Origin: Gemmatimonadota bacterium
GTDB lineage: Bacteria > JAAXHH01
Reading direction: 5' to 3'
Assembly: GCA_009837395.1 (NCBI GenBank)
Contig: VXTP01000030.1
Span: forward strand, 19,211 to 83,210
DNA: 64,000 nucleotides
Shown: positions 1 to 64,000 of the stretch, one piece after another
Position numbering within the stretch: the first letter of the stretch is position 1
Layout: each line of letters opens with the position of its first letter
Notes under the pieces: generated by a model
The model's input: the letters and a program-made list of their open reading frames with translations, nothing else
Told to the model about the DNA's origin: nothing
Databases searched by the model: none
Program-made: the position numbers and the translations under genes

Positions 1-440
1 ACGCCTGATCCTTCTGCGCCATAATCTGGATCAAATTGCCGCAGGTATCGTCGAAGGCGGCAATAACAACGTCCCCGGCATCCGTAGGCGGCTGTACGAA
101 TCGCACACCCTTTGCCACGAGCCGCTCGTGTTCGGCTTCGACGTTGTCGACCGTGAAGGCGGTCCAGGGAATACCGTCCTCCACGAGGGCCTTCTTGAAC
201 GGTCGCATCGGGGGATAGGCGTCAGGTTCGAGCACCAGCTCCGTTCCATCCGGATCATCCTCGGATACCAGGGTGATCCAGGAATGTTCTCCCAGGGGTA
301 TGTTGTGCTTCAACTGGAAGCCGAGTGTTTCCGTGTAGAATCGAAGCGCCTTCTGCTGGTCATCTACGGTGACGCTGGTGTGTGTGATTCTCATTGCTCG
401 ATGTCCTCCTCTGGTGGGTATGAAGCGTGAGTCCGGGAAA

Positions 441-1454
441 CTAAGCGGTATTTAAAACAACGGGATGCCCCGCGTCAATGGACGCGTGCACGGCGTCGAT
501 GACCCGCATGTTGCCCAGGCTGTTTTCCGGTGGTATCCGGTGCGGCCGGCCGGATTCGAGGCAGTCGCAAACGTGCCGCAGTTGTTCGGTGAACTGAAAG
601 ACCGGGGCGAACCGGATGGTTCTTTCTTCCCCGTCGTTTTTTCGGATTTCCAGCGCGACCGGGTGATCTTCGTTGTTCCAAGCCATGTCCATCCGCATAT
701 AGCCGTCCGTACCGAACACCTCGAACTCCTGAGAACTATGGAACCGGAAGGAAAAAGCGCATTGCGCGCTGATCTCGCCGGGGAATTCAAATTGCGCCAG
801 GACGGACTCGGGCACACGGGACCGCTGGCCGTAGTGGCCGCGGGCATGGACGAGGTACGGTTCGCTTCCCGCGATGAACCGGGCGTGGTGGATGCAGTAA
901 CATCCCAGGTCGTAGGTGGCACCGCCCCGCTTGTCCCGGTTGAACCGCCAGTTGTAATCCGGTCTCAGATTACCTGGATCCACCGCCGCGGTAAAGGTGT
1001 TGCGGATCAATTTGACCTGACCGATCTCACCGGCTTCGATGAGCTCCTTCGCCCTGAGATGGCACGGGTGGTGGCGGAACTTGAAGGCCTCGGCGAGCAG
1101 GACGCCGTGCTCCCGAGTGGCTTCGATCATGGCTTCGCACTCGGCCGCCGTCGAACTGATGGGTTTCTCGCAGAGAATCGCCCTGACCCGGCCGGTCCGC
1201 GCGGCCCGTACGGCGATGTCGGCGTGTGAATCGCCCCAGGTGCAGACGGACAGGATGTCGATTTCCTCCTCCCGCAGCATGCGTTCCAGGTCCGTGTGGC
1301 GGCAGGAGACCCCGAAGGTCTCGCCGAACCGGTCCAGCGACTCCTCCGAGACGTCGCAGATCGCGGCGAGTTCCGCTTCGGGCGCTTCACGGGCCGCCCT
1401 GCCGTGGCAGTGCGCGATGCCGCCCACGCCGACGATGCCCACCCTGAGGGCCAT
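441..1454 (-). CDS. Gfo/Idh/MocA family NAD(P)-dependent oxidoreductase
   Basis: The N-terminus MALRVGIVGVGGIAH forms a Rossmann GxGxxG motif, and the C-terminal domain looks like the Gfo/Idh/MocA fold. I used the internal ATG at 1454 (residue 260 of the 596-aa track ORF); the upstream extension is a GC artefact overlapping the neighbouring gene. Confidence 0.8.
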   Translation of the reverse strand: MALRVGIVGVGGIAHCHGRAAREAPEAELAAICDVSEESLDRFGETFGVSCRHTDLERMLREEEIDILSVCTWGDSHADIAVRAARTGRVRAILCEKPISSTAAECEAMIEATREHGVLLAEAFKFRHHPCHLRAKELIEAGEIGQVKLIRNTFTAAVDPGNLRPDYNWRFNRDKRGGATYDLGCYCIHHARFIAGSEPYLVHARGHYGQRSRVPESVLAQFEFPGEISAQCAFSFRFHSSQEFEVFGTDGYMRMDMAWNNEDHPVALEIRKNDGEERTIRFAPVFQFTEQLRHVCDCLESGRPHRIPPENSLGNMRVIDAVHASIDAGHPVVLNTA

Positions 1455-1471
1455 GGTGATTTCCCTTTCGT

Positions 1472-2317
1472 TCAGGCCGAACGTCTCAAATCCAATATCT
1501 TCGCCGCCGGTCCCACCAGGAACAGCGCGTACAGCGGCGCGTTCACGATTTCGAAGAGCCGCAGGATCATCTCTGCCAGCGCCACAAGAAAAGCCACCCC
1601 GATGCGGCCGTTGCGCGAGGACACGGACGTGGCTGGATCCGTGACCATGAAGAAGGCCATGAGCTGGTACATGGGGCCGGTGATGGGCGCGACTTCGGAC
1701 AGGAACGGGGTCCCGGTCATCAAGGACCGCACGTAGGCGAGCGCTACGAAGGACGCGGCGTAGGTGAAGGTAACGTGAAAACGCTTCGCCCGCCAGAGGA
1801 TGACCGAACCCAGCACCCAGATCACGGCCATGGCCCAGAGGTCGTTGCCCCACTGCTCGCTCAGGGCGGCCACGGTCCCGGGCGCGGCGAAGAGCACCAC
1901 GCAGATGCCCAGGTTGGATGGATTCCACAGGTGCCGGCCCCTGAAGCGGAGGACGTACTTCGACAGGATGGAAAGCAGGCTGGCGATGGCGTAGGGCCAC
2001 AGGGCAAGCGACCTCAGCAGGATCCCGCAGCTGATCCCGGTGATGTACGCGCTGGCGGGGTTGAGCCACCTGCCCGTCAGCAGGCGGCCCAGGGCTAGCT
2101 CCGCCGCCAGGGCCACGGAGATCGCCGTGAACAGTTGCGACAGGTCGTGGAGGAATCCCACGTAGAGCTGGCCGAAGACCAGGATCAACGTGATCAGGCC
2201 GGAGGACAGGTACCGCGGATCGATCTGCCATCCCGTCCCACTCGGCGTTCCCGGCGGCGGACCCGGCGTCCCGGCGCTTCCTGTCGAACCGGCCGCCGCG
2301 GCCTTCGATGCGTCCAT
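1472..2317 (-). CDS. polytopic membrane protein, RnfD/NqrB-like (NQR2_RnfD_RnfE-type), start MDASKAAAAG
   Basis: It has about 8 hydrophobic helices and a C-terminal FFMVTDPATS motif resembling the conserved (F)M(A)TDP motif of RnfD/NqrB. Its start ATG at 2317 overlaps the TAA stop of the upstream CRTAC1 gene by 1 nt (TAATG). Confidence 0.5.
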   Translation of the reverse strand: MDASKAAAAGSTGSAGTPGPPPGTPSGTGWQIDPRYLSSGLITLILVFGQLYVGFLHDLSQLFTAISVALAAELALGRLLTGRWLNPASAYITGISCGILLRSLALWPYAIASLLSILSKYVLRFRGRHLWNPSNLGICVVLFAAPGTVAALSEQWGNDLWAMAVIWVLGSVILWRAKRFHVTFTYAASFVALAYVRSLMTGTPFLSEVAPITGPMYQLMAFFMVTDPATSVSSRNGRIGVAFLVALAEMILRLFEIVNAPLYALFLVGPAAKILDLRRSA

Positions 2318-4116
2318 TATCCCTCCGGTTCCGTCACGGTGTGCAGCCGATTGATTTCGGGACGCTCCAGTGTCTGCACCGTCCCGCCCGGCCAGCGTAT
2401 ATCGACCCGTTCGATCTCCGTGGCGGCCCCCATTCCGAAATGCCGTCGCCGCTGGCTCTGGGCGGCGAAACTCGCGCCCGCCGTCACGACCTGGAGCTGC
2501 TGCCGGCCGTCCCGGAATACCCGGACCTCCGCGCCGATGGCGCTCGCGTTGCTGCGTGTGCCCTTCAGTTCGAAGGAAATCCACGCGGTTCCCTGCTCGA
2601 CCTCGTTCCGGTACAGGACCAGGGGACCGTCCTGGTTGGCCACCACCACGTCGAGCACGCCCCGGTTGAACAGGTCGGCGAAGGCGACCCCCCTGCCGTC
2701 GTACCGGTCGTTTACGCCGACGGTTTCCGCCACGTCGTAGAAGCGCCCGTTGCCGTCGTTCAGGTACAGCCTGGACCGCTCGAATCCCGAAAGGCTCTGA
2801 TCGCCCATGGGCGCCCAGTTCCGCACGTCCTGGAAGATGTTGTTGTTGCCCATGGCGACCCGCGACATTTCGTACCAGTAGTCCTCTTCCGGATCGGCCG
2901 AAACGAAGCCGTTGGTGACGAACAGGTCCACGAAACCGTCGTTGTTCAGGTCCCCGAACTGCGCACCCCAGGCCCAGCCCGCGTCGGCGATCTCGCCCTC
3001 CGCGATGTTGAGCATCCGGCCGTTTTCCTCGATCAGGTTGCGGCGGAGATTGTTCCCCTGGAACAGGTAGCCGCGCTTCGAGATATTCGTCACGTAGACG
3101 TCCGCGCGACCGTCATTGTACAGGTCGCCGAAGGCCACGTTCATGCCGCTCTTGGAGGTCTCCTCCAGCGTGGTTCCGGCGGGCTGCTCGAAACGCTTCC
3201 CTTCGATGTTGAGGAGGAGCACCTCGGGACCGTAATCGTTGGCCAGGTACAGATCGGGCCATCCGTCGCCGTTCAGGTCCGCCGCGCCGACGGACATGGT
3301 CCACCGCGTGCAGTCCGCCCCGTAGGATTCCGTCACGTCCTCGAAGCGGCCGTTTCCCCGGTTCAGGAAGAGGTAGTTGTGGCCGCCGTTGTTCGCGTAT
3401 TCGAAACTCTCCTGCATGATTCGCGTGGTCGTAACCTGCCACAGGTCATGGACTTCCGAGAAATACCCGCCCACGTAAAGATCGATCAGGCCGTCCCGGT
3501 CGACGTCCGTCCACACCGCGCTGTTGGCGTTCATCCACCGGTCGAGTCCGGCCGTGCCGGTCACGTCCTCGAAGGTTCCGTCGCCCTGGTTCCGATACAG
3601 GCGCTGCCGGCCCCACATGTAGATGAGAACGTCCTCGAATCCGTCGTTGTCGTAATCCCCCCACACCGAGCCCATGGACACGCCCCCGTCCCCGTTCACA
3701 TCGGCCAGGCCGGCCTCTCCGGCGACCTCCGCGAAACTGCCGTCGCCCAGGTTCCGGTACAGGGCGTTCGGCGTCCCTTTGCGGCTGCTGGTCGCGTACA
3801 GGTCCTGCCACCCGTCGTTGTCGTAATCCACGACCGAGACGGATGCCCCGAGGGCAGAGATATGAGGCATGATCGGGTCGAGCTGCGGGTCGAGTACCGG
3901 CTTTGCATGGACGAAGTCAATACCGGCTGCCGCCGTCGCATCGGTCAACAGGAACCCGTACCGGCCCGCGTTCGCCGCGTCCGTCTCGCGTATGCCTGTC
4001 TCTCGTACGGCCGTATCGCGCGACAGCCATCGGTCGAGAAAGAAGGGAGTAATGATCAGAATGATGAAAAGGACGGTAGCCGATGTCCGTATCGTACTGG
4101 AGGAGGCTGGTGACAT
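2317..4116 (-). CDS. CRTAC1-family protein (FG-GAP/VCBS repeats plus C-terminal ASPIC/UnbV domain), N-terminal signal anchor
   Basis: It has at least seven D-x-D/N-x-DG-x-x-D repeats (DYDNDGWQDLY, DVDRDGLIDLY, DLNGDGWPDLY, DLNNDGFVDLF and others). The C-terminus (RWPGG..TVQTLE) is ASPIC/UnbV-like. The start MSPASSS..ILIITPFFL lies at the ATG at 4116. Confidence 0.85.
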   Translation of the reverse strand: MSPASSSTIRTSATVLFIILIITPFFLDRWLSRDTAVRETGIRETDAANAGRYGFLLTDATAAAGIDFVHAKPVLDPQLDPIMPHISALGASVSVVDYDNDGWQDLYATSSRKGTPNALYRNLGDGSFAEVAGEAGLADVNGDGGVSMGSVWGDYDNDGFEDVLIYMWGRQRLYRNQGDGTFEDVTGTAGLDRWMNANSAVWTDVDRDGLIDLYVGGYFSEVHDLWQVTTTRIMQESFEYANNGGHNYLFLNRGNGRFEDVTESYGADCTRWTMSVGAADLNGDGWPDLYLANDYGPEVLLLNIEGKRFEQPAGTTLEETSKSGMNVAFGDLYNDGRADVYVTNISKRGYLFQGNNLRRNLIEENGRMLNIAEGEIADAGWAWGAQFGDLNNDGFVDLFVTNGFVSADPEEDYWYEMSRVAMGNNNIFQDVRNWAPMGDQSLSGFERSRLYLNDGNGRFYDVAETVGVNDRYDGRGVAFADLFNRGVLDVVVANQDGPLVLYRNEVEQGTAWISFELKGTRSNASAIGAEVRVFRDGRQQLQVVTAGASFAAQSQRRRHFGMGAATEIERVDIRWPGGTVQTLERPEINRLHTVTEPEG

Positions 4117-4133
4117 GGCCTGAATAGACAAGT

Positions 4134-4150
4134 TGTCCAGCGGGTGGACA
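4134..4150. promoter_or_regulatory. perfect inverted repeat TGTCCA-N5-TGGACA immediately upstream of CRTAC1 start (operator-like)
   Basis: The sequence tgtccagcgggtggaca sits 18-34 nt upstream of the ATG at 4116 on the minus strand. Confidence 0.3.
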
Positions 4151-4229
4151 GACGGGAATGTCACGTGTATTCCGAAGGGTCCAGGTGCCGTTTCAAGGTA
4201 GAAGCCCGTCGCCGGCCTGTCAAGATGGA

Positions 4230-4258
4230 TTGACACGGCCGGCGGGAAGCACTATAAA
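4230..4258 (+). promoter_or_regulatory. sigma70-type promoter TTGACA-N17-TATAAA for SBP gene
   Basis: The -35 hexamer is a perfect ttgaca (4230-4235). A 17-nt spacer separates it from tataaa (4253-4258). The promoter lies about 70 nt upstream of the ATG at 4328. Confidence 0.4.
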
Positions 4259-4327
4259 CTCACCATCAGCCTGATACGCAGGCCGGTCGAAGTTTCCATA
4301 GCGAATCATACCCTAATGGAGTGATCA

Positions 4328-5125
4328 ATGAGGACATTCTGTTTACGCGCCATCCCATCGCTTCTTCTACTTGCCATCCTGAGCGTCCTTTCAGCAGACA
4401 TCCACGCCCAGACCTCCCTGCTGGACCGGATCCGGGAACGGGGCGAGATCCGGATCGGGACGACCGGCGACTACAAGCCGTTCACCTATCTGAATCCGGA
4501 AACCGGTACCTACGAGGGCATGGACATCGACGCGGCGCATCTGCTCGGTGAAGCCCTCGGCGTCAGTGTCCGGTTCGTACCCACGACCTGGAGCAACCTG
4601 ACCGAAGACACCCTGAACGACCGGTTCGAACTGGCCATGGGCGGAATTACCCGGACGCTGACACGTCAGAAAGTCCTGGCCCTTACCGACCCCTATGTCA
4701 CCATCGGTAAATCGGCGCTCATCAGAAAGTCCGACCGCAACCGTTTCAGGGGCCTGCAGGACATGGACCGGCCCTGGGTACGGATCGGAGTAAACCACGG
4801 CGGTACCAACGAAGCCTTCGTGCGAGCAAACATCCGGCAGGCAACGATCGTCATGTTCGAAAATAACCTGGACGTCCAGCCGGCCGTGGCGGAGGGGGAC
4901 GTGGACGTCATGTTCACGGACAACGTGGAGGCGGTGATCTACGCGAGACAGAATCCGGTACTGTACGCCGTGAGTCCGGGCGAACCGTTGACCCGGGAAG
5001 ATATCGGATACATGACCGTCCGCGGCGACCAGCCCTTCATCAACTTCCTCAACCTGTGGCTGTACCAGATGGAACAGAAGGGAACGCTGGATGGGCTGAG
5101 GAGTAAATGGATCGGAGAATACTGA
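4328..5125 (+). CDS. periplasmic substrate-binding protein, family 3 (SBP_bac_3; amino-acid-binding or cyclohexadienyl-dehydratase-like), signal peptide
   Basis: It has the signal peptide MRTFCLRAIPSLLLLAILSVLSADIHAQ. The GTTGDYKPF..GMDID motif is typical of PBPb/family-3 substrate-binding proteins. No permease or ATPase gene is adjacent. Confidence 0.8.
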   Translation: MRTFCLRAIPSLLLLAILSVLSADIHAQTSLLDRIRERGEIRIGTTGDYKPFTYLNPETGTYEGMDIDAAHLLGEALGVSVRFVPTTWSNLTEDTLNDRFELAMGGITRTLTRQKVLALTDPYVTIGKSALIRKSDRNRFRGLQDMDRPWVRIGVNHGGTNEAFVRANIRQATIVMFENNLDVQPAVAEGDVDVMFTDNVEAVIYARQNPVLYAVSPGEPLTREDIGYMTVRGDQPFINFLNLWLYQMEQKGTLDGLRSKWIGEY

Positions 5126-5149
5126 TATAGGAATTTTGATAGAATTGTA

Positions 5150-5178
5150 TTGCGATTTCGCCTTTCCCGCCCTATTAT
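5150..5178 (+). promoter_or_regulatory. candidate sigma70 promoter TTGCGA-N17-TATTAT upstream of pyrG
   Basis: The hexamers ttgcga (5150-5155) and tattat (5173-5178) are separated by 17 nt. They lie in an AT-rich intergenic stretch. An AAGGAG ribosome-binding site follows at 5212-5217. Confidence 0.3.
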
Positions 5179-5225
5179 ATGTGCGGCCTCATTCAAATCC
5201 CAAATCCTGAACAAGGAGCAAGTCC

Positions 5226-7010
5226 TTGGCCGGTGCCCCGGACTATAGCGACGATGTGTTTTTTGATGAAGTCGACCTGGACGCCCACAGCGCCAAGACC
5301 GTAGAATCCGAGGCCATCGAGTTCTTCCCCACCGATTACCGCATCGGCCGGACCAAGTACATCTTCGTCACCGGCGGCGTCATGTCCGGCGTGGGCAAGG
5401 GCGTCTTCAGCGCCTCCCTTGGACACCTGCTCAAGCATTACGGATTCACGGTCTCCCAGATCAAGATCGACGGCTACCTGAACCAGGACGCCGGCACCAT
5501 CAATCCCTACCGCCACGGGGAAGTGTTCGTGCTCGAGGACGGCACCGAATGCGACATGGACCTGGGTACCTACGAACGCTTCCTCGACGATAACCTGAAC
5601 CGGAACAACTACATCACGTCGGGCCGGGTGTACCGGATCATCCTCGACAAGGAACGGCGGGGCGAGTACCTGGGCCGGGACGTACAGGTCGTGCCCCACG
5701 TGACGGGCGAGATCAAGAACCTGATCCGGACCAAGGCACATGAAGGACCCTACGACATCCTGGTCGTCGAGATCGGCGGCACCGTCGGGGATATCGAGAA
5801 CATCCATTTCATCGAGGCCGCCCGCGAGATGCTCTACGACGAGGGACGGGACAACGTCATGTCGGTCCATGTCACGCAGGTGCCCTACAACGCGTCCGCC
5901 GGGGAATTGAAGACCAAGCCCACGCAGCACAGCGTCAAGGCGCTGCTGCAGCTGGGCATCCAGCCCGATATCGTGGTGTGCCGCTCGGCCATACCCCTGA
6001 ACAAGAGCGTCCGCCAGAAGATCAGCCTCTTCTGCAACATCGCCGAGGACCGCGTGGTCAGCAGTCCGGACACGGATTCCATCTACCGGGTGCCGGCCCT
6101 GCTCGACCGCCAGGAGACGGTGCAGATCGTCGCCGACAAGCTGAACGTCAACCTCCCGCAGCGTACCGACCAGCGTCCCGAGATGTTCGACATCTACCTG
6201 AAGTACCTGTCGGGAAGCCACCCCGAAGTACGCATCGCCATCACCGGCAAGTACACGGCGCTCCACGATTCCTACGTGAGCATCCTGAACGCCCTGGACC
6301 ACAGCAAGGTCACCGTGGGCGCCGAGATCGCCACCGAGTGGATAGACACGACCGATTTCTCGAGTGATCAGGCGCTGGACGAGGGCATGCTGGACGGGAT
6401 TTCAGGGATCATCGTGCCCGGCGGCTTCGGCGAGCGGGGCGCCGAAGGCAAGATCCGGTTCATTCAGTACGCCAGGGAGAACGGGTTGCCGTTCCTGGGC
6501 CTGTGCTACGGCTTCCAGCTGGCCGTGGTGGAGTTCGCGCGCAACGCGTGCGGCATGCTGGAAGCCGCCCACGCGGAATTCGACACGGAGACGGAAACGC
6601 CGGTCATCTACCTGTTGCCCGACCAGCGAAAGCTGACCGGCATGGGGGCCACGATGCGGCTCGGAGGACACGAAGTGAAAGTGAAGGCCGGCACGGAAGC
6701 CCACCGCTGCTACGGATCGGAAGCGGCCGTCGAACGGTTCCGCCACCGGTACGAGTTCAACAACCAGTACAGGGAACTTATCGAGCACAAGGGCATGGTG
6801 TTCTCGGGGATGACGCCCGACGAGGAGATCATGCAGATCCTGGAAATCCCCACGCACCCCTTCTTCGTAGGAACCCAGTTCCACCCCGAGTTGACCAGCC
6901 GTCCTTACAGACCCCACCCCTTGTTCAGAGGCCTGGTGCAGGCCGCATTGACGTACGCGGAATCAGCAGAAAACCGGCAGGTGGCCATGGAGGCCGGGCA
7001 AGCGGAATAG
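5226..7010 (+). CDS. pyrG: CTP synthase
   Basis: The KYIFVTGGVMSGVGKG motif, a glutamine amidotransferase C-domain (GLCYGFQ, HPE) and full length all support this call. The TTG start has an AAGGAG 9 nt upstream, though the start could lie later. Confidence 0.95.
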   Translation: MAGAPDYSDDVFFDEVDLDAHSAKTVESEAIEFFPTDYRIGRTKYIFVTGGVMSGVGKGVFSASLGHLLKHYGFTVSQIKIDGYLNQDAGTINPYRHGEVFVLEDGTECDMDLGTYERFLDDNLNRNNYITSGRVYRIILDKERRGEYLGRDVQVVPHVTGEIKNLIRTKAHEGPYDILVVEIGGTVGDIENIHFIEAAREMLYDEGRDNVMSVHVTQVPYNASAGELKTKPTQHSVKALLQLGIQPDIVVCRSAIPLNKSVRQKISLFCNIAEDRVVSSPDTDSIYRVPALLDRQETVQIVADKLNVNLPQRTDQRPEMFDIYLKYLSGSHPEVRIAITGKYTALHDSYVSILNALDHSKVTVGAEIATEWIDTTDFSSDQALDEGMLDGISGIIVPGGFGERGAEGKIRFIQYARENGLPFLGLCYGFQLAVVEFARNACGMLEAAHAEFDTETETPVIYLLPDQRKLTGMGATMRLGGHEVKVKAGTEAHRCYGSEAAVERFRHRYEFNNQYRELIEHKGMVFSGMTPDEEIMQILEIPTHPFFVGTQFHPELTSRPYRPHPLFRGLVQAALTYAESAENRQVAMEAGQAE

Positions 7011-7128
7011 CTTAGAAGATGGACGTGCGTCCGGTCGACGATGACGGTGGTGTTTCTGGTCAGCAGTGACGGTCGCGTGTCCGGTCAGGCGGGCGGCCCG
7101 GGCAGCTACCCGGGATCTTACTACAGGC

Positions 7129-7374
7129 TCAGTTGGCCTGTTTCGTCAGCCTGGATTTGATGCGGGCGGCGGTCCGCCGGTGCATCACGCCGCGCTTGAC
7201 GGCTTTGTCCAGCTTGGAATAGGCCTGTCCAAGGAGTCCGGGCGCCGCTTCGGCGTCCGAATTCTCGCGCAAGCGCTTGATGGCGGTTCGGAGGGCGGAC
7301 TTGACCGTGGCGTTACGGCGCTGACGCACACTTTCTTGGCGCAAACGCTTCTTGGATGAAACGAGGGTCGGCAA
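7129..7374 (-). CDS. rpsT: 30S ribosomal protein S20
   Basis: The 81-aa product reads SKKRLRQESVRQRRNATVKSALRTAIKRL, a basic helical protein with the S20 signature. It has a TTG start. Confidence 0.85.
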   Translation of the reverse strand: MPTLVSSKKRLRQESVRQRRNATVKSALRTAIKRLRENSDAEAAPGLLGQAYSKLDKAVKRGVMHRRTAARIKSRLTKQAN

Positions 7375-7575
7375 CTTTTACTCCCTTAACACACTGTATC
7401 GTCAAAACACCGCACGGCGTTTCGGCCGATGCGTCCTGTTGTGATGCGGCCTGTCTTCCGGCTCGCACGGTCCTGTTGAAATCAGGATCAAATTAGCTGG
7501 CGAGCCGCTGGAAGTCAAGGTTAAATTGAATCCCGACGCCACGCCGCTCGAATCCACGTAACGGACGGACCTCCC

Positions 7576-9411
7576 ATGGCTGTTGAACCCACGGAAATCG
7601 AAAAGAAGCTCAAGTCCCTCCCCGGCAAACCGGGCGTGTACCTGATGAAAGACGCCCGGTCGCGCATCATCTACGTGGGCAAGACCCGCGCGCTGCGGCA
7701 GCGGATCCGCTCGTATTTCCAGAAAACCCGTCTCACGTCGCCCAAGGCCGTCGCCCTGGCCAGTCGGATTCGCGACTTCGACTACGTGGCCACCGAATCG
7801 GAGGTCGACGCGCTGCTCCTGGAAGACCATCTCATCAAGGAGCACAAGCCGAAGTACAACGTGATGCTGCGCGACGACAAGTCCTTTCCCTTCATCCTGG
7901 TGACCAACGAGGCCTTTCCGCGGGTCGTCGTTACGCGGAACGTCCGGCAGGACGGGGCCCGGTACTTCGGCCCCTACACCAACGTGAAGGCCATGCGAAG
8001 GACGATCGACCTGGTCCGGAAGGTCTTCCCGCTGCGCACCTGTCCCAGTGCGAAGGCGTGGCCGGCCATGGACCGGCCCTGCCTCGACTACTACATCGAC
8101 CGCTGTCCCGGACCGTGCAAGGGACATATCGGCGAAGAGGGCTACGGCGAAATCATCGAGCAGGTGTGCCAGTTCCTCTCTGGCAGGACGAAGGACCTGC
8201 TGAATCAGCTGAAGGAACGCATGGCGCGGGCGTCGGAGCAACTGCAGTTCGAACTGGCGGGACGCATTCGCGACCAGATCGTCGCCATCGAGAAGACGAC
8301 GATCCGCCAGCGGGCTATATCGAGCAGGGAAGTGGACCGGGACATCATCGGGCTCGCCAGGAACGGTACCGACGTGTGCGGGGCGGTCCTGCAGGTCCGG
8401 GAGGGCAAGCTGCTGGGCAAGGAGCATTTTTTCCTGACGGCGCCTGAAGAGTCGACGGAACCGGAGACGCTGGGCGCTTTCCTGACCCAGTACTACCTCG
8501 CCGCGCAGCTCTGGCCCGACGAGATCCTGCTGAGCGGGGAACCGGACGGCATGGAGACGTTCCGGGAATGGATGGCCCGGAAGCGTGGTTCCAAGGTCGA
8601 AATCGCCGTGCCCCTCCGGGGTGACAAGGCCGCCATGGTCCGGCTTGCCGTGCAGAACGCCGAACTGCAGCTGAACACCCACGCGTTGAAACGAGCTGAA
8701 GCAAAGGTCCGCCGCAGCATGCCCGCCTCGGTGGGATCCCTGCAGGAAATCCTCTCACTCGAGGCGCCGCCGAGACGCGTCGAGACCTTCGACATCTCCA
8801 ACATACAGGGTTCGGACCCTGTAGCCTCTATGGTCTGCTTCGTGGACGGCCGGCCCCGGAAGTCGGACTACCGGAAATTTAAGGTCCGGGACGTGATCGG
8901 CCCCAATGACTTCGCCATGATGCAGGAAGTGGTCGGCCGGCGGTACCGTCGGCTGATCGACGAGAACAAGCCCCTTCCGGACCTCGTGCTCATCGACGGC
9001 GGAAAGGGGCAGCTCTCCAGCGTACGGCAGGTCCTGAACGAACTGGGCCTGGTCGACCTGCCCGTCATCGGCCTGGCGAAGCGCCTGGAGGAAGTCTTCC
9101 GGCCGGGCCAGTCCGAACCGATCCTCGTTCCCCGGTCCTCGCCGGCCCTGAAGATGCTCATGCAGGCCCGGGACGAGGCCCACCGATTCGCCGTGACCTT
9201 TCACCGGCAGCAGCGGGGAAGGCGCATGATCCGGTCGGAACTGGACAACATACCCGGGGTGGGACCGAAGCGGAAACAGCAGTTGATCCTGGCGCTCGGC
9301 TCCGTGGAGAACATCCGGAAATGCTCTGAGGAAGAACTGAGGACGGTCCAGGGCGTGGGCAAAGACGCGGCGCGCAAAGTGTACCGGTATTTCCATCCGG
9401 AAGCATCCTGA
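7576..9411 (+). CDS. uvrC: excinuclease ABC subunit C
   Basis: It carries an N-terminal GIY-YIG motif (PGVYLMKD..IIYVGKTRALRQRIRSYF), UvrBC-interacting and RNaseH-like domains, and a C-terminal HhH (NIPGVGPKRK). The 611 aa length fits. Confidence 0.95.
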   Translation: MAVEPTEIEKKLKSLPGKPGVYLMKDARSRIIYVGKTRALRQRIRSYFQKTRLTSPKAVALASRIRDFDYVATESEVDALLLEDHLIKEHKPKYNVMLRDDKSFPFILVTNEAFPRVVVTRNVRQDGARYFGPYTNVKAMRRTIDLVRKVFPLRTCPSAKAWPAMDRPCLDYYIDRCPGPCKGHIGEEGYGEIIEQVCQFLSGRTKDLLNQLKERMARASEQLQFELAGRIRDQIVAIEKTTIRQRAISSREVDRDIIGLARNGTDVCGAVLQVREGKLLGKEHFFLTAPEESTEPETLGAFLTQYYLAAQLWPDEILLSGEPDGMETFREWMARKRGSKVEIAVPLRGDKAAMVRLAVQNAELQLNTHALKRAEAKVRRSMPASVGSLQEILSLEAPPRRVETFDISNIQGSDPVASMVCFVDGRPRKSDYRKFKVRDVIGPNDFAMMQEVVGRRYRRLIDENKPLPDLVLIDGGKGQLSSVRQVLNELGLVDLPVIGLAKRLEEVFRPGQSEPILVPRSSPALKMLMQARDEAHRFAVTFHRQQRGRRMIRSELDNIPGVGPKRKQQLILALGSVENIRKCSEEELRTVQGVGKDAARKVYRYFHPEAS

Positions 9412-9675
9412 ACGGTCCGTACCGGGCGGGCGGGAGTGACCCGTTCCGGGCAGGAGGGAGCGGCCCGACGGTGCGCGGAATCAGATTGCGCGGCAGGAGG
9501 AAACGGCTTAGTATGTCTGTAACGGCGTCCGGGTTTAAGTTTGAATAATCCCGGCGCGATTTTGAATACTTCAATGGGTCCAGAAGGGCAGGCTGGCAGC
9601 AGGATCGCAGCCCGTTCGCATTGATACAACGACAGATTACTGACGTCTTCGCATTGGGTTCCGGAGGATACATAC

Positions 9676-10029
9676 GTGGGCAAGGTTCTCAGGTCATACG
9701 AGTTGCTGGAAGAACGCATGAAGGACATCTATTTCGATTTCTACCGGGAGACCTACCGGGAGGGTACGGCGCTCGACAACAAGACCAAGGAACTGATCGC
9801 CATCGCCGCCTCGCTGAGCGCCGGATGCCAGAACTGCCTGGAAGGTCATCTCAAGAAGGCCATGAAGTACGGCGCCGACGGCGCGGAAATCCGGGAAGCC
9901 GTGGCCATCGCCGTGGGGGTGGCGGCCGCCACGATCGTGGACCGCAGCGACCTGGCGAATTTCGAAATGAATTTCAACGAACTGCTCAAGAAAGCGGCCG
10001 GCTCCGAGAAGGCGGGCAGCAAGACCTGA
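9676..10029 (+). CDS. carboxymuconolactone decarboxylase (CMD/AhpD-like) family protein
   Basis: The 117-aa product has an AhpD-like CxxxH-type motif (AGCQNCLEGHLKKA). The GTG start follows a GGAGGA ribosome-binding site by 7 nt. Confidence 0.75.
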   Translation: MGKVLRSYELLEERMKDIYFDFYRETYREGTALDNKTKELIAIAASLSAGCQNCLEGHLKKAMKYGADGAEIREAVAIAVGVAAATIVDRSDLANFEMNFNELLKKAAGSEKAGSKT

Positions 10030-10063
10030 TATTCCAATTTCCGGAACCGGGTCGGATTCGACG

Positions 10064-10120
10064 ATCCGGGGGCTCGCTCTACGGCCATCCGGGGGCTCGC
10101 TCTTCGGCTATCCGGGAGTT
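10064..10120. repeat. 23-bp tandem repeat x2.5 (ATCCGGGGGCTCGCTCT(A/T)CGGC(C/T)) upstream of tlpA-like gene
   Basis: The units are direct and adjacent: 10064-10086, 10087-10109, and a partial copy at 10110-10120. The array is intergenic, 55 nt before the start at 10176. Confidence 0.8.
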
Positions 10121-10175
10121 CTAAATAACCAGGCGTGGTCGGAACGGTAAACGATCGGCTGAAGGGGAGGAAAGT

Positions 10176-10901
10176 GTGAAAAGAGTATATACAACGTTTT
10201 TATGCGCAATGTTTGCCGCGGCCTTTGTCCTGTCCAACGTACAGGCGCAGACCGCGGACCAGGGCCAGGAGCCCCTGACCGAGGACGAGCAGAAGATCGT
10301 CGCCTACATCATGAAGCAGGTCTCCGAATCCAAGGCCGGCAAGCCGAATTTCGGTCCGGAAACGGCCATGGCCGTATACAATGAGCTCGGGATCCAGGTG
10401 ACCCCAAACATGGTCCCCCGCGTCCGGGCGGCCGTCGTGGCCGAGTTGAAGGCCATCGAGGCCCGGCTCATGCTGAAGGAAGGCAGCACCGCGCCCGATT
10501 TCAACCTGCCGGTTCTGGGCGGCGGCGAGGCCAGTCTATCCGCCCTGAAGGGGAAGGTGGTCGTGGTGAACTTCTGGGCCACCTGGTGTCCTCCCTGCCT
10601 CGTGGAGATGCCGGTCCTGAACGGACTCTACGAGACTTACCGGGAACAGGGTGTTGAGGTACTGGGACTTTCTCTCGACGAAGAGGGGCTTCCCATCACG
10701 AAACCCTTCGTCGAAAAGCTGAAAGTAACCTATCCCATCGTGGAATCGGACCGGAAGACCTACCAGGCGTACGGAAACGTGCTTACCATACCCCACACCT
10801 TCGTCATCGATCGCGAAGGCACCGTATCGAAGCGGTTCGTCAACAACCAGACGAAAGATGCTTTCGAGGCCGCGATCAAGGCCGCGCTGGCGAAGAAGTA
10901 A
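10176..10901 (+). CDS. TlpA-like thiol:disulfide oxidoreductase (redoxin/thioredoxin fold), secreted
   Basis: It has a signal peptide and a WCPPC active site (NFWATWCPPCLVEMP). The GTG start follows a GGGGAGG ribosome-binding site. Confidence 0.85.
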   Translation: MKRVYTTFLCAMFAAAFVLSNVQAQTADQGQEPLTEDEQKIVAYIMKQVSESKAGKPNFGPETAMAVYNELGIQVTPNMVPRVRAAVVAELKAIEARLMLKEGSTAPDFNLPVLGGGEASLSALKGKVVVVNFWATWCPPCLVEMPVLNGLYETYREQGVEVLGLSLDEEGLPITKPFVEKLKVTYPIVESDRKTYQAYGNVLTIPHTFVIDREGTVSKRFVNNQTKDAFEAAIKAALAKK

Positions 10902-10956
10902 GCGGGCAGGTGTCCGGGGCTGAAAGGCCAGGCGCCGGGGCTGACACCAGGACCGC

Positions 10957-12057
10957 CTACCGGTCTCGGTCCGCTCTGTAGGTTTCCATCGCATCCATGT
11001 TCAGCGAGACGCCCAGGCCGGGCCGGTCGGACACACGGATCCGTCCGCCTTCGATCCTTTCCGGCGGTTCGATGAGTTCGTGTCTCCACGGCACCTCTCC
11101 CCAGGCGTATTCCAGGACCTGAAACTCCGGATGGGCGGCCATGGCCTGCACGCCCGCCGCGATGGTCAACGGCCCGAAGGGTCCGTGCGGCGCGGTCGGA
11201 ATACCCCGGCCCTCCGCCATGGCGGCGACCTTCTTCAGTTCCCATAACCCACCCACGATCGTCACGTCCGGCATGATGACGTCCATCAGCCCCTGGTCCA
11301 GGACGGGCCAGAACCCCTCACGGTACATCAGGCTCTCGCCTCCTGCCAGCGGTACGTCGATGTGATCTTTAACGGTCCTGTAGCCTTCGTGGTCTTCGTC
11401 GGGCACGGGTTCCTCGTACCAGTACAGGTCCAGATCCCTGAGCGCGTCGAAGACCTCGCACCCGCCCCGGGCGGTGAAGTGGCTGTGGCAGTCGATCAGC
11501 AGGGACACGTCCGGACCGATCGCGGCGCGCACCGCTTCCATGCAGGCGATGCCCTCCCGGGCGTCCGAAGCCCGGTCGATGCCGGCAGGCATCCCGTCGA
11601 AGGGCGCGAGTTTCACGGCGTCGAATCCGTCCGCGACCGCGGCGGCCGCGTTCCGGGCGAACCCCGCGGGCGTGCGGTCGGTGGTGGCCCGGTTGATGTT
11701 GGCGTAGAGGGGGATCTCATCGCGGAAACGACCCCCGATGAGGTCGGCCGCCGGCACGCCCAGGACCTTGCCCTTGATGTCCCACAGGGCCTGGTCCAGG
11801 GCGCTCAACGCCATCACTTTAGGCCGGTCGACATGCGAAGGGAGGAGATCAGCCAGGATGCGTTCGATGGCGCCGGGATCGCGGCCGGCCAGCACGGGTT
11901 CGACCTGCTGCAGGAAGTCCACGCTCCCGGATCGCGCGCCCCCGGGATTCACCTCGCCATAACCGGTGATCCCCTTGTCGGTGTGCACCGCAAGGAACGT
12001 CCAGTCTCCCCGGTGATTCACGTGGACGGCGTGGGTCTGCAGGGCGGTTATCTTCAT
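10957..12057 (-). CDS. enolase-superfamily enzyme (mandelate racemase/muconate lactonizing enzyme family; acid-sugar dehydratase-like)
   Basis: It has the ALWDIKGKVLGVP (KxK) motif, a TIM-barrel metal-ligand region (LIDCHSH, YEEP) and is 366 aa. Confidence 0.85.
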   Translation of the reverse strand: MKITALQTHAVHVNHRGDWTFLAVHTDKGITGYGEVNPGGARSGSVDFLQQVEPVLAGRDPGAIERILADLLPSHVDRPKVMALSALDQALWDIKGKVLGVPAADLIGGRFRDEIPLYANINRATTDRTPAGFARNAAAAVADGFDAVKLAPFDGMPAGIDRASDAREGIACMEAVRAAIGPDVSLLIDCHSHFTARGGCEVFDALRDLDLYWYEEPVPDEDHEGYRTVKDHIDVPLAGGESLMYREGFWPVLDQGLMDVIMPDVTIVGGLWELKKVAAMAEGRGIPTAPHGPFGPLTIAAGVQAMAAHPEFQVLEYAWGEVPWRHELIEPPERIEGGRIRVSDRPGLGVSLNMDAMETYRADRDR

Positions 12058-12104
12058 GGTCTAACGCTACATTCTGTCATTGATTACGGCAACGCATTTG
12101 TTTA

Positions 12105-12173
12105 TATAACGCCTTGGCCGGGCCGTCTATAACGCCTTGGCCGGGGCGCCTATATTGCCTTGGCCGGGCCGGT
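12105..12173. repeat. 23-bp tandem repeat x3 (TATAACGCCTTGGCCGGGCCGTC) in divergent promoter region
   Basis: The units are at 12105-12127, 12128-12150 and 12151-12173. The array lies between the enolase-family gene (minus, start 12057) and the SDR gene (plus, start 12279). Confidence 0.85.
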
Positions 12174-12278
12174 GGTATTTGGTATCCTGCGGCCCAGGCA
12201 GCGTATCAGCAAAAAGAATTACATAACCAAACAGAAGTCCGACAGCCGACAACGAGTTTGTTAGACGAAGGGAGTGGC

Positions 12279-12983
12279 ATGAGTGCGCAACGCGTAGCGG
12301 TCATCACGGGAGCGGGACGCGGCATGGGAGCCGCCATCGCGAGGAACCTGGCCGGCCAGGGGTGGGCCGTATCGCTGCTGTCCCCCTCCGGGGCGGCGGA
12401 ATCACTCGCCGGTGAACTGGGCGGCATCGGCGTAACAGGGTCCGTCACGGACGAGGACGACCTGCGGAAACTGGTGGACCTGACCATGGACGCCCACGGA
12501 CGCATCGACGGCGTCGTCAACAGCACGGGACATCCGCCCAAGGGCGATCTCCTGGACATACCGGACGAAGACTGGCACGAGGGACTGGACATCGTGTTCC
12601 TCAACGTGGTGCGCATGACGCGCCTCGTCACCCCGATCATGACGGACCAGGGCGGCGGATCGATCGTAAACATCTCCACTTACGCCACCTTCGAACCGGA
12701 ACATTACTTTCCCGTTTCGACCGCCTTTCGGGCGGCCCTGGCGAGTTATACGAAGATCTACGCGGACAACCATGCCGGGGACAACATCCGGATGAACAAC
12801 ATCCTGCCGGGGTTCATCAACAGCCTCCCGGAATCGGAGGCCTTCAGGTCGCGCATTCCCATGGGACGTTACGGCACCGTGGAAGAGATCGCGGAAACGG
12901 CCGCTTTCCTGCTGTCGCCCGGAGCCGGCTATATCACCGGGCAGAACCTGCGCGTCGACGGGGGCATCACGCGTTCGGTCTAA
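12279..12983 (+). CDS. SDR family oxidoreductase
   Basis: The N-terminus VAVITGAGRGMGAAIA carries TGxxxGxG, with an NSTG and Y..K catalytic region. I used the internal ATG at 12279, which has a GAAGGGAG ribosome-binding site. The upstream track extension spans the repeat region. Confidence 0.85.
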   Translation: MSAQRVAVITGAGRGMGAAIARNLAGQGWAVSLLSPSGAAESLAGELGGIGVTGSVTDEDDLRKLVDLTMDAHGRIDGVVNSTGHPPKGDLLDIPDEDWHEGLDIVFLNVVRMTRLVTPIMTDQGGGSIVNISTYATFEPEHYFPVSTAFRAALASYTKIYADNHAGDNIRMNNILPGFINSLPESEAFRSRIPMGRYGTVEEIAETAAFLLSPGAGYITGQNLRVDGGITRSV

Positions 12984-12998
12984 GCGATCCACTCGTCG

Positions 12999-13754
12999 AT
13001 GGAGAGGGAGCTCATGGAACAGGCCGACCTGGCGTTCTTTCGTCAGAACGGATTCATCAACCTTGGTAAGGTCCTCGCGGACGAAGAGGTGGATCGTTTT
13101 CGCGATCTCTTCGACGAAGACCGCCGCAAGTTCCCCTATTTCTGGCATCCCTACGGCCACCACCAGGAGGCCAACTACGACGCCCTCGTCACCACGCCTG
13201 CCTTCGACGACCTGATCCGCCATCCCGCCATCTACGGCACCATCGAGGAACTGATGGGCGGTCCGCTCTGTTTCGGAGAGATCGGGCTGCGGTCCATGGG
13301 ACCGTACAAGGGCGAGTTCCACCAGCGCTGGCACCGTGACAAGGCCCACTGGCTCGACCATCCCCTCCGCATGGACTACATCCAGCTCATGGTCTATTTC
13401 ACCGACGTGGACGAGGATACCCACTGCTTCTCCATCTCGCCCGAAGGGGTCGATCAGCCTGTCCTGAAGGAGAGTAGCGCACAACTGGAGCGGGGTGTCT
13501 ACGACCTCCACGGGCCGGCGGGTACCTGCGCCTTGTTCAACGTATCGGTGCTCCACACGGCCACCACGCGTCCCACGCGGGCCGTGCGGAAGACCGCCCA
13601 GATCTACTACGGCCACCGGGACCGGGCACCGCTGGCCAATGATTCGGGGATACCCGCCACCCTCTGGCGGGACAGCGACGACCCGGAAACCCGGGCCTTC
13701 TATGGCGTCCTGAACGAACGCACTAAGCTCTACATGGCGGCTTTTGGGGGGTAG
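12999..13754 (+). CDS. phytanoyl-CoA dioxygenase (PhyH) family Fe(II)/2-oxoglutarate oxygenase
   Basis: The WHRD..H motifs (HQRWHRDKAHW..H) are typical of PhyH. An alternative start at 13014 has a GGAGAGGGAG ribosome-binding site. The gene follows the SDR gene after a 15-nt gap. Confidence 0.8.
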   Translation: MERELMEQADLAFFRQNGFINLGKVLADEEVDRFRDLFDEDRRKFPYFWHPYGHHQEANYDALVTTPAFDDLIRHPAIYGTIEELMGGPLCFGEIGLRSMGPYKGEFHQRWHRDKAHWLDHPLRMDYIQLMVYFTDVDEDTHCFSISPEGVDQPVLKESSAQLERGVYDLHGPAGTCALFNVSVLHTATTRPTRAVRKTAQIYYGHRDRAPLANDSGIPATLWRDSDDPETRAFYGVLNERTKLYMAAFGG

Positions 13755-13771
13755 GCGGGAACGTCCTGCGA

Positions 13772-14194
13772 TCAGACGAACTCCAGATCTCCTGCGTCAT
13801 TGACCCGCCGATAGTAGCAACCGGTCCGGTACTGGCCATCGCTGTCCTTCGTATGACAAGCACCGCCGCCCTGGGGCGTCACGAGAAAGACCACGGAATT
13901 CTGCTCGCAGTTAATGCGGACTTCATCGATTCCCAGCGCATTTCCCGATGTGGCGCCCTTGACCCACAGCTCGTTACGCGACGTGCTCCAGAACGTGGCG
14001 ATCCCGGTCTTCAGGGATTCGTCCAGGGCCAGGCGGTTGATGTAGGCCAGGATCAATACTTCCTTCGTAGACGAATCCTGCACGACTACCGGCAGGACGT
14101 CCTCCTCGATGCCCGCGATCTGCCTGAGTTTCGAGAAATCGAGGGATTCCTTCGATCCCTCTTCCAGGTGATCGGATCCTGATGATGTCGCCAT
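13772..14194 (-). CDS. hisI: phosphoribosyl-AMP cyclohydrolase
   Basis: The 140-aa product reads VVQDSSTKEVLILAYINRLALDESLKTGIATFWSTSRNELWVKGATSG, which matches the HisI signature. Confidence 0.85.
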   Translation of the reverse strand: MATSSGSDHLEEGSKESLDFSKLRQIAGIEEDVLPVVVQDSSTKEVLILAYINRLALDESLKTGIATFWSTSRNELWVKGATSGNALGIDEVRINCEQNSVVFLVTPQGGGACHTKDSDGQYRTGCYYRRVNDAGDLEFV

Positions 14195-14204
14195 GGTTTC
14201 TCCA

Positions 14205-14241
14205 AGTATCTACAAAGTGTCTACAGAGTATCTACAAAGTG
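14205..14241. repeat. imperfect 12-13-bp tandem repeat x3 (GTATCTACAAAGT) just upstream of hisI
   Basis: The sequence is agtatctacaaagtg-tctacagag-tatctacaaagtg. It begins 11 nt upstream of the hisI ATG on the minus strand. Confidence 0.7.
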
Positions 14242-14298
14242 CGGTTGTGAGAGAGCGGCGCAGGGATATACGGGCAGATTAAATGCGCCTGTGATCTG

Positions 14299-15045
14299 TT
14301 ATTGCAAATGATCGTCCGCCGCATGGCGGGCGCCGACGCCCTTCTGCATGCGCATAAGCTGCTTCTGTCGGGGTGAAAGCCCTTCGAACCACTCGTCCCG
14401 GAAACCATCGTGGGGATCGAGCTGGAAGAGGAGCATGGACTTGCGGTAATGCCCGAACAGGGCGTGGCGGTTGCGGTCGGTGGTATTCGCTCCGCCGCCG
14501 TGCCAGCACTGTCCGTTGAAGATCAGCACGCTGCCCTCGGAAGCCTCGGGTTGATACACGTGCGGCACTTCCATGCCCTCCGGCGGACCCGCCCATCCGC
14601 TCTTGTGTGAACCGGGGACGATGCGCGTGCCGCCGATCGCCGCGTCGAAATCGTCCAGCATCCAGACGGTGTTCATCATCACGGGGGAAACCGGGTTCAA
14701 CATGTGCTGGGGTATGTCGCTGTGGAAGTCCTGGTAGCCGTCCCCCGGACGCACGATGCGTGAACTCAGGCTGCCCAGCACCAGGGTCTTGTCCAACATC
14801 CTCTCCAGGATGGGCAGCACGACGGGGTGATCGACGATCTGGAGAAACACCGGGTCGAGCGTGGGCAGGTTCCGCACCAGCAGCGACGTGCCCCCGCGGT
14901 TCTCGTAACCGGCCTCGCCGTGTGCCGCGGCTACGCGGATCAATGACTCGCGAAGCTCACGTACCTGGGATGCTGTCAGCACATCGGGCAACAGAGTGAA
15001 GCCGAAGGTGTTGATTTCGGCGAGGGCCTGATCGAAGGCATCCAT
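14299..15045 (-). CDS. phytanoyl-CoA dioxygenase (PhyH) family oxygenase
   Basis: It has a H-x-D...H facial-triad context (DFHSDIP, HGGG) and is 248 aa. Its start overlaps the stop of the upstream DLH gene by 1 nt (TGATG). Confidence 0.8.
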   Translation of the reverse strand: MDAFDQALAEINTFGFTLLPDVLTASQVRELRESLIRVAAAHGEAGYENRGGTSLLVRNLPTLDPVFLQIVDHPVVLPILERMLDKTLVLGSLSSRIVRPGDGYQDFHSDIPQHMLNPVSPVMMNTVWMLDDFDAAIGGTRIVPGSHKSGWAGPPEGMEVPHVYQPEASEGSVLIFNGQCWHGGGANTTDRNRHALFGHYRKSMLLFQLDPHDGFRDEWFEGLSPRQKQLMRMQKGVGARHAADDHLQ

Positions 15046-15899
15046 CAGTCGCTTCCGATGGTGCGCTTGAGATAGGCCTTCAACCGCTCCCAGGCGTCCA
15101 GCGCGGGTTCCTCGTTCTTCGGATCGCGCTCCACGTACAGCCAGAACCCGTGGTTGACGTCGTCGTAGATGTGCACGTCGTTCTCCACGCCGGCCTGGCG
15201 GAGCGCGGCGACGAAGCCTTCCACCTGTTCGGGGGAGGGGCCGCGGTCGAGTCCGGCGAAGGTGCCGTAGACCTCGTGGTGTATGGCGCTCAGCCTTTCG
15301 GGATCGTCGAGCAGGCGCCCGTAAAAGATGGCGGTGGCGTCATGGTTCTCGCCGCCCAGGGCGTAGCTCAGGGCGACCCCGCCGCCGTAGCACCAGCCCA
15401 TGGCACCGATCTTGCCGTTCACGTCCGGCCGCGATCTCAGGTAGGCTGCCGCCGCGTCCAGGTTGCGGATGATCTTGTCCATGTCGGCCAGCGTTTCCCG
15501 CACGAGCGCCATGTTCTCGTCGCGGTTGCTCCCCGTCCGGCCCGAATACAGATCGGCCGCCAGGGCGACGTAGCCCTCCGCGGCCAGCGCGTCGGCCACC
15601 TGCCTTACGCGGTCCACCAGGCCGTTCCATTCGTGGATCAGGATGACGGCGCCCCGGGGACCCGGCCCTTCCGGCTCGGCGAGATAACCCCTGGTCGCCT
15701 GGTCTTCATCGAAATAAGCCAGGTCGCCGCCGCGGGGCGCGCCGGCCTCGCCGAGAATGGCATCGGGGATCTCGCCCTCGGTCGTCGGCGCGTGCGGTAT
15801 CTGCTGCCCGTGGATCGCCAGTGCCGCAACGGCGAGGATGATGAACGCAGCGAACGAAAAAGGCATCGAAATTCGCCTGCTGGATGTTATTCCGGCCAT
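15045..15899 (-). CDS. dienelactone hydrolase family protein, secreted (alternative start 15866 MPFSF..)
   Basis: It has an alpha/beta-hydrolase GWCYGG nucleophile elbow and DLH-like ILIHEWNG. The N-terminus MAGITSSRRISMPFSFAAFIILAVAALA is signal-like with an RR. The 349-aa track ORF is trimmed. Confidence 0.75.
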   Translation of the reverse strand: MAGITSSRRISMPFSFAAFIILAVAALAIHGQQIPHAPTTEGEIPDAILGEAGAPRGGDLAYFDEDQATRGYLAEPEGPGPRGAVILIHEWNGLVDRVRQVADALAAEGYVALAADLYSGRTGSNRDENMALVRETLADMDKIIRNLDAAAAYLRSRPDVNGKIGAMGWCYGGGVALSYALGGENHDATAIFYGRLLDDPERLSAIHHEVYGTFAGLDRGPSPEQVEGFVAALRQAGVENDVHIYDDVNHGFWLYVERDPKNEEPALDAWERLKAYLKRTIGSD

Positions 15900-16083
15900 G
15901 ATGTTAACCCCTCTTTCAAACCGGGAGGCCCCGCTCCGAGAATACGGATCGAAAGCCCCGCGGGTATTTACTGTTTTCCATGCACGACGAGTTTCAATAT
16001 ACTTATCGAAACGAAGCGAATCAATCGTGAAATCCTTCGAGATAACCACCTTCCCTATCACGTATTTCCCCGCGGGAGACCCC

Positions 16084-16839
16084 ATGAAAAACAAACTGAA
16101 AGAGAAGCTGCGAAACGGCGAAGTTACCTACGGCATATCCGTCGGCACGCCCTGTAACGACATCGTGGAGCTGGCGTCTAACCTGGCCTTCGACTGGATA
16201 TGGTTCGATGGCGAACACGGCCCGTTGAATACAGAGATCCTTCATCCCATGATCCAGGCGACCCGGGGCCGGGACGTCACCCCGCTCGTCCGCGTGCCGT
16301 GGAACGACATGGTGCATATCAAGAAGGCGCTGGACATCGGGGCGGAAGGCCTGATCATTCCCTGGGTCAACAACCGGGAGCAGGCGGAGTACGCCGTCCG
16401 CTCGGCCAAGTATCCGCCCATGGGCATCCGCGGAATGGGTGCCCGCTTCCTCAATACCGCCGGACTCGATCTGGCCGAATACCTCCGCACCGCCAACGAA
16501 GAAACGTTCATCATGGTCCAGATCGAAACGGTCGAAGCCGTGGAGAACATGGACGACATACTCACCACGCCCGGCGTCGACGCTTTCCTGGTCGGACCGA
16601 ACGACCTCGCGGCCTCCCATGGCTACGTGGGCCAGCCGACGCATCCGGAGATGGAAAAGATCGTCAAGGGAATCATGGACCGTGGAAAGGAACTCGGCGT
16701 GCCTGGCGGATACGCGTTCATCTCGAAGGACGCCAACCGGAAGCGGATCGCGGAGGGCTTCCAGTGGATCACCCTCGGAAGCGATATGGGGTTCCTGGCC
16801 CAGGCGGCCCGGGCGGCGCTCGCCGAGGTGGGCAGGTAG
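16084..16839 (+). CDS. HpcH/HpaI family 2-keto-3-deoxy-acid aldolase
   Basis: The sequence MKNKLKEKLRNGEVTYGISVGTP..VRVPWND..IETVEAVENMDDI..GPNDL fits the HpcH/HpaI family. I used the internal ATG at 16084. The upstream track extension crosses an AT-rich divergent promoter. Confidence 0.85.
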   Translation: MKNKLKEKLRNGEVTYGISVGTPCNDIVELASNLAFDWIWFDGEHGPLNTEILHPMIQATRGRDVTPLVRVPWNDMVHIKKALDIGAEGLIIPWVNNREQAEYAVRSAKYPPMGIRGMGARFLNTAGLDLAEYLRTANEETFIMVQIETVEAVENMDDILTTPGVDAFLVGPNDLAASHGYVGQPTHPEMEKIVKGIMDRGKELGVPGGYAFISKDANRKRIAEGFQWITLGSDMGFLAQAARAALAEVGR

Positions 16840-16848
16840 CCTATCGGA

Positions 16849-18192
16849 TCAGTCCCCGTTCCGGTCTTTCGAAAGCCGGCGGCGAATGGCCATGGCGTGG
16901 GCAGACAGGCCTTCGGCTTCGGCAAGCCGGATCGCGGCCGGCCCCAACCGTTTTTCCGCCTTTTCGTTAACGGCGAACAGACTGGTGATCTTCAGGAAAT
17001 CCCGGACGCTCAAGGGAGAATGGAACCGGGCGCTGCCCCCGGTGGGCATGATGTGGCTGGGACCGGTGACATAGTCGCCCAGGGCCTCGGAGGAATGCTC
17101 ACCCACGAAGATCCCCCCGGCGTTTTGAATCCCGTCCACCAGCGGCCAGGGATCCGCCACCAGCAGGCACAGGTGCTCCGGCGCGTAGCTGTTTGCCAGT
17201 TCGCACGCCTCTACCAGGTCCGATACGAGCACGATCCCTCCGTTCCGTGCCAGGGAGGAACGGATAATGTCCGCCCGGTCCAGCTCGGAAAGTTGCTCCT
17301 CCACGGCCTGTTGCACCGCCAGGGCCAGCGCGGACGACGGCGTGATCAGTATGGCGCTCGCCATCGTATCGTGCTCGGCCTGCGCCAGCAGGTCGGCCGC
17401 CGCGAGGTCCGGACCGGCCGTCTCGTCGGCGATGAGCAGGGTCTCGGTGGGGCCGGCGAGCTGGTCGATATCCACGATACCGTACACCTGGCGCTTGGCC
17501 AGAGTCACGAAGACGTTTCCCGGCCCCACGATCTTGTCGACATGGGGAACCGTTTCGGTGCCATGGGCTATCGCCGCGATCGCCTGGGGCCCGCCGATCC
17601 GGTAGACCGCGTCCGCGCCCGCCACGGAAGCCGCGGCCAGCACGGCGGATGGCACCGCGCCGTCCCTTCCGGGCGGCGTGACCACGACGACCTCCCGGAC
17701 GCCCGCGACCCGGGCGGGGATCACGGCCATCAGCAGCGAGGAGGGATAGGCCGCGCCACCGCCGGGCACGTAGACGCCCACCCGGTCCAGCGGCCGGACG
17801 ATCTGGCCGGTTCCACCCTCTTCGTCCCAGTGCGTCCAGGACCCGGCCGACTGCCGCCCGTGAAAAGTCCGTATGCGGCCGGCCGCGGTCTCCAGGGCAT
17901 CGAGCAACCCGGAAGGCAGCGATGCGGCCACCTCGTCGATTTCGGATCGGGGGACCTCGAAAGTGTCCGGGGCGCTTCCGTCCAGCAGACGGGCGTACTT
18001 CCTGATCGCATCATCCCCGTTGTCTCTAACGTCGTTGACGATGCGGGCTACTGCCTGTTCCGCCGTCAGGGGCTCGCCGAAGAGTTCCCGGTTCCGCGCT
18101 TCGATCTCCGGCGTGTGCATGGCTTCGTTCAGCGGCCGCCGCCGCAGGATGCTCGACCCGGCCTCTTCGGCGGACAGTATCCGGATGTTCAT
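16849..18192 (-). CDS. hisD: histidinol dehydrogenase
   Basis: [36 protein letters not shown] is the HisD signature, and the 447 aa length fits. Confidence 0.9.
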
Positions 18193-18211
18193 CTTCCCCT
18201 CACTGGTTTGT

Positions 18212-19264
18212 TCATGAGGTATTCCTCGTCGCGGTCCTCAGTGGCGCCAGCGCCTCGAGTATGGGACCACAACCGAATTTCACGCAGTCCGTCGCCGGGA
18301 GCCCGGTCTCCCCTTCGACCCGGTCCACTTCCCGCCTGGCATCGTCCATGGACATGCCGAAGCAGTTGAGCGATACGGCCACGACACGGCACGGGAACAG
18401 GGGCCGGGCAATGTTCTCGTGGGCGGTTATCATCTCCGCGTAGGACGGCACGGCCACGGGAAGGTTGCGCATCACTTCCCTCCCCGGCTGATGACACAGT
18501 ACCAGGGCCTGCGGGGCCGCCCCGTGAAGCAGACCGAGCGATACGCCCGAATAGGAAGGATGCAGAATCGTACCCTGCCCTTCGATGACCAGCAGTTCCC
18601 GATGCTTGCGTTCCAGCACGAGTCTTTCCACCGCGCCCGAGATGTAGTCCGCCGCCACGGTATCCACCGCGATGCCCGATCCGGCGATCATGATGCCGGT
18701 CTGCCCGGTAGCCACGAACTCGGCGTCCCAGCCTGCCTCGCGGGCCGCGCGGTCGATTTCGATCGCGGCGATCTTCTTGCCGATGCTGGAGTCGGCGCCG
18801 ACGGTCAGCACACGCAGGTTGGGGAGGGCGTGGGCCAGGTGCCGCCCCACGTCCAGGTCTCCGGGCGGCTGCCGCACGTCCCACAACCGCACGCCTTTCC
18901 GCCCGGCATGCCGGGCGAACGCCTCGTCCTCGTTGAGAAAAGTATGCAGCCCGTTTACCACCTCGAGCCCGTGCTCGATGGCCTCATGGATGACTTCCCG
19001 CCAGGCGTCGGGCAAAACGCCCCCCGGCGTCGCGATGCCGATGACCAGCGACGTCGGTTCGAAGGTCATCGCATCCTGCAGGGTCGAAACGACCGGGATG
19101 CCCTTACCCACCTCGAGCACGTCTTCGAGTTTCCTTCCGGCGTGCACGCTGTCGAGCACCGCCACGGTCTCGTCGGACTTGTAGCGGACCAGTGACGCGG
19201 CCGTCTTGGAGGAGAACGTGCCCAGTTGGCCCTCGGTGAGAATGACCATTCGCCTGAATTGCAT
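18212..19264 (-). CDS. DUF1611 domain protein (Rossmann-like N-domain plus P-loop-like C-domain)
   Basis: The 350-aa product has the VILTEGQ..KTA..LVRY architecture typical of DUF1611. Its start codon lies inside repeat unit 1. Confidence 0.7.
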   Translation of the reverse strand: MQFRRMVILTEGQLGTFSSKTAASLVRYKSDETVAVLDSVHAGRKLEDVLEVGKGIPVVSTLQDAMTFEPTSLVIGIATPGGVLPDAWREVIHEAIEHGLEVVNGLHTFLNEDEAFARHAGRKGVRLWDVRQPPGDLDVGRHLAHALPNLRVLTVGADSSIGKKIAAIEIDRAAREAGWDAEFVATGQTGIMIAGSGIAVDTVAADYISGAVERLVLERKHRELLVIEGQGTILHPSYSGVSLGLLHGAAPQALVLCHQPGREVMRNLPVAVPSYAEMITAHENIARPLFPCRVVAVSLNCFGMSMDDARREVDRVEGETGLPATDCVKFGCGPILEALAPLRTATRNTS

Positions 19265-19309
19265 GTTATTCGCCTGAGTTGCGAATTACTCGCCTGGGTT
19301 GCGAATTCC
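19248..19309. repeat. 21-bp tandem repeat x3 (ATTCGCCTGARTTGCRAATTA) spanning DUF1611 start
   Basis: The units are at 19248-19267, 19268-19289 and 19290-19309. The ATG at 19262-19264 falls within unit 1. Confidence 0.8.
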
Positions 19310-19318
19310 CGCCGATCC

Positions 19319-20350
19319 TCAGCTCATCGAAACGACGCGGCCGGTTTCCAGGGATTCCGTTGCGGCGTCCAGTACCTTCATCAGCGCCAGCATCTCGTGG
19401 GGCTGGATGGCCAGTTCGGCGCCGTCGGCCAGCACGGCCGCGATGTTCCGGTAGTAGTCCTCCCAACTGCCTTTCACCGGATCCAGGATCATCTCCTCTA
19501 CCGACCCGTCCCGCTCCGCCGCCACCCGGACACGGTCTTCGGGTGCCTCCACCGCGTCCTCGATCCTGCCCTTCTTCATCCAGTCCTCCTGGGGATCGAG
19601 TCCTGTCTTTACGAGGGATCCCCGGGTACCCAGCACGTACCAGTGGGGCTTGGATATATGCGACAGATTGCTGATTTCCATCCGGTACTCGGCACCCGTT
19701 TCGAAATAAAGCGTGCAGTTGACATGATCTTCTATGTCCCCTTCCCACACGCGTTTGTGGCCTTTGCAGTGGACTGCCGCGGGGCGGCCGGCCAGCAGTT
19801 GCAGGCCCTGGTCGACCAGGTGGGCGCCCCAGTCGTAAAGCAGGCCGCCGCTGTCCGCCCGGCTTGTCCGCCAGCCCCTGGATGCCCGGAACCGGTGCAC
19901 CGCCCTTTCGACCAGGAAGGGATCACCAAGCAGACCATCCTCTATTGCCTTGCGCACGGTCAGATAGCCCCAGTCCCAGCGGCGGTTGTGGAAGACGCTC
20001 AGCATGACCCCGCGCCGCCGGCTGACCGCGATCATTTCCTCGGCTTCGGCGGCCGACATGCACATGACCTTGTCGACGACCACGTGTCTTCCGGCCTCCA
20101 TGGCCTCAATGGCCAGGGACGCGTGGGTATGGTGAGGCGTGGCCAGAATAACCAACCGGATGCCGTCGTCCGCAAGGAGATCGGTCAGCGTCTCATGAGT
20201 ATCCACGGACCAGTCCCGACGCGCCTGCGCACGGCGTTCCGGGTCCCGGCTGGCAACGGCAGTGAGTTGCAGCCCCTCGGTCCGCGAAACCAGGTAGGCG
20301 TGAAAAAGCCGTCCCGCCAGTCCGTAGCCCACGATGCCCGTTTGTATCAT
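19319..20350 (-). CDS. Gfo/Idh/MocA family oxidoreductase
   Basis: MIQTGIVGYGLAGRLFH plus a C-terminal alpha/beta dimerization domain fit the family. I used the internal ATG at 20350. Confidence 0.85.
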   Translation of the reverse strand: MIQTGIVGYGLAGRLFHAYLVSRTEGLQLTAVASRDPERRAQARRDWSVDTHETLTDLLADDGIRLVILATPHHTHASLAIEAMEAGRHVVVDKVMCMSAAEAEEMIAVSRRRGVMLSVFHNRRWDWGYLTVRKAIEDGLLGDPFLVERAVHRFRASRGWRTSRADSGGLLYDWGAHLVDQGLQLLAGRPAAVHCKGHKRVWEGDIEDHVNCTLYFETGAEYRMEISNLSHISKPHWYVLGTRGSLVKTGLDPQEDWMKKGRIEDAVEAPEDRVRVAAERDGSVEEMILDPVKGSWEDYYRNIAAVLADGAELAIQPHEMLALMKVLDAATESLETGRVVSMS

Positions 20351-20464
20351 GACGATTCCCCACTGCCATACACACGCCCACGCCCGCATCCGCGTCCTCC
20401 GCCCCGCCGGTTATGCGGGGGACAATATACGGGATGGGCCGGATGCATGGCAAACGCGAATTGG

Positions 20465-20492
20465 GTGGACTATAATGTCCGTGACAATCCAC
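20465..20492. promoter_or_regulatory. TATAAT hexamer embedded in inverted repeat (GTGGAC-TATAAT-GTCC..ATCCAC); candidate -10 plus operator for sulfatase gene
   Basis: The sequence gtggactataatgtccgtgacaatccac lies about 90 nt upstream of the sulfatase ATG at 20581. Confidence 0.3.
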
Positions 20493-20580
20493 CGGCGGCT
20501 CACTAATTTGCCGTTTCGACCGTCTTTAGGCCGCACCTTCCGATCTCACACCGGGTAACTACCCGATCCCGAGGCCCATC

Positions 20581-22032
20581 ATGGCCACATCGCGACCGAA
20601 CGTGCTCTGCATCCTCACCGACGACCAGGGCGTCTGGGCGGCGGGTTGTTACGGCAACGGGGAAATCCGCACGCCGAGCATCGACCGGATCGCGGAGACC
20701 GGGGTTCGCTTCGATCGTTTCTTCGTGGCTACGCCCGTCTGCTCCCCCAGCCGCGCGACGCTGCTTACCGGCCGCATCCCCTCCCAGCATGGCGTGCACG
20801 ACTGGATCAAGGGAGGCAATGTCGGCGAGGGCGCTGCTTCCTACCTCGAAGGAGAAACGGCGTATACCGATGTGCTCGCGGCCCACGGCTGGCGATGCGG
20901 CCTCAGTGGCAAGTGGCACCTGGGCAACAGCACCCTGCCCCAGCACGGGTTCTCCCACTGGTTCACCCACCAGTTCGGCGGCGGCCCCTACAATGATGCG
21001 CCCATGGTCCGGAACGGCGTCCCGGTCACCGAGCCGGGGTACGTCACGAACGTCATTACCGACGATGCGCTGGCCTTCATCGACCGCCACGCCAACCAGG
21101 ATGATCCGTTCTACCTGGGCGTCCACTACACCGCGCCGCACAGTCCGTGGACCGGACATCCGCAGGATATCGTCGATTCCTACGACGGCTGCCCTTTCGT
21201 TTCCTGCCCCCAGGAACCCATACACCCCTGGGCGGGCGGCCTGACCCGCGAATGCATGGGTAACCGGGAAAGCCTGCAGGGCTACTTCGCGGCCGTCACG
21301 GCCATGGACCTCGACGTCGGCCGGTTACTCGACCGGCTCGATCATCACGGCATCCGCGAAGACACCCTGGTGGTCTTCCTGAGCGACAACGGTTTCAGCC
21401 TGGGGCACCACGGGTTCTGGGGCAAGGGCAACGGAACCAGCCCGTTGAACATGTACGAGAACTCCATCCTGGTGCCTGCGATTGTCAGCCAGCCCGGACG
21501 CCTGCCCGAAGGCGCCGTGCAGCCGGCGATGATCAGCGCCTACGATTTCATGCCCACGCTCCTGTCCTACCTGGATCTGCCCGTGCCCTGGGACCGCAAC
21601 CTGCCGGGGCGTAATGCCCTGGACGCCTGGATGTGCGGGGCGGCACGGCAAGCTCGGACGGACCAGGAAGACCAGCCAGCCAGGGGCAACGCGTCCGACG
21701 CCGGCCGGGACCACGTCGTGGTATTCGACGAATACGGCGGCACGCGCATGATCCGCACCGAATCGTGGAAATACATACACCGGTATCCCGACGGACCCGA
21801 CGAACTGTACGACCTGGAAAACGATCCCGACGAACGGGCGAATCTCGCGGACGATGCCGGTTATGCCGACAGGCGCCGGTCGCTCCGCGGCGAGTTGGAG
21901 GGCTGGTTCGAACGTTATGCCGACCCGGACCGGGACGGCCGCACCAGGCCGGTCTCCGGCGCCGGCCAACTGCGACCCGTGGGCGGCGCGTGGGATGACG
22001 ACTCGCCGGATTTCGAACAACTGAAATCGTGA
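20581..22032 (+). CDS. sulfatase (formylglycine-dependent, CSPSR motif), no signal peptide
   Basis: It has the LCILTDDQG..TPVCSPSRATLLTGR catalytic core and a C-terminal sulfatase domain. It is 483 aa. Confidence 0.9.
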   Translation: MATSRPNVLCILTDDQGVWAAGCYGNGEIRTPSIDRIAETGVRFDRFFVATPVCSPSRATLLTGRIPSQHGVHDWIKGGNVGEGAASYLEGETAYTDVLAAHGWRCGLSGKWHLGNSTLPQHGFSHWFTHQFGGGPYNDAPMVRNGVPVTEPGYVTNVITDDALAFIDRHANQDDPFYLGVHYTAPHSPWTGHPQDIVDSYDGCPFVSCPQEPIHPWAGGLTRECMGNRESLQGYFAAVTAMDLDVGRLLDRLDHHGIREDTLVVFLSDNGFSLGHHGFWGKGNGTSPLNMYENSILVPAIVSQPGRLPEGAVQPAMISAYDFMPTLLSYLDLPVPWDRNLPGRNALDAWMCGAARQARTDQEDQPARGNASDAGRDHVVVFDEYGGTRMIRTESWKYIHRYPDGPDELYDLENDPDERANLADDAGYADRRRSLRGELEGWFERYADPDRDGRTRPVSGAGQLRPVGGAWDDDSPDFEQLKS

Positions 22033-22043
22033 AGGAGAACTCG

Positions 22044-22805
22044 ATGGCTGACACCAAAATCGCCGTTACGCTCTATACGTTGCGCGACTTCGTGCAGACG
22101 CCGGCCGACATCGCGGACACCCTGAAGAAAGTAAAGTCCATCGGTTATGATCATATTCAGCTTTCGGCCCTCGGTCCCGTCGATCCCGCGGAACTCGGCA
22201 GCATGATCCGTGACGCGGGACTGAAGGTCTGCGCCACGCACGTGCCCTTCGAACGCCTGCAGGATGAACCGAACAGCGTGATCGAGGAGCACCACCTCTG
22301 GGGATGCGAGCATATCGCCGTCGGGTCCATGCCGCGGTCCTACTGGGACGACCCGGACGGGTTCTCCCGGTTCGCGGCGGACGCGTCGGTCGTGGCGCTC
22401 AGGCTGAAAAAAGCCGGCATGTCCTTCAGCTATCACAATCACCATACGGAACTCGTGCGAGTCGGCGACCGGACGGGCCTGGCCATCCTGGTGGAGAAGA
22501 GCGATCCCGCCCTGTGCTTCGAGATCGACACCTACTGGATCCAGTACGGCGGGGGTGATCCGATCCACTGGATCGAACGGGTAAGCAACCGGTGCCCGGT
22601 CATCCACTTCAAGGACCTGGGCGTGTCGGGCAGGGAGCAGGTGATGGCCGAGATCGGCGAGGGGAACATGAACTGGTCCGGCATCGTCGCCGCCTGCGAG
22701 ACCGCCGGGGCCCAGTGGTACGTGGTCGAGCAGGATACCTGCGCCGGTAATCCCTTCGACAGCATCGCCATCAGCTATCGCAACATGAACGCCATGGGAC
22801 TTTGA
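22044..22805 (+). CDS. sugar phosphate isomerase/epimerase (xylose isomerase-like TIM barrel)
   Basis: It has AP-endonuclease-2/TIM-barrel motifs (EHIAVGS, HNHH, EIDTYW). I chose the ATG at 22044, which has a GAAGGAG ribosome-binding site 6 nt upstream. The track starts at the GTG at 22029. Confidence 0.8.
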   Translation: MADTKIAVTLYTLRDFVQTPADIADTLKKVKSIGYDHIQLSALGPVDPAELGSMIRDAGLKVCATHVPFERLQDEPNSVIEEHHLWGCEHIAVGSMPRSYWDDPDGFSRFAADASVVALRLKKAGMSFSYHNHHTELVRVGDRTGLAILVEKSDPALCFEIDTYWIQYGGGDPIHWIERVSNRCPVIHFKDLGVSGREQVMAEIGEGNMNWSGIVAACETAGAQWYVVEQDTCAGNPFDSIAISYRNMNAMGL

Positions 22806-22845
22806 AGATCCTTCCGGTCACCACGTATACCGATACGAGGACAAC

Positions 22846-23625
22846 ATGATCGACCTTTCAGGCAAGACGGCGCTGATCAGCGGTTCCTCCCGCGGAATCG
22901 GCAAAGGGATCGCACTGGAAATGGCCCGCGCCGGGGCGGACGTCGCCGTCAACTACTTCCGACACCGGGACGACGGCGAGGCCGTAGCGGACGAAATCCG
23001 CGCCATGGGGCGGCGGGCGGTCGTCATCGGCGCGGACGCGTCGGACCGGTCCGCCGTGGACGAGATGGTGGAACAGACCGCCGAGGATCTCGGCGGGCCC
23101 GATATCGTCGTGGCCAATGCCTACTATTCCACGCGGGAGCCCTTTCTCGAGATGGACGTGGATGAACTGCGGAAAACCTACGATGTCAGCCTCTTCGGCG
23201 CCTTCCACGTCGCCCAGGCCGGTGCCCGGAAGATGGCGGCCGGAGGGAAGGGCGGCAGCATCCTCTTCATCAGTTCGGTCATGTCCTTCCTGCCTTTCCC
23301 TACGTCGCTCGCCTACTCTTCGGCCAAGGCCGGCATGAACCACATGGCGGCCATCATCGCCCTGGAGCTGCTGGAGCACCGCATCCGCGTGAACGTGATC
23401 GAACCCGGGTGGACCGACACGCCCGGCGAGCGCCAGTACTCCACGGAGCAGGAACTCGAGGAGGGCGGCAGGCGGCTTCCCTGGGGCCGGATGGGCACCA
23501 TCGAGGACCTGGGCAAGGCCGCCACCTTTCTTTGTTCCGACGCCGCGGACTACATCACCGGAGAAGTCCTGCGCGTAGACGGTGGATTCTGGCTGAAGCG
23601 CGGCACGGCCTCCATCAAGGAGTGA
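22846..23625 (+). CDS. SDR family oxidoreductase (FabG-like)
   Basis: It carries GSSRGIGKG, NAY, S..YSSAK motifs and is 259 aa. Confidence 0.85.
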   Translation: MIDLSGKTALISGSSRGIGKGIALEMARAGADVAVNYFRHRDDGEAVADEIRAMGRRAVVIGADASDRSAVDEMVEQTAEDLGGPDIVVANAYYSTREPFLEMDVDELRKTYDVSLFGAFHVAQAGARKMAAGGKGGSILFISSVMSFLPFPTSLAYSSAKAGMNHMAAIIALELLEHRIRVNVIEPGWTDTPGERQYSTEQELEEGGRRLPWGRMGTIEDLGKAATFLCSDAADYITGEVLRVDGGFWLKRGTASIKE

Positions 23626-23680
23626 ATTCCCGCGCGACCGGGCTGGATCACTCGGGCCAACCCCCCGACAGGGCCGGGAC

Positions 23681-23730
23681 AGTCCATGTCAGACCATGCC
23701 AGACCAGGCTAGACCAGGCATGACCAAGCT
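23681..23730. repeat. 10-bp tandem repeat x5 (AGACCAGGCN) covering candidate start codons of large membrane protein A
   Basis: The units are agtccatgtc, agaccatgcc, agaccaggct, agaccaggca and tgaccaagct. In-frame ATGs at 23696 and 23720 lie in the units. Confidence 0.8.
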
Positions 23731-25669
23731 GACCACGAAACCCATATCCCTTAAAACCGCCGGCCTGGGTCTGGCCTTCGCCTGTTTCGTCGCCTTCTGG
23801 GGACAGCACGCCTCCGCACAGCTGAACTACAACTATCTGACCTTCCCCCAGATGCCGCTGTGCCTGGTCATTCCCTTCGTCTTCCTGGTCCTTCTTCCGA
23901 ACGTACTGATCCGCGCCATAAACCGGGACGCCGCGCTCACGAGGCCGGAACTCCTGGTCATCTTCGCCATGGGGATGATCGCGGCCATGGTCCCCGACTG
24001 GGGCATGGTCCGCTATCTCATCAGCGTCATCACCGCGCCGCACTACTTCGCCAGCCCGGAGAACCAGTGGGAGGCGCACTTCTTCGCCTACCTGCCGGAA
24101 TGGGCGGTCATTCCCAATGACAAGGGGCAGGTTTCCGATTTCTTCGCGGGACGGCCATCCGGTCTGCCCATACCCTGGCAGGACTGGGTCATCCCACACT
24201 TCTGGTGGATGTCGGCCCTGGGCGCGCTGCTCTTCATCGGCGCCTGCCTGGTCGTGATCTTCCGGAAGCAGTGGGTGGAACACGAACGGCTTCAGTTTCC
24301 CATGGGCGAGGTGGTGCTCCGCCTGCTCGAGGCCGAACAAGGCGCATCCGGGCAGTCCGGGAGGTGGCCGGCCCTCTTCGGTAACCGGCTTTTCCAGGTC
24401 GGCTTCGCAGCCAGCCTGGCCGTCATGACCTGGAACATCATCGGCTTCTGGGGCGTGCTGCCCCACATCCCCCTTCCCGGTCCGGTATACAACGTGGTCA
24501 TCGACCCGGCCTACCCGCCCATCGCCATCCGGCTCGTGCCCTACGTGCTGTGTTTCGCCTTCTTCGTCAATGTCGAGATCCTCTTCAGCGTCTGGTTCTT
24601 CCAGGTGCTGGGCATTCTGGAAACCGGCCTGCTCAACCGTTTCGGCGTGGTTTCGCCTGCCGAGACGATCGTGCCCCGCGGCCTGGTGGCCATCCAGTTC
24701 TGCGGCGGACTGATCATGTTCGCCCTGATCAGCGTCTGGATGGCCCGGAAACATATCCGAAACGTCCTTCGAAAGTCCCTCGGCAGGGAAAGCGACCTGC
24801 GCGACGAAAATGAAATGTTCTCCTACCGCACGGCGGTCATCGGCCTGGTACTGGGTCTGCTCTTCATGACCGCCTGGCTGCACGCCATCGGGTTCTCCGT
24901 CCCCGTCGCCCTGCTCTTCCTGTTCCTCCTGCTGGTGTTCTATTTCGGTATCGCGCGCATCCTCGCCGAAGCGGGCCTGATCAACCTCGATCTGCCGATC
25001 AACGCCCATGCCTTCACGGTGGGGATGGTGGGCTCGGCCAACCTGTCGGGGTCGACGCTGACCGGTCTCGGACTGACCAACGCCTTCGCGCGGAACTGGC
25101 GGACCTTTACGATGGTCGGGCTTTCACACGTCGCCTTCTGGCGGAACTATCTCGGGGAGAACCGCGGACGGCTGTTCCTGCTCGTGATGCTCGCGTTCGT
25201 CTGCGGGACGGCGATTTCGACGGGGTACGTCGTCTACTCAGGTTACGCGGAGGGGGCGGACAACCTGCATATCAACCTGCGCAACACGGGGAACCTGTTC
25301 TTTGACCTGGTAGTGAAGTGGATGAAGAACGCCACGCAGGTCACCGCCCTCGAAATCCTGTTTCTAACGGTCGGCATGGCCGTAAGCAGCCTGCTGGCCC
25401 TGGGCCGGTACCTCTTCTACTGGTGGCCGCTCAATCCCATCGGGTTCGCCATCGGGGCCTCGGCGCCCATACGGGGGCTCACCTTCACCCTCTTCGTCGC
25501 CTGGCTCGTTCAGGTCATCCTGCTCCGCATCGGCGGCGTAAGGCTGTACCGGAAAGCGCAACCGCTGTTCCTGGGCATCCTCGTCGGATACGTAGTCGGG
25601 GTCCTGGCCGCCTACATCGTCGATACGATTTACTTCCCGGACACGCCGCACATCACCGAGATCTTCTAG
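23696..25669 (+). CDS. large polytopic membrane protein A, unknown family (paralog of 25676..27634)
   Basis: The product is about 650 aa with at least 14 hydrophobic helices. Conserved blocks shared with the convergent paralog include QWVEHERLQFP, the region around NVEILFSVWFFQ and a C-terminal YFPDTPHITEIF. The start may be the ATG at 23720 (MTKLTT). Confidence 0.75.
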   Translation: MPDQARPGMTKLTTKPISLKTAGLGLAFACFVAFWGQHASAQLNYNYLTFPQMPLCLVIPFVFLVLLPNVLIRAINRDAALTRPELLVIFAMGMIAAMVPDWGMVRYLISVITAPHYFASPENQWEAHFFAYLPEWAVIPNDKGQVSDFFAGRPSGLPIPWQDWVIPHFWWMSALGALLFIGACLVVIFRKQWVEHERLQFPMGEVVLRLLEAEQGASGQSGRWPALFGNRLFQVGFAASLAVMTWNIIGFWGVLPHIPLPGPVYNVVIDPAYPPIAIRLVPYVLCFAFFVNVEILFSVWFFQVLGILETGLLNRFGVVSPAETIVPRGLVAIQFCGGLIMFALISVWMARKHIRNVLRKSLGRESDLRDENEMFSYRTAVIGLVLGLLFMTAWLHAIGFSVPVALLFLFLLLVFYFGIARILAEAGLINLDLPINAHAFTVGMVGSANLSGSTLTGLGLTNAFARNWRTFTMVGLSHVAFWRNYLGENRGRLFLLVMLAFVCGTAISTGYVVYSGYAEGADNLHINLRNTGNLFFDLVVKWMKNATQVTALEILFLTVGMAVSSLLALGRYLFYWWPLNPIGFAIGASAPIRGLTFTLFVAWLVQVILLRIGGVRLYRKAQPLFLGILVGYVVGVLAAYIVDTIYFPDTPHITEIF

Positions 25670-25675
25670 GCCGAC

Positions 25676-27634
25676 CTACCAGTTGTGCACGTTGTGTCCC
25701 TGGCCAGGGAACCAGATGACATCGACGACCAGGGAGAGGGTCACGCCCGCCGCGTAACCCAGCAGCACGCCGATCACCGCCGGCTGCATCCTCCGGTACA
25801 TTTCGAATCCGCCCAGGTGCAGCAGCAGCACCTTGATCAGCCAGATCGTGAAGATCGACGTGATTTCGATGTTTATGATGTCCGCGTAGGCCACGACGTA
25901 GCCTATGGGATGGAAGGGCCAGCCCGGGAAACGGTACTGCATGAACAGGAGACCCGTGGTAATCCCGGCGCCCAGGAAAAGGAAGTAGATCTCTTCGTAG
26001 GACAGGGTATAGGGATTGTTGAACCACGTGGCCAGTTGGTCGTAGAACCCCTCGGCCCGGAGCGGCGCGAAATCATGGGCGCCCGTCCCCGATGCCCCGG
26101 CGTAGATCGTATAGCCGTTCGTGACGATGAAGGTCAGTACCAGCACCACCCCCACCGCGGCGAACAGGCCCTTCCTGGACCGGGTAAACCCCTCGGAGAC
26201 CTTCAGGCCGTGTATCAGTGAATAAAGTCCGATGCCCCGGTGGTTGTGAGAGATGGCGTGGGTGAGTCCCAGGGCCGTGAGATTCGAGGGCGAGAGGTTG
26301 GTCGATCCGATGACGCCCACTGTCATTTCGTTCGAATTGACGGGAAGGTCGAGAAAGACCAGCCCGGTCTCGGCGACGATGCGGGTGACGCCGATGTACA
26401 GCGCCAGGGTGATCGCGAGGAATAGGACCGCCACGTCCACCGACATGCCCATGCGGTTCAGCCAGAACAGCAGGTAGCCCAGCCCGCCCGCCAGTCCAAG
26501 CAATGCCGTCCGGTAGGACAGCAATTCCCTGGAATCGTCGAGTTCCGGCGCCCGGCCCAAAGCCTTTCGCCACACGGCCCTCAGGTGATGTCTTCCGATC
26601 CACAGGCCCCACAGCACGAATACCCAGAACCCGCCGAAGTGCTGGGTCTTTACGATGAACTGGGACCCGCCCGCCATGCCGGACGCCGATACGCCCAGCT
26701 GGTTGAGCAGGCTGATTTCCAGCAGTGCGATGAGGTGGAAGAACCAGATGCTGAAGAGCACCTTGAGGTCGGCGAAGTAGGCGAAGCACATCATGAAGAT
26801 GTTGAACTGCACCTGGGTCTCGGGAACGGATTGCGCCAGCTGGATCTGCGTTCGGAAGGGCGCACCGACGGGTATGGCCGGTACGTGTCCGAAATAGGCC
26901 AGGCAGTTCCAGGCCAGCAGGGCGAATGTGAGCCCGAATCCCACCTGGAAGTACCGGTTCGTCATGAACGCCGGCACCAGACCGCCCCGGGTCGTTCCCT
27001 CGATGAGCATCGAAGGTATCTGTACCGCGGGAAAGGACAGCCGCTCGTGTTCGACCCATTGCCGACGGAAAACCACCGCAGTGCAGGCCATGACCAGGAA
27101 CAGTGCCGCCAGCATACACATCCACCAGAAGAGGGGAACGATCCAGTCGAGCCACAGCAGGACGCTCTGGCCGGCGCCTTCGTAGAACCCCGTCGCGGCC
27201 CCGAGGTCGTCCCGGACGACCAGCCAGCCAGGCAGATGGGGGAAGAAAGTATCCGCCCACCGGTTCTCCGGCGTGGCGTAGTAGAAGGGCGACGCCAGGA
27301 TGCCGACGAAGTAGTCCACAAAGGCCTTGCCGGGTATCGTCGACGAGACCAGGCAGAAGACGAAGAGCACGGCCAGTTCACCCACCGAAAACGCCCGTTC
27401 GGGCCGCCACCTGCGCAGGGGAATCTGCATGCAGAAGATCACGGCGAGGAAGGAAACCAGCGCCGCGACCGGGAGATGGCTCAGGGTGAGCCTCGGGCCG
27501 TGCATGACGTAATTGGTGTGGGGCGTCCAGATCGCGATGAACACGGCGAGCGCGCTGCCCAGGATGAGCACCCTGGGGGTCAGGCCGTTCACGGTTTGGG
27601 TGGAGGGTGATACCTGATTCGAGTCGGTCGACAT
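25676..27634 (-). CDS. large polytopic membrane protein B, unknown family (paralog of 23696..25669)
   Basis: The 652-aa product shares blocks with protein A (RQWVEHERLSFP, KVLFSIWFFH, C-terminal WFPGQGHNVHNW). The two are convergent, with stops 6 nt apart. Confidence 0.75.
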   Translation of the reverse strand: MSTDSNQVSPSTQTVNGLTPRVLILGSALAVFIAIWTPHTNYVMHGPRLTLSHLPVAALVSFLAVIFCMQIPLRRWRPERAFSVGELAVLFVFCLVSSTIPGKAFVDYFVGILASPFYYATPENRWADTFFPHLPGWLVVRDDLGAATGFYEGAGQSVLLWLDWIVPLFWWMCMLAALFLVMACTAVVFRRQWVEHERLSFPAVQIPSMLIEGTTRGGLVPAFMTNRYFQVGFGLTFALLAWNCLAYFGHVPAIPVGAPFRTQIQLAQSVPETQVQFNIFMMCFAYFADLKVLFSIWFFHLIALLEISLLNQLGVSASGMAGGSQFIVKTQHFGGFWVFVLWGLWIGRHHLRAVWRKALGRAPELDDSRELLSYRTALLGLAGGLGYLLFWLNRMGMSVDVAVLFLAITLALYIGVTRIVAETGLVFLDLPVNSNEMTVGVIGSTNLSPSNLTALGLTHAISHNHRGIGLYSLIHGLKVSEGFTRSRKGLFAAVGVVLVLTFIVTNGYTIYAGASGTGAHDFAPLRAEGFYDQLATWFNNPYTLSYEEIYFLFLGAGITTGLLFMQYRFPGWPFHPIGYVVAYADIINIEITSIFTIWLIKVLLLHLGGFEMYRRMQPAVIGVLLGYAAGVTLSLVVDVIWFPGQGHNVHNW

Positions 27635-27669
27635 CTGGGGACGTTGATTCCAAATCTGCGGGGTGAATC

Positions 27670-27684
27670 GGTACGCATGGCGTA
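27670..27684. promoter_or_regulatory. perfect palindrome GTACGC-ATG-GCGTAC in divergent intergenic region
   Basis: The sequence gtacgcatggcgtac lies between membrane protein B (start 27634, minus) and sdhC. Confidence 0.3.
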
Positions 27685-27781
27685 CTGGCTCGGCGTCGCG
27701 AATACGGGTTTACAATATATCCCCGGAACTCCGGTTTCGGCTATTGTTTTATGCGGGAATATGCGGTCGAAAACCGCCGGG

Positions 27782-27820
27782 ACGGGTCTCGCGGCCATGG
27801 CATGCAGACCCGTTTTTTTC
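27782..27820 (+). terminator. orphan Rho-independent terminator (8-bp GC stem ACGGGTCT/AGACCCGT, 16-nt loop, T7 tract) with no upstream plus-strand gene
   Basis: The left arm is at 27782-27789 and the right arm at 27806-27813, followed by ttttttt at 27813-27819. It lies about 95 nt upstream of the sdhC ATG. Confidence 0.5.
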
Positions 27821-27914
27821 TATTGCCTTGCGGCCGCTCATCATCTAATTTGCGCTAATGTGTTTTGTCTGTGAAATCCAGCCGATTCACGATCTGGTTT
27901 CAAGAGGATAACCT

Positions 27915-28718
27915 ATGTCGACAACCGGTGTTTCGCTGAAGACCAGCGGTTTCGGCCAGACGCGCCGCAGAGACGCCTGGTGGGCGCAGCAGCTGGTGAC
28001 GTTGGGTGTTTTCTCCGCCTTCGTCGTCTACTCCACGTGGGCGGCTTTTCAGGGAGAGTTCTACGCCTGGGGTCCCTATCTTTCGCCCTTCTATTCACCC
28101 GAAATCTTCGGCAGTTCGCCCCATGCCCTGTTCGGTCCCAGGCCCGAATGGTGGCCGGCCATGCTCCCGTTCTCACCGGCCTTCCTGATCCTCTGGGCGC
28201 CGGCCGGATTCCGCATCACCTGCTACTACTACCGGGGCGCCTACTACAAGGCCTTCTGGGCCGACCCACCTTCCTGCAGCGTTTCCGAGCCGAGGAAGAA
28301 ATACCGGGGCGAACAGTCCTTTCCGCTCATACTCCAGAACATTCACCGGTACTTTCTCTACGCGGTGTTCATCATCTGGATCTTCCTGGCTCACGACGCG
28401 TGGAAGGCCCTGTGGTTCACGGACGCGGCGACCGGCGAGACTTCCTTCGGCATCGGGATCGGCACCCTGGTGTTGACCCTGAACGTCATCCTCCTGGGCG
28501 GCTACCAGTTCGGCTGCCACTCCCTGCGCCACCTGATCGGCGGCAACCTGGACCTCCTTTCGAAAGCGCCTGTGCGACATGCGGGTTATAACTGCGTTTC
28601 GTGCCTGAACCGAGGCCACATGAACTGGGCCTGGCTCAGCCTGGTATGGGTCGCTTTCGCGGATGTATATGTACGCCTGGTGGCCATGGGCGTGTGGACG
28701 GATTGGAGAATCCTGTAA
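27915..28718 (+). CDS. sdhC: succinate dehydrogenase/fumarate reductase cytochrome b membrane anchor (b558-like)
   Basis: It has 5 predicted TM helices with conserved His residues. Its stop overlaps the sdhA start (TAATG). Confidence 0.7.
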   Translation: MSTTGVSLKTSGFGQTRRRDAWWAQQLVTLGVFSAFVVYSTWAAFQGEFYAWGPYLSPFYSPEIFGSSPHALFGPRPEWWPAMLPFSPAFLILWAPAGFRITCYYYRGAYYKAFWADPPSCSVSEPRKKYRGEQSFPLILQNIHRYFLYAVFIIWIFLAHDAWKALWFTDAATGETSFGIGIGTLVLTLNVILLGGYQFGCHSLRHLIGGNLDLLSKAPVRHAGYNCVSCLNRGHMNWAWLSLVWVAFADVYVRLVAMGVWTDWRIL

Positions 28719-30532
28719 TGGCGGAATACCAGAGCCACGAACATGACGTGCTCGTGATCGGCGCCGGCGGCGCAGGACTCCGGGCAGCCATCGAAGCCTC
28801 GGCCGCAGGGGTATCGGTGGGATTGGTGTGCAAGTCCCTGCTGGGCAAGGCCCATACGGTCATGGCCGAAGGCGGCGTCGCGGCGGCGCTGGCCAACGTG
28901 GACGACCGGGATGGATGGAGCGTCCACTTCGCCGACACGATGCGGGGCGGCCAGTACCTGAGCAACTGGCGCATGGCCGAATTGCACGCCCGGGAAGCGC
29001 CGGACCGCGTACGGGAGCTGGAAGCATGGGGCGCCCTCTTCGACCGGACGACCGACGGCCGCATCCTGCAGCGCAACTTCGGCGGCCACAAGTACCCCCG
29101 TCTCGCCCACGTAGGCGACCGCACCGGCCTGGAGATGATCCGCACCCTGCAGGACTACGGCATCCACCAGGGCATGGAAGTGTACATGGAACATGCCATC
29201 GTCGCCCTGTTGAAGGACGGCGACCGGGTCGTGGGCGCCTTCGGATACGACCGGGAGCGAGGACGGTTCCGCGTGTTCCGCGCGAAGGCGGTCATCCTGG
29301 CCACGGGAGGCATCGGCCGGGCCTTCAAGATCACGAGCAACAGCTGGGAATATACGGGGGACGGCCACGGCCTGGCCTACGACGCCGGGGCCGCGCTGCT
29401 GGACATGGAATTCGTGCAGTTCCACCCCACGGGCATGGTCTGGCCGCCGAGCGTGCGGGGCATCCTGGTCACGGAGGGCGTCCGCGGCGAGGGCGGCATC
29501 CTGACGAACAGCGAAGGCAACCGGTTCATGTTCGACGACATTCCCGACCTCTACAAAAACTCGACGGCGGACAGCCCCGAAGAGGGATGGATCTACACGC
29601 AAGGCGACAAGGAAGCTCGCCGGCCGCCCGAACTGCTGACGCGAGACCACGTAGCCCGCTGCATCGTCCGGGAAATCCGCGAAGGCCGCGGATCGCCCCA
29701 CAACGGGGTCTACCTCGATATTTCGTGGATCAGGGAGAAACTCTCCAACGCTGAAGAGCACATCAAGCGCAAGCTGCCCAGCATGTACCACCAGTTCAAG
29801 CAGCTTGCCGATATCGATATCACGAAGGAAGCCATGGAAGTCGGGCCGACAACCCACTACGTGATGGGCGGCGTGCTCGTGGACGCCGACACGCAGATGT
29901 CTACCGTGCCCGGCCTGTTCGCCGCCGGGGAATGCGCGGCAGGGCTGCACGGGGCCAACCGGTTGGGCGGCAATTCCCTTTCCGACCTGCTCGTATTCGG
30001 CCAGCGCGCCGGCAAGTACGCCGCGGAGTACGCGCGCGAGAACGGCGACGGCGCCATCGACGACGGACAGGTCGAGGCCGCCGTAGGCGAGACCCTGGCG
30101 CCTTTCGACCGCGAGCAAAGCGGCGAGAACCCCTTCGAGATCCAGTACGAATTGCAGGAACGGATGCAGGAACTCGTCGGCATCGTGCGCAACGAGGGCG
30201 ACATGCAACGGGCCCTCGAGGTCATCGACGATCTGCGTCAGAGGGCCGGGAAAGTCTCCGTAGTCGGCAACCGCGAATACAATCCGGGATGGCACACCGC
30301 GCTGGATCTGAAGTTCCTGCTGATCGTATCGGAGGCGGTGGCCAGGGCCGCGCTGGAAAGGAAGGAAAGCCGCGGCGCCCACTTCCGGGAAGACTACGAG
30401 GAAAAGGACGAAGCCTTCGGCAGCCTCAACATCACCCAGCATAAAGGCTCCGACGGCGAGATGGTGATCAACCGCGTTCCGGTCACACCGCTCCGGGAGG
30501 ACCTGGCAGCGATCATCGAGGAGAACAAATAA
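28718..30532 (+). CDS. sdhA: succinate dehydrogenase/fumarate reductase flavoprotein subunit
   Basis: It carries DVLVIGAGGAGLRAA and FAD-binding HTVMAEGG (covalent-FAD His). I used the internal ATG at 28718; the product is 604 aa. Confidence 0.95.
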   Translation: MAEYQSHEHDVLVIGAGGAGLRAAIEASAAGVSVGLVCKSLLGKAHTVMAEGGVAAALANVDDRDGWSVHFADTMRGGQYLSNWRMAELHAREAPDRVRELEAWGALFDRTTDGRILQRNFGGHKYPRLAHVGDRTGLEMIRTLQDYGIHQGMEVYMEHAIVALLKDGDRVVGAFGYDRERGRFRVFRAKAVILATGGIGRAFKITSNSWEYTGDGHGLAYDAGAALLDMEFVQFHPTGMVWPPSVRGILVTEGVRGEGGILTNSEGNRFMFDDIPDLYKNSTADSPEEGWIYTQGDKEARRPPELLTRDHVARCIVREIREGRGSPHNGVYLDISWIREKLSNAEEHIKRKLPSMYHQFKQLADIDITKEAMEVGPTTHYVMGGVLVDADTQMSTVPGLFAAGECAAGLHGANRLGGNSLSDLLVFGQRAGKYAAEYARENGDGAIDDGQVEAAVGETLAPFDREQSGENPFEIQYELQERMQELVGIVRNEGDMQRALEVIDDLRQRAGKVSVVGNREYNPGWHTALDLKFLLIVSEAVARAALERKESRGAHFREDYEEKDEAFGSLNITQHKGSDGEMVINRVPVTPLREDLAAIIEENK

Positions 30533-31293
30533 TGGCGACGGCCAACTTCCGAATCTGGCGGGGAGATAGCGAGAGCGGCGGGTTCGAGGACTATTCCACC
30601 GAGATCGACGAGGGCATGGTCGTACTGGACGCGGTGCACCAGATTCAGGCGGAATCGGCGCCGGATCTCGCGGTCCGGTGGAACTGCAAGGCCGGCAAGT
30701 GCGGGTCCTGTTCCGCCGAAGTCAACGGCCATCCCAAGCTGATGTGCATGACGCGCATGAGCGACCTGCCCGAGGACGAAACCATCACCATCGAGCCGAT
30801 GAAGGCCTTCCCGACCATCCGGGACCTGGTGACGGATGTATCCTGGAACTTCGAGGCCAAGATGAAGATCAAGCCCTTCAAGCCTCGCAAGCCGGATGAC
30901 GAGGACGGCACCTGGCGCATGGACCAGGATGACATCGAACGGGTGCAGGAGTTCCGCAAGTGCATCGAGTGCTTCCTCTGCCAGGACGTCTGCCACGTGT
31001 TGCGGGAACACGACCTGCACGAGGAGTTCATCGGCCCGCGCCTCATGGTACACAACGCCGCCTTGGAGATGCATCCCCTCGACACCGAGGACCGGCTCGG
31101 CGACCTCAAGGAAGACCAGGGCATCGGCTACTGCAACATCACCAAGTGCTGCACCCACGTCTGCCCCGAAGAAATCACCATCACGGACAACGCCATCATT
31201 CCCCTGAAGGAACGGGTCGTCGGAGAGTTCTATGACCCGCTCAACCGGCTGTTGCGCATCTTCAAGTCGAAGGACAGCGACGAGCCGGCCTAG
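30532..31293 (+). CDS. sdhB: succinate dehydrogenase/fumarate reductase iron-sulfur subunit
   Basis: It has a 2Fe-2S region (CKAGKCGSCSAEVNG), a CIECFLCQDVC 4Fe-4S motif and a CCTHVCP 3Fe-4S motif. Its start overlaps the sdhA stop (TAATG). Confidence 0.95.
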   Translation: MATANFRIWRGDSESGGFEDYSTEIDEGMVVLDAVHQIQAESAPDLAVRWNCKAGKCGSCSAEVNGHPKLMCMTRMSDLPEDETITIEPMKAFPTIRDLVTDVSWNFEAKMKIKPFKPRKPDDEDGTWRMDQDDIERVQEFRKCIECFLCQDVCHVLREHDLHEEFIGPRLMVHNAALEMHPLDTEDRLGDLKEDQGIGYCNITKCCTHVCPEEITITDNAIIPLKERVVGEFYDPLNRLLRIFKSKDSDEPA

Positions 31294-31301
31294 CTTTCGG
31301 T

Positions 31302-31499
31302 CTACTCCGGATCGGTCTTATTGGTACGGCGTAAGGCCATTCCCCTCAGGACGCCCTCCTGTTTTGCCATGCGTTCTCTCAGGTCTGACTGACCCTGCTC
31401 CAAAGCGACAAGACGAAGATTAATCTCCCGCTTCGACGCCAGAATAAGTCCGGCCAGGGCAACACCCACACTGATTATCCCGATCAACTCGATGCTCAT
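31302..31499 (-). CDS. small (65 aa) membrane-anchored coiled-coil protein, hypothetical
   Basis: It has an N-terminal TM segment (IGIISVGVALAGLILA) followed by a charged helix. A strong GGGAGGA ribosome-binding site lies 7 nt upstream of the ATG. It sits in a low-GC intergenic stretch. Confidence 0.4.
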   Translation of the reverse strand: MSIELIGIISVGVALAGLILASKREINLRLVALEQGQSDLRERMAKQEGVLRGMALRRTNKTDPE

Positions 31500-31746
31500 A
31501 TCAAATCCTCCCGGCGTTCAGGTGTGTTTATCATACGGTCGAAACGATCACGATGCTCAGATCGTGGGTTCACGTCCGCAACTGAAACAACTACATCATT
31601 TGCTATAGTCGCAATCATTTGCGGGTATATCGTATGAAAAACAGCCTTGTGAGAGTTTGGGATTCAGCAGGCGACCGTTCGAGCCAATTGAGATTCCTTC
31701 AACCGAACCGCGTGCGCCACCATAGCCGTACAATTTCCGCCTACGC

Positions 31747-32538
31747 CTAGGCCCATGCCCCCCGGGCCATCAGACCTCCGTCCACGTTCACGAACTCACC
31801 CGTGATGAAGGAAGCCCGGTCGCTTGCGAGAAAGAGCACCGCGTTGGCGATATCCTCCGGACTGCCCAGGCGGTTCACGGCGTGCCGGGAAGCCATGTCC
31901 GTCCGTATTTCGTCCTCGTCGCCGCCGATCGAGTCGATGGCTTCCTGCAGGAGCGGCGTTTCGATGGTGCCCGGGTTGACCGCCACCACGCGGATGTTGT
32001 CCTCGGCGTAATCCAGGGCCAGCTGGCGGACGAGCGACAGGTCCCCTCCCTTGCTCGCCGCGTAGGCCGAGATGCCCTTGGCCGACTGCAGTCCCTGCAC
32101 GCTGGCCGTGTTGATGATTACGCCGCCGCCCCGCGCCTGCATCACGGGCACGCAATACTTTACCATCAGAAACCGGCTCTTGAGGTTTACGTCGATGATC
32201 CGGTCCCACTGCTCCTCTGAGAGCTCATGGGCGGGCAGATAGCTCGAGGTGGGCTGGATCCCCACGTTGTTACACAGGATGTCCACCCCGCCCCAGGAAT
32301 CCGTCGCCGTTTCCACCAGGGACCGGCACACTTCGCTCGTGGTCACGTCGGCGTGGACGTAGCGGATGTTGTCATTTTCGGCGGCGATCTCCGCGCCTGC
32401 ATCGTCGTCGATGTCGGCGCACAGGACGCGGGCCCCCTCACCGGCGAAGGCCCGGACGATACCGCCTCCGATGCCTTTCGCTCCGCCGGTCACGATGACT
32501 GCTTTCCCTTCGAATGCTGCTCCAGTTTTACTCCCCAT
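31747..32538 (-). CDS. SDR family oxidoreductase
   Basis: It carries VIVTGGAKGIGGG, NNVG, S..YAASK motifs. A GGAGGT ribosome-binding site precedes the ATG. It is 263 aa. Confidence 0.85.
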   Translation of the reverse strand: MGSKTGAAFEGKAVIVTGGAKGIGGGIVRAFAGEGARVLCADIDDDAGAEIAAENDNIRYVHADVTTSEVCRSLVETATDSWGGVDILCNNVGIQPTSSYLPAHELSEEQWDRIIDVNLKSRFLMVKYCVPVMQARGGGVIINTASVQGLQSAKGISAYAASKGGDLSLVRQLALDYAEDNIRVVAVNPGTIETPLLQEAIDSIGGDEDEIRTDMASRHAVNRLGSPEDIANAVLFLASDRASFITGEFVNVDGGLMARGAWA

Positions 32539-32776
32539 GATCTACCTCCATTCGTGGTCCATGCCGCATCCCATACACTAGTTCAACCTTTCGGAAACAT
32601 AAATTAACGTGCCTTGGCACGAGGTGAACAGTTTAAACGGTCGCTAACGGCTGGTGAAGTGGAATAAGTACTTGACGGGTTAAAATGTATCGGTAGTGTA
32701 ACTGTTTGATTTGTAGACATACAGTACGAAAGAGTATTTAAGGAATGAGTCCTCTCAAGTCGCTGGAGGTGTGTAA

Positions 32777-33832
32777 TTGTTGCGGATACCAGTTTCCCTA
32801 CTGTGTGCTATAATCCTGGCTTGCTCAGGCGATTCCAGTCCTGTTGCCGACTCAGGTCCCGCACCCCAGGAACGTACGGTGCAAACCATTCATCCTGTTC
32901 TGGGCGTCCGTATCGCCGAAGAGGTCGATGACGATTCCTATGACAGAGATGACTACGACTACCCCGGTTCAATTGAGGCTGATATCGTAAATCGACAGGG
33001 CGGGTTGTATTCTCCCTACTCGCTTAATTGCTTCGATTCCGCTACCGAAACGGATATTGAACATGTCGTTGCAACCGCCGAGGCACATGCCAGCGGCATG
33101 TATGCCAGGACAGAGGAAGATCGCAGTGCCTATGCCAAAGACCTGGACAACCTCACCCTGGCTGCGCCTGGCGTAAACAGAAATCAGAAATCCGACAAGG
33201 ACCCGGCGGAATGGATGCCGGAGAACAACAGATGCTGGTATGTAGGCAAGTGGGTGGAAATCAAGAAGAAGTACAATTTGACCATGGACCAGGCCGAAGC
33301 GGATTCTGTTGCTGCAGTCTATCAGGAATGTGATTCCTTCGATATGATCGTACCCGTCTGTGCCGCGGGTCTGGCCGAGTCCGACTACTATGATTTCAGA
33401 TGGAGCAGGTGGGGCGACAGCAAGGAGGAAGTACAAACGACGGAACTCGACACCCTGACATACAGCCAGGCAGATTCCACCCGGGAGACCGGAGCGGTCA
33501 CGGGATTGTTGCAGTTCAGTGATGAGATATCCGACACGGTAACGGTATCGTACTTGTTTTCGGACAACGCCCTCAGTTCAGGATCGTATGCGTTTGCTTC
33601 AGATGTGCCATCCAGCAGACAGGACTCCATTCAATCCCTTCTTGATGAACGTTACGGTGTTCGTGAAGAAGCAGATGGGTATACCTATTGGAGGCGAAAT
33701 GAACGCACATGGGTACGTCTATATGCCGCGACACAAGACGACCCAATGCGTATCGTCTATTTAGAAAGGTCAACCGGCAGCGATTCCGACTATAACGATC
33801 TGCCTCTGCGCGTCGTTATACCAGAAGAATAA
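32777..33832 (+). CDS. lipoprotein with DUF1524-type His-Me finger (HNH-like) nuclease domain
   Basis: The lipobox LLCAIILAC-SG is followed by a DUF1524 motif (DIEHVVA..NLTLAAPGVNRNQKSDKDPAEWMP). The gene GC is about 52% against about 66% for its flanks. The TTG start has a GGAGG ribosome-binding site. Confidence 0.65.
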   Translation: MLRIPVSLLCAIILACSGDSSPVADSGPAPQERTVQTIHPVLGVRIAEEVDDDSYDRDDYDYPGSIEADIVNRQGGLYSPYSLNCFDSATETDIEHVVATAEAHASGMYARTEEDRSAYAKDLDNLTLAAPGVNRNQKSDKDPAEWMPENNRCWYVGKWVEIKKKYNLTMDQAEADSVAAVYQECDSFDMIVPVCAAGLAESDYYDFRWSRWGDSKEEVQTTELDTLTYSQADSTRETGAVTGLLQFSDEISDTVTVSYLFSDNALSSGSYAFASDVPSSRQDSIQSLLDERYGVREEADGYTYWRRNERTWVRLYAATQDDPMRIVYLERSTGSDSDYNDLPLRVVIPEE

Positions 33833-33858
33833 ACAGTTGAATAAACACCCGCTTTGTC

Positions 33859-34845
33859 TCACCTGATGGCGATCGGCCTGGCCGGCGAACCCGTCGCGCC
33901 CTTGAAGCGGATGGGCGTGTGGATGAACAGGAACTCGTAGACGCCGTCCCCAGAGAGTTCGTCGAGGTTCATGTTCTCGAGGTTCCAGACGCCATTTCTG
34001 GTGATGAGCTCCTGGTGGACCGGAAAGGCTTGACCGATATCCGGGTTGGGCACGACCTCGGTGGTCCACTGGTCCGAGCCGATCATGGAAGCCTGCTTTT
34101 CGACCACCCAGCGGGCGACGGCCATTCCGATGCCCGGCGGGCTGGCGTTGTACGTACCCGGGTCGTTCCAGTGGCGGGCCCAGCCGTACCGGAAGAAGTA
34201 GGCGTCGCCGGGCTCGAGACTGTCCATAGCGATGCCCTGTCGCTCCAGCGCGCCTTCCACGTCCTCCACGGTGACCTCGTAGCCGTGATCGAGGGATTCC
34301 ACACCCTTGTACGCGGCCACGTCGACCAGGATGCCGCGGGTGATGAAGGGTCCCACGTGCTCGACGCCCAGCTTCAGCAGGCCGTAGGGCCCCTTGATCT
34401 CCTCATTAGTGAATCCGTTGTAGAACACGTCCTTCTCCGTTCCGTCGGCCATGGTCATCCGCTCGCCGATGTGGCCCGGACCGTCGAACTGCGTACCGAC
34501 CTGGCCGATTTCGGCCACCAGGAACTCGTCGTAGTAGATCAGGTTGTTCGACCCCATGGGCTCGCCCGTGGGAGAACCGGGCAGCACCAGGGAATAGGTC
34601 CGCTGGCCGAAGAGGGGCATGTCGGCGCTGTACACCTGGCCGATTTCGTAGATCTGGCCCGTCTTGACCAGGGTCAGGGCTTTCAGCACTTTCTCCGGCG
34701 TGATCCAGTTGGAACCGCCCGACTGGTCGTCCTTGCCCCAGATGGGATGGGGCCACCAGGGACCTTCTTCCCGCGTCTGGGCGTTCGACTGGAAGAGGAA
34801 ACCGACCGTCAGAAGGAAAACGACTACGTACTTCGCGGATTTCAT
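33859..34845 (-). CDS. cyclase family protein (kynurenine formamidase-like), secreted
   Basis: It has a signal peptide (MKSAKYVVVFLLTVGFLFQSNAQ) and a putative-cyclase fold motif (HxGTHxDxPxH-like, GTQFDGPGHIG). I used the internal ATG at 34845, which has an AGGAGG ribosome-binding site. Confidence 0.8.
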   Translation of the reverse strand: MKSAKYVVVFLLTVGFLFQSNAQTREEGPWWPHPIWGKDDQSGGSNWITPEKVLKALTLVKTGQIYEIGQVYSADMPLFGQRTYSLVLPGSPTGEPMGSNNLIYYDEFLVAEIGQVGTQFDGPGHIGERMTMADGTEKDVFYNGFTNEEIKGPYGLLKLGVEHVGPFITRGILVDVAAYKGVESLDHGYEVTVEDVEGALERQGIAMDSLEPGDAYFFRYGWARHWNDPGTYNASPPGIGMAVARWVVEKQASMIGSDQWTTEVVPNPDIGQAFPVHQELITRNGVWNLENMNLDELSGDGVYEFLFIHTPIRFKGATGSPARPIAIR

Positions 34846-34934
34846 TGAACTACCTCCTGAATGAGATTGACCGAATGACGTAGCGTAGATGAAATGCGAC
34901 CGATGGCATGTATAACGGTTCCGTGATTCCAAAA

Positions 34935-35738
34935 TCAGTCGTAATTGCTTTGCACATGCTCGCCGAGCAACCGCCGCTGGCGGGCCGTGGCCCGGGACAG
35001 GATGGCCGGGTCGAACTGGAATCGGTTCAGGTAGGGCGGAAACTTCTGCGTGATCATGCGCTGTGCGTAGTGGACCTGGAGCAGGTAGCGCACCCGGTCG
35101 CTCGTGTTCGCCGTCCCCCGGTGCCAGACTTCGCAGCGGAAGAGGACGGCGTCGCCGGCCGAACACAGTATGCTCCGCGGCTCGACGCCTTGCCAGGTGG
35201 ATTCGCCGTTGGACGGACGGCGGCCGGCGCGGTGACTGCCGGGAATGAACTGTGTAGGCCCCAGGGCCTCGTACAAATCGTCCAGATAATAATGGACAGT
35301 GGTAATGTATACCGGCACATGGACACGGGGATCGTCCATGATGTCCTCCGGTAATTCCAGCGGCTGCCAATCCACGTGGAGGCCCTGGTCCGGCCGACCC
35401 GGGCCCGTCATCCACGCCGTCATGCCGATAACGTGACAGTCCGGTCCATGGGCGGCTTCGACCACGTCTATGATTTCAGAGCGGTCCAGATAGGACAGAA
35501 ACGCAGGGTCGCGGTTGAACACGTTGTTGATGGACTTGTTTAGAAATCCGTGGGAATCGGGGTTCGTGTGCCGGTCGAACTCTTCGGGACGCGCTTCCAG
35601 CCGGTCCATGGCATCACGCAGTTCGACAACTTCATCATCTGTAAGCGCACCTGGAAAATAGACATAGCCGTCCTGTTCCAGGGCTTCAACCCGCTGTTCC
35701 AGCGTCTCCCTCGCGACCAGTTTCAGTCCGTCCGCCAC
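34935..35738 (-). CDS. phytanoyl-CoA dioxygenase (PhyH) family oxygenase
   Basis: It has LHVDW..H..RGTANTS motifs. The GTG start has a GAGGAG ribosome-binding site. It is 267 aa. Confidence 0.8.
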   Translation of the reverse strand: MADGLKLVARETLEQRVEALEQDGYVYFPGALTDDEVVELRDAMDRLEARPEEFDRHTNPDSHGFLNKSINNVFNRDPAFLSYLDRSEIIDVVEAAHGPDCHVIGMTAWMTGPGRPDQGLHVDWQPLELPEDIMDDPRVHVPVYITTVHYYLDDLYEALGPTQFIPGSHRAGRRPSNGESTWQGVEPRSILCSAGDAVLFRCEVWHRGTANTSDRVRYLLQVHYAQRMITQKFPPYLNRFQFDPAILSRATARQRRLLGEHVQSNYD

Positions 35739-35749
35739 GTTCGAACTCC

Positions 35750-36208
35750 TCAGGCTTCTCCGGCACGCTCGAACTCAGGCAGCTCCGGCAGAAAGGCATA
35801 TCCCCCGCCGGTTTTGTGCTCGCAGCAGAAGTGCGTCTTGCCGTTGGTGGCCACCAGGAACCGGGCATTGATGACCGAATTGTACCGGGCCAACTGCTCG
35901 AACACCGCTTCGGTCACCCGCACGTCCGGCGCCTTGCACTCGCCCATGAGCACCGGCCGTCCCTTCAGGTCGTGCATGATCACGTCGGCGCGAACGGCCG
36001 TCCCGGCGTACTGGAATCCCTTTTCCACGGCGGCAAAGCCCGCAGGAAAGCCCCGGTCTTCCACCAGGTACCGCACCAGGTGCTGGCGGACCCACTCTTC
36101 GGGTGTCAGTCGGACGAATCTGCGCCGGACCGGGTCGAAAACGATCCTGCGGCCCGCTTCATCCGAGTCGATTTCGAATCCGTATTCCGGGAAATTGAGC
36201 CGTTCCAT
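35750..36208 (-). CDS. type I restriction enzyme HsdR N-terminal domain (HSDR_N_2, PD-(D/E)xK fold) stand-alone protein
   Basis: The 152-aa product from the internal ATG reads MERLNFPEYGF..PEEWVRQHLVRYLVEDRGFP..ADVIMHDLKGRPVLMGECKAP, which matches the family. Confidence 0.75.
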   Translation of the reverse strand: MERLNFPEYGFEIDSDEAGRRIVFDPVRRRFVRLTPEEWVRQHLVRYLVEDRGFPAGFAAVEKGFQYAGTAVRADVIMHDLKGRPVLMGECKAPDVRVTEAVFEQLARYNSVINARFLVATNGKTHFCCEHKTGGGYAFLPELPEFERAGEA

Positions 36209-36236
36209 GATGAAGGCGGTCTGGCGGCTAGTCGGG

Positions 36237-37190
36237 CTAGTCGGGGCACTGTCCCGTTTCGATCCAGTCCACGAGCCGGATGGTATGTATGACGTCCCGA
36301 AGATCGCTGACGGGGATGGTCCGGTTGCGTACGGATTCCACGAAATGCTCGTGCATGGCGAGCGCACCCTCGAAACGGGGCGTATCTTCCGGGTCGTCGC
36401 CGTTGATCTCCCAACCCTGCATTACGGCCTGTTGATCGTCCTCCCGGATGTCGATTTCCTCGGGCAGCTTCATGTAGCAGCCGATGCCCACGCCGTGCAG
36501 CTCCGCGCTCAGCACCCGGCCGCCGGAAGCCCGGTTTCCGAATACGACACCCGTGGCGCCGCTGGCGAAACGGACCAGCGCCGTGTAGTGATTCCAACTG
36601 ACGGAATCGAACTTGTCGCGGTAGCGGGTTACTTCGACGGGTTCGCTGCCCACCATGTACCGCAGCAGGTCAACCACGTGGGTCACGTCGTCCCACAGGG
36701 TCGTGGAGACCGCCGGCTTGTCGTAGAACAGCTTCTTGTTGAAGGTGGTCACGGCATGGGAGACCGGTCCCTTCGCGCGTACGCGGCGCATGGCCTCGCG
36801 GACCACCGTGGTGTACCGTCGTTGATAGCCCACCATGGCGTACACGTCGTGCTCCACGGCCGCGTCCAGCAGCTGCCGCGTTTCATCGCTGTTCTTCCCG
36901 GGGGGTTTCTCGATGAAGATGTGCTTTCCGGCCTGAAGGCAGTCCATGGCCGGCTGGAGCAACCACTTCTCGTGCATGACGCAGTAGACCACGTCCAGCT
37001 CCACTTCCGCCAGCATGGCTCGGTGGTCCGTATAGACATGGGGAAAGTCGTAGCGTTCGGTGACCTGCGCCAGGCGCGTCTCGTCCATTTCGCACACGGC
37101 GGTCATCTCGACGTCCGGCAACCGGGCGACCGCCGGATAGTGGGCGCTCTGGGAACGGCCCCCGGCGCCGATAAAGCCAGCGCGCAGCAT
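36237..37190 (-). CDS. Gfo/Idh/MocA family oxidoreductase
   Basis: It carries MLRAGFIGAGGRSQSAHYP, EKP and a C-terminal domain. It is 317 aa. Confidence 0.85.
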   Translation of the reverse strand: MLRAGFIGAGGRSQSAHYPAVARLPDVEMTAVCEMDETRLAQVTERYDFPHVYTDHRAMLAEVELDVVYCVMHEKWLLQPAMDCLQAGKHIFIEKPPGKNSDETRQLLDAAVEHDVYAMVGYQRRYTTVVREAMRRVRAKGPVSHAVTTFNKKLFYDKPAVSTTLWDDVTHVVDLLRYMVGSEPVEVTRYRDKFDSVSWNHYTALVRFASGATGVVFGNRASGGRVLSAELHGVGIGCYMKLPEEIDIREDDQQAVMQGWEINGDDPEDTPRFEGALAMHEHFVESVRNRTIPVSDLRDVIHTIRLVDWIETGQCPD

Positions 37191-37242
37191 GGTCAGCCTC
37201 CCTGGGGTTGCCCGCCTTCCTACCGCGGGCCGGATACGGGTT

Positions 37243-38763
37243 TCACTGTTGGCCGGACGGCGGCACGTACTGGTTCATGGCGCCGCGGCGATGATCGAAT
37301 TCCGGATCGTGGCTCCACGTCCGTCCGTGACGCGCCATGGTGTCCCGGATCAGACGCCGCCGGTACAGGCTGGACAGGTTGGCCGACGCGATGGCATCCG
37401 GATCGAAGCGATCGAGGATCCGGTCGCGAAGCCGTGACTCCACCTGGCGGTGCGTATCATCGCCCGAGAGATCATGCCATTCGCCCGGATCGTCGTCCAG
37501 GTCAAAAAGACGGGGCGCGTACCCGTGGATGTAATGGTACTTGTACCGTCCCTGCCGCGCCATGATGCAGGGCATGCCCACGGCCTCGTGGGCCTGGGCG
37601 AAGACCACGCGGTCCGCTTCGTCCGCGGAGGAGGACGAGACCAGGCTTTCGCCGTCGTGGGGAAGCCGGTCCTCGACGCCCGCGAGATCGCAGAAGGTCG
37701 GCAGCAGATCGATGAGGGACACGGGATGGGGACAGGTCGTCCCCGCCCGCCAGCCGTCCGGAAAGCGAACGATGAGGGGCACCCGGCAGGACCACTCGTA
37801 GAAACACCGCTTCTGCACCATGCCGCGTTCGCACAACATGTCACCGTGATCGCTGGCGAATACCACCACCGTGTTTTCCGCGAGGCCGGTCTCGTCCAGG
37901 GTATCCAGCAGGCCGCCGACCTTGTCGTCCATGTAGCTCACCAGCGCGTAATAGGCGCGGCGTAGCCGGTAGAGGCCCTCTTCGTCCCGCAGGTCGTAAC
38001 GGCCGGTACCGTGATAGGCGTTCAGGTTCCGGTCCATCATGGAATGGCGTTCATGCAGGTCGGACGGGAACCCGGGCAGTTCGATTTCCGATCCTTCGTA
38101 CCGGTCCCAGTAGGATTCGGGCGGCCAGAACGGTTCGTGGGGATGGTGATAGGACGCGCACAGCAGGAACGGTTCTTCTGCCCCGCCCGGCTTCCTCGAC
38201 CGCAGGTATTCGACCGCGCGGAAATGGGTTTCCTCGTCGTAGCTGAGGGCGTTGTGCCAGACGCCGATCCGGACGCCGTTGCCCGTGTATCCCGCCGCGT
38301 TGTAGGACGGACGGTCGGCCATCACCTGCTCGCAGTCCTCGCCACCGGTCTCCTTCAGGTGGATCCACTCCGGCTTGACCCAGTCGAAATCCGAGGAATA
38401 GATGTCGGTCGTCAGCCGCATCCGGAATCCGTGCAGCTGGTCCGGACCGATGAAGTGCATCTTTCCGGACAGCACGGTATCATAACCGGCACGGGCCAGG
38501 TAGTGGGCAAAGGTCGGCTGGTCGGCGGCCAGCAATGCGCCGTTGTCCCACGCGCCGATTTCCGATGCATGCCTTCCCGTCATCAGGCAGGCCCGGCCGG
38601 GCGCGCAGAGGGGAAAAGGGGTGTAGGCGGCGTCGTAACGCACGCCGGATTCCACCATGCGGTCCAGGTTGGGGGTCCGTACGACGGGATGACCATAGGC
38701 CCCGGTCAAAGCGGCGACCATCTGGTCGGACAGGATTAGGAGGATGTTGGGCTGGTCGGCCAT
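37243..38763 (-). CDS. sulfatase (choline-sulfatase-like, C-A-P-G-R variant of formylglycine motif), no signal peptide
   Basis: It reads MADQPNILLILSDQ..PLCAPGRACLMTGR. I used the internal ATG at 38763. It is 506 aa. Confidence 0.85.
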   Translation of the reverse strand: MADQPNILLILSDQMVAALTGAYGHPVVRTPNLDRMVESGVRYDAAYTPFPLCAPGRACLMTGRHASEIGAWDNGALLAADQPTFAHYLARAGYDTVLSGKMHFIGPDQLHGFRMRLTTDIYSSDFDWVKPEWIHLKETGGEDCEQVMADRPSYNAAGYTGNGVRIGVWHNALSYDEETHFRAVEYLRSRKPGGAEEPFLLCASYHHPHEPFWPPESYWDRYEGSEIELPGFPSDLHERHSMMDRNLNAYHGTGRYDLRDEEGLYRLRRAYYALVSYMDDKVGGLLDTLDETGLAENTVVVFASDHGDMLCERGMVQKRCFYEWSCRVPLIVRFPDGWRAGTTCPHPVSLIDLLPTFCDLAGVEDRLPHDGESLVSSSSADEADRVVFAQAHEAVGMPCIMARQGRYKYHYIHGYAPRLFDLDDDPGEWHDLSGDDTHRQVESRLRDRILDRFDPDAIASANLSSLYRRRLIRDTMARHGRTWSHDPEFDHRRGAMNQYVPPSGQQ

Positions 38764-38837
38764 GATACTCCAGGCTGCCTGAGGCAATGGTTTTCCGGCG
38801 GGCCCATTTACGGGCGCTTACCGCTGCCGGCGGGCGC

Positions 38838-39689
38838 TTACCGCTGCCGGCGGCCCCCGCGCCGTGCGGGCGGGGCGGCCTCGAACTGGACGTCCCGGGT
38901 CATCGCGGCGAGCGGAATTGCAGACATCAATACGGCGCAAGCGCCGATCGGACCGCCGACCATCAGGAACAGACCGAAATCACGCAGGGGACCGTCCGTG
39001 ACGACGGCCAGCGGTGCGGCGATCAGCAGCACGGCCAGGCCGGCCAGTACCAGAAAGGGCATGGCCTGCACCATGCCGGTACGCACGGAATGGCCGACCG
39101 GTTCCCGCCGCGCGGATTCAATCCGGTTTCTGACCAGGCTGTAACCCAGGAAGGACATGACCACCGCCAGGGTCCCCACGGCCGTAAGCGTCAGTATGCC
39201 CGGCACCGTAATCCGATCTGCCAGGCCAAGGGTTATCCCCGCCGTGACGAACATGGTGTAGAGCGCGCAGCCCATGGCCGTTACGGCGAATCGGGCGCCT
39301 ATGCGTAGCGACAGGTAGAGGGTGATGATGATGATGCCGAGCATGACTCCGTTCCATTCCGCCAGCCAGCCGATCGAAAGGGCAAAGGGGAGCAGCATCC
39401 GCACGATACTTCCGGCCGCCAGTACGCCGAGGGTCAGCGCGATGCACTTGCCCGGCCGGTCGTCGATCCGGGCGCCGACGATGACCAGTACGATCAGCAT
39501 GGTCACGAAAAGACCGAAGAGCATATCGCCGGAAAGCAACAGCGCCACCAGGCCGTCGTCGACGGCATGTTCCGTCCTCATCGCCGTTGCGGCAATCCCC
39601 GCCGCGGCCAGAATGGCGGCGAAGGCATATACGACGCCTGGTCGGTCAATCAGTTTTCCATATAGTGCGGCGAGTCCGTTTCCCATCAT
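38838..39689 (-). CDS. SecF-like export membrane protein (divergent SecDF paralog, small periplasmic loop)
   Basis: It has 6 TM segments. GYSLVRNRIESARRE resembles the SecF GYSxNDTxVxFDRxRE motif. Its start overlaps the SecD-like stop (ATGA). Confidence 0.5.
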   Translation of the reverse strand: MMGNGLAALYGKLIDRPGVVYAFAAILAAAGIAATAMRTEHAVDDGLVALLLSGDMLFGLFVTMLIVLVIVGARIDDRPGKCIALTLGVLAAGSIVRMLLPFALSIGWLAEWNGVMLGIIIITLYLSLRIGARFAVTAMGCALYTMFVTAGITLGLADRITVPGILTLTAVGTLAVVMSFLGYSLVRNRIESARREPVGHSVRTGMVQAMPFLVLAGLAVLLIAAPLAVVTDGPLRDFGLFLMVGGPIGACAVLMSAIPLAAMTRDVQFEAAPPARRGGRRQR

Positions 39690-41512
39690 ACACTCAACTT
39701 CCTGATCTGCCAGTCCGCCACCAGGGAGGACAGCAACATGTTCGTCCAGCACATACAGGTGAGCAGGCTGCCGGCCGCGCCGGAAAACAGCACGAGACCG
39801 AAATTGACGATGGCGTCAGTGCCGACTACGACCAGGCTCACCGATACGAGCAGCAGCATGACATGGGTCCAGACCAGGACCGGCCTGATCTTCACGAGCG
39901 AGGCCATGACGTCCTGGCGGACCGAAGATTCCGTTCCGGATTCTGCCCGGAGGTATTCGAAGATCCAGAGATGCACCGAGGCGAAGATGAGGACCGCTCC
40001 GGCCAAACCCACCGCGCCGGCGAGCGTGAAATATGGCGCGATCCCGGCGATGTTCCACAGCCTCAGCACCGCTCCGGTCATGATCAGAAAGTGCAGCATC
40101 CCCGTGACGAAAAGCAGGCCGGCGGCCCGGTACCGGATAACGAACAATGCGCAAAGCAAACCGAGACCGATCGCGCCGGCGACGGCCGCGCTGTCCGCGG
40201 CCCCTTCACTGAGCGGCGAGGGCGCATCCGCCGCCCGATCCAGGAGCGCCACGTCCAGGGGCGGCGATTCAGATTCCAGGATGACCGCCAGGGCGCGGGC
40301 CTCTTCCAGCGAGTCTCCACCGGGTACTTCTATACGTCCGTCGGGTATTCTGCCCTGGATATTCAACGTCACGTACACCTGGCCATTCATCTTGATGGCT
40401 ACGCGGTTGCCGGTGTTGGCGCTGGACAGGTTGGCCAGACTCTCCCTGCCCTCGTCCTGCAGGAACAGGCGTACCGCGTAAACGCCCCGGTTCGCCGTTA
40501 CCGAAGCGTCGCTGACCACGGCCGACGCCACCGGCTGCACGTTGAGGTCGACATCCTGGTTGATGAAGTAGAGCGGATGGAACAGCCTTCCTCCGCGTTC
40601 CACCGGTACGGAAGCCCATGCGAAGGCGCCGGCGGGCGGATTGGCCAGGTTGAAGGCCCGAATGCCGGCCTGTACCGTTGAATCGGCCAGTATGGCCTTT
40701 ACGGCATCCAGGTTGTCTTCCCGGACCGCGACGTCCCCAATCCCTTCTTCCACCGTAATGCTTGAAAGCAACGCGCTGAATTCACCCGGTCCGGCCGATG
40801 CCGGTCCCCCGGTTCCGGCCGAGGCCGGTTCCTCCGGAAGCTCCGATTCCTGGCCGACAGCACCGGCGGTCGCGGCGGACGAGACCGTGACGGCCCCGGC
40901 CTCGGCGGCCAAGGCCCGCTCGCGAAGGGCATCGTCAATGCGTTGCCGCAACGCCTGCACTTCCGCGCCGTCCTTGAACAAATGCAGTGTGATCTCGCCC
41001 GATTCCCGGATGATTCTGCTTACGAGACCGGTGTCCGCGCTCAGGGGAACGACGATTTCGAACGTGTCATTCTCACGCGCGGTAATGACGGGTTCGGAAA
41101 TTCCGAAGGCGTTTAGGCGCCTCCGCCAGTTCTCGACCAGGCCTTCCACCGCCCGGGCCCTGCCCCGTTCCGTGAACCTGGACAGGTCCATGCTTGCAGA
41201 GAGACGGTAACCGCCGGCCAGGTCGAAGCCCGGAACCGTGGATTGGCTGTAAAGCGCTTTCCTTTCTTCAGGCGCAAGCGCTTCGATGGACTCGGGAGAC
41301 GAAAACCACAGCCTGATGGTCGGGGAGGCGAGGACCGCACCCAGCAGGGTGACGGCGAGAAACACCAGGAATGAAATTCGCTTGTGAATGGTACTGTTCC
41401 TTTCGGTACCGCTTCTGAGTGCGGCGCGGTTGGTCGCGCTACCAGTCTGCCTGGGACCTCGGCGCGTGGCGGATGATGCCGACCAGGTCGCGGACGGCTT
41501 GCTCGTACCCAA
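39686..41512 (-). CDS. SecD-like export membrane protein (divergent)
   Basis: An N-terminal TM segment is followed by a periplasmic domain of about 420 aa and then 6 TM segments. The motif TLAGAVGLAGAVLIFASVHLWIFEYLRAE matches the SecD TLPGIAGxxLTIGMAVDANVxIFERIRE pattern. The only in-frame start is the TTG at 41512, which overlaps the pdxJ 3-prime end by 74 nt. Confidence 0.5.
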   Translation of the reverse strand: MGTSKPSATWSASSATRRGPRQTGSATNRAALRSGTERNSTIHKRISFLVFLAVTLLGAVLASPTIRLWFSSPESIEALAPEERKALYSQSTVPGFDLAGGYRLSASMDLSRFTERGRARAVEGLVENWRRRLNAFGISEPVITARENDTFEIVVPLSADTGLVSRIIRESGEITLHLFKDGAEVQALRQRIDDALRERALAAEAGAVTVSSAATAGAVGQESELPEEPASAGTGGPASAGPGEFSALLSSITVEEGIGDVAVREDNLDAVKAILADSTVQAGIRAFNLANPPAGAFAWASVPVERGGRLFHPLYFINQDVDLNVQPVASAVVSDASVTANRGVYAVRLFLQDEGRESLANLSSANTGNRVAIKMNGQVYVTLNIQGRIPDGRIEVPGGDSLEEARALAVILESESPPLDVALLDRAADAPSPLSEGAADSAAVAGAIGLGLLCALFVIRYRAAGLLFVTGMLHFLIMTGAVLRLWNIAGIAPYFTLAGAVGLAGAVLIFASVHLWIFEYLRAESGTESSVRQDVMASLVKIRPVLVWTHVMLLLVSVSLVVVGTDAIVNFGLVLFSGAAGSLLTCMCWTNMLLSSLVADWQIRKLSV

Positions 41513-42197
41513 TGGTCATCGCCCGCACGGCCACGGCGTAACCCACCACCATCTCTTCCACCTCGGCGATACCCGCCAGATCCGCCGCCGTCCGGTAATC
41601 TACGCCCCGTCCCAGGGAAACGCCCATGTTCAACCGTGACGCGGTCCTGGCCGTGCCGGCGATCTCCTGGAACATCCGGCCCTTCTCTTCGGGGTCGGCG
41701 GCCTGTACGAACCGGCTTGCGTCAAGGTGGACGTAGTCTGCCTTGAATTCGGCACATTGCCGGACGTGCGAAGCGGTGGGCGTAATCAATATGCTCGTCA
41801 GGATCCCTTTTTCCTGCAGGGCCTTCAGCATGCGTTCCACCGGCCGTTCCAGGGAATCGCCTTCGGGCCATGACGAATCGGACCAGTCGTTGTTCAGGCC
41901 GGCGTGCCCGTAGCCCTCGGGAACAAGAGTAACCATATCGGGGGAAATCGTCAAGATACTACGCAGGACATCCAGGTTCGGCGGCGTGATCAGGTTAAGG
42001 TGGGTGTGCACGAGCTGCCGGATGATGTCATATTCCCCGCCCAGGTAGAGCGAATCTTCGGCAGCCCACGAAATCGTTACGGCGTCCGCTCCGCTAACCT
42101 GGGACATCATGACCGCGGTCATGGGATCGGGTTCCCCCCGTTTCGCGATATTCCGCAGGGCGGCGACCTGGTCTACGCATACACTCAGTTTTACCAT
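41439..42197 (-). CDS. pdxJ: pyridoxine 5-prime-phosphate synthase
   Basis: It reads MVKLSVCVDQVAALRNIAKRGEPDP..GADAVTI, a TIM barrel of 252 aa. A GGAG ribosome-binding site precedes the start. Confidence 0.85.
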   Translation of the reverse strand: MVKLSVCVDQVAALRNIAKRGEPDPMTAVMMSQVSGADAVTISWAAEDSLYLGGEYDIIRQLVHTHLNLITPPNLDVLRSILTISPDMVTLVPEGYGHAGLNNDWSDSSWPEGDSLERPVERMLKALQEKGILTSILITPTASHVRQCAEFKADYVHLDASRFVQAADPEEKGRMFQEIAGTARTASRLNMGVSLGRGVDYRTAADLAGIAEVEEMVVGYAVAVRAMTIGYEQAVRDLVGIIRHAPRSQADW

Positions 42198-42212
42198 GGG
42201 TGATCTCCGGTG

Positions 42213-43442
42213 TCAGTTGTCCACGAGGTCGGAAACCCGAACAAACTCGATCCCTCTGATTTCAAGATACCTCATCCGGTCCATCAACACCTGAACGGTG
42301 TGGGGTCTGGCATCGGCGATGACGACGGCGCGGGTATCGTCCAGGGCGGAAAGCGACGCGCGGTCCAGGTTCATGGATATGATTACGGGATTGTACACGG
42401 GATCGAGCACGCCCCAGGCCCGAAGCCGGCCGCTTCCCCAGCCCCGATCCTCGGGTCCACCTGGCCGGCCTGGTCCATTTGATCCGCCCGGTCCGCCCGA
42501 CCCGCCCGATCCACCGGGGTTGTCCAGGTAGTACAGGTTCCGCTTGCCCAGTTCGTCCAGCACGGGGGCCAGCACCTCGGCTTCGTTTTCCATGCGGCCG
42601 GCAGGATACCGAAGGACGCCTCGAGCTTCGGGCAGCGTAGAAAGGGCGTCTTCCACGACACGGCGGTTGGTCAGTTCCGAGTGCGTGGACGACACGGATC
42701 TCCTGCGGGGCAGACCGGCGGCGTCAGACGCCGGTTGAACGGGCAGCAGCGCCATCGCCTCGTGATCGCCGCGCGTGAGTTCGGCGGCCATCTCGTTTGC
42801 ACCGCCAGCCCAGGGAAACAGGGCGAAAGTGAGGGGCCGGGTGAATTCGGACATTTTCTCGACCACGCCCCGCTGCTCGCCGTCCGTATACGCGATTACG
42901 ACGGCAAGACGACCCGTTTTGCGGTGAACAGCCGGATCGCGGATTATATTGAGGCGATGGGTTACGTCGCCATCGAAGGTGATTTCGAGCAGCAACTCCC
43001 CGGTCCTGGTCCGTTCCTCCGCGCGGGAGACCTTTCCGCCTGCCCGGACGACCGCCCTGGCGATCTCGAGATTGCATTCGGTAAGCGAATAGGCACTTGA
43101 AACGATGATCCTTCTTTCCAGGGACCTCCAACGACCCGTGGCCGTCGCGGCGGGCGGCGCCGTGTCCCGTATTCGGTCCGGTGTGACCTGCAGATTCATG
43201 AACGCACCGTACAGGGCCGCTTCCATCGCGTGAAACGCCTGCTGGTCCGTTTTCCAGGCGGACGTCCGTTCGAGTTCGGGCACGGCAACCGGGATGGGCC
43301 GGTCCAGTAGCCAGTCCACGACCTTCCTGGCCTGGTATTCATAAAGCAAGACCCATACGGCGAGGGCCAGCAGCACGACCGCGGCCGTTCCGAGACCGGC
43401 GTACCGGATGTACGACCGGCGCTGGCTCTGTCTGTTCGCCAT
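42213..43442 (-). CDS. divergent polysaccharide deacetylase family protein (YibQ-like), N-terminal membrane anchor, Gly-rich linker
   Basis: The region ALFPWAGGANEMAAELTRGDHEAMALLPVQP matches PF04748. An N-terminal TM segment runs AGLGTAAVVLLALAVWVLL. I used the internal ATG at 43442. Confidence 0.7.
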   Translation of the reverse strand: MANRQSQRRSYIRYAGLGTAAVVLLALAVWVLLYEYQARKVVDWLLDRPIPVAVPELERTSAWKTDQQAFHAMEAALYGAFMNLQVTPDRIRDTAPPAATATGRWRSLERRIIVSSAYSLTECNLEIARAVVRAGGKVSRAEERTRTGELLLEITFDGDVTHRLNIIRDPAVHRKTGRLAVVIAYTDGEQRGVVEKMSEFTRPLTFALFPWAGGANEMAAELTRGDHEAMALLPVQPASDAAGLPRRRSVSSTHSELTNRRVVEDALSTLPEARGVLRYPAGRMENEAEVLAPVLDELGKRNLYYLDNPGGSGGSGGPGGSNGPGRPGGPEDRGWGSGRLRAWGVLDPVYNPVIISMNLDRASLSALDDTRAVVIADARPHTVQVLMDRMRYLEIRGIEFVRVSDLVDN

Positions 43443-43489
43443 CCGCGTTCTGGCCGTATGTGAAAATCGGAAGCGCATATTGCGGTCCG

Positions 43490-44353
43490 TCAGCAATCGT
43501 CCTGGTGGTGGTCCCGGTACGCCCGAAGCGCGTCGGCAAGCACCGCGAACTCGTCCAGGTCCAGGGTTTCACCGCGTCGTTTCAGGTCGATGCCGGTTTG
43601 ATCCGAGAGATAGCCGGCGGAACCGGGAACCAGGCGATTCATCGCGTGGTGCAACATCTTGCGCCGATGTTGAAAGGCCGCCTTGATTACGTCGTTCAAC
43701 AGGCCGGCGTCCCTGACCTCAACGGGCGGCCGTTCATGGGGCGTCAACCGGAGGACGACCGAATCCACGGCCGGACGGGGAACGAACCGGTCGCTGCCCA
43801 CCCGGAACAGCGATTCCACGGCGTAATGGTACGCCATGATGGCGGTGATCGCGCCGTAGGCTTTCGTACCCGGCCGTGCCGTCAGGCGTCCGCCCACTTC
43901 GTGCTGAACCATGATGACCGCGCACCTGATCTTTCCACGATGGGCGATCAACCGGTCGAGCACGGGACCCGTAATCCCGTAGGGCAAGTTGGCCACGAGT
44001 ACGAACCCCGGCTCGCTATACTTCCCCATCAGGTCGGACAGGTCCAGATCGAGCACGTCCCGGTTCACGATGGTCAGGCGGTCGATTCGGCCGTAGGCTT
44101 CCTGGAGGACTCCCGCCAGCCTCGAATCGATTTCCACGGCGGTCACGACGCCGGCCAGGGTGACGAGGTGGCGGGTCAACGCGCCGGCCCCCGGACCTAT
44201 TTCAAGTACGGCCGTATCCTTCGTTACGCCCGCCGATTCGATGATGCGGCGGGCGATGGACGTATCGTTCAGGAAGTGCTGACCCTTCGACCTGGACGGG
44301 CGAAAATCCGATCGGCGCAGGCTGGCCAGCAGGTCTTCGGGAGGATCTAGCAC
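43490..44353 (-). CDS. rsmA: 16S rRNA (adenine1518/1519-N6)-dimethyltransferase
   Basis: It reads SKGQHFLND..VLEIGPGAGALT..NLPY. The start was trimmed to the GTG at 44353 (or the TTG at 44362), because the long track N-extension would overlap tatD. Confidence 0.85.
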   Translation of the reverse strand: MLDPPEDLLASLRRSDFRPSRSKGQHFLNDTSIARRIIESAGVTKDTAVLEIGPGAGALTRHLVTLAGVVTAVEIDSRLAGVLQEAYGRIDRLTIVNRDVLDLDLSDLMGKYSEPGFVLVANLPYGITGPVLDRLIAHRGKIRCAVIMVQHEVGGRLTARPGTKAYGAITAIMAYHYAVESLFRVGSDRFVPRPAVDSVVLRLTPHERPPVEVRDAGLLNDVIKAAFQHRRKMLHHAMNRLVPGSAGYLSDQTGIDLKRRGETLDLDEFAVLADALRAYRDHHQDDC

Positions 44354-44358
44354 CGTAC

Positions 44359-45123
44359 TCAATGGATTCGAAACACCTTGTTCGCGTTCTGGGTTGTGGT
44401 CCGTGCCAGTTCGTCCACGGTAACGGCCCGGTGACGGGCGACCGCTTCGGCCGTGTTTACGAGGTATGATGGTTCGTTCCGGCGCCCGCGGTGGGGTACG
44501 GGCGCGAGATAGGGTGCGTCCGTTTCGACAAGGATGCATTCCGCCGGCAACCCGGAGACCACCTCGCCCACCGTCGAGTTCTTGAACGTCGCGATGCCGC
44601 CGAACCCCAGGAAACAGCCCAGGGAAACAGCCCTCTCGGCCATGGCGGCGTCCCCGGTAAAGCAGTGGAGGATCGCGGTCGTTTCCTCACCGTGAAATTC
44701 GTCCAGCATGGCCATGACCTCGGCGTGGGCCTCCCGGTCATGCACGATAACCGGCAGTCCCGTGCTTCCGCCCCACTCCATGTGCCTTCTGAACGACGTC
44801 TCCTGCAGCGGATAGGTGGACCGGTCGTAGTGCAGGTCGATGCCCGTTTCGCCCACGGCGATGACGGACGGATGTTCCAGAAGTTTCTCGATTTCCCGGT
44901 AGTCCTCTTCACAGGCTTCGTGGACGTGGCAGGGGTGGATGCCCGCGGCGGCATACACGGAATCCCGGTTTTCGGCGAGCGCCACGGCGGCCCTGCTGCT
45001 TTCCAGATCGAACCCTACGGCGACCATGCGTTCCACGCCCGCGTCCAGCGCACGCTGGATCACGTCGGCGCGGTCGTCGTCGAATGCTTCGTCCGTGAGA
45101 TGGGTATGCGTATCGAAAAGCAA
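44359..45123 (-). CDS. tatD: TatD family metal-dependent hydrolase
   Basis: It has MLFDTHTHLTDEAF and downstream HxH/E/H/D metal ligands. It has a TTG start and is 254 aa. Confidence 0.85.
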   Translation of the reverse strand: MLFDTHTHLTDEAFDDDRADVIQRALDAGVERMVAVGFDLESSRAAVALAENRDSVYAAAGIHPCHVHEACEEDYREIEKLLEHPSVIAVGETGIDLHYDRSTYPLQETSFRRHMEWGGSTGLPVIVHDREAHAEVMAMLDEFHGEETTAILHCFTGDAAMAERAVSLGCFLGFGGIATFKNSTVGEVVSGLPAECILVETDAPYLAPVPHRGRRNEPSYLVNTAEAVARHRAVTVDELARTTTQNANKVFRIH

Positions 45124-45187
45124 GTCAGCGATTGGGTGCAGGTTATTGAATGACGTACGTTCCGAGTGGCCTGGCCCGGATTGGACT

Positions 45188-45220
45188 GGCCGCGGCTGTC
45201 ATGCAGGCCTGGCCGCGGCC
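45188..45220. terminator. GC-rich hairpin (GGCCGCGG-N17-CCGCGGCC) downstream of metG, no U-tract
   Basis: The 8-bp perfect inverted repeat lies in the 125-nt gap between metG and tatD. Confidence 0.25.
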
Positions 45221-45248
45221 GACCGCGTGACCGCCGGCATGCCGGATT

Positions 45249-47318
45249 TCAGGTAACCGATGAACCGGATTGGACGCGGACGTCCGGACCGAGGAGGATG
45301 GGAGCGCCGTCGTCGTCTTCGGCCGCGAGCAGCATGCCCCTGGAATCCACACCGCGGATTGTTGCGGGCTCCAGGTTCGCCACCACCACGATCTGACGGC
45401 CGACCAGTTTCTCCGGCGTATACCCGGGGGCAATCCCGGACACGATCTGCCGCTCCTCCGCGCCGATGCGGAGCTGCAGCCTGAGCAACCGGTCCGTTCC
45501 GGGTACCGGTTCCGCCGCCACGATGTCCGCGATGCGCAAATCGATCTCACGGAATGCGTCGATCGATACGAGTTCGTTACGCTCCGGTCCGGCGGGTTTC
45601 GCTTCCTCGGATGCCGTTCCGTCGTCTTTCCGGTCATCGGACCGGCCCAGCCTTGCGATCTGCGCGTCGATCGTATTGTCCTCGATCTTGTGGAACAGGA
45701 TTTCGATTTCGCCGATGGGCCGGCCGGACAGCGAAGCGTCGATCTCGATCTCGTCCCACAGCTGCTCATCGACCCGCCCCTCCAGACCCGCCATCTTCCA
45801 CAGCCGCTCGGCGCTGAACGGCAGGATGGGCGACATGACCACGGCGAGGACCCTCACTGCCTGCACGCACACGTGGAGCGTGGCGGCGCAACGCGCCCGG
45901 TCGGTCTTGCGCGTGTTCCAGGGCGCCTGGTCGTTGAAGTACCGGTTGCACTGGTTTCCCAGGGCGATCAGCTCCCGTACGGCACCCCGCACCTGGAACG
46001 ATTCGAAACAAGCGCCCACACGTTCCGGCGCGCCGGCCACCGACGACAGCATCTCCCGGTCCTCCGGCGAAAAGGTCCCCGGTTCCGGGATCACGCCGTC
46101 GAAATACCGGTTGATGAAGGTCAGCGTCCGGTTCACGAAATTCCCGAATATGTCGGCCAGTTCGTTGTTGTTGCGCGCCTGGAAGTCCTTCCACGTAAAG
46201 TCGGAGTCCTTGGTCTCGGGGGAAATCGACGCCAGGCAGTATCGCATCGGATCGGGCGGGAAGTCCACCAGGTACTCGTCCAGCCAGACCGCCCAGTTCC
46301 GGCTCGTGGACAGCTTCTGGCCTTCGATGTTGAGAAACTCGTTGGCCGGGATCTCCGAAGGCAGGACGAAATCCCCGTGCTCCATGATCATGGCCGGCCA
46401 GAGGATCGCGTGGAAGACGATGTTGTCCTTGCCGAGGAAATTGACGAGCTTGCAGTCCGGGTTCAGCCAGTAGTCCTTCCACCGGTCGGGGTCGCCCTGC
46501 GCCACCGCCCATTCCCGGGTGGACGACACGTAGCCCAGCGTGTTCTCGAACCAGACGTACATGACCTTGCCCACCGCTTCCTCGATCGGCAGCTCCACGC
46601 CCCAATCCAGGTCCCGGGAGATGGGCCGGTCGGACAGCCCCTCGTTGAACCAGCCCTGGCAGTAATTGCGCACGTTGACCTTCCAGTGCGTTTTCGTATC
46701 GATCCAGGCCTGCAGCCGGGCGGACATGCGGGCGAGCTTGAAATACCAGTGGTTGGCCGGTCTTACCTCGAGGGATCCTTTGCAGACATCGCTGCGGGGA
46801 TTGATCAGCTGCGTGGCGTCCAGGATGGTGCCGCAGGCCTCGCACTGATCCCCCCGGGCCCGGTCAGAGCCGCAGTGGGGGCAGGTGCCCTCCACGTAGC
46901 GGTCGGGCAGAAAACGGTTGTTTGCCGGACAGTAGATCTGGTCGACCTCGCGCACGTCGAAACAGCCCTTCTCATCCAGGCGGCGGAAATAGTCCCGGGC
47001 CGTTTCGTGATGGATCGGGCGGGAGGTCTGGGAAAAGTTGTCGTAGACGATGCCGAAGTCTTCGAGCGCGCCCTGGATGACGGGATAGTACTTGTCCACC
47101 AGTTCCTTGGGCGTGATCCCCTGCTTCTCGGCCGCCAGGGTGATCGCCACGCCGTGGTCGTCCGATCCGCTGACGTGCACGACGTCCCGGCCCTTCAGCC
47201 GCTGGTAGCGCACGTAGATGTTGCCGGGCAGATGGACGCCGGCGATATGGCCGATGTGCAGCTTGCCGTTCGCATAGGGCAACGCGTCTGTAACGAGTAT
47301 TTTTTCTGCCACGACCAC
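45249..47318 (-). CDS. metG: methionine--tRNA ligase with C-terminal tRNA-binding (EMAP/Trbp111) domain
   Basis: It has class I HIGH (YANGKLHIGH) and KMSKS-region motifs, CxxC zinc knuckles and a C-terminal tRNA-binding domain. It is 689 aa with a GTG start. Confidence 0.95.
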   Translation of the reverse strand: MVVAEKILVTDALPYANGKLHIGHIAGVHLPGNIYVRYQRLKGRDVVHVSGSDDHGVAITLAAEKQGITPKELVDKYYPVIQGALEDFGIVYDNFSQTSRPIHHETARDYFRRLDEKGCFDVREVDQIYCPANNRFLPDRYVEGTCPHCGSDRARGDQCEACGTILDATQLINPRSDVCKGSLEVRPANHWYFKLARMSARLQAWIDTKTHWKVNVRNYCQGWFNEGLSDRPISRDLDWGVELPIEEAVGKVMYVWFENTLGYVSSTREWAVAQGDPDRWKDYWLNPDCKLVNFLGKDNIVFHAILWPAMIMEHGDFVLPSEIPANEFLNIEGQKLSTSRNWAVWLDEYLVDFPPDPMRYCLASISPETKDSDFTWKDFQARNNNELADIFGNFVNRTLTFINRYFDGVIPEPGTFSPEDREMLSSVAGAPERVGACFESFQVRGAVRELIALGNQCNRYFNDQAPWNTRKTDRARCAATLHVCVQAVRVLAVVMSPILPFSAERLWKMAGLEGRVDEQLWDEIEIDASLSGRPIGEIEILFHKIEDNTIDAQIARLGRSDDRKDDGTASEEAKPAGPERNELVSIDAFREIDLRIADIVAAEPVPGTDRLLRLQLRIGAEERQIVSGIAPGYTPEKLVGRQIVVVANLEPATIRGVDSRGMLLAAEDDDGAPILLGPDVRVQSGSSVT

Positions 47319-47499
47319 CTCTCGGACGCGGGTGGATCAATCCTGTCGGACCCGGTTTTGTTCCAGCATCAGAATAGGGTTTGGAAGGGGGTTTGTCAAC
47401 GGATCAATCTGCGGCGGGCAGGGGATGGGACGATGATGCACCGGATGGCGTGTCGCGGGATGGACGCCGGGTGGAAGGCGTCTGCCGGGAACCCGCGGA

Positions 47500-48693
47500 T
47501 CACCGGTTAATTCTGAGTCTGAGGACGAGCACGAGGAGGGCCAGTTGGACGTGGGCGTTCCGTGCGATGTCCCGCCTGGCTTCCTCGATGGCGGCGATCC
47601 CCTTCTCGATTTCTTCCGCATCCATCGCGGAGGCCCGTTCGCGCAGCGGTTCCGTGCAGTCCGCGTTCGAGAGCGTCGGGGACCCGTTCGCCGAGGAAAG
47701 GACGAACAGGTCACGATACAGCGAAAGCAGGTGGTCGAGGATCTTTTCCACGACCGGTTCTTCGCGGTGAGACGCGACGAGAGATTCCACCTGCTCGAAC
47801 AGGCTCAGCGGCGTCGCGTCGTTTACGCATTCCAGCAAGGCGAAGGCGTCTTCGCGGATCTTCGAACCCCGCTCCGAACTGGCCGCCAGCGCTTCGGAAA
47901 GGCGGCCATCGGACGTGCGTGCGAGTTCCCCGGCTTCTTCCGGGGATACGTCGTATCGCTCGATCAGCGACGATTTCACCTCGTCCTCCCGCAGGCGCGA
48001 AAGAAAAACGGGTTGGCAGCGGGACACGATGGTCGGCAGCAGCCTCCCGGACCGGGACGCGGTCAGAATGAGCATCAGGGATCCCGGAGGCTCTTCGAGC
48101 GTCTTGAGCAGTGCGTTCGAGGCGGCGGCGTTCATGCGGTCCGCCGCGACGATGATCGCGACTTTCCTCCGTCCTTCGTAGGGCTTGGCCGATGCCTCCC
48201 TGCGCAGCGACCGGACATCCTCCACGGAAAGCATGTCGTTCATTCCGAAGGGCGGGGCGCCGTAAGGGTCTTCGGCCAGCCGGACGGCCAGGCCCTGCCT
48301 GCGCTCCTCCCGGGCGTTCGCGCGGCCGGACGAGCCCTCACCCCTGCCGGACGAGCCCTCGCCCCTGCCGGAAGACCGATCCGGGGGCGGGGTGGATGAA
48401 GAGGGGACCAAGAGGTGCAGGTCGGGATGCTGGAGCGCGCGTATCCGCCGGCAATGGCGGCACGGGCCGCGCGGGCCATGCTGATTTTGCTGACCAGGCT
48501 GGCCAAGCTGACCGCAGGGTTCCCCGGGTCCGTATTCGCAGTTGACCGCGCAGGCGAGTTCTATGGCCAGTGCTTCGGCGCCCACGCCGGATGGCCCGGA
48601 GAACAGGTACCCGTGGGCAAGGCGGTCCTGCTTTACGGCCTCCATGAGCCGTTGCCGCTGCTGCTCGTGACCTATAACGCGATCGAAAGCCAT
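47500..48693 (-). CDS. holB: DNA polymerase III subunit delta-prime, with low-complexity insertion
   Basis: It has AAA+ GYLFSGPSGVG, a Zn-module CRHCRRI, and ALLKTLEEPP and SRCQ motifs. A 50-aa insert of about 24-bp tandem DNA repeats (SSGRGEGSSGRGEGSSGR) lies at 48325-48372. Confidence 0.8.
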   Translation of the reverse strand: MAFDRVIGHEQQRQRLMEAVKQDRLAHGYLFSGPSGVGAEALAIELACAVNCEYGPGEPCGQLGQPGQQNQHGPRGPCRHCRRIRALQHPDLHLLVPSSSTPPPDRSSGRGEGSSGRGEGSSGRANAREERRQGLAVRLAEDPYGAPPFGMNDMLSVEDVRSLRREASAKPYEGRRKVAIIVAADRMNAAASNALLKTLEEPPGSLMLILTASRSGRLLPTIVSRCQPVFLSRLREDEVKSSLIERYDVSPEEAGELARTSDGRLSEALAASSERGSKIREDAFALLECVNDATPLSLFEQVESLVASHREEPVVEKILDHLLSLYRDLFVLSSANGSPTLSNADCTEPLRERASAMDAEEIEKGIAAIEEARRDIARNAHVQLALLVLVLRLRINR

Positions 48694-48708
48694 ATTATAG
48701 ACGGTTCA

Positions 48709-49485
48709 TCAGGCGGGGCGGACCACGTAGTGGACCCTGTTGGATCGCTCCGACGCTTCCTGGAAACTGAAGCCGTCGAATGCGCCGAGTACCACATATC
48801 CCGATTGCCGGCAGATCTCCGCCAGCCGGGCCACGGGATAGATTCGCTGTTCGTGGCGTTCCCGGGTGGAATACCGCTCACCGCCGCGGTGGAAGGTTAA
48901 CTGGAATTCATTGACCTGCACGCGCGACTCGGGGACATACTCGCAGCGCCGGACATAGGAATAATCCCCGTTGCTTTCCTGGTCGACCTGGTTATGGAAG
49001 TACCTGCGCGAGTTGATTTCCGTGCAGACGTCAAATATGAAAAGGCCGCCTTTGTTCAGCACCCCACGCAATCGATTCATCATGGCGGCGATGTCCGCTT
49101 CATCCATGATGTAGTTAATGCTGTCGTACAGGCACAATACCGCATCGTAGCTTCCAGAAACGGGCATGTCTACCATGTCGCCGGCCTGAAACGCGATGGA
49201 CCGGCGGCCGTCCAGGGCTTTCCGCCTGGCGACGGCGATCATGCTCTCCGACCGGTCCATGCCCGTCATCCGGTATCCGCGGTCATCGAGAATACACGCC
49301 ATGACGCCGGTACCGCAGGCCAGTTCAAGGATGTCCTTCGGCGTCGCCCCGAACCGTTCGAATACCGACTGGATGTAGTCGGCCCACCGATCGTAGTCCA
49401 CGTGACGCATCACGTGATCGTAAATCGGGGCCAACTGGTTGTAGGGAAGCTCCGGATCAGCCGGGTGGGTTTTCCTGTGGCGCAT
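48709..49485 (-). CDS. class I SAM-dependent methyltransferase
   Basis: It carries ILELACGTG (motif I) and a Rossmann MTase core, and is 258 aa. Confidence 0.8.
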   Translation of the reverse strand: MRHRKTHPADPELPYNQLAPIYDHVMRHVDYDRWADYIQSVFERFGATPKDILELACGTGVMACILDDRGYRMTGMDRSESMIAVARRKALDGRRSIAFQAGDMVDMPVSGSYDAVLCLYDSINYIMDEADIAAMMNRLRGVLNKGGLFIFDVCTEINSRRYFHNQVDQESNGDYSYVRRCEYVPESRVQVNEFQLTFHRGGERYSTRERHEQRIYPVARLAEICRQSGYVVLGAFDGFSFQEASERSNRVHYVVRPA

Positions 49486-49515
49486 GCTTAAGGGATTTCG
49501 CGTCCGGGCGGGCGT

Positions 49516-49803
49516 TCATCGAGTATCGAAGCCTGAAACGTCATCGCTAAGTTGTTCGTCGCTGAGGACGTGGTACATGGATTGCGCCCGGTCTTTCGAG
49601 ACGTTTCCTTCCGGGACGCACAACACTTCGAACTCCAGCCTCCTGTCGGGCCAGGCCACGACGACGATGTCCTTCGCCGCCACCTGGTGGCCGGGTTTCG
49701 CGGACCGTCCGGAAATGGTAACCATACCCCGGTCGCAGGCCTTCTTGGCGGCGTCCCGCTGTTTGATGATGCGGGACCGTTTCAGAAAGAGATCTAGTCT
49801 CAT
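49516..49803 (-). CDS. S4-domain RNA-binding protein (Hsp15/YlmH-like)
   Basis: MRLDLFLKRSRIIKQRDAAKKACDRGMVTISG fits an S4 fold, and the product is 95 aa. Confidence 0.75.
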   Translation of the reverse strand: MRLDLFLKRSRIIKQRDAAKKACDRGMVTISGRSAKPGHQVAAKDIVVVAWPDRRLEFEVLCVPEGNVSKDRAQSMYHVLSDEQLSDDVSGFDTR

Positions 49804-49886
49804 CTCATGGGATGTCGCACTTTGGTCACGCGGCAGACGCGCGTTCGCGGATCTCGGTTCAGGGCAAAGCGTTCAGGGCAGAGTGT

Positions 49887-51203
49887 TCAGGGCAGGACGT
49901 CCAGGCCGCGCTCGTCGATGTACAACTCCCGTCGAAGGTCCTTGAGCCACCGTTCCCTCTCCTCACTCCACTTGGCGAATTTGGCCAGATTCGTGATTTC
50001 CTGAAAGTGGTCGTCCAGGGTGAACTTGTCGCCCCCGGTCCTTTCGTTCAGCCGCATGATGTGATAGGAGACGGCGCCCTGGTCCACCACCTTGATGGGT
50101 TCGGTCATCTCGTCGATGGATATGGCGTTGAGGGCGTCCTGGTACTCGGGCAGCAACTGGTCGAGCATGAACTCCCCGATGTGGCCGCCGTTGGAAGCGG
50201 AGGCCAGGTCTTCCGAGTACTTCCGGGCGGCATCGGAAAAAGTCTCGTCGCCGTCGAGTATCCGCTGCCGCAGCATGGAAATCGTCTCCTGCGCCCGATG
50301 ATCGTCTTCATCCGTCTTCGGGATCTGGACCAGGATGTGCCGCACGCGGATCTGGTCGTCCCTCCGTTCCTCCAGCTTGATGATATGCAGGCCCACGTCC
50401 GTCTGCACCGTGGGGCTGACACCGCCCGTCTCCAGGGTGAAAGCCGCCTCTTCGAAATCAGCCATGAACGTGCCGCGGGTGAAGAATCCCAGGTCTCCGC
50501 CGTTTCTGGCGCTGTTCAGGTCTTCCGAATACCGCCGCGCCATCTCGCCGAAGTCCTCCCCTTCCGCTATGCGGCGCCGGATCTCCTCGATCCGCGCGTT
50601 CATGGCGGACACGACTTCCGGGTCCGGGCGTGACGTGATCATGATATGGCTCAGGTCGAGCTGGACGGGGTTCGACGGTATGCTGTCATAGTGCGTCTCA
50701 TAGTACCGGGCCACTTCCAGGCCGGTAACGCGGACTTCACCGAAGCGGTCTTCCTCGAGCCTGCGCTGCAGCAGTTCCTCCTCCTTCTGGCGCCGTAGCA
50801 GCCGGTTCCAGTCCCGCATGGTCATGCCCGAATTCGCCACCAGTTGTTCCAGGGCTTCTTCGGAACCGAGCCGTTCCGTGTACTGGTCGATGATCTGGCG
50901 CACCGCGCCGTTTACCTGCTCAGCGGGTACCCGCACGCTGTCCCTGCGTGCATACGCGAGCACGACCCGCGTATCGATCATGTCCGTCAGCAACTGGTTC
51001 GGGAGGTCTTCCGGCTCCTGCTCCGGCTCCTGCATGCGGTACATCTTAACCGCTTCGACGACGTCGGAGTAGAGGATGATCTCGTTGTCCACGACGGCGA
51101 CGACGTAGTCCACCAGTTGCTGGCCCTGGACCGGGCGTCCCGCCAAGATCAGGGTAAGTAACAGCAGCAACGAGAAATACCGGGGGATTGATCGCAAGGT
51201 CAT
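49887..51203 (-). CDS. surA: periplasmic chaperone/peptidyl-prolyl isomerase SurA-like (two parvulin domains)
   Basis: It has a signal peptide and two parvulin modules (FGEMARRYSEDLNSARNGGDLGFF and AARKYSEDLASASNGGHIGEF). Confidence 0.8.
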   Translation of the reverse strand: MTLRSIPRYFSLLLLLTLILAGRPVQGQQLVDYVVAVVDNEIILYSDVVEAVKMYRMQEPEQEPEDLPNQLLTDMIDTRVVLAYARRDSVRVPAEQVNGAVRQIIDQYTERLGSEEALEQLVANSGMTMRDWNRLLRRQKEEELLQRRLEEDRFGEVRVTGLEVARYYETHYDSIPSNPVQLDLSHIMITSRPDPEVVSAMNARIEEIRRRIAEGEDFGEMARRYSEDLNSARNGGDLGFFTRGTFMADFEEAAFTLETGGVSPTVQTDVGLHIIKLEERRDDQIRVRHILVQIPKTDEDDHRAQETISMLRQRILDGDETFSDAARKYSEDLASASNGGHIGEFMLDQLLPEYQDALNAISIDEMTEPIKVVDQGAVSYHIMRLNERTGGDKFTLDDHFQEITNLAKFAKWSEERERWLKDLRRELYIDERGLDVLP

Positions 51204-51262
51204 GCTCCTCCTGTGCCGGTCTGCGGCGCCCTTTCTACGGCGCTCTCTCCGCGGTGCCCTTT

Positions 51263-52129
51263 CTACGGCGCGCCGGGTTCCGGCCGCATCAGGTTCCCGT
51301 CATGGATTTCCACGTCGGCCGTCTGACGCAGCGCATCGACGTACCGGCTGACCAGTTCGCGGCGCTTGTCCCGCAGTACCCGGTTGACGATCTCGCCGCG
51401 GACCTCGTCCAGCGGCGGCAGCGTGCCGGCTTCGCGACGCTCCGCGACCCTGAATATAAACGAACCGTTTTCGGAAAGGACGGGCCGCGAAACCTGGCCG
51501 GCACTCAGGGAAAAGACGATTTCCTGCACCGAAACGTCGCTGATATCCGCCCTTTTCAGGAAACCCAGGTCCCCGCCATCGATCGAAGACACGTGAATGG
51601 ACCGCGTCCGCGCCAGTTCCTCGAAGGTAGCGCTCCGGCGCGACAACTGGTTACGGACCTGCCGGGCCGTGGTCACGTCCGGTAGAACGATCACCGAGAC
51701 CCTGAGTTCCGGTTCGGGGTAAACGAATTCCTGTCGATTGGCCTCGAAATAGGCCTCGACCTCTTCGTCGGACACCACGATCGCCGCATCGGCGGCCATG
51801 TGTTCCAGCACGACGTTGGCCAGGTGCTCCCGGCGCATCCTGTCCAGGTCCCGGGCCGTCTTGTCGTCGCTGTCCAGATTCTGCCGCAGGGCTTCCTGGT
51901 AGAGCAACTCGGTCCGGATCCAGTCGGACACCCGGTCCTTTCTCATCTGGGGCGTGGCGGCGAACAATGCCGTGGCCTCGAGTTCGGCATCCAGTTCATC
52001 GACCGTCAGCGTGGACTGGTTCACCCTTGCGACAACCGAATCGGGATCTTCCGGCATCGAGCTGCACTGGCACTGTGTCAAGACAAGCGCCACGTTCAGC
52101 ATTACGGTACAACAGACCGCGGATTTCAT
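51263..52129 (-). CDS. parvulin-type peptidyl-prolyl isomerase (PrsA/PpiD-like) lipoprotein
   Basis: The N-terminus is signal/lipobox-like (VALVLTQCQCS). It has one parvulin domain (FEELARTRSIHVSSIDGGDLGF). Confidence 0.75.
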   Translation of the reverse strand: MKSAVCCTVMLNVALVLTQCQCSSMPEDPDSVVARVNQSTLTVDELDAELEATALFAATPQMRKDRVSDWIRTELLYQEALRQNLDSDDKTARDLDRMRREHLANVVLEHMAADAAIVVSDEEVEAYFEANRQEFVYPEPELRVSVIVLPDVTTARQVRNQLSRRSATFEELARTRSIHVSSIDGGDLGFLKRADISDVSVQEIVFSLSAGQVSRPVLSENGSFIFRVAERREAGTLPPLDEVRGEIVNRVLRDKRRELVSRYVDALRQTADVEIHDGNLMRPEPGAP

Positions 52130-52192
52130 GCTGATATTCTTACTCCAGCGGGCAAGTCAAACTTCGGCAACCGGGCATGTATCATTAACCAA

Positions 52193-55100
52193 TTACAGGA
52201 GTTTGAGCAACAGGTTTTTGGCCAGATTGACCCGGTCGGCTTCCGTTTCGCCGGTCAGTCCAGCCCTGATCCGGAAACCCTCCCCGTGGGGGAATTCGAT
52301 GTCCAGCGCGGGATCGTCCGTCACCCTGGCGAGTCGGTCCCGCGTTGGATAGAGACCGTTCCGGTAGGCTACGGTCATCTCATTCCCGTGCACCCTGAGC
52401 TGCTGCAGTCCGATCCTCGCCGCGATCTGCCGGATGGAAACCAGGTCGAAGAGGACGCGCACCGGATCGGGCAACCGGCCGAACCGGTCCTCCATCTCTT
52501 CACGGAGCGAGTCGACTTCCTGCTCGTCTTCCACCCGGGAAAGCCGCTGGTAAAAGCCCACCTTAAGCTTCCGGTCCGCGATATAGTCATCGGGAATGAA
52601 GGCAGCAACCTGCAGTTCGACTTCGGCTTCGGGCGTCTCTTCCCGCGACTCGCCCTTGAGGTCCTGCATCGCCTCTTTCAACAGACGGCAGTACAGATCG
52701 AAACCGATGGAGGAGATGAACCCGTGCTGCTCCGTGCCCAGCAGGTTGCCGGCGCCCCGGATCTCCAGGTCCCGCATGGCGATGTGGAATCCCGACCCGA
52801 GCGCGGTATACTCGGCGATCACGGCCAGCCGCTTGCGGGCGTCGGGGGTCACCGTGCCGGCGGCGGGGATCATCAGATAGGCGTAGGCCCGGTGATTGGA
52901 CCGCCCCACGCGACCACGGAGCTGATACAACTGGGCCAGGCCGAACCGGTCCGCGCGGTTCACCAGGATGGTATTCACGCTGGGGATGTCCAGCCCGGAC
53001 TCGATGATCATGGTGGACACGAGACAGTCGTATTTACGGTCCAGAAAATCGATCATTACCTTTTCGAGTTCCCGTTCCTGCATCTGCCCGTGGCCCACGA
53101 CGAAAGACACCTGGGGCAGGAGGCGCCGGAGAAACTCGGCGACCGCCTCGATGGACTGGACCCTGTTGTGGACGAAGAAGACCTGTCCGCCGCGGTCCAC
53201 CTCCCGCATGATCGCCTCGCAGATCACTTCCTCGTTGAAACGCACCACTTCGGTGTGCACGGGCAGCCGGTCCCTGGGCGGGGTGGTGATGAGGGACATG
53301 TCGCGGGCGGAGACCAGCGACATGTGGAGCGTCCGCGGGATGGGCGTAGCGGTCATGGTCATGACGTCCACGGAGGTCTTCAGCTGCTTGAGCCGTTCCT
53401 TGTGGACCACGCCGAACCGCTGTTCTTCATCGACCACGAGCAGACCCATGTCGCTGAAATCGATGTCGCCGGAAATGAGACGATGGGTGCCGATGACGAT
53501 ATCCACTTCGCCCTTCCCGAGCCCCGCGACTACGGCTTTCTGCTCCCTCGGCGGTACGAACCGGCTCAGCATGCGGATGTTCACCGGGTAGTCCGCGAGC
53601 CGTTCGGTGAAGGTGGTCAGGTGCTGTTGCGCCAGGATGGTGGTCGGCGCCAGTACCGCGACCTGTTTCCCGTCCTGCACCGCCTTGAACGCGGCGCGGA
53701 TCGCCACTTCGGTCTTCCCGTAGCCTACGTCGCCGCAGATCAGCCGGTCCATGGGCACCGCCTTCTCCATATCCGACTTCACGTCCGAGGAAGCCTGCTC
53801 CTGGTCCGGCGTATCCTCGTAGATGAAAGAGTCTTCCATTTCCCGCTGCCAGGGGGTGTCGGCCGAGAAGGAGAACCCGGGGCTGGCCTGCCGGGCCGCA
53901 TAAAGCTTGACCAGGTCTTCGGCGATCTCCCGGACCGCCTTGCGCGTGCGCTTCTTGGCCTGTTCCCAGGCTCTTCCGCCCAGTTTCGACAACGTGGGCG
54001 CCTCGCCATCGGAGCCGATGTACTTTTGGACCCGATGCAGCTGCTCGATGGGGATGAAAACCCGGTCGTCTCCGGCGTAGACCAGGGTCAGGCAGTCCCT
54101 CTCCCGGTCATCCACGGAAATGCGCTTCAACCCGACGTACCGGCCGATGCCGTGGTCGATATGGACGACGAAGTCCCCCTCTTTGAGGCTGGTGAAGTCC
54201 TCGATCACCACGCCTTCCTTGAAGACCTTGCGGCGGCGTCTCCGGTACCGGTTGAAGATCTCCGCGTCGGTCAGCACGACGAGCGGCAGGTCAGGGAGAA
54301 TGAACCCGGCGTGCATCGGCCCGACCGGCATTTCGATCTCCGGGGCGTCCGGGCCCAGGATCTCGCGCAGTCTCTCCGCCTGTCCTTCGTTGTCGCACAC
54401 CACCACGACCCGGGCGCCAGCCGCCTGCCATTCCTTTAGCCGGGACTTCAGCACGTCCATCGCCCCCTGGTACACGCCGGAGGCCTCGGCGCCGACCGCG
54501 AGCCACCCTTCGGCCGCCCGCGTGCCGCGCACCATGTCCATCGTGCCGTAGTAGGCCGATTCCTCCATTACGCCGGGCCAGCGCAGGATCGCTGCTTCCG
54601 GACCGGGGACCAGGTCGTCCGCTTCGGTTCTTCGCAAGTGGGTGTCTTCGTATTCCGCCTCGAATGACTCGGCTTCGCGGGCCAGTTCATCGGGTTCGCA
54701 GCGGACGATCAGCGTACGGTCAGGCAGGTAGTTCATGATGGTGGCGGCGGAGGGATGGAAGTAGGGAAGGTAGCGTTCACTGCCTTCGAACAGCCCGCCG
54801 TCCTCGATATGCGCCACCAGTTCGGACGCGTCGAGCGATAACGATGCGCCGGCCCGCATTACCCTTTGTATCACGTCGTCGCGCGTTTCCGGATCGTCGA
54901 TCATTTCCCGGTTCGGGAGCACCGTCATCTCGCCGATGTTCTGCGAAGACCGCTGGGTGTAGATATCAAACAGGCGGATCGATTCCACCTCGTCGCCGAA
55001 GAACTCGATTCTGCACGGCTGTTCCATCCCGTGGGGATAGACGTCGACGATCCCTCCCCGCACGCTGAAGTGGCCAGGCGCCTGCACCATGTCCGTCCGC

Positions 55101-55594
55101 TCGTAACCGAGCCGGATGCACCGCGCGGTAAGTTCGTTCAAGGGGATGGTGGCGCCCGCTGCGACCTGGAGGACGGCGCCGGCCAGTACGGTCGGCGGCA
55201 TAGTCCGCTGCATGACGGCCCGGACCGTCGCGACGACGAACAGCGGCCGGTTATTCGCCAGGGCGTGCAGCGCCCCCAGGCGCCTTCCCGACAGGTCCCC
55301 CGGCGGCGAAACCTGGTCGTAGGGCAGCACCTCCCAGGGGGGAAACAACGCCACGTCGTCGGGATCCAGCAGGCTGGAGACGTCCTCGAACATCTCCTCG
55401 GCGGCGTCCGTGTCCTCCACGATGACCAGCGTCGCGCCGCCCCGTTTCCGGTGCGCGTGGGCGAGCAGTAGAGACCGCGAAGAGCCGGCGAGCCCCGACA
55501 CCCGCGCGGTGCGGGCATCATCGGCGGCCTGCGCGAGATAGCGCTGTACGACGGGAGATGCTTCCGTGATGTCCAGGAGGGTTGGAAGGCGCAT
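52193..55594 (-). CDS. mfd: transcription-repair coupling factor
   Basis: The 1133-aa product has a UvrB-like N-domain, an RNAP-interaction domain, a DEAD/DEAH helicase core (GDVGYGKTEVA, DEEQRFG) and a TRCF C-domain. Confidence 0.95.
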   Translation of the reverse strand: MRLPTLLDITEASPVVQRYLAQAADDARTARVSGLAGSSRSLLLAHAHRKRGGATLVIVEDTDAAEEMFEDVSSLLDPDDVALFPPWEVLPYDQVSPPGDLSGRRLGALHALANNRPLFVVATVRAVMQRTMPPTVLAGAVLQVAAGATIPLNELTARCIRLGYERTDMVQAPGHFSVRGGIVDVYPHGMEQPCRIEFFGDEVESIRLFDIYTQRSSQNIGEMTVLPNREMIDDPETRDDVIQRVMRAGASLSLDASELVAHIEDGGLFEGSERYLPYFHPSAATIMNYLPDRTLIVRCEPDELAREAESFEAEYEDTHLRRTEADDLVPGPEAAILRWPGVMEESAYYGTMDMVRGTRAAEGWLAVGAEASGVYQGAMDVLKSRLKEWQAAGARVVVVCDNEGQAERLREILGPDAPEIEMPVGPMHAGFILPDLPLVVLTDAEIFNRYRRRRRKVFKEGVVIEDFTSLKEGDFVVHIDHGIGRYVGLKRISVDDRERDCLTLVYAGDDRVFIPIEQLHRVQKYIGSDGEAPTLSKLGGRAWEQAKKRTRKAVREIAEDLVKLYAARQASPGFSFSADTPWQREMEDSFIYEDTPDQEQASSDVKSDMEKAVPMDRLICGDVGYGKTEVAIRAAFKAVQDGKQVAVLAPTTILAQQHLTTFTERLADYPVNIRMLSRFVPPREQKAVVAGLGKGEVDIVIGTHRLISGDIDFSDMGLLVVDEEQRFGVVHKERLKQLKTSVDVMTMTATPIPRTLHMSLVSARDMSLITTPPRDRLPVHTEVVRFNEEVICEAIMREVDRGGQVFFVHNRVQSIEAVAEFLRRLLPQVSFVVGHGQMQERELEKVMIDFLDRKYDCLVSTMIIESGLDIPSVNTILVNRADRFGLAQLYQLRGRVGRSNHRAYAYLMIPAAGTVTPDARKRLAVIAEYTALGSGFHIAMRDLEIRGAGNLLGTEQHGFISSIGFDLYCRLLKEAMQDLKGESREETPEAEVELQVAAFIPDDYIADRKLKVGFYQRLSRVEDEQEVDSLREEMEDRFGRLPDPVRVLFDLVSIRQIAARIGLQQLRVHGNEMTVAYRNGLYPTRDRLARVTDDPALDIEFPHGEGFRIRAGLTGETEADRVNLAKNLLLKLL

Positions 55595-55609
55595 ACGAGA
55601 GCGGTTCGG

Positions 55610-56569
55610 CTACATGGGGTTCCGCAGCCGGTGGGTGATCCGCTGCAACACGTCCTCGTTCCGGGCTTCGAAGGACCTGGCGGTGATCATCTCGTAGGCT
55701 GTAATGTACCGGCGGGCGGCTTCGATCCTGATCTCGTCCGGGATGTGCGGTATGGGACCGTCGCCGCGAAAACCGCGGTCCGCAAGCCATCCGCGGACGT
55801 ATTCCTTGTCCATCTTCTCCGGTTCCTCACCGCGGCGGAAACGATCTTCATAGGTATCCCTGATCCAGAATCTGGAAGAGTCGGGCGTGTGGATCTCGTC
55901 GATCAACACGACCCGGTCCTCGAAGAGGCCGAATTCGTACTTGGTGTCCACCAGGATCAGGTTGTTGGCCGCCGCCCGTTCGGTGCCGAAGGCGAATAGC
56001 GCAAGAGCCGCCCGTTCCATCTCCCGGTACGCTCCTTCGTCCACGAGGCCCCGACGAAGCACCTCTTCCGCCGAGATGGACTCGTCGTGGGCTCCTTTCT
56101 CCGGCTTCGTCGAAGGGGTAATAATGGGCCGGTCGAAGGGCTGGTTCTTTTTCATGCCGTCCGGCAGCGCATTGCCGCAGAAATCGCGGCTTCCCCGGGA
56201 ATAGTGGTACCAGGCCGACGTCGTGGTCACGCCGGTCAGATACCCCCGGACGACCATCTCGACCGGAATCAGTTGGCATTCCCTGGCTACGAGCACGTTC
56301 GGATCGGGCACGTCGATCAGGTGGTTCTCAATGATATGCCGGGTCCGTTCGAACCAGTAGACCGCGGTCTGGTTGATGACCTGGCCCTTGAAGGGAAGGG
56401 CGCACAAAACCCGGTCGAAGGCGGAGATCCGATCGGTGGTCACGATGATCCGTTTCCCGTTGAGCCGGTAGTTGTCCCTGACCTTGCCTTCGTACTTCTC
56501 GCCCAGGTCGAAACAGGTATCGTGCAATACGAAATCCAACTGCTTCCTGAGGAGGTCTTCAGACACCAT
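55610..56569 (-). CDS. purC: phosphoribosylaminoimidazole-succinocarboxamide synthase
   Basis: It has GKVRDNY and DRISAFD motifs and is 319 aa. Confidence 0.9.
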   Translation of the reverse strand: MVSEDLLRKQLDFVLHDTCFDLGEKYEGKVRDNYRLNGKRIIVTTDRISAFDRVLCALPFKGQVINQTAVYWFERTRHIIENHLIDVPDPNVLVARECQLIPVEMVVRGYLTGVTTTSAWYHYSRGSRDFCGNALPDGMKKNQPFDRPIITPSTKPEKGAHDESISAEEVLRRGLVDEGAYREMERAALALFAFGTERAAANNLILVDTKYEFGLFEDRVVLIDEIHTPDSSRFWIRDTYEDRFRRGEEPEKMDKEYVRGWLADRGFRGDGPIPHIPDEIRIEAARRYITAYEMITARSFEARNEDVLQRITHRLRNPM

Positions 56570-56922
56570 GCTTCGCGTTGGTCCTTTTGGCGTATGGACG
56601 GCTGCACAACGGTCCGTTCATCGAGACGAGACCACTACCGAATCGAACCCTTCACACTAAGGTCAGCAGGCCGGAAAGTCAAGGGCAATCACGGCCCCGT
56701 TCACCCCTTCGGCGCACCCGGCAACCGATACCCCGCCCGCCGGTTACATCTCCGTGGCAGGCCATGTTTTTTGTTCCTGACGCCTTTTTTGCTGGACAGG
56801 TTTTCTAACCGTTCTATTATATTTGAGTTATACTGCTGAAGTATTGCCTTACCCGGTCAATTCGATACCGATTCGAGCGATCCGACATACTTCATTTACC
56901 GGTTCGAACAGGAGGTTCTATC

Positions 56923-57465
56923 ATGTCCAAGCAGGCCTTTCTGACCGCGCTGAGCGTCGTCGCATGCCTCTTCGTGGCCGCTGCATGCGCGGGACCGCCC
57001 ACCGAGGCCATGAACGGGGCCGAGGATGCCATGGCCGCCGCCATGGAAGCCGAGGTCGACAAGTACGCGCCGGCTGAATACGAAGCGGCCGCCGCCGAAC
57101 TCGAAATGGCCAGGGCGCACATGGACGCGGAGGAGTACGGCGATGCGAAAACCGCCGCCGAAAACGCCATGTCGCTCTTCGAATCGGCCAGCCAGGAATC
57201 CGTGGTGCAGAAGGAGTTGACCAAACGCGAGGTCGATGAAGCCCTGCCCGCTTTCCTGGAGCGCTGGGGGGAGATTTCGGGCAGCATCGAGCGGGGACGC
57301 GGCCAGGCCGCCCGTGCGCTCGCCCAGGAAGCCTCGGCATTCGCCGACTCGCTGACGGTGCAATTGAATGAACTGAACGCGGCCGAGAAATGGCACGATC
57401 TCAAAATGCTTCTCGAGTCAGCCAATATGCAAGCCGACAGTTTCGCGGAACGGGCCGGCGGCTGA
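56923..57465 (+). CDS. DUF4398-like lipoprotein
   Basis: It has a lipobox (LFVAAAC) and a KYAPAEYEAA motif. It is an alanine-rich helical protein. A CAGGAGG ribosome-binding site precedes the start. Confidence 0.6.
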   Translation: MSKQAFLTALSVVACLFVAAACAGPPTEAMNGAEDAMAAAMEAEVDKYAPAEYEAAAAELEMARAHMDAEEYGDAKTAAENAMSLFESASQESVVQKELTKREVDEALPAFLERWGEISGSIERGRGQAARALAQEASAFADSLTVQLNELNAAEKWHDLKMLLESANMQADSFAERAGG

Positions 57466-57498
57466 ACCGGCGCCCTGCCGTAGTTTGCAAGGAAACAT

Positions 57499-57534
57499 GA
57501 AGCCGTCTGACGACGTGGTCAGGCGGCTTTTCTA
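57499..57534 (+). terminator. Rho-independent terminator after lipoprotein gene
   Basis: The stem aagccgtctgac / gtcaggcggctt has 12 bp with one mismatch and a 6-nt loop. It is followed by ttttct. Confidence 0.6.
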
Positions 57535-57577
57535 ATGTCCGCTTCACCACCGGACCCGCAGGCCGTCCAAATCGTTA

Positions 57578-57606
57578 TTGACAATTCCGGGGCGGGTACA
57601 TAGAAT
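57578..57606 (+). promoter_or_regulatory. sigma70-type promoter TTGACA-N17-TAGAAT for ptsN
   Basis: The hexamers ttgaca (57578-57583) and tagaat (57601-57606) are separated by 17 nt. The promoter lies about 60 nt upstream of the ATG at 57665. Confidence 0.45.
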
Positions 57607-57664
57607 CACACAGGTTTTGAAGCGATTCCGTTATACAGGAAGGATCGGGATACAGGAGCACGGC

Positions 57665-58126
57665 ATGAGCTTGACGGAACTGTTGGACGAAAACGCTATC
57701 CTGGTCAACCTAAAGGCCACACAGAAACAGGAAGTGATCGAAGAACTGGCCGCGGCACTGACCGAGTCCGGCCGGATCAGCGACAACCGGGAAGTGCTCC
57801 AGGCCGTCCTGGAACGCGAGAAGATCATGAGCACCGGGATTGGGAAGGGCGTCGCCATTCCCCACGGCAAGTGCAAGGCCGTCGACAGGCTGGTCGGGGT
57901 GCTCGGGATCAAGAAGGAGGGCGTGGATTTCCAGTCCCTCGACGAACAGCCGGTCTATCTCTTCTTCCTGCTCGTCTCCCCCCTGAACGTCTCCGGTCCC
58001 CATATCCGGGCGCTTGCCCACATCTCCCGCCTGCTTCGGCACGACAATCTGCGAAAACAGCTGATCGCCGCGGAAGACCCCCGCGACGCCCTTGCGCTCA
58101 TCGCGGAAGAGGAAGAGAACATGTAG
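57665..58126 (+). CDS. ptsN: PTS EIIA(Ntr) nitrogen regulatory protein
   Basis: MSLTELLDENAILVNL..IGKGVAIPHGK contains the phosphorylatable His. I used the internal ATG at 57665. It is 153 aa. Confidence 0.8.
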   Translation: MSLTELLDENAILVNLKATQKQEVIEELAAALTESGRISDNREVLQAVLEREKIMSTGIGKGVAIPHGKCKAVDRLVGVLGIKKEGVDFQSLDEQPVYLFFLLVSPLNVSGPHIRALAHISRLLRHDNLRKQLIAAEDPRDALALIAEEEENM

Positions 58127-58198
58127 CGCGGTCTGCGTGCTTCGGTACCGTCCTAACGTCCACACAAAAGCATTCACACAAAAGCAAAGGAAGAAGCC

Positions 58199-58930
58199 GT
58201 GGCGTCTGCGTCCAGGATCGATGGCCGGGAGACCGACCAGTTGCGTCCTGTCGAGATCCGGCGCAACTACCTGCGCCACGCGGAAGGATCCGCGCTGATT
58301 TCCATGGGCGGCACGACCGTGCTCTGTTCGGCGAGCGTGGACGAAAGCGTACCGCCTTTTCTGAAAGGGAGCGGCAAGGGCTGGGTCACAGCGGAATACG
58401 GCATGCTTCCGCGAAGCACGAACACGCGGGTGTCCCGCGACGGCCGGCGCGGCAGCGTCTCCGGTCGCACGCAGGAGATCCAGCGGCTCATCGGGCGGTC
58501 GCTCCGCGCCGTATTCGACCTGGACAGCCTGGGAGAACGGTCCATCCTCATCGATTGCGACGTCATCGAAGCCGACGGGGGAACCCGGACCGCTTCGATC
58601 ACGGGCAGTTACGTGGCGCTTCGCGACGCAGTGTCCTGGCTTTCGCTGCAGGGGCTGATCGATCGCGACCCCGTCCGGGACGCGGTCGCCGCCATCAGCG
58701 TGGGCATCATCGGCGGCGTGCCCATGCTCGATCTGTGCTACGACGAGGACTCCACGGCGGACGTCGACATGAATCTCGTCATGACCGGCGACGGCGACCT
58801 GGTGGAAATCCAGGGCACCGCCGAGCACCACCCCTTCTCAACGGATCAGCTGGCCGCCATGCTCGACCTCGGCAAACAGGGCGTTAACCGGCTGATCGAC
58901 CTTCAGGAACAGGCGCTGGCCCAGGGCTAG
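58199..58930 (+). CDS. rph: ribonuclease PH
   Basis: It reads [31 protein letters not shown] and is 243 aa, with a GTG start. Confidence 0.9.
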
Positions 58931-58939
58931 GCCACGAAA

Positions 58940-59536
58940 ATGACCCTTGTCCTGGCCACGCGCAACCCGGGTAAGATCTCCGAGATCAAGGCTTTGCTTC
59001 CCGGCGTGCGGGTCGCGCCTGCCGCGTCTTTTGCCGGCTGTCCCGAGCCGGAAGAGACGGGCCGTACCTTCGAAGAGAACGCCCTCATCAAGGCGCGGGC
59101 CGTCTCGCGGTACACCGGAAAGACCGCACTGGCGGACGACTCCGGTTTGGAGGTGGACGCCCTGGACGGGGCACCCGGCGTCCACTCGGCACGGTATGCC
59201 GGATCGGACGCCACCGACCAGGACAACATCCGGCGCCTGCTCGACGCCCTGGACGGGATCTCCGACGCCGACCGCACGGCCCGGTTTCGATGCGTCGTGG
59301 CGGTCGTGGTTCCCGATGGGCGCTCCTGGACCGCGGACGGCGTCTGCGAGGGCCGGATCCTGAAGGTGCCGCAGGGCCACGCGGGATTCGGGTACGATCC
59401 GCTGTTCGTGCCCGCAGGTTGCGAAAACACCTTCGCCGAACTGGACGCAGCGGTGAAAAACCGGATCAGCCACCGGGCGCTGGCGCTTCGACAGATCGCG
59501 GACGTGCTGAAGTCCCTGGCAGACCTTCCGGACTGA
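58940..59536 (+). CDS. rdgB: non-canonical purine NTP pyrophosphatase (dITP/XTP)
   Basis: It reads MTLVLATRNPGKISE..SGLEVDAL..FGYDP. Rph-rdgB adjacency is classic. Confidence 0.9.
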   Translation: MTLVLATRNPGKISEIKALLPGVRVAPAASFAGCPEPEETGRTFEENALIKARAVSRYTGKTALADDSGLEVDALDGAPGVHSARYAGSDATDQDNIRRLLDALDGISDADRTARFRCVVAVVVPDGRSWTADGVCEGRILKVPQGHAGFGYDPLFVPAGCENTFAELDAAVKNRISHRALALRQIADVLKSLADLPD

Positions 59537-59578
59537 AGGCGCTATCCGAAGTACCTAAATGAATCTGAAAGGCATGTC

Positions 59579-60571
59579 ATGAAAAAGTGGACCACAGAAA
59601 AAGCCCACGCTTGGTATCGCGAAGCGGGCGTCATTCGCGGCTGCAACTACCTGCCGCGCACGGCCGTGAATATGACCGAGATGTGGCAGGCGCCCACTTT
59701 CGACCCGGAAACCATCGACCAGGAACTGGGATGGGCCGCCGCCGCCGGCTACAACAGCGTGCGGATCTTCGTGCAGTACCTGGTCTGGGAAGACGACCCG
59801 GAGGGCCTGAAGGAGCGGTTGGACCGTTTTCTGGCCATCGCGTCGCGGCACGGCGTCAGCACCATGATTATTCTCTTCTGCGATTGTTACTTCGGGGGAC
59901 GCGATCCGTACCTGGGACCCCAGGACGGCCCGGTGCCCGGCGTGCACAACAGCCAGTGGGTGCCGAGTCCGGGGTTCGAACGCCTGGCCGACCGGGACGC
60001 CTGGCCGGGGCTCGAGCGCTACGTGAAGGACATCGTCGGCAGCTTCGGGTCGGACCCGCGCGTGCTGGTGTGGGACCTGTACAACGAACCGGACGACGAG
60101 CTGCGGAGCCAGCCGCTCGTGGAGGACGCCTTCGCCTGGGCGCGTTCCACCGGCCCCATGCAGCCGCTTACCACGGGACCCTGGACCTGGAACGCCTTCG
60201 AAGACGACCTCTCTTCACGCCTCTTCGAACTGTCCGATATCGTCACCTTCCACTACTACGGGGCGGCTGAAGACATCGGCCCCAGCCTCTCCCGGTACCA
60301 AGCCCACGGCCGGCCCGTGATCTGCACCGAGTGGCTGCGGCGGCACCATGGCAACACCTACGCGGAGATGCTCCCCGTTTTCGCGGAAAACCGGATCGGC
60401 TGGTACAACTGGGGGCTCGTGGCGGGAAGGACGCAGACCTACCTGGCCTGGGAGTCGAAGCAGGGCGATCCCACCCCGGCGGTCTGGCAACACGACATGA
60501 TGCATCCCGACGGCACCCCGCTCGACCCCGGGGAACTGGACCTCATCCGGCGGTTCGATTTCTCCGGATGA
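59579..60571 (+). CDS. glycoside hydrolase, TIM-barrel clan GH-A (GH5-like), cytoplasmic
   Basis: LYNEP is a candidate acid/base motif and ICTEW a candidate nucleophile motif. There is no signal peptide. Confidence 0.6.
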   Translation: MKKWTTEKAHAWYREAGVIRGCNYLPRTAVNMTEMWQAPTFDPETIDQELGWAAAAGYNSVRIFVQYLVWEDDPEGLKERLDRFLAIASRHGVSTMIILFCDCYFGGRDPYLGPQDGPVPGVHNSQWVPSPGFERLADRDAWPGLERYVKDIVGSFGSDPRVLVWDLYNEPDDELRSQPLVEDAFAWARSTGPMQPLTTGPWTWNAFEDDLSSRLFELSDIVTFHYYGAAEDIGPSLSRYQAHGRPVICTEWLRRHHGNTYAEMLPVFAENRIGWYNWGLVAGRTQTYLAWESKQGDPTPAVWQHDMMHPDGTPLDPGELDLIRRFDFSG

Positions 60572-60634
60572 CCGAAGACACGGCCGGGCGGTGTGTCGCC
60601 TCACCCCTTCTACTGAGTTACTAATTAAAGGTGA

Positions 60635-62566
60635 TCAGGCGGTTTCGTACCGCGGCCGGTTGACGTACCGGGCCATATCCAGGTCCAGGTGGATCCGGGT
60701 GGCCGGCGGCAGCACCACGCGAAGGCGCGAATCGTCGACCTGAAGCGACAGGTGGCGCACCGATTTCCGAGGCGCGGCATAGGCGCCTGTAGCGCCTGGA
60801 TACGGCGTGTCGGTCGCATCGTAAGAAGCGTTGCGAAAGACGTGCTCGGACAGGGCGCCGGCCTGCAGGACGACCCGTCTGGTTTCCGTGTGATGCAGGT
60901 TGACCAGGTGCACACCCACGCGGGACGGTTCGATCCGGTCGACGAGGGCGGCGGTGTCGGCCGGCAAGCCCGGGCGTTTGCGGTCGCCGTCAAAGTAACG
61001 CAGCCGCGCGTTGGGGATGCCGCCGTAGTAGATGACCTGGGGACATCCCATGGTGAGTTGCACGAGGGCCTCGGTGGTCACGGGCTGCACCTGCTGCCAC
61101 AGATGAATGCCCGGACCGGCTTCGAGATCCGAATCGTCGGCGCGGATCTGAGCCAGCCGATGGCAGACCAGGGCGTGGGCGGCCCCCAGCATCCGCTCCG
61201 GGTAGTCCGGATTCTCTCCCCGCAGATAGAGCAACCAGGGCTCGTCGTGATGCATGTCACCCTTGTCCCGGAAGGGCACCACGGCCGACCAGTCATAGCC
61301 GCTGCGCTCGCGCAGGTAGTCCATGCGCGCCCGGTCCTCGTCGGCCTCCGACACGTTCCACACGTTCAACGGATAGGTCACGGGCATGGGCTGGTAGTCC
61401 ATCCAGCCCTGGTCGCCGTAGCGGTACGGCGTGAGGAAGGTCCGCCGGTCGGGACCGAGGCTCCGGTCGACGCCGATGTAGTGATCCCGGATGCTAATCT
61501 GGGACGCCATTTCATCGAAATCCCCGTCGATCCCCTCCTCCAGCACACGGTCGATCATGCCCCGCGGCAGGTCGAACCAGCCGGCGTCCCCTGACAGCAG
61601 GTAGGCGTTGTTGGCCGCGGTGATGGCGGCGTAACCCAGGTTGTAGAACCCGTGCGGCCACGTCCAGCCGTAGAGGCCGCCGTACCACTTTCCGTTGTGC
61701 AGGGCCCCCACACGCCCGTCCAGCCCCACGTTGTCCGGCATGAGCCCGCCGTTCTCCCGGGCCCGTTCCAGCCAGGCCCCGGTATACTCCAGCAGCCAGT
61801 CCCGGTACTTCTCGTCGCCGGTCATCAGATAGGCGGTCATGATGAGTCCGTTGACGCTCAGGTTGTTCCCCACGTCGCCCTCTCGGAACCGCTCGGCCAT
61901 GGCCCTGCCCATGACCCGCGCCTTCGCGGGGTTCTGGAGATCGTCCACGTGCGTGATCCCCGGGACGTCGCTCAGCGGCAGGCCGTACACCCGCATGCCG
62001 GGGCCGGGATTGTACGTCAGCCGGCTGTCGTCCTCGCTCATCCCCCAGGCGGGTCCGCCGCTGCCGTTGTGAGGTGCCCGGATGATGCGATGCACCGGAT
62101 CGTAGTTCAGTGCGTCGGGGAATTCGTTCAGGTAGAAGCCGGCGAATCGTCGGGCGCGGTCGCGCAGCTTGGGATTGTCGGGGTCGGCAAGGCAGAGATG
62201 GTAGAAGTAGATGTAGCTTTCGCTCTGGTGAAACTGGTCGTATCCCCGCTCATACTCCCGATGGATCCGCCCGAAGCGGGTCAGCTGCCGGGTGATGGCG
62301 TCCCAGTGCCGGTCCGCCGCCTCCAGCAGATGGTCTCCGCCACCCAGGCTGTAGCACTGGGCGAAATTTGTGAAGGCTTCGTAGAAATCATCCATCCCGT
62401 CCCGGCTTCCCGAACAGGTATCCGCCCAGATCAGCGACCCGTCTTCGCGGGTGTACTTCTCGATGTAGGGATGGACCGCCTCGTCTATCGTGTCGATGAG
62501 CTTGCGTTCGAGGATCGCCCACGGCGGCGTGATCTCGTAGTGGACGCTTGCCGTTACGGTGTGCAT
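60635..62566 (-). CDS. hypothetical protein (643 aa; candidate uncharacterized carbohydrate-active enzyme), no signal peptide
   Basis: It is one long ORF with no recognizable motif. I chose the ATG at 62566 (MHTVTAS), which has a GGAG 6 nt upstream. The track extends to 62626. Confidence 0.55.
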   Translation of the reverse strand: MHTVTASVHYEITPPWAILERKLIDTIDEAVHPYIEKYTREDGSLIWADTCSGSRDGMDDFYEAFTNFAQCYSLGGGDHLLEAADRHWDAITRQLTRFGRIHREYERGYDQFHQSESYIYFYHLCLADPDNPKLRDRARRFAGFYLNEFPDALNYDPVHRIIRAPHNGSGGPAWGMSEDDSRLTYNPGPGMRVYGLPLSDVPGITHVDDLQNPAKARVMGRAMAERFREGDVGNNLSVNGLIMTAYLMTGDEKYRDWLLEYTGAWLERARENGGLMPDNVGLDGRVGALHNGKWYGGLYGWTWPHGFYNLGYAAITAANNAYLLSGDAGWFDLPRGMIDRVLEEGIDGDFDEMASQISIRDHYIGVDRSLGPDRRTFLTPYRYGDQGWMDYQPMPVTYPLNVWNVSEADEDRARMDYLRERSGYDWSAVVPFRDKGDMHHDEPWLLYLRGENPDYPERMLGAAHALVCHRLAQIRADDSDLEAGPGIHLWQQVQPVTTEALVQLTMGCPQVIYYGGIPNARLRYFDGDRKRPGLPADTAALVDRIEPSRVGVHLVNLHHTETRRVVLQAGALSEHVFRNASYDATDTPYPGATGAYAAPRKSVRHLSLQVDDSRLRVVLPPATRIHLDLDMARYVNRPRYETA

Positions 62567-62656
62567 CGATGGCTCCGTTCGTTCAGTGGAGGACATGCCG
62601 GCCAGCCGGACTGCGCGGGCGATCATTCGACGACCGGATGGATCCCGCGCGGATGC

Positions 62657-63223
62657 TCAGGGCGCGGCCGAATCCGCCGGTGCCGCCACGCCGACCTGCA
62701 CGATGCGCGCCTGGTCCACCCCGGCCGCCCCCACGTACTTGAAGACCATGCCGTCCAGTTCGCGGGGCATGAAGTCCTGGTCGACGACCGCCTGACCGCC
62801 GGTCAGCAGCACCGCGAATGCCGCCGCCTGGGAACTGGCTTCCGGGTCGGTGGGGAAGGCGAATTCCGTCCCCGGAAGATTCGTGTACACCACCCGGCCG
62901 GTCTCGTCGCTTACCCAGAATTCACTGATGGCGGATCCATCGGCGACCGCGGCCAACACGCCGTTTATCTCCTCCGTGCTCATGCCCGCCTTTACCGCGG
63001 CCGCCACGAAGTGCGCCGTCAGCATGGCTTCGGCGGCCATGTGATCCGACAGCAGGCCGTCAACCGCCGCGACGGACGTCGCGCCCGCATCCGGGGCAGC
63101 AGCGTCCGCGTCCGGGGCCGTCGCGTCCGCATCCGGGGCCGTCGCCGCCTCTTCGGCGGGAGGGGTGTCTTCCGCGCAACCGGGTACGAAGAGGGCGATG
63201 AAAAGGGCCAGTGTCCAGGTCAT
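62657..63223 (-). CDS. lipoprotein with (A)PDADA tandem-repeat linker, hypothetical
   Basis: It has a lipobox (LFVPGC). Three tandem repeats of about 24 bp encode APDADATAPDADAAAPDAGA. Alternative upstream start at 63238. Confidence 0.55.
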   Translation of the reverse strand: MTWTLALFIALFVPGCAEDTPPAEEAATAPDADATAPDADAAAPDAGATSVAAVDGLLSDHMAAEAMLTAHFVAAAVKAGMSTEEINGVLAAVADGSAISEFWVSDETGRVVYTNLPGTEFAFPTDPEASSQAAAFAVLLTGGQAVVDQDFMPRELDGMVFKYVGAAGVDQARIVQVGVAAPADSAAP

Positions 63224-63286
63224 GAAAGATCGTCTCATTTTAAATCAGCTCCTTGTGAAGGTGGTTTTCCACGGGACGAAGGTGTT

Positions 63287-64000
63287 TTATTCACAGGCGT
63301 CAAGACCGATGACCCGATCCGACAGTTCCCTGAGATCGGTAACGACCAGGTCACACAGGGCGTCACCGGCATCTTCCGTTCTTCCTTTCCTGATGTAGAC
63401 CGTCATCATCCCGGCGTTCCTTGCGCCGGCTATATCGTGTTCAATGCTGTCCCCCACGAAGACGGACTGACCGGGCGTGGCGTTCAGCCGGGACAGTGCC
63501 AGCCTGAATATGCGGGGATCCGGCTTGGCGATGCCCACTTCCCCGGAAATGAGCACCGCTTCGAAATACCTCGACGCTTCCAGGGCTTCGATTTTGTCTC
63601 GCTGGGATTTAGAACCATTGGTGACCACGGCCATGGGGTGCTTTCTGGTCTGAAGGCATCTCAACAGCGGCTCGGCTCCGTCCGACCAGGAGGTATAGCT
63701 GGCGATCTTGCTGCGCATCATCTCGACAAAGGCCGTAACGGGCATGACCGGGCGGACCGGACGCTCACCGAAAAGATAGTCGTGGATCGCGGCCTTGCTG
63801 CCCCGGCCTCTCCGATCGAGGCCGCGCAGCGCGTCCATGCGCTCGGACCATGGAGCTCCTTCCGGCATCAGGTCCGGGAAGTACGTGTTAAGCAGAAACG
63901 TGAAGAACCGGTCTCGCGCCCGGTCGCGGTCGACGAGGGTGTCATCGAGATCGAAAAGGACCGCGTTGCCTGCTTTGAAAACCGAACCCGCCGGGCGCGC
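63287..64000 (-). CDS. HAD-superfamily hydrolase (partial, 5-prime end beyond window edge)
   Basis: HAD motif I (AVLFDLDDTLVD) is encoded at about 63940-63975 in frame with the track ORF. Motifs III/IV (VGDSIEHDIAGARNAG) are present. Confidence 0.7.
   Translation of the reverse strand, partial: ARPAGSVFKAGNAVLFDLDDTLVDRDRARDRFFTFLLNTYFPDLMPEGAPWSERMDALRGLDRRGRGSKAAIHDYLFGERPVRPVMPVTAFVEMMRSKIASYTSWSDGAEPLLRCLQTRKHPMAVVTNGSKSQRDKIEALEASRYFEAVLISGEVGIAKPDPRIFRLALSRLNATPGQSVFVGDSIEHDIAGARNAGMMTVYIRKGRTEDAGDALCDLVVTDLRELSDRVIGLDACE

What the first reader, a model, noticed from the sequence alone, without database searches (positions are those of the whole stretch)
10064..23730. Recurrent short tandem repeats placed exactly at promoters and start codons of five unrelated genes
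Five intergenic arrays of 2.5-5 direct copies, with unit 10-23 bp and unrelated sequences, occur at 10064-10120 (before the tlpA-like gene), 12105-12173 (divergent enolase/SDR promoter), 14205-14241 (before hisI), 19248-19309 (spanning the DUF1611 ATG) and 23681-23730 (spanning membrane protein A start codons). In a 64-kb, 90%-coding window this density of promoter-proximal microsatellite-like arrays is unusual. They could be arrays of operator sites, or contingency loci whose copy number alters expression or N-termini. Two arrays carry the start codon inside a repeat unit.
Basis: seen in the sequence. Interest (0 to 1): 0.6.

Follow-up and report, generated by a model that had tools for sequence, protein, structure and literature searches.

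The report
Variable tandem duplications in intergenic spacers
The five repeat arrays are real, copy-number-variable short tandem duplications. They fill every kind of gap between genes in this sponge-associated bacterial lineage, gene ends included, so they look like a mutational habit filtered by selection and not a promoter-targeted control system.

Summary
All five arrays exist as described (TRF). They are far beyond chance: 10 of 35 spacers carry an array, against 0.02 expected in shuffles.

They belong to a larger set. The window holds 9 spacer arrays, with units of 10-24 nt that are mostly not multiples of 3. It also holds 4 in-frame arrays inside genes.

The window is contig VYFH01000048.1 of MAG GCA_009842485.1, a sponge-associated lineage labelled Latescibacterota or Gemmatimonadota. 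Copy number changes between strains of about 98-99.6% identity at A1, A4 and 38811. It also changes between 19 syntenic related species: A4 has 1-5 copies and A5 has 0 to about 10.

The placement claim fails. In the relatives, arrays are densest in convergent 3'-3' spacers (3.2 per kb) and sparsest in divergent promoter spacers (0.8 per kb). Three window arrays duplicate stop codons. No promoter-like site coincides with an array. The units are locus-specific.

Best explanation: slippage or microhomology-driven tandem duplication, raised about 3-6-fold in this clade, kept only where an intact gene copy survives.

One exception is the hisI array. Its core is a conserved pair of palindromic TGTAnnTACA boxes beside the ribosome-binding site, probably a real operator.

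This is a new example of a known kind (VNTR/minisatellite). Interest is modest.

The parts
9417..9467 (.). A0: 24-nt unit x2.1. Starts 6 nt after the uvrC stop codon and lies 200 nt upstream of the CMD-family gene.
   Evidence: TRF score 67. Two copies are also present in L011. Relatives L065 and L038 have one copy or different sequence. Invariant among close strains.
10064..10120 (.). A1: 23-nt unit x2.3 in the CMD-TlpA spacer, about 56 nt upstream of the probable GTG start of the TlpA/redoxin gene (10176).
   Evidence: TRF score 92. Strain L009 lacks exactly one 23-nt unit, and L008 has a SNP in a unit. The sequence is not present in related species.
12058..12113 (.). Conserved ~55-nt core of the divergent MR_MLE|SDR1 spacer, probably promoter or operator DNA. 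Array A2 begins at its edge.
   Evidence: GGCGTTATATAAACAAATGCGTTGC..ATCAATGACAGAATGTAGCGTTA is conserved in every relative that has this spacer, while the flanks are not. The promoter reading is by eye only. The scan tool did not call it.
12105..12173 (.). A2: 23-nt unit x2.9 (TATAACGCCTTGGCCGGGCCGNC). This is a triplication of the sequence flanking the conserved core.
   Evidence: TRF score 106. Relatives have 1 copy, L011 has 2 and the window has 3. Invariant among close strains.
14204..14241 (-). A3: 11-nt unit x3.4. Tandem palindromic boxes TGTAGATAC(A) directly upstream of the GGAG ribosome-binding site of hisI (ATG at 14194).
   Evidence: TRF score 60. A pair of boxes at 11-nt phase, 0-3 nt from the SD, is found once per locus in 13 of 18 relatives at the search threshold and always before hisI. 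By eye it is present in about 15 and absent in L022, L047 and L050. Copy number is 2-3 across species.
19248..19309 (-). A4: 20-nt unit x2.9. The unit holds the start codon and first four codons of DUF1611 (ATGCAAyyCAGGCGA + GTAAT). It lies between the GFO-family stop (19319) and the DUF1611 ATG (19264).
   Evidence: TRF score 74. The ancestral spacer is 17-23 nt with no repeat. Copies across species and strains: 1 (L012), 2 (L014, L065), 3 (window, L011, L017), 4 (strains L001, L005, L007, +19 nt), 5 (L013). Upstream copies have lost the ATG, except in L011 where the unit is 18 nt and in frame.
23680..23735 (+). A5: 10-nt unit (nnGACCrGGC) x3.7-4.6, running into the ATG (23720) and first codons of DUF6785 membrane protein A. 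It contains two upstream ATGs, at 23686 (a 9-codon upstream ORF) and 23696 (in frame).
   Evidence: TRF scores 46-55. Zero units in L018, L022, L047 and L050; 2-3 in most species; 5-6 in L021; about 10 in L016. The start codon and N-terminus shift with the array. Invariant among close strains.
38811..38853 (.). 20-nt unit x2.2, 100% identical. It duplicates the last codons and stop codon of secF (stop at 38838-38840, minus strand).
   Evidence: TRF score 86. Strains L084, L087 and L089 carry a single copy and are 32 nt shorter. The junction is flanked by the 9-nt direct repeat CCGGCGGGC.
49857..49905 (.). 14-nt unit x3.5. It duplicates the stop codon region of surA (stop at 49887-49889, minus strand).
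   Evidence: TRF scores 56-64. Each unit carries the CCCTGAAC stop context.
51220..51271 (.). 14-nt unit x3.7 between the surA start and the stop of the upstream rotamase gene (51263-51265), overlapping that stop.
   Evidence: TRF score 62.
40781..40837 (-). In-frame coding array in secD, 24 nt x2.4 (PASAG-rich linker).
   Evidence: TRF score 77. Translation.
48325..48372 (-). In-frame coding array in holB (DNA polymerase III delta'), 21 nt x2.3 (SSGRGEG).
   Evidence: TRF score 89. The 397-aa reading is intact, with a GPSGVG N-terminus and GC3 of 0.78.
63077..63145 (-). In-frame coding array in a 193-aa lipoprotein-like hypothetical protein, 21 nt x3.3 (ATAPDAD).
   Evidence: TRF score 103. 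Translation.
42481..42512 (-). In-frame coding array, 9 nt x3.6, in the Polysacc_deac_2 gene.
   Evidence: TRF score 50.

Best explanation
The arrays are locus-specific short tandem duplications of the VNTR/minisatellite type, with units of about 10-25 nt. I infer they arise by replication slippage or microhomology-mediated misalignment, and then expand and contract by slipped-strand mispairing.

The process acts throughout the genome of this sponge-associated clade, at a higher rate than in most bacteria. Selection decides what survives:
- inside genes, only in-frame units persist;
- in spacers, any unit persists;
- duplications that straddle a gene start or stop persist because one intact copy of the gene end remains.

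Because each array copies whatever lay at that spot, some contain a start codon (A4, A5), some a stop codon (38811, 49857, 51220), and some a piece of a real regulatory element (A2, A3). The apparent promoter and start-codon placement in this window reflects where spacer DNA exists. Convergent spacers here are only 6-118 nt long.

Shown: the arrays exist, they exceed chance, copy number is polymorphic, the clade is enriched, arrays occur in every spacer class, and coding arrays are in frame. Inferred: the slippage mechanism and the neutrality of most arrays.
For: 1. Non-random and spacer-restricted. 10 of 35 spacers carry an array against 0.02 expected. Density is about 1.9 per kb of spacer and about 0.07 per kb of coding sequence.

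2. Frame filter. All 4 coding arrays in the window have periods divisible by 3 (24, 9, 21, 21). Only 1 of 9 spacer arrays does (24, 23, 23, 11, 20, 10, 20, 14, 14). A hand-computed hypergeometric p is 0.007. In the relatives, 19 of 23 coding arrays are divisible by 3.

3. No 5' preference. In 19 related species the densities are convergent 3.19, co-directional 1.57 and divergent 0.77 arrays per kb of spacer (convergent vs divergent p=9e-4). The hisD|HpcH and DUF6785b|a tail-to-tail spacers are 9 and 6 nt in the window. In relatives they are 50-175 nt and built of arrays, whose units often include the stop codon.

4. Dynamic. All six indels of 19 nt or more between strains of about 96.5-99.6% identity lie in spacers. 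Three are unit gains or losses at arrays: A1 -23, A4 +19, and 38811 +/-32 flanked by a 9-nt direct repeat. A fourth is flanked by GACCGA microhomology.

5. Lineage-wide. The clade has 1.72 arrays per 10 kb against 0.54 in 48 unrelated loci (p=6e-9). At score 60 or more the figures are 1.27 and 0.22 (p=3e-11). Relatives carry different arrays in the same spacers.

6. Units are unrelated to one another and not dispersed elsewhere. There are no Rfam matches. No promoter-like site lies at an array.

7. Upstream copies of A4 have lost their out-of-frame ATG, as expected if the extra copies are tolerated and not used.
Against: - A3's two-box core is conserved across most species at a fixed distance from the ribosome-binding site. 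At least that array is built on a functional element, and its extra box could matter.
- A5 persists as an array in 13 of 17 species. That could reflect function and not only a slippage hotspot.
- In the relatives, half of the spacer arrays (21 of 42) have periods divisible by 3. This exceeds the one third expected from a purely frame-blind process. My coding/spacer classifier is crude.
- The cause of the raised duplication rate is unknown and could not be tested.
- Relatives were sampled only around hisD, about 20 kb each.
- Some strain differences could be assembler differences, for example L008 vs L009.
- The promoter type of this lineage is unknown, so a sigma-70 scan is a weak test.
Confidence: 0.75

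Rival explanations
1. Operator-site arrays. Each array would be a set of tandem binding sites for a transcription factor or RNA-binding protein that controls the adjacent gene.
For: This holds for A3 only. Palindromic TGTAnnTACA boxes at 11-nt phase, in 2-3 copies, lie 0-3 nt from the hisI ribosome-binding site. They occur once per locus and are conserved in most relatives while the rest of the spacer is not. A2 copies the edge of a conserved core.
Against: - A0 and A1 are absent from most relatives.
- A4 and A5 are lineage-specific expansions of the gene's own 5' end.
- The extra A2 copies are unique to the window and L011.
- The units are unrelated and occur nowhere else.
- No regulator gene is adjacent.
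- Equivalent arrays sit in 3'-3' spacers and over stop codons.
Confidence: 0.08
2. Contingency loci or phase-variable promoter tandem repeats. Reversible gain and loss of copies would switch or tune expression or N-termini. Known examples are the simple-sequence contingency loci of Haemophilus and Neisseria and the 54-58-bp promoter tandem repeats of M. tuberculosis (PMC12817950).
For: - Copy number differs between close strains at A1, A4 and 38811.
- L008 and L009 share the same SNPs and contig ends but differ by one A1 unit, which hints at heterogeneity within a population.
- A4 and A5 change the distance between upstream signals and the start codon. They also create upstream ATGs or short upstream ORFs.
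Against: - The genes are housekeeping or metabolic (hisI, SDR, DUF1611, redoxin).
- Copy changes lie upstream of the last ATG, so they cannot switch the reading frame.
- A2, A3 and A5 are invariant among ten strain-level assemblies.
- Copies have diverged by 7-20%, so the tracts are poor slippage substrates.
- Arrays are as common or more common at 3' ends.
- No promoter-like site lies inside a unit.
Confidence: 0.12
3. Chance similarity, low-complexity GC-rich sequence, or assembly artefact.
For: The genome is GC-rich (62-65%). Several arrays have only about 2 copies.
Against: - Dinucleotide shuffles give 0.02 arrays against 10 observed.
- The same arrays occur in independent short-read MAGs, re-assemblies and Logan assemblies.
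- Homologous arrays occur in long-read complete chromosomes of related species.
- The arrays are shorter than a sequencing read.
Confidence: 0.01
4. Remnants of mobile or dispersed repeat elements, such as REP/BIME, MITEs or transposon footprints.
For: They are intergenic, as REP elements are.
Against: - Each unit occurs only at its own locus. No family is shared between arrays and there is no dispersal in the window.
- The copies are head-to-tail direct repeats, not palindromic.
- Up to 5 copies of units up to 24 nt do not fit target-site duplications.
- Units derive visibly from the local gene ends.
Confidence: 0.02

Closest known systems
Bacterial VNTR/minisatellite loci, as used for MLVA typing in Xanthomonas, Yersinia, Burkholderia and Mycobacterium (e.g. 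PMC4045669; general knowledge)
   Same: Head-to-tail copies of 10-25-nt units. They are mostly intergenic and locus-specific in sequence. Copy number is polymorphic between strains. Slipped-strand mispairing is the accepted mechanism.
   Different: Density here is high. About a quarter of all spacers of at least 30 nt carry one, and the rate is about 3-6 times that of unrelated loci. Copy numbers are low (2-5). Many arrays straddle start or stop codons. The host is an uncultured sponge-associated clade, not a pathogen.
Phase-variable promoter tandem repeats of Mycobacterium tuberculosis (dop, lpdA, cysG; PMC12817950)
   Same: Tandem repeats lie immediately upstream of genes, and copy number varies between closely related strains.
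   Different: The Mtb units are 54-58 bp and contain a whole promoter, so copy number changes promoter dose. Here the units are 10-24 nt, no promoter-like site lies within them, and equivalent arrays lie at 3' ends.
Simple-sequence contingency loci of Haemophilus, Neisseria and Campylobacter (general knowledge)
   Same: Repeat tracts at promoters or 5' ends of genes whose length changes by slippage.
   Different: Contingency tracts have 1-7-nt units with many perfect copies. They shift the reading frame or the -35/-10 spacing, and they sit in surface or restriction-modification genes. None of these features is met here.
Tandem operator boxes such as MetJ metboxes (8-bp palindromes in 2-5 tandem copies) or PhoB/OmpR direct repeats at 11-bp phase (general knowledge; a resemblance, not a test)
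   Same: This applies to A3 only. It has short palindromic boxes repeated in tandem at about one helical turn, it overlaps the translation/transcription start region of a biosynthetic gene, and the number of boxes varies between species.
   Different: No cognate regulator has been identified. The box sequence TGTAGATACA matches no operator that I could test. The other arrays lack any conservation.

Membership tests
VNTR / minisatellite (slippage-type tandem repeat) | Head-to-tail direct copies of a unit of about 10-100 bp | tested here: met
   TRF gives periods of 10-24 nt, 2.1-4.6 copies and 71-100% matches.
VNTR / minisatellite (slippage-type tandem repeat) | Copy number polymorphic between strains or close species, by whole units | tested here: met
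   A1 loses 23 nt in L009. A4 gains 19 nt in L001, L005 and L007. 38811 has one copy in L084, L087 and L089. Across species A4 has 1-5 copies, A5 has 0 to about 10, A2 has 1-3 and A3 has 2-3.
VNTR / minisatellite (slippage-type tandem repeat) | Locus-specific unit, not a dispersed family | tested here: met
   Each unit is found only at its own array. The only shared 8-mer between any two units is within chance expectation.
Contingency locus / phase variation | A change in repeat number switches the reading frame or promoter spacing of the gene | tested here: not met
   The arrays lie upstream of the last, conserved ATG, so the frame is unaffected. No promoter hexamers flank or lie in the arrays. 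The promoter type of the lineage is unknown, so the spacing part of this test is weak.
Contingency locus / phase variation | High-frequency length heterogeneity within a population | not testable with these tools
   This needs read mapping, for example of SRR9841428, SRR9841436 and SRR9841441. The only hint is that L008 and L009 differ by one A1 unit.
Contingency locus / phase variation | Association with surface, virulence or restriction-modification genes | tested here: not met
   The flanking genes are redoxin, MR_MLE, SDR, hisI and DUF1611. Only the DUF6785 protein is a membrane protein.
Promoter tandem repeats (M. tuberculosis type) | The unit contains a complete promoter | tested here: not met
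   The units are 10-24 nt, too short for -35 plus -10. None of the 5 sigma-70-like sites in 9300-24000 lies in an array.
Operator / iteron array | Unit sequence conserved in orthologous spacers of related species | tested here: inconclusive
   Met for A3, where the box pair is present in most relatives. Not met for A0, A1, A4, A5 or the extra copies of A2.
Operator / iteron array | A cognate DNA-binding protein, encoded nearby or shown to bind | not tested
   No regulator domain appears among the neighbouring genes. Binding cannot be tested here.
REP/BIME/MITE dispersed repeats | The same element at many loci, with palindromic or terminal inverted-repeat structure | tested here: not met
   No dispersed copies were found. 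The repeats are direct.
Known structured RNA | Match to an Rfam family | tested here: not met
   There are 0 matches at gathering threshold in the whole window.

The most novel reading that the evidence does not exclude
In this sponge-associated clade, short tandem duplication would be the main way intergenic DNA is created, with spacers growing out of copied gene ends. A subset of arrays would have been co-opted as tunable translation-initiation regions. On this reading, the start-codon arrays A4 and A5 reposition Shine-Dalgarno-like sequence (AGGCGAG, 5 nt before the DUF1611 ATG). They also create coupled mini-ORFs, and they move the start codon of a membrane protein. The number of boxes at hisI would set repression strength.
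Probability: 0.12. Interest if true: 0.55.

Novelty: new member of a known kind. Interest (0 to 1): 0.3.

Why it matters
This is mainly a caution. Arrays that appear to sit precisely at promoters and start codons can be produced by a frame-blind duplication process plus purifying selection. In a 92%-coding genome, almost every spacer lies upstream of some gene.

Three modest positives follow.
- The uncultured clade has a measurable mutational signature: 3-6-fold more short tandem duplications than unrelated loci, with spacers expanding from 6-9 nt to more than 100 nt purely through arrays. That could point to a lineage-specific replication or repair trait.
- The arrays are ready-made strain-typing markers for sponge-symbiont population studies.
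- The conserved TGTAnnTACA box pair at hisI and the 55-nt MR_MLE|SDR core are candidate cis-regulatory elements in a phylum with no experimental genetics.

Tried and rejected
- **Rfam scan of the whole window:** no known RNA at any array.
- **Sigma-70 promoter and terminator scan of 9300-24000:** 5 promoter-like sites against 2.9 expected, none at an array. Terminator-like sites were at or below expectation. My by-eye promoters in the A2 core (TTGATT-17-TATATA and TTGCCG-17-TAGCGT) did not meet the tool's criteria, so I keep them only as a lead.
- **Search for the A3 box elsewhere, to test for a regulon:** single boxes with up to 2 mismatches number 26 against 14.7 expected, and the hits are not informative. 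The two-box pattern occurs only before hisI.
- **Common motif or dispersed family among units:** none found.
- **The array at 48325 as a spacer array:** rejected. The 397-aa holB reading is intact and the repeat is in frame. This lowers the spacer count from 10 to 9.
- **The three other large strain indels (31708, 34877-34904, 37216):** they are not tandem-unit changes, so not all spacer indels are array events.
- **Helical periodicity of unit lengths:** across the clade, unit lengths span 8-47 nt with no clear 10.5-nt pattern.
- **Cause of the raised duplication rate (loss or gain of repair genes):** I could not address this.

Full report
**Observation**

| Array | Coordinates | Unit x copies | Matches | Score |
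|---|---|---|---|---|
| A1 | 10064-10116 | 23 nt x2.3 | 93% | 92 |
| A2 | 12105-12171 | 23 nt x2.9 | 88% | 106 |
| A3 | 14204-14240 | 11 nt x3.4 | 84% | 60 |
| A4 | 19250-19307 | 20 nt x2.9 | 84% | 74 |
| A5 | 23680-23735 | 10 nt x3.7-4.6 | 80-85% | 46-55 |

The raw sequence agrees. Pfam and public gene calls confirm the gene context.
- A1 lies between a CMD-family gene and a TlpA/redoxin gene.
- A2 lies in the divergent MR_MLE|SDR spacer.
- A3 lies directly before the GGAG ribosome-binding site of hisI on the minus strand.
- A4 lies between a GFO-family stop codon and the DUF1611 ATG, and contains that ATG.
- A5 runs into the conserved ATG (23720) of a DUF6785/DUF6784 membrane protein.

**The set is larger than reported**

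With the full gene map, the window is about 92% coding. It holds 13 arrays with TRF score of at least 50 and period of at least 7.

Nine lie in spacers: the five above, plus 9417-9467, 38811-38853, 49857-49905 and 51220-51271. Four lie in genes: secD (24 nt), a polysaccharide deacetylase (9 nt), holB (21 nt) and a 193-aa hypothetical protein (21 nt).

The holB array had first looked intergenic because some assemblies call a truncated gene. The 397-aa reading is intact.

Ten of 35 spacers carried an array, against 0.02 expected from 200 dinucleotide shuffles. One of those ten is the holB array. Density is about 1.9 arrays per kb of spacer and about 0.07 per kb of coding DNA.

All four coding arrays have periods divisible by 3. 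Only one of nine spacer arrays does (hand-computed hypergeometric p = 0.007).

**Origin and relatives**

The window is 100% identical to contig VYFH01000048.1 of MAG GCA_009842485.1, from a sponge metagenome series.

A scan with HisD found 19 syntenic loci from related species, with 79-93% HisD identity. Many come from complete chromosomes of about 3.7-3.9 Mb. They are labelled Candidatus Latescibacterota, Gemmatimonadota or simply 'bacterium'.

**Copy-number variation between strains**

Among ten strain-level assemblies, L009 lacks exactly one 23-nt unit of A1. The 98.85%-identical strains L001, L005 and L007 have an extra 19-nt unit in A4. A0, A2, A3 and A5 are invariant.

In the 31-52 kb region, strains L084, L087 and L089 carry one copy of the 38811 unit, and the junction is flanked by a 9-nt direct repeat.

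All six indels of 19 nt or more between strains lie in spacers. Three are unit changes at arrays. One of the other three is flanked by GACCGA microhomology.

**Variation between species**

- **A4.** The ancestral GFO-DUF1611 spacer is 17-23 nt and has no repeat. In the window's subclade, the 20-nt segment containing the start codon and first codons is present 1, 2, 2, 3, 3, 3, 4 or 5 times. Upstream copies have lost the ATG (ATATGC has become ATTCGC, ATCCGC or ATCTGC). The exception is L011, where the unit is 18 nt and therefore in frame.
- **A5.** The array has 0 units in four species, 2-3 in most, 5-6 in L021 and about 10 in L016. The inferred N-terminus grows from MKPIS to MTVKPIS to MTKLTTKPIS.
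- **A2.** This is a lineage-specific triplication of the flank of a ~55-nt core that is conserved in every species.
- **A0 and A1.** These are absent from most relatives. The relatives instead carry different arrays in the same spacers, for example GGAAGACA x5 over the MR_MLE ribosome-binding site in L020.

**Test of the placement claim**

Three window arrays duplicate stop codons (secF, surA, rotamase), and A0 starts 6 nt after the uvrC stop. As many arrays therefore touch stops as touch starts.

The window's convergent spacers are only 6-118 nt long and hold no arrays. In the relatives, the tail-to-tail spacers hisD|HpcH and DUF6785b|DUF6785a are 50-175 nt long. They are largely built of arrays whose units often include the stop codon and the last codons of the gene.

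Across 254 orthologous spacers, array density by class was as follows:

| Spacer class | Arrays per kb |
|---|---|
| Convergent (3'-3') | 3.19 |
| Co-directional | 1.57 |
| Divergent (5'-5') | 0.77 |

The convergent versus divergent difference has p = 9e-4. The parts about 'inside genes' and 'invariant copy number' are not met.

None of the five sigma-70-like sites in 9300-24000 coincides with an array. There are no Rfam matches. The units are locus-specific.

**Lineage effect**

The 19 related loci (377 kb) carry 1.72 arrays per 10 kb. Forty-eight unrelated hisD loci (735 kb) carry 0.54 (p = 6e-9). At score 60 or more the figures are 1.27 and 0.22 (p = 3e-11).

The window's nearest relatives are richest, at 2.3-4.4 per 10 kb. 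The most distant clade members are near background.

In the relatives, 42 of 65 arrays are in spacers or at gene edges. 19 of 23 coding arrays are in frame.

**Mechanism**

The most economical reading is a frame-blind tandem-duplication process: slippage or microhomology-mediated misalignment, followed by slipped-strand expansion and contraction. It is unusually active in this clade, and purifying selection filters its products.

Duplications inside genes survive only if they are in frame. Duplications in spacers survive freely. Duplications that straddle a gene end survive because one intact copy of the start or stop remains.

Shown here:
- the frame filter;
- the occurrence of arrays in all spacer classes;
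- whole-unit polymorphism;
- microhomology at two junctions;
- loss of out-of-frame upstream ATGs.

Inferred, not shown: the slippage mechanism and the neutrality of most arrays. The cause of the raised rate is unknown.

**Exception: A3**

A3 is not just debris. TGTAGATAC(A) is itself a small palindrome (TGTA-nn-TACA). A pair of such boxes at 11-nt phase lies 0-3 nt from the hisI ribosome-binding site in most relatives. It occurs once per 20-kb locus, and the rest of the spacer is unconserved.

I rate it about even odds that this is an operator for an unidentified dimeric regulator. Tandem MetJ boxes are a resemblance drawn from memory, not a test. The window and a few relatives have a third box.

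**Comparison with known systems**

The arrays meet the defining features of bacterial VNTR/minisatellite loci. They do not meet the features tested for three other classes:
- contingency loci, because there is no frame or spacing switch and the gene classes are ordinary;
- M. tuberculosis-type promoter tandem repeats, whose units of 54-58 bp contain a whole promoter (PMC12817950);
- dispersed repeat elements.

Large surveys find bacteria generally not enriched in short tandem repeats, with lineage-specific exceptions (PMC12699852). This clade appears to be one such exception for 10-25-nt units.

**Verdict**

The promoter and start-codon placement is an effect of where duplications are tolerated. 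This is a new member of a known kind, of modest interest.

Noticed in passing
window 12058-12113: A ~55-nt core (minus strand GGCGTTATATAAACAAATGCGTTGC..ATCAATGACAGAATGTAGCGTTA) is conserved in every relative that has the MR_MLE|SDR1 divergent spacer. In the window, L011 and L038 it abuts the MR_MLE ATG, which may mean a leaderless transcript. Other species insert a 20-150-nt leader carrying an SD. It is probably back-to-back promoters or an operator.
   Followed up: partly
window 14204-14240 and relatives (e.g. L021 13960, L038 14024): The hisI boxes are small palindromes (TGTA-nn-TACA) at 11-nt phase, fixed 0-3 nt from the SD, and occur once per locus. This is a candidate operator for an unknown regulator of histidine biosynthesis in this clade.
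   Followed up: partly
window 31449-52197 vs L084/L090: Strain divergence is mosaic. About 96.5% identity holds over 31.4-42.6 kb, but only about 5 mismatches occur over 42.6-52.2 kb. This suggests recent recombination or a local sweep.
   Followed up: no
window 32000-36200: A low-GC stretch (0.55 against about 0.63) carries a GmrSD_C (type IV restriction-like) gene and an HSDR_N_2 gene. Gene-call lengths differ between strains. It may be a small defence islet.
   Followed up: no
window 47500-48693: holB (DNA polymerase III delta') is called as 397 aa in one assembly and 244 aa in others. The long form has the expected GPSGVG N-terminus, so the short calls are truncations. It contains an in-frame SSGRGEG x2.3 insertion.
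   Followed up: yes
L012, L014-L017, about 6400-6550 (orthologues of window 20581-22032): The sulfatase gene carries species-variable in-frame tandem repeats (units of 24, 24, 30, 9 and 42 nt) at the same site. The duplication process also remodels a protein linker.
   Followed up: no
window 10176 vs 10209: The TlpA/redoxin gene probably starts at GTG 10176, which has a conserved GGAGGA SD 4 nt upstream in the window and relatives. Public gene calls use ATG 10209.
   Followed up: partly
L008 vs L009 (window 7047-15910): Two assemblies share the same contig ends and the same 10 SNPs relative to the window. They differ by one A1 unit and one SNP inside the array. This is either heterogeneity within a population or an assembler difference.
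   Followed up: no
window 23720-27634: Two paralogous DUF6785/DUF6784 membrane proteins (about 36% identical) sit tail-to-tail, 6 nt apart. The arrangement is conserved across the clade.
   Followed up: no
L015 4431-4547: A ~56-nt tandem duplication copies the 3' end of the SDR2 gene together with the spacer upstream of DUF6785a. This is a larger example of a gene-end duplication.
   Followed up: no

Follow-up and report, generated by a model that had tools for sequence, protein, structure and literature searches.

A conserved, uncharacterised gene cluster with a putative cytoplasmic sulfatase and a DUF6785 membrane protein, possibly for sulfated sugar-like solutes

Does a run of genes rich in PhyH dioxygenases, sulfatases and Gfo/Idh/MocA oxidoreductases, interspersed with hisD and hisI, encode one catabolic pathway, and if so, for which substrate? 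The initial annotation treated 10957–23625 as a single block without regulator or transporter, degrading a hydroxylated or sulfated small molecule. Here, we consider that block within the whole 64,000-nucleotide stretch of DNA that was analysed (the window), the source of which is an uncultured sponge/coral-associated bacterium. Our best reading, to which we give an even chance, is that the region is a composite: a core catabolic locus for breaking down a sulfated glycoside or sugar-like solute, a lineage-specific left half, and ordinary his genes.

Gene map of the region

Genes were called using a codon-position GC filter together with Pfam and NCBIfam searches, which recovered all the gene families named in the initial annotation. 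The features are as follows:

10957–12057, minus strand: enolase superfamily, galactonate-dehydratase-like, below every equivalog cutoff
~12279–12983, plus strand: SDR1 (Pfam)
12999–13754, plus strand: PhyH1 (Pfam)
13772–14194, minus strand: hisI (PRA-CH)
14299–15045, minus strand: PhyH2 (Pfam)
15045–15899, minus strand: DLH (Pfam)
16084–16839, plus strand: HpcH aldolase
16849–18192, minus strand: hisD
18212–19264, minus strand: DUF1611 (DUF1611_N and DUF1611 domains)
19319–20389, minus strand: Gfo/Idh/MocA (Pfam)
20581–22032, plus strand: sulfatase (Sulfatase and SGSH_C domains)
22029–22805, plus strand: AP_endonuc_2 TIM barrel
22846–23625, plus strand: SDR2 (adh_short_C2 domain)
23696–25669, plus strand: DUF6785/DUF6784 membrane protein, 657 aa (Pfam)
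25676–27634, minus strand: DUF6785/DUF6784 paralog (Pfam)
37243–38787: second sulfatase (CAPGR, BetC-like)

Two listed ORF starts were too long: DLH is really about 284 aa (the length of its ortholog) and HpcH is really 251 aa, beginning at 16084. SDR1 starts at approximately 12279, its ortholog in L001 being 234 aa (L numbers denote related loci). Tight spacing is found locally, with hisD 19 nt past the DUF1611 stop, but overall the region is no single tight unit: it breaks up into about seven transcription units whose orientation alternates. Domain searches of the window's coding-type ORFs found no transcription factor and no FGE or anSME domain, in line with the earlier statement that the block has no transcription factor or FGE. 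No shared operator, regulator or riboswitch was found for the operons. The lack of an FGly-generating enzyme in the window and that of a shared regulatory element both count against our best reading. Judged by model scores, no block enzyme except hisD reaches an equivalog cutoff, and all enzyme specificities are therefore guesses.

Conserved core and lineage-specific periphery

We compared about 45 related loci, anchoring every synteny comparison on the DUF1611 gene. The orthologous core is 16084–25669, i.e., the HpcH aldolase gene plus two operons. The leftward operon runs from Gfo/Idh/MocA through DUF1611 to hisD with gaps of 19–54 nt, while the rightward operon holds the sulfatase and the AtOGE-like TIM barrel (genes that abut or overlap), then SDR2 and finally the DUF6785/DUF6784 membrane protein. 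The block had been given the wrong boundaries, and it does not amount to one pathway. In relatives, the order is DUF6785a-SDR-TIM-(MFS)-sulfatase, then Gfo-DUF1611-hisD(-Ldh_2), then HpcH. The MFS gene is an addition to the rightward operon in older or more distant lineages, and the Ldh_2 dehydrogenase an addition to the leftward operon in older lineages, overlapping hisD by 8 nt in L002 and L027.

Core proteins are 57–79% identical in L002, L027, L028, L036 and L037, where seven or eight orthologous genes hold their order and orientation despite wholly different flanks; core synteny with unrelated flanks also occurs in L043 and L044. By protein, identities are 57–66% for Gfo/Idh/MocA (all distant loci), 61–76% for the TIM barrel and 74–79% for SDR2 (distant loci), 64–74% for the sulfatase (across several phylum labels), 65–72% for DUF6785 (same position in L002, L027, L036 and L037) and 68–82% for HpcH (over 251 aa in L002, L028 and L037). 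A consensus scan of the gap that separates Gfo from the sulfatase gene found promoter-like sites placed back to back and diverging (20424–20476; minus strand TTGCCA-18-TATATT, plus strand ATGGCA-18-TATAAT). When 24 intergenic regions are aligned, both blocks and a TGTCACG element are conserved across the clade. The two operons may be co-regulated. Another back-to-back pair, consensus matches only, lies between DLH and HpcH (15975–16024).

The left half (enolase-type dehydratase, SDR1, PhyH1, hisI, PhyH2 and secreted DLH) is common only to relatives with collinear housekeeping flanks (AhpC, CMD, UvrC, Sdh), and because those flanks are collinear too, its conservation is uninformative on function. 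The initial annotation had named a lack of conserved linkage as evidence against itself; linkage is conserved in the right half, whereas the left half is linked only along with its flanks. The enolase gene has MR_MLE_N/C domains, scores 218 and 213 bits with the NCBIfam gluconate/galactonate dehydratase models (both below cutoff), has putative galactonate dehydratases as its best solved relatives, and has no counterpart in the distant loci L002, L027, L028 and L037. Its sequence marks it as an acid-sugar dehydratase-like gene at the periphery of the block rather than in the conserved core.

SDR1 and PhyH1, the latter bearing an HxD...H motif, make a two-gene plus-strand unit (12279–13754). DLH and PhyH2 overlap by 1 nt at their stop/start codons, with hisI 104 nt downstream of PhyH2 on the same strand, and DLH was rightly called secreted: it has a signal-like N-terminal segment, MAGITSSRRISMPFSFAAFIILAVAALA, with an RR motif. 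Both gene pairs are conserved only in the clade of at least 75% identity. In our best reading, the left half, hisI aside, brings together similar enzyme families in a neighbourhood specific to the lineage and has no demonstrable part in the pathway of the core.

It could also be that there is no pathway at all, the region being a mosaic of independent small units in a genome with massively expanded sulfatase, PhyH, Gfo/Idh/MocA, SDR and DUF6785 families, and its coherence and residual synteny historical accidents. The alternating units, the interspersed hisD and hisI, the dependence of left-half conservation on housekeeping flanks and the presence of several DUF6785 paralogs per genome in these lineages all fit a mosaic. 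So do events in individual loci: L034 and L035 contain the Gfo-DUF1611-hisD trio by itself, and the two operons are therefore separable; the sulfatase has decayed to fragments in L002, where the other core genes persist; the sulfatase orthologs of L032 and L046 sit among unrelated genes; and PhyH genes near the sulfatase are not orthologous across lineages (21–25% identity between those of distant loci and the window's). The lone trio and the decayed sulfatase also count against our best reading. However, a mosaic does not sit well with order and orientation being kept between flanks that share nothing, with the conserved divergent promoter region, or with L047, an unrelated 8.4-Mb genome from an independent lineage in which DUF6785, PhyH and the sulfatase ortholog are adjacent and face the same direction. 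We consider a mosaic rather unlikely.

Core enzymes and the candidate substrate

Both sulfatases are of the CxPxR type (CSPSR in the block, CAPGR at 37243–38787) and have no N-terminal hydrophobic segment, so the earlier description of two signal-peptide-less sulfatases, one with CAPGR, was accurate except that only one lies inside 10957–23625. The block enzyme, by its sequence a cytoplasmic Cys-type S1 sulfatase, has the carbohydrate 6-O-sulfatases 5g2v (GlcNAc-6-sulfatase) and 7p24 (mucin-desulfating sulfatase) as its best solved relatives. A sulfated substrate, as first proposed, is plausible.

The more specific suggestion was a pathway for a marine osmolyte, perhaps choline-O-sulfate or a betaine, and recruitment of hisD and hisI as paralogs was raised as a point to check. 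Choline-O-sulfate utilisation (betC with betI, betB and betA) shares with the window its Cys-type S1 sulfatases lacking a signal peptide; the 37243–38787 sulfatase passes the choline-sulfatase model TIGR03417 (441 vs a cutoff of 433), and the PhyH family includes ectoine hydroxylase, a weak match (38 bits) in a relative's PhyH. However, the block sulfatase scores 159 on that model and was ruled out as a choline-sulfatase, GlcNAc-6-sulfatases being closest, and the window encodes no betA, betB, betI, choline-binding protein or choline transporter.

Recruitment of the his genes finds no support either. hisD scores 514 bits with TIGR00069 (cutoff 244), and in L027 its operon runs on into a histidinol-phosphatase gene, though hisD is missing at the core position in L028. 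hisI scores 82 bits with Pfam PRA-CH (gathering cutoff 27) and 102 with NCBIfam (cutoff 126). It has N-C-E-Q-N instead of the canonical D-C-D-x-D, as do 22/22 orthologs and 77 of the best 150 50%-identity clusters, and some members of this subfamily are fused to HisG or to GATase (a HisH-like domain). We therefore class hisI as a monofunctional phosphoribosyl-AMP cyclohydrolase of the N-C-E-Q-N subfamily, and both genes, on sequence grounds, as ordinary histidine-biosynthesis genes at the 3' ends of mixed operons. These two genes do have clear orthology to a separate characterised pathway, which the initial annotation had named as evidence against itself, and we consider the osmolyte pathway highly improbable.

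The TIM barrel points to glycoside chemistry. It is xylose-isomerase-like and matches AtOGE (8bvk) with an E-value of 1.7e-30 and 31% identity over 224 residues, and AtOGE's His134 and His189 align with histidines in the window protein. AtOGE is a 3-keto-O-glycoside beta-eliminase, the catalytic role of these two residues having been probed by mutation, and oxidation, elimination, hydration and reduction operons pair an oxidoreductase with AtOGE-type TIM barrels (PMC10628242). The window's 19319–20389 product, classed from its sequence as an NAD(P)-dependent Gfo/Idh/MocA oxidoreductase, has B. subtilis YvaA and the C-glycoside 3-oxidase DgpA2 as its best solved relatives. Known operons for glycoside cleavage by oxidation and beta-elimination are GlycDH-AtOGE-AtHYD-Gfo of A. 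tumefaciens, DgpA-DgpBC of the intestinal strain PUE, and LgdA/B/C for levoglucosan (PMC10628242). Like the AtOGE-type operons, the window pairs a Gfo/Idh/MocA enzyme with an AtOGE-homologous TIM barrel that keeps the catalytic histidines. Unlike them, it has these genes on opposite divergent operons and no second TIM 'hydratase' (both points against our best reading), has no flavoenzyme GlycDH, and adds the cytoplasmic sulfatase, an SDR, the OPT-fold membrane protein, DUF1611 and hisD.

SDR2 appears to be a sugar-1-dehydrogenase-like short-chain dehydrogenase, scoring 203 with the L-rhamnose 1-dehydrogenase model (cutoff 400) and 209 with the glucose 1-dehydrogenase subfamily model (cutoff 215). 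HpcH probably belongs to the HpcH/HpaI class II pyruvate aldolases: its best solved relatives are HpaI, GarL and YfaU, and it scores 204 with NCBIfam HpaI (cutoff 369). Non-phosphorylative sugar-acid routes consist of a galactonate/rhamnonate/fuconate dehydratase, a YfaU/GarL-type aldolase and a sugar 1-dehydrogenase. The window resembles them in that 12 kb hold a dehydratase-like gene of the enolase superfamily, the HpcH aldolase and SDRs that are sugar-dehydrogenase-like. However, none of these scores above an equivalog cutoff, the conserved core does not include the dehydratase gene, and the sole lactonase candidate (DLH) appears secreted.

From these matches, we infer a most likely order of reactions. 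A sulfated glycoside or sugar-like solute would be imported and desulfated in the cytoplasm, and its oxidation by Gfo would give a 3-keto sugar for the TIM barrel to open by beta-elimination. The SDR and aldolase could then process the carbon skeleton towards pyruvate, and DUF1611 may N-acylate an amine.

Transport, DUF1611 and alternative substrates

The supposed absence of a transporter was an artefact of the boundary, as the DUF6785/DUF6784 gene (23696–25669) is directly downstream of 23625 on the same strand. Its product has about 13 hydrophobic helices and does not match the Pfam OPT domain. The top PDB matches in a Foldseek search with its AlphaFold2 model (pLDDT 84.6, pTM 0.86) are barley YS1, 7wsr and 7wst (E 9e-7, TM 0.60–0.67, probability 1.00). 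The model thus superposes on the OPT/Yellow-Stripe superfamily, which the protein departs from in its 11–12% identity to YS1 and its several paralogs per genome. We consider it a putative importer for the cluster, with a predicted OPT/Yellow-Stripe fold. The paralog at 25676–27634 is 35% identical to it (blastp), convergent with it, in its own transcription unit, and conserved only in the clade of at least 75% identity.

OPT/YSL-family transporters carry peptides and amino-carboxylate chelates. This, with the fold match, suggests salvage of a peptide-like or D-amino-acid-containing compound, with import by the OPT-fold protein, DUF1611 as a DgcN-type N-acetyltransferase, Gfo and Ldh_2 dehydrogenases processing the resulting keto/imino acids, and the sulfatase as an accessory. 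DUF1611 is a putative DgcN-like N-acyltransferase (solved relatives 2obn and 7xrj, the latter at 187 bits), and its 284 bits with NCBIfam DgcN mark it as a homolog of the enzyme in DgcN-DgcA D-glutamate salvage (models NF041892 and NF042940). Planctomycetota homologs sit in GCV_H-DUF1611-MR_MLE-M20 clusters, next to a racemase and a deacylase, Ldh_2 follows in older lineages, and in L027, L036 and L037 the cluster has an amidase gene at its flank. However, the DgcN score falls short of the model's equivalog cutoff (480), and the window's DUF1611 neighbours are Gfo and hisD, the partner DgcA-type racemase and M20 deacylase being missing. Moreover, the block's enolase-family gene is galactonate-dehydratase-like (just 27 bits with DgcA), and the TIM barrel, Gfo, SDR and aldolase all have carbohydrate-type relatives. 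We consider peptide salvage improbable.

The same dehydrogenases raise the question of sulfonate degradation (DHPS or sulfolactate), in which the HisD-family enzyme would be an HpsN-type sulfopropanediol dehydrogenase and the relatives' Ldh_2 a sulfolactate dehydrogenase. hisD does match HpsN structures (235 bits), L-sulfolactate dehydrogenase is the best NCBIfam match of those Ldh_2 proteins (235–239 bits), and the hisD/Ldh_2 overlap in L002 and L027 ties the two together. However, true HisD structures score far higher (363 bits), the discriminating loop is G-G-A-A-Y with the HpsN-specific His and G-R-Y-A/S-H motif missing, Ldh_2 scores less than half its cutoff of 500 and is absent from the window, and there is no SuyAB, Xsc or sulfite exporter. 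We give sulfonate degradation almost no credence.

Our best reading of the core remains that it serves to import and break down a sulfated glycoside or sugar-like solute, but the OPT-fold transporter and the DgcN-like enzyme are no less compatible with a peptide or amino acid as substrate. The cluster itself is real, conserved and uncharacterised, and the kind of system it represents is not new.

Gene content and boundaries of the locus

The window has approximately 63% G+C, which makes raw ORF lists noisy; genes were picked by codon-position GC and annotated with Pfam and NCBIfam. All gene families named in the initial annotation were found where it had placed them. As an observation of a catabolic block at 10957-23625 it was largely correct, but its bounds were wrong and its interpretation is partly supported. 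Comparison with orthologs revised the starts of two genes: DLH (dienelactone hydrolase, about 284 aa), which has a signal-like N-terminus, and HpcH (aldolase, 251 aa).

Genes of the block, as annotated with Pfam and NCBIfam
10957-12057, minus strand, enolase-superfamily gene
about 12279-13754, plus strand, SDR1 and PhyH1
13772-14194, minus strand, hisI
14299-15899, minus strand, DLH and PhyH2
16084-16839, plus strand, HpcH
16849-20389, minus strand, Gfo (Gfo/Idh/MocA oxidoreductase), DUF1611 and hisD
20581-23625, plus strand, sulfatase, TIM (TIM barrel) and SDR2

The block is flanked by housekeeping genes on both sides: pyrG, uvrC and an AhpC-like gene to the left, and sdh, metG, pdxJ, ksgA and mfd to the right. 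Domain searches of the window ORFs found no transcription factor, in agreement with the initial annotation, and the window gave no match to a riboswitch or other Rfam family and none to a tRNA. Two further regions of the window can be mentioned here. A low-GC island at ~32600-34900 (0.55 vs about 0.63) is probably an acquired defence islet: one of its ORFs (32777-33832) encodes a GmrSD_C-like restriction endonuclease, and another, of 309 aa, matches no family. At 60635-63238 (minus strand), ORFs of 663 aa and 193 aa have a good coding signature and no Pfam match.

The locus had also been described as lacking a transporter, and this does not hold. Immediately downstream of SDR2 and co-directional with it is DUF6785a (23696-25669), a protein of 657 aa with DUF6785 and DUF6784 domains and about 13 hydrophobic helices. 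Its AlphaFold2 model, made from 30 homologs (pLDDT 84.6, pTM 0.86), has one significant Foldseek match, barley Yellow Stripe 1 of the OPT/YSL group (7wsr and 7wst; E 9e-7, probability 1.00, TM 0.60-0.67), so the predicted fold would place it in the OPT/YSL superfamily. At the sequence level, identity to Yellow Stripe 1 is 11-12%, and among Pfam models DUF6785a matches DUF6785 and DUF6784 and not OPT. Genomes of these lineages encode several members of the family, including a paralog at 25676-27634.

Linkage in close and distant relatives

DUF1611 served as the anchor for comparing this locus with related ones. The nearest DUF1611 proteins, with 84-95% identity, are encoded by metagenome-assembled genomes about 3.7-4.0 Mb in size, labelled by their depositors as Gemmatimonadota, Latescibacterota or only "bacterium", and their isolate names (IRC1_bin, APA_bin, Plut_) indicate sponges and corals. 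The whole block occurs in the same order in 19 species-level genomes (at least 84% identity), but the flanking genes for AhpC, CMD, UvrC and an Sdh membrane subunit are equally collinear. We therefore rejected synteny across these 19 genomes as evidence of function. A lineage at 75% identity (two loci, L029 and L040) is uninformative in the same way, with block and housekeeping flanks both collinear.

The informative loci are those with DUF1611 at 63-74% identity and flanks that share nothing with the window.

Gene order at distant loci in other genomes (slashes separate gene groups)
L027 and L036: Amidase / DUF6785-SDR-TIM-MFS-sulfatase / Gfo-DUF1611-hisD-Ldh_2-PHP-Metallophos
L037: Amidase / DUF6785-SDR-TIM-MFS-sulfatase / Gfo-DUF1611-hisD-Ldh_2 / HpcH / PhyH
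L002: as L037 without the amidase; sulfatase decayed into two fragments
L028: TIM-MFS-sulfatase / Gfo-DUF1611-Ldh_2 / HpcH / PhyH
L034 and L035: Gfo-DUF1611-hisD only, with unrelated genes around

By reciprocal BLAST, eight window genes (HpcH, hisD, DUF1611, Gfo, sulfatase, TIM, SDR2 and DUF6785a) have 57-79% identity to their counterparts at these loci, which sets the bounds of the conserved orthologous core at window 16084-25669. DUF6785a keeps its position in L002, L027, L036 and L037, and in the older lineages an MFS gene lies between the TIM and sulfatase genes in addition to DUF6785. The PhyH proteins of the distant loci reach only 21-25% identity to any window PhyH. The proposal of a linked block thus stands for its right part, the core, which is kept amid unrelated flanks, but not for its left half (enolase, SDR1, PhyH1, hisI, PhyH2 and DLH), which is linked no further than neutral synteny. 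In one close relative (L001/L012, 15782-17575), an NYN-domain gene and an AAA_14/DUF4143 gene are inserted between hisI and PhyH1, so the left half tolerates interruption. In such genomes, Pfam families with a common theme make a pathway look more unified than it is: here only approximately half of the flagged block has linkage beyond neutral synteny.

The core is read as two divergent operons 191 nt apart, and their spacer contains back-to-back promoter-like sites (20424-20476) with sequence blocks that stay conserved when 24 intergenic regions are aligned. Another pair of divergent promoter-like sites separates DLH from HpcH (15975-16024). Directly downstream of the sulfatase-side -10 box is the element ATTGTCACGGACAT (20475-20488), the core of which, TGTCACG, is retained as far out as the 63% lineage; no other window promoter has this element. 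An operator common to the block's promoters was sought and none was found, which led us to reject that idea. No shared operator, local regulator or riboswitch was thus found that would make the block a single co-regulated operon or regulon.

Sulfatases, their neighbours and a proposed chemistry

The initial annotation placed two sulfatases without signal sequences in the block. Both do lack a signal sequence, but the one with the CAPGR form of the CxPxR motif is at 37243-38787, outside the block. It belongs to a stretch of similar family composition (34935-38787, minus strand), in which this Cys-type sulfatase is followed by a Gfo/Idh/MocA gene, an HSDR_N_2 protein and PhyH3, with no bet genes nearby. 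The block's own sulfatase (20581-22032) scores 160 bits against PF00884 and carries the C/S-x-P-x-R motif of S1 sulfatases as CSPSR. Its nearest solved relatives are a GlcNAc-6-sulfatase and a mucin-desulfating sulfatase, and its orthologs (64-71% identity) appear under several phylum labels. The scanned window ORFs contain no FGE-sulfatase or radical-SAM (anSME) domain, in agreement with the earlier statement that a formylglycine-generating enzyme is missing.

Choline-O-sulfate or a betaine had been suggested as the substrate. The block's own sulfatase speaks against this, reaching 159 against a cutoff of 433 for the choline-sulfatase model TIGR03417. The second sulfatase passes marginally (441 vs 433), and there is no betA, betB or betI in the window.

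PhyH oxygenases could be imagined as dedicated partners of the sulfatase, e.g., as an alternative formylglycine-generating oxygenase. The three window PhyH proteins keep the HxD...H motif and share only 20-27% identity. We examined the neighbourhoods of five sulfatase orthologs from other genomes, four on contigs of 5.6-8.4 Mb (L030, L031, L046 and L047) and one on a 10.7-kb Anaerolineae contig (L032). A PhyH gene lies within 10 kb in three of the five (L030, L031 and L047); L047 has a co-directional DUF6785-PhyH-sulfatase triplet and L031 a pair of enolase-family and PhyH genes. Neither PhyH nor such pairing was seen near the ortholog in L032 or L046. PhyH proteins near the sulfatases are not orthologous, with 20-30% identity across lineages vs 65-70% for the sulfatase. 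The association is therefore at family level, may be explained by high copy number and does not indicate a conserved partner; given the non-orthology and the two loci without PhyH, a dedicated PhyH partner has a very low probability. More broadly, in other large genomes (L047, 7104-11392; L030, 5976-18060; L031, 1941-6732) the sulfatase orthologs (65-70%) have as neighbours DUF6785, several PhyH genes, some of them 580-aa forms, an enolase-family gene, a neutral ceramidase and UxuA/AP_endonuc_2 TIM barrels.

Several other core enzymes have relatives from carbohydrate metabolism. The best solved relative of the TIM barrel is AtOGE (8bvk; E 1.7e-30, 31% identity over 224 residues), and this homolog aligns a His with both AtOGE catalytic positions, His134 and His189, the residues mutated in that enzyme (PMC10628242). 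AtOGE, a Mn-dependent enzyme, beta-eliminates 3-keto-O-glycosides, and its operons break glycosides down through oxidation, elimination, hydration and reduction (PMC10628242). By Pfam, the cluster has no second TIM barrel as a candidate partner hydratase. Gfo resembles B. subtilis YvaA and the C-glycoside 3-oxidase DgpA2, HpcH resembles the class II pyruvate aldolases HpaI, GarL and YfaU, and SDR2 resembles sugar 1-dehydrogenases. None of sulfatase, TIM, Gfo, HpcH or SDR2 reaches an equivalog cutoff, and we therefore infer the chemistry from these resemblances: import would be followed by cytoplasmic desulfation, 3-oxidation with beta-elimination, and aldol cleavage to pyruvate. The substrate of the locus is probably a sulfated carbohydrate-like solute, and not choline-O-sulfate or a betaine. 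It is a conserved, uncharacterised catabolic locus, a variation on an already known cluster type (sulfatase with redox-elimination enzymes).

Histidine genes and DUF1611

Histidine genes had been reported within these units, with the question of whether they are recruited paralogs. HisD scores 514 bits against the TIGR00069 equivalog cutoff of 244, and among structures a true HisD (363 bits) outscores the paralogous sulfopropanediol dehydrogenase HpsN (235). Aligned to 4gic and 9lbv, it conserves QAEH, PEH, GDY..SH and AH (Zn ligands and the catalytic Glu-His). HpsN is discriminated by the motif G-R-Y-A/S-H (PMC11382572); the loop here is G-G-A-A-Y, which is HisD-type and lacks the HpsN-specific His. 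An HpsN/ComC sulfonate pathway was rejected on these scores and this missing motif. Ldh_2 lends it no support either, being far below its cutoff and not in the window. In the older lineage, the operon of L027 (12433-15400; also L036 and L041) continues from Gfo-DUF1611-hisD into Ldh_2, whose best match is a sub-cutoff sulfolactate dehydrogenase, then a PHP-type histidinol-phosphatase that exceeds its NCBIfam cutoffs (224 vs 202) and a metallophosphoesterase.

HisI matches PRA-CH with 82 bits (Pfam gathering threshold 27), and the Cys residues of NCE, GACH and GCYY align with the three Zn-binding Cys of 1zps. It falls below the NCBIfam equivalog cutoff (102 vs 126), and N-C-E-Q-N replaces the canonical Mg-binding D-C-D-x-D, a motif loss that could suggest a degenerate or recruited paralog. 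We rejected this because the variant is a large subfamily: it is present in 77 of the 150 best 50%-identity clusters (P0388-P0536), some members of which are fused to HisG or to a glutamine amidotransferase (GATase) domain. HisI function is therefore probably retained, judging from the sequences. The metal chemistry of this subfamily appears undescribed. From the profile, structure and motif evidence, hisD and hisI are therefore taken as genuine, ordinary histidine genes at the ends of mixed operons, which speaks against recruited paralogs.

Gfo-DUF1611-hisD is held together in five of six lineages, even where no other block gene is present; in L028, hisD is missing from an otherwise intact cluster. 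One could read the trio as a functional unit, in which the substrate of DUF1611 and of the oxidoreductases beside it would be histidinol, histidine or a closely related amino-alcohol or amine; the operon would then be a branch or salvage pathway of histidine metabolism that has yet to be described, as opposed to housekeeping hitch-hiking. We regard this as very unlikely.

Only Pfam assigns the DUF1611 protein to its family; with the DgcN model (NF041892) it scores 284 bits, against a cutoff of 480. Its neighbours are Gfo and hisD; no DgcA-type N-acetyl-D-Glu racemase adjoins it, and the enolase-family gene in the block reaches no more than 27 bits with the DgcA model. The canonical context was seen only in more distant Planctomycetota (52% identity), as GCV_H-DUF1611-MR_MLE-M20 of DgcN/DgcA type. 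Membership in DgcN/DgcA D-glutamate salvage was rejected on the sub-cutoff score, the absent racemase partner and this restriction to Planctomycetota. A literature search on DUF1611, DUF6785, DgcN, and PhyH with sulfatase and sponge turned up nothing useful.

If the reading of the locus as one for a sulfated carbohydrate-like solute is true, it would give a first functional handle on two families that so far have no assigned role, DUF1611 outside the D-glutamate context and DUF6785/DUF6784 as OPT-fold importers. It would also join a signal-less sulfatase to redox/β-elimination chemistry, providing abundant uncultured sponge and coral symbionts with a cytoplasmic route by which to consume sulfated host or algal compounds.

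Follow-up and report, generated by a model that had tools for sequence, protein, structure and literature searches.

The plant iron-chelate transporter HvYS1 is a proton-coupled, elevator-type importer that forms homodimers (PMC9691689). Prokaryotic OPT permeases (TC 2.A.67 clusters 4-5; Gomolplitinant & Saier 2011) are mostly predicted to import peptides, and one Bacteroides subcluster is predicted to take up oligosaccharides (PMC3061005). [quoted passage not shown] Here we describe two adjacent genes, A and B, in a stretch of 64,000 nucleotides that we refer to as the window (Table 1). We favour, with moderate confidence, the reading that they code for inner-membrane secondary importers with an OPT/YSL fold, A most plausibly taking up a sulfated glycoside or a small sulfated sugar and B probably another compound.

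The initial annotation described A and B as a convergent pair of paralogous polytopic membrane proteins with several conserved sequence blocks, and each of these points was borne out. Only positions 25670-25675 lie between the TAG stop codons of the two genes, and the spacer measures 6-70 nt in orthologs. BLASTP aligned A and B over their full length at 35% identity (230/651, E = 2e-144). All of the named blocks were found in both proteins, including RKQWVEHERLQFP / RRQWVEHERLSFP, NVEILFSVWFFQ / KVLFSIWFFH and the C-terminal tails YFPD..H / WFPG..H. B has no same-strand neighbour, is divergent from sdhCAB-like genes and appears to be transcribed alone. It is the fastest-diverging gene in the block. 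The 10-bp tandem repeat with two in-frame ATGs that had been noticed at the start of A is also real. TRF detected it with a period of 10, 3.7-4.6 copies and 80-85% matches, and the array is unique within the window. The in-frame ATGs are at 23696 and 23720, and another at 23686 is out of frame. Because the orthologs and the public annotation of an identical sequence start A at ATG 23720 (649 aa), the 657-aa form is probably not used. The repeat is partly kept in three orthologs (L002, L010 and L012) and missing in a fourth (L013), and we found no unusual RNA structure at this site (z = +0.71).

Table 1. Features of the A/B locus, in window coordinates.
Feature	Position	Strand	Description
GFO/IDH/MocA oxidoreductase	19319..20389	-	Pfam match; divergent from sulfatase operon
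Promoter-like site ATGGCA-18-TATAAT	20447..20476	+	Divergent intergenic region upstream of sulfatase; consensus match only
Sulfatase, first operon gene	20581..22032	+	Cys-type CSPSR motif, no signal peptide; Pfam Sulfatase E = 8e-47, plus SGSH_C
Xylose-isomerase-like TIM-barrel enzyme	22029..22805	+	Pfam AP_endonuc_2; 4-nt overlap with sulfatase gene
SDR oxidoreductase	22846..23625	+	Directly upstream of A; Pfam adh_short_C2 E = 5e-59
Decamer tandem repeat	23680..23735	+	About CAGACCAGGC, 4-5 copies; TRF; covers SDR-A intercistronic region and start of A
Gene A, long form	23696..25669	+	Upstream in-frame ATG 23696, giving 657 aa
Gene A	23720..25669	+	DUF6785/DUF6784 membrane protein, 649 aa, conserved ATG 23720
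DUF6785 domain of A	23753..25255	+	Pfam; residues 20-520 of 657-aa form
DUF6784 domain of A	25358..25627	+	Pfam; residues 555-644 of 657-aa form
Spacer between convergent stops of A and B	25670..25675		gccgac, 6 nt; no terminator-like hairpin
Gene B	25676..27634	-	DUF6785/DUF6784 membrane protein, paralog of A, 652 aa
DUF6784 domain of B	25715..25987	-	Pfam; residues 550-640
DUF6785 domain of B	26108..27580	-	Pfam; residues 19-509

The two proteins had been thought to belong to an unrecognized family, which HMM searches refuted. Both match Pfam DUF6785 (PF20581; A, 326.2 bits, E = 4e-97; B, 384 bits, E = 1e-114) and DUF6784 (PF20580; A, 75.8 bits, E = 3e-21; B, 68.9 bits, E = 4e-19) far above the gathering thresholds of 25 and 26.4 bits, respectively. 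The DUF6785 E-values, GC contents at codon positions 1/2/3 that resemble those of other window genes (A, 0.60/0.41/0.86; B, 0.59/0.42/0.85) and dN/dS values against orthologs of 0.08-0.17, indicative of purifying selection, establish that A and B are real genes and not chance ORFs of GC-rich DNA. The order DUF6785 then DUF6784, found in A, B and all 40 aligned homologs, is the standard architecture, and we saw no difference between A and B and other full-length, high-scoring members. A profile search returned 7,462 clusters at 50% identity. The hosts are mainly Latescibacterota, Gemmatimonadota, Zixibacteria and Planctomycetota MAGs, with several DUF6785 paralogs per genome, and relatives of A and B carry the NCBI name "DUF6785 family protein". 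Pfam assigns no function to either domain, and a literature search found no paper mentioning the family. A and B thus fall in a catalogued yet uncharacterized bacterial family, not in a well-characterized one with a known substrate.

We compared A and B with transporters of known structure. The predicted structure of each gave a unique, strong fold match to YS1, and fold comparison placed the YS1-type fold of HvYS1 (PDB 7WSR/7WST) in both models. About 14 long hydrophobic helices and two hairpin-like pairs were present, compatible with 16 segments. Candidate MFS, APC (LeuT-fold), RND and flippase assignments were rejected, the models having no fold similarity to solved members. Identity to HvYS1 and plant YSL proteins (PF03169, TC 2.A.67) is 9-13%. 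A, B and 38 homologs lacked a PF03169 (OPT) match even at E <= 10, NCBIfam had no match for A or B, and the family profile found none among PDB sequences. Aligning the 40-sequence DUF6785 alignment to 30 PF03169 YSL proteins, all from plants, with hhalign gave a probability of 28.7% and E = 6e-4, versus E = 0.3 for a reversed-template control. Default settings gave a collinear alignment of 189 columns, which grew to 532 with mact 0.1. In its low-confidence part, YSL GLTDxN lies opposite DUF6785 ETGLVxLDxP, about 2 residues out of register. An hhalign comparison of the N- and C-terminal halves of the family for internal duplication was not significant (E = 0.15). OPT superfamily membership is argued for by the predicted structures and by this marginal hhalign result (probability 29%), and the models suggest that DUF6785/DUF6784 is most likely a very divergent bacterial branch of the OPT/YSL fold. 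The fold match of both proteins thus backs the transporter role proposed at the outset. It also removes the claim that they are a novel kind of transporter, because it places them with known OPT/YSL transporters. Since the structure matches YS1 alone, A and B are most likely nutrient importers.

The likeness to described OPT proteins has limits. HvYS1 comes from a plant, whereas the hosts of A and B are uncultured bacteria (Latescibacterota and Gemmatimonadota), and nothing in the surroundings of A and B corresponds to its substrate, Fe(III)-phytosiderophore. The proton-binding aspartates of HvYS1 are D446, D490 and D494, and it has a disulfide and a dimer strand at its C-terminus; A and B were compared with it at the level of the whole fold. 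Prokaryotic OPT permeases are of bacterial origin, like A and B, and their genes lie beside those for peptidases or other catabolic enzymes; they contain about 16 hydrophobic segments (PMC3061005), a number with which the helices modelled for A and B are compatible. They are recognisable as OPT by sequence, which DUF6785 proteins are not, and the two groups are likened here by description. The conserved acidic residues of the family are E86, E123, E197, D367, E370, E422 and D638 (B numbering). By analogy with HvYS1, A and B would act as secondary transporters in the inner membrane that move their substrate by an elevator-like motion, with a proton drive probably acting through E86, E123, E197, E422 and D638; protons as the coupling ion are our guess.

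A is the last gene of an operon in the order sulfatase, TIM barrel, SDR, A, with gaps or overlaps of -4, 40 and 94 nt and no terminator found ahead of A. The promoter-like site upstream of the sulfatase gene is a candidate operon promoter by its consensus match, and such matches are no more numerous than expected by chance in that intergenic region. The nearest solved relatives of the sulfatase are carbohydrate sulfatases, namely the GlcNAc-6-sulfatase 5g2v (E = 2e-53) and the mucin sulfatase 7p24. Its residues 3-5 align to residues 21-31 of these targets, so the enzyme is leaderless. The best solved relative of the TIM-barrel enzyme is AtOGE (8bvk; phmmer against 8bvk_A, E = 1.7e-30), whose H132, H134, E161, D163, H189 and E233 are all retained (aligned YHNH, EID, H-KD and E-D). 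These residues make it a candidate AtOGE-like 3-keto-glycoside beta-eliminase; it could instead be a hydratase or isomerase. The SDR resembles sugar 1-dehydrogenases, its best NCBIfam match being glucose 1-dehydrogenase at 208.7 bits, under the 215-bit cut-off. The GFO/IDH/MocA gene, which has weak NCBIfam matches under the cut-offs and is syntenic in relatives, may encode a partner enzyme that oxidises or reduces sugars. The locus thus resembles the AtOGE pathway in having an AtOGE-like enzyme two positions upstream of A and a divergently adjoining GFO-family gene. It differs in the presence of a sulfatase and an SDR, and we saw no flavin-dependent glycoside 3-dehydrogenase.

None of the three operon enzymes upstream of A has an export signal, so their substrate must enter the cytoplasm. 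We propose A as the importer of this substrate, most plausibly a sulfated glycoside or a small sulfated sugar, on which desulfation, oxidation and cleavage by beta-elimination would follow in the cytoplasm. B probably imports a compound other than that of A. The initial annotation had read the pair as an uptake system for the adjacent pathway; this reading is probable for A, which ends the conserved operon, whereas B appears to be transcribed separately.

We examined how far these gene associations extend. The sulfatase/TIM/SDR-A block is syntenic in every close relative found (B 76-97% identical), with SDR-A adjacency kept in 6/6 orthologous loci, and every member of the window's clade retains the A/B pair. 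Across the family, we surveyed 102 operon-like neighbour genes of 75 non-redundant homologs. At most 1/102 was a sulfatase. PhyH was no commoner than in distant control genes. The expected synteny with sulfatase/PhyH genes therefore holds in the window's shallow clade and is not supported as a family trait, and because it is conserved within that clade only, the sulfatase/TIM/SDR linkage could reflect shared ancestry and not function. The commonest neighbours were AP_endonuc_2 and GFO_IDH_MocA (7/102 each). The former compares with at most 1/139 (p about 0.002-0.01, uncorrected for the many families examined), and the latter has no distance gradient around DUF6785 genes. In all, 107 Pfam families occurred among the 102 neighbours. 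Neighbour types family-wide include peptidases, sugar oxidoreductases and amino-acid enzymes. Some family genes overlap or abut genes for cytoplasmic catabolic proteins (M32 carboxypeptidase, MR/MLE, PepX, SelA-like, AP_endonuc_2 and GFO). Catabolic neighbours together with several paralogs per genome are a pattern typical of substrate-diversified uptake permeases. The closest relatives of A outside its clade (44-45% identity) adjoin an M32 carboxypeptidase or MR/MLE gene and not sugar enzymes.

These last loci bear on whether A and B import oligopeptides, glutathione or metal-chelates like canonical OPT/YSL proteins, their sole structural relatives, with the position of A in a sulfatase operon being incidental. 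Two homologs with 44% identity to A (P0062 and P0060) show translational coupling to an M32 carboxypeptidase gene and have genes for an ATP-grasp ligase and an aminotransferase upstream; another homolog follows a PepX-type peptidase. Peptide import is also the prediction for most prokaryotic OPT proteins (PMC3061005). However, peptidase genes are absent from the A operon and from beside B, the sulfatase, AtOGE-like TIM barrel and SDR always precede A in the window's clade, and family neighbours are very diverse. Conservation of the substrate site cannot be assumed at such low identity to YS1. We consider this explanation unlikely. Adjacency of the paralogs would be explained if A and B were subunits of one heterodimeric transporter. 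HvYS1 dimerises with itself through its scaffold domain (PMC9691689), and the conserved C-terminal tail of A and B might match its dimerising strand. Two or more DUF6785 genes lie within 10 kb at 31/85 loci, often in tandem, and some pairs, including A/B throughout the window's clade, are conserved between genomes. The other 54/85 loci have a single copy, and A and B, being convergent, form separate transcription units that differ in their upstream partners. Identity within neighbouring pairs runs from 29% to 80%, with no recurring A-type/B-type pairing across lineages. Repeated duplication in place accounts for this pattern better than an obligate pair of ancient origin would, and we regard a heterodimer as improbable.

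Transport by A and B is inferred, as are its direction, its coupling ion and the substrate, and the fold alone cannot separate import from export. The two proteins might instead act as exporters or flippases, or do something other than transport in the membrane, such as working with MacB/FtsX-type machinery. One DUF6785 protein is fused to a MacB_PCD/FtsX protein (P0202, 2120 aa), unfused MacB_PCD/FtsX homologs lie 19-38 nt from DUF6785 genes at two loci (L077 and L078), FtsX genes are close by at two more (L089 and L091), and one homolog is near glycosyltransferase genes. Neither an FtsX nor a glycosyltransferase gene is present near A and B in the window, and the dominant neighbours of the family are cytoplasmic catabolic genes, not biosynthetic or export genes. 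To our knowledge, the characterized OPT/YSL proteins are all importers, and we consider this possibility very unlikely. That A and B belong to a transporter family unrelated to any known one, as first suggested, accords with the failure of Pfam, NCBIfam and PDB sequence searches to match a named transporter family; the YS1 fold match largely refutes it and leaves it scarcely credible.

Import by an OPT/YSL-type fold involves no new kind of biology; it combines a structure-based DUF annotation with a plausible pathway context. If it is correct, a DUF family whose thousands of members come from little-known phyla gains a concrete, testable function as secondary importers. Because HvYS1 was the sole OPT/YSL-type structure returned by our PDB searches, a divergent bacterial branch would also widen the sequence space for studying the elevator mechanism. 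More speculatively, DUF6785/DUF6784 may be an unrecognized OPT/YSL elevator clade whose diversification led away from metal chelates and peptides, with a member in a sponge-type symbiont lineage that imports sulfated glycosides for cytoplasmic desulfation and oxidative beta-elimination; this extension is doubtful as it stands. Adjacent paralog pairs might additionally form heterodimeric elevators. Such a cytoplasmic route for sulfated glycans would bypass periplasmic sulfatases and glycoside hydrolases. Metabolic reconstructions from genomes now leave these genes as "hypothetical protein". An importer role would explain how substrates reach leaderless sulfatases and the recently described 3-keto-glycoside beta-eliminase pathway in uncultured, sulfatase-rich bacteria.

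The initial annotation had described two long convergent ORFs, A and B, as encoding paralogous proteins with nearly adjacent stops and several shared sequence blocks, and each of these points was borne out. Both genes end in TAG, and positions 25670-25675 alone separate the stops. BLASTP aligned A with B over 651 residues at 35% identity (E = 2e-144), and we found every one of the cited blocks in the two proteins. The GC contents at codon positions 1/2/3 (0.60/0.41/0.86 for A, 0.59/0.42/0.85 for B) follow the pattern of the real genes in this window, whose overall GC content is 62.8%. The dN/dS values against orthologs from three related MAGs are 0.08-0.17. A and B are genuine genes under purifying selection. 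GenBank already holds the exact proteins (A, MXZ75362.1; B, MXZ75363.1) as "hypothetical protein" from a "Gemmatimonadetes bacterium" MAG, and submitters have variously labeled close relatives as Gemmatimonadetes or Latescibacterota. The coordinates of the features we discuss are collected in the table.

Features of the A/B region and of a recurrent gene module in DUF6785 loci from other genomes (L numbers)
Feature	Coordinates	Strand or direction	Remarks
PRA-CH (hisI-like) gene	13772-14194	-	flanked by two PhyH genes
Region with histidinol-dehydrogenase-family gene	16849-19264	-	Pfam E = 4e-155
Promoter-like site	20447-20476		divergent intergenic region
Sulfatase	20581-22032	co-directional with A	first of series
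Xylose-isomerase-like TIM barrel	22029-22805	co-directional with A	overlaps sulfatase by 4 nt
SDR	22846-23625	co-directional with A	directly upstream of A
Period-10 array	23680-23735		overlaps start of A
ORF A	23696..25669	+	657 aa
A, adopted start	from 23720	+	last gene of co-directional series
ORF B	25676..27634	-	652 aa
Hydrophobic protein	27915-28718	+	267 aa
PorV-like/DUF6785 module	L040:4076-11980
PorV-like/DUF6785 module	L051:6671-11950
PorV-like/DUF6785 module	L071:6495-~11950
PorV-like/DUF6785 module	L074:16392-21930

The initial view that A and B belong to an unrecognized family was wrong in the narrow sense, because both proteins match Pfam HMMs: DUF6785 (E = 4e-97 for A and 1e-114 for B, residues about 20-520) precedes DUF6784 (E = 3e-21 and 4e-19, residues about 550-644). 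Pfam has no function entry for these domains, NCBIfam lacks a family model and returned no match for A or B, and in the literature library searched no paper names DUF6785 or DUF6784. Scanning 40 members against Pfam at E <= 10 gave the two DUFs plus noise and nothing else, and a sequence-profile search of the PDB with the family profile gave 0 matches at E <= 10. The family is large. Among 1.84 billion cluster representatives, the family profile matched 7,462 clusters at E <= 1e-3 and 5,489 at E <= 1e-10, and scanning a single genome for each GTDB species brought up at least 592 DUF6785 loci. The best 80 of these were all from MAGs, mostly of Latescibacterota and also of Gemmatimonadota, Zixibacteria, and Planctomycetota, often with several DUF6785 copies per genome; in the window, A and B are the only members. 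Acidic residues are conserved among 114 sequences (B numbering: E86, E123, E197, D367, E370, E422 in 82%, and D638), and these could be candidates for coupling or binding. Three members of 824-874 aa (P0175, P0208, and P0210) carry an insertion of ~200 aa between the DUF6785 and DUF6784 regions that has no Pfam match.

We modeled A and B with AlphaFold2 from 40-sequence alignments (pLDDT 90.3 and pTM 0.91 for A; pLDDT 87.6 and pTM 0.88 for B). The predicted structures of both proteins matched the fold of barley Yellow Stripe 1 (HvYS1, here YS1), a proton-coupled, elevator-type importer of the OPT/YSL family whose authors in 2022 reported no homologous structure (PMC9691689). At the sequence level, no member of the DUF6785 alignment matched the Pfam OPT model (PF03169), even at E <= 10. 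We therefore compared profiles directly. The OPT side was collected by a search seeded with a ZmYS1 fragment; all proteins returned carried a precomputed PF03169 annotation, and one was 100% identical over 71% of the seed. Against the resulting template of 30 aligned PF03169 proteins, plant YSLs only and many of them partial, hhalign gave a probability of 28.7% and E = 6e-4. A lower MAC threshold produced a collinear alignment over 532 columns (query 10-633, template 99-709), a control with the reversed template gave E = 0.3, and global mode was uninformative. In the alignment, the first helix has TxR(A/G) on both sides, the almost invariant E86 faces the Glu of the YSL TRQEN motif, and RRQWVEHERLxFP faces LRKIMIIDYKLTYPSG. 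The profile comparison is compatible with a very remote DUF6785-OPT homology, short of proof, and it is on the predicted fold that we would place DUF6785 in the OPT superfamily. Comparing the N-terminal with the C-terminal half by hhalign gave no significant sign of internal duplication (E = 0.15), the only hint being TxRA..GL against SYRxA..GL.

The gene series that ends with A contains no terminator-like hairpin before A. Its sulfatase begins at the catalytic domain, with query residues 3-5 aligning to residues 21-31 of solved sulfatases, and is leaderless. The closest solved relatives are carbohydrate sulfatases, namely the GlcNAc-6-sulfatase 5g2v (E = 2e-53) and the mucin-desulfating sulfatase 7p24. 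The best solved relative of the TIM-barrel protein is 8bvk (E = 1.7e-30), AtOGE, an O-glycoside beta-eliminase from Agrobacterium that works alongside a Gfo oxidoreductase and cleaves 3-keto-glycosides (PMC10628242). The residues that serve AtOGE as metal ligands and catalytic base (H132, H134, E161, D163, H189, and E233; PMC10628242) are all kept in the TIM-barrel protein. Since none of the neighbour enzymes reached an NCBIfam curated cut-off, their specific names are tentative. Genes for a GFO/IDH/MocA oxidoreductase, a DUF1611 (DgcN-like) protein, and a histidinol-dehydrogenase-family protein diverge from the A series, in an apparent operon of their own. Together with the hisI-like gene, the last of these reflects either histidine biosynthesis scattered among catabolic genes or paralogs recruited to catabolism. 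B diverges from sdhCAB-like genes. The 267-aa hydrophobic protein encoded just before the sdhA/sdhB-like genes, where a membrane-anchor or cytochrome b subunit would lie, matches nothing in Pfam or NCBIfam, and the same is true of its L001/L002 ortholog.

A tandem repeat with two in-frame ATGs had been noted at the start of A. The repeat is real, at 3.7-4.6 copies with 80-85% matches by TRF, and is the sole such array in the window. Its decamer unit, about CAGACCAGGC in 4-5 copies, spans the SDR-A intercistronic region. The ATGs at 23696 and 23720 are both in frame with A, and that at 23686 is out of frame. The first in-frame ATG is present only in the window and in L009, a 97% identical relative. 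We take 23720 as the start because the orthologous A proteins in L002, L003, and L012 begin at its equivalent (M-T/A-K-L-T-T/A-K-P-I-S-L-K) and the public annotation of the A sequence itself is the 649-aa form. The repeat is partly conserved: GACCAGGC-like decamers occupy the same place in L002, L010, and L012 and are deleted in L013. RNA folding at the repeat was no better than for shuffled sequence (z = +0.71). With its 10-bp phasing, the array might be a target for a regulator that binds DNA or RNA.

The block sdhCAB / B / A / SDR / TIM / sulfatase / GFO / DUF1611 / hisD-like is syntenic in all relatives whose B is 76-97% identical (L002, L003, L009, L010, L012, and L013). Because this clade is shallow, the synteny is weak evidence for functional linkage. 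A is unlisted in the gene index of L003, yet its ORF is intact, so this is an indexing gap and a pseudogene is ruled out. No gene of the block diverges as fast as B: in L010, L012, and L013, at equal evolutionary distance, its identity falls to 76%, compared with 87% for A, 91-93% for SDR, and 90% for sdhA. Its dN/dS is nonetheless just 0.10-0.17. The spacer between the A and B stops varies from 6 to 70 nt across L002, L010, L012, and L013 and lacks a terminator-like hairpin in the window, so the two transcripts may overlap at their 3' ends.

The initial annotation had also suggested that the pair is an uptake system for the substrate of the adjoining catabolic block, and that adjacency to sulfatase/PhyH clusters be checked in related genomes. 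Within the window's clade the sulfatase block is indeed syntenic with A and B; as a family-wide trait, the association is ruled out. Genes in the retrieved loci were predicted with an ORF caller based on GC signature, whose output matched the database annotation for three loci. Taking as operon-like neighbours the genes on the same strand at gaps < 300 nt, at most two per side, we obtained 107 around 75 non-redundant DUF6785 genes. Pfam was run on 102 of these, with 139 genes > 6.5 kb from a DUF6785 gene as controls. Sulfatases made up <= 1/102 neighbours versus 5/139 controls and PhyH 5/102 versus 4/139, neither difference being significant (Fisher). The neighbours covered 107 families overall, led by AP_endonuc_2 (7), GFO_IDH_MocA (7), PhyH (5), Zn-ADH (3), and PorV-like (3), and the controls included four MR/MLE genes. 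AP_endonuc_2 was enriched near DUF6785 (7/102 versus <= 1/139, p about 0.002-0.011, Fisher, uncorrected for the number of families compared). An apparent GFO enrichment (7/102 versus 2/139, p = 0.04, Fisher) is weakened by the distance bins, in which GFO, sulfatase, and PhyH each account for about 2-3% of genes without a gradient towards the DUF6785 gene. Other DUF6785 genes lie with a PepX peptidase and a SelA-like enzyme, with PdxA and a 2OG oxygenase, or with heparinase II/III-like proteins and M32 carboxypeptidase. In the nearest relatives of A outside the clade (44-45% identity), a 4-nt overlap joins the DUF6785 gene to one for an M32 carboxypeptidase (L089, L091) or an MR/MLE enzyme (L090). 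Thus, the family associates with a wide variety of cytoplasmic catabolic enzymes, as expected of substrate-diversified importers, and not with sulfatase or PhyH especially.

Two further arrangements recur in parts of the family. P0202 (2120 aa) fuses a ~1470-aa protein with MacB_PCD/FtsX domains to a complete DUF6785/DUF6784 protein. In L077 (15875-20512) and L078 (11927-16642), unfused homologs of its large part are separated from DUF6785 genes by 19-38 nt, another overlaps the DUF6785 match (L073:3376-8049), and separate smaller MacB_PCD/FtsX genes occur three genes downstream in L089 (15052-16902) and L091 (13200-15602). Such proteins may be functional partners of DUF6785 in part of the family, with none in the window. 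In Latescibacterota, a three-gene module encodes, in this order, a ~750-785-aa protein (no Pfam match in the one member scanned), a PorV-like outer-membrane beta-barrel of ~330 aa, and DUF6785. The latter two may form an outer-membrane plus inner-membrane uptake pair; PorV-like genes also make up 2/139 controls.

Because YS1 is itself a dimer, A and B might form a heterodimer, but the evidence from paralog pairs does not favour this. Two or more DUF6785 genes lie within 10 kb of each other in 31/85 loci, and these neighbours share anything from 29% to 80% identity, with partners that are not common between lineages. Conservation of an A-type/B-type pairing across lineages is thereby ruled out. 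The pairs look like repeated local duplication, and the convergent layout is a feature of the window's clade alone.

On the best-supported interpretation, A and B are secondary importers with the OPT fold and with different substrates. We infer transport, its inward direction, and proton coupling for both. A would supply the cytoplasmic sulfatase, AtOGE-like, and SDR enzymes, most plausibly with a sulfated glycoside, and B would carry something else. Assigning DUFs through predicted structures is routine by now, and within their catalogued DUF family A and B are unremarkable. What our analysis adds is a structure-based link between DUF6785 and OPT/YSL and a pathway context for it.
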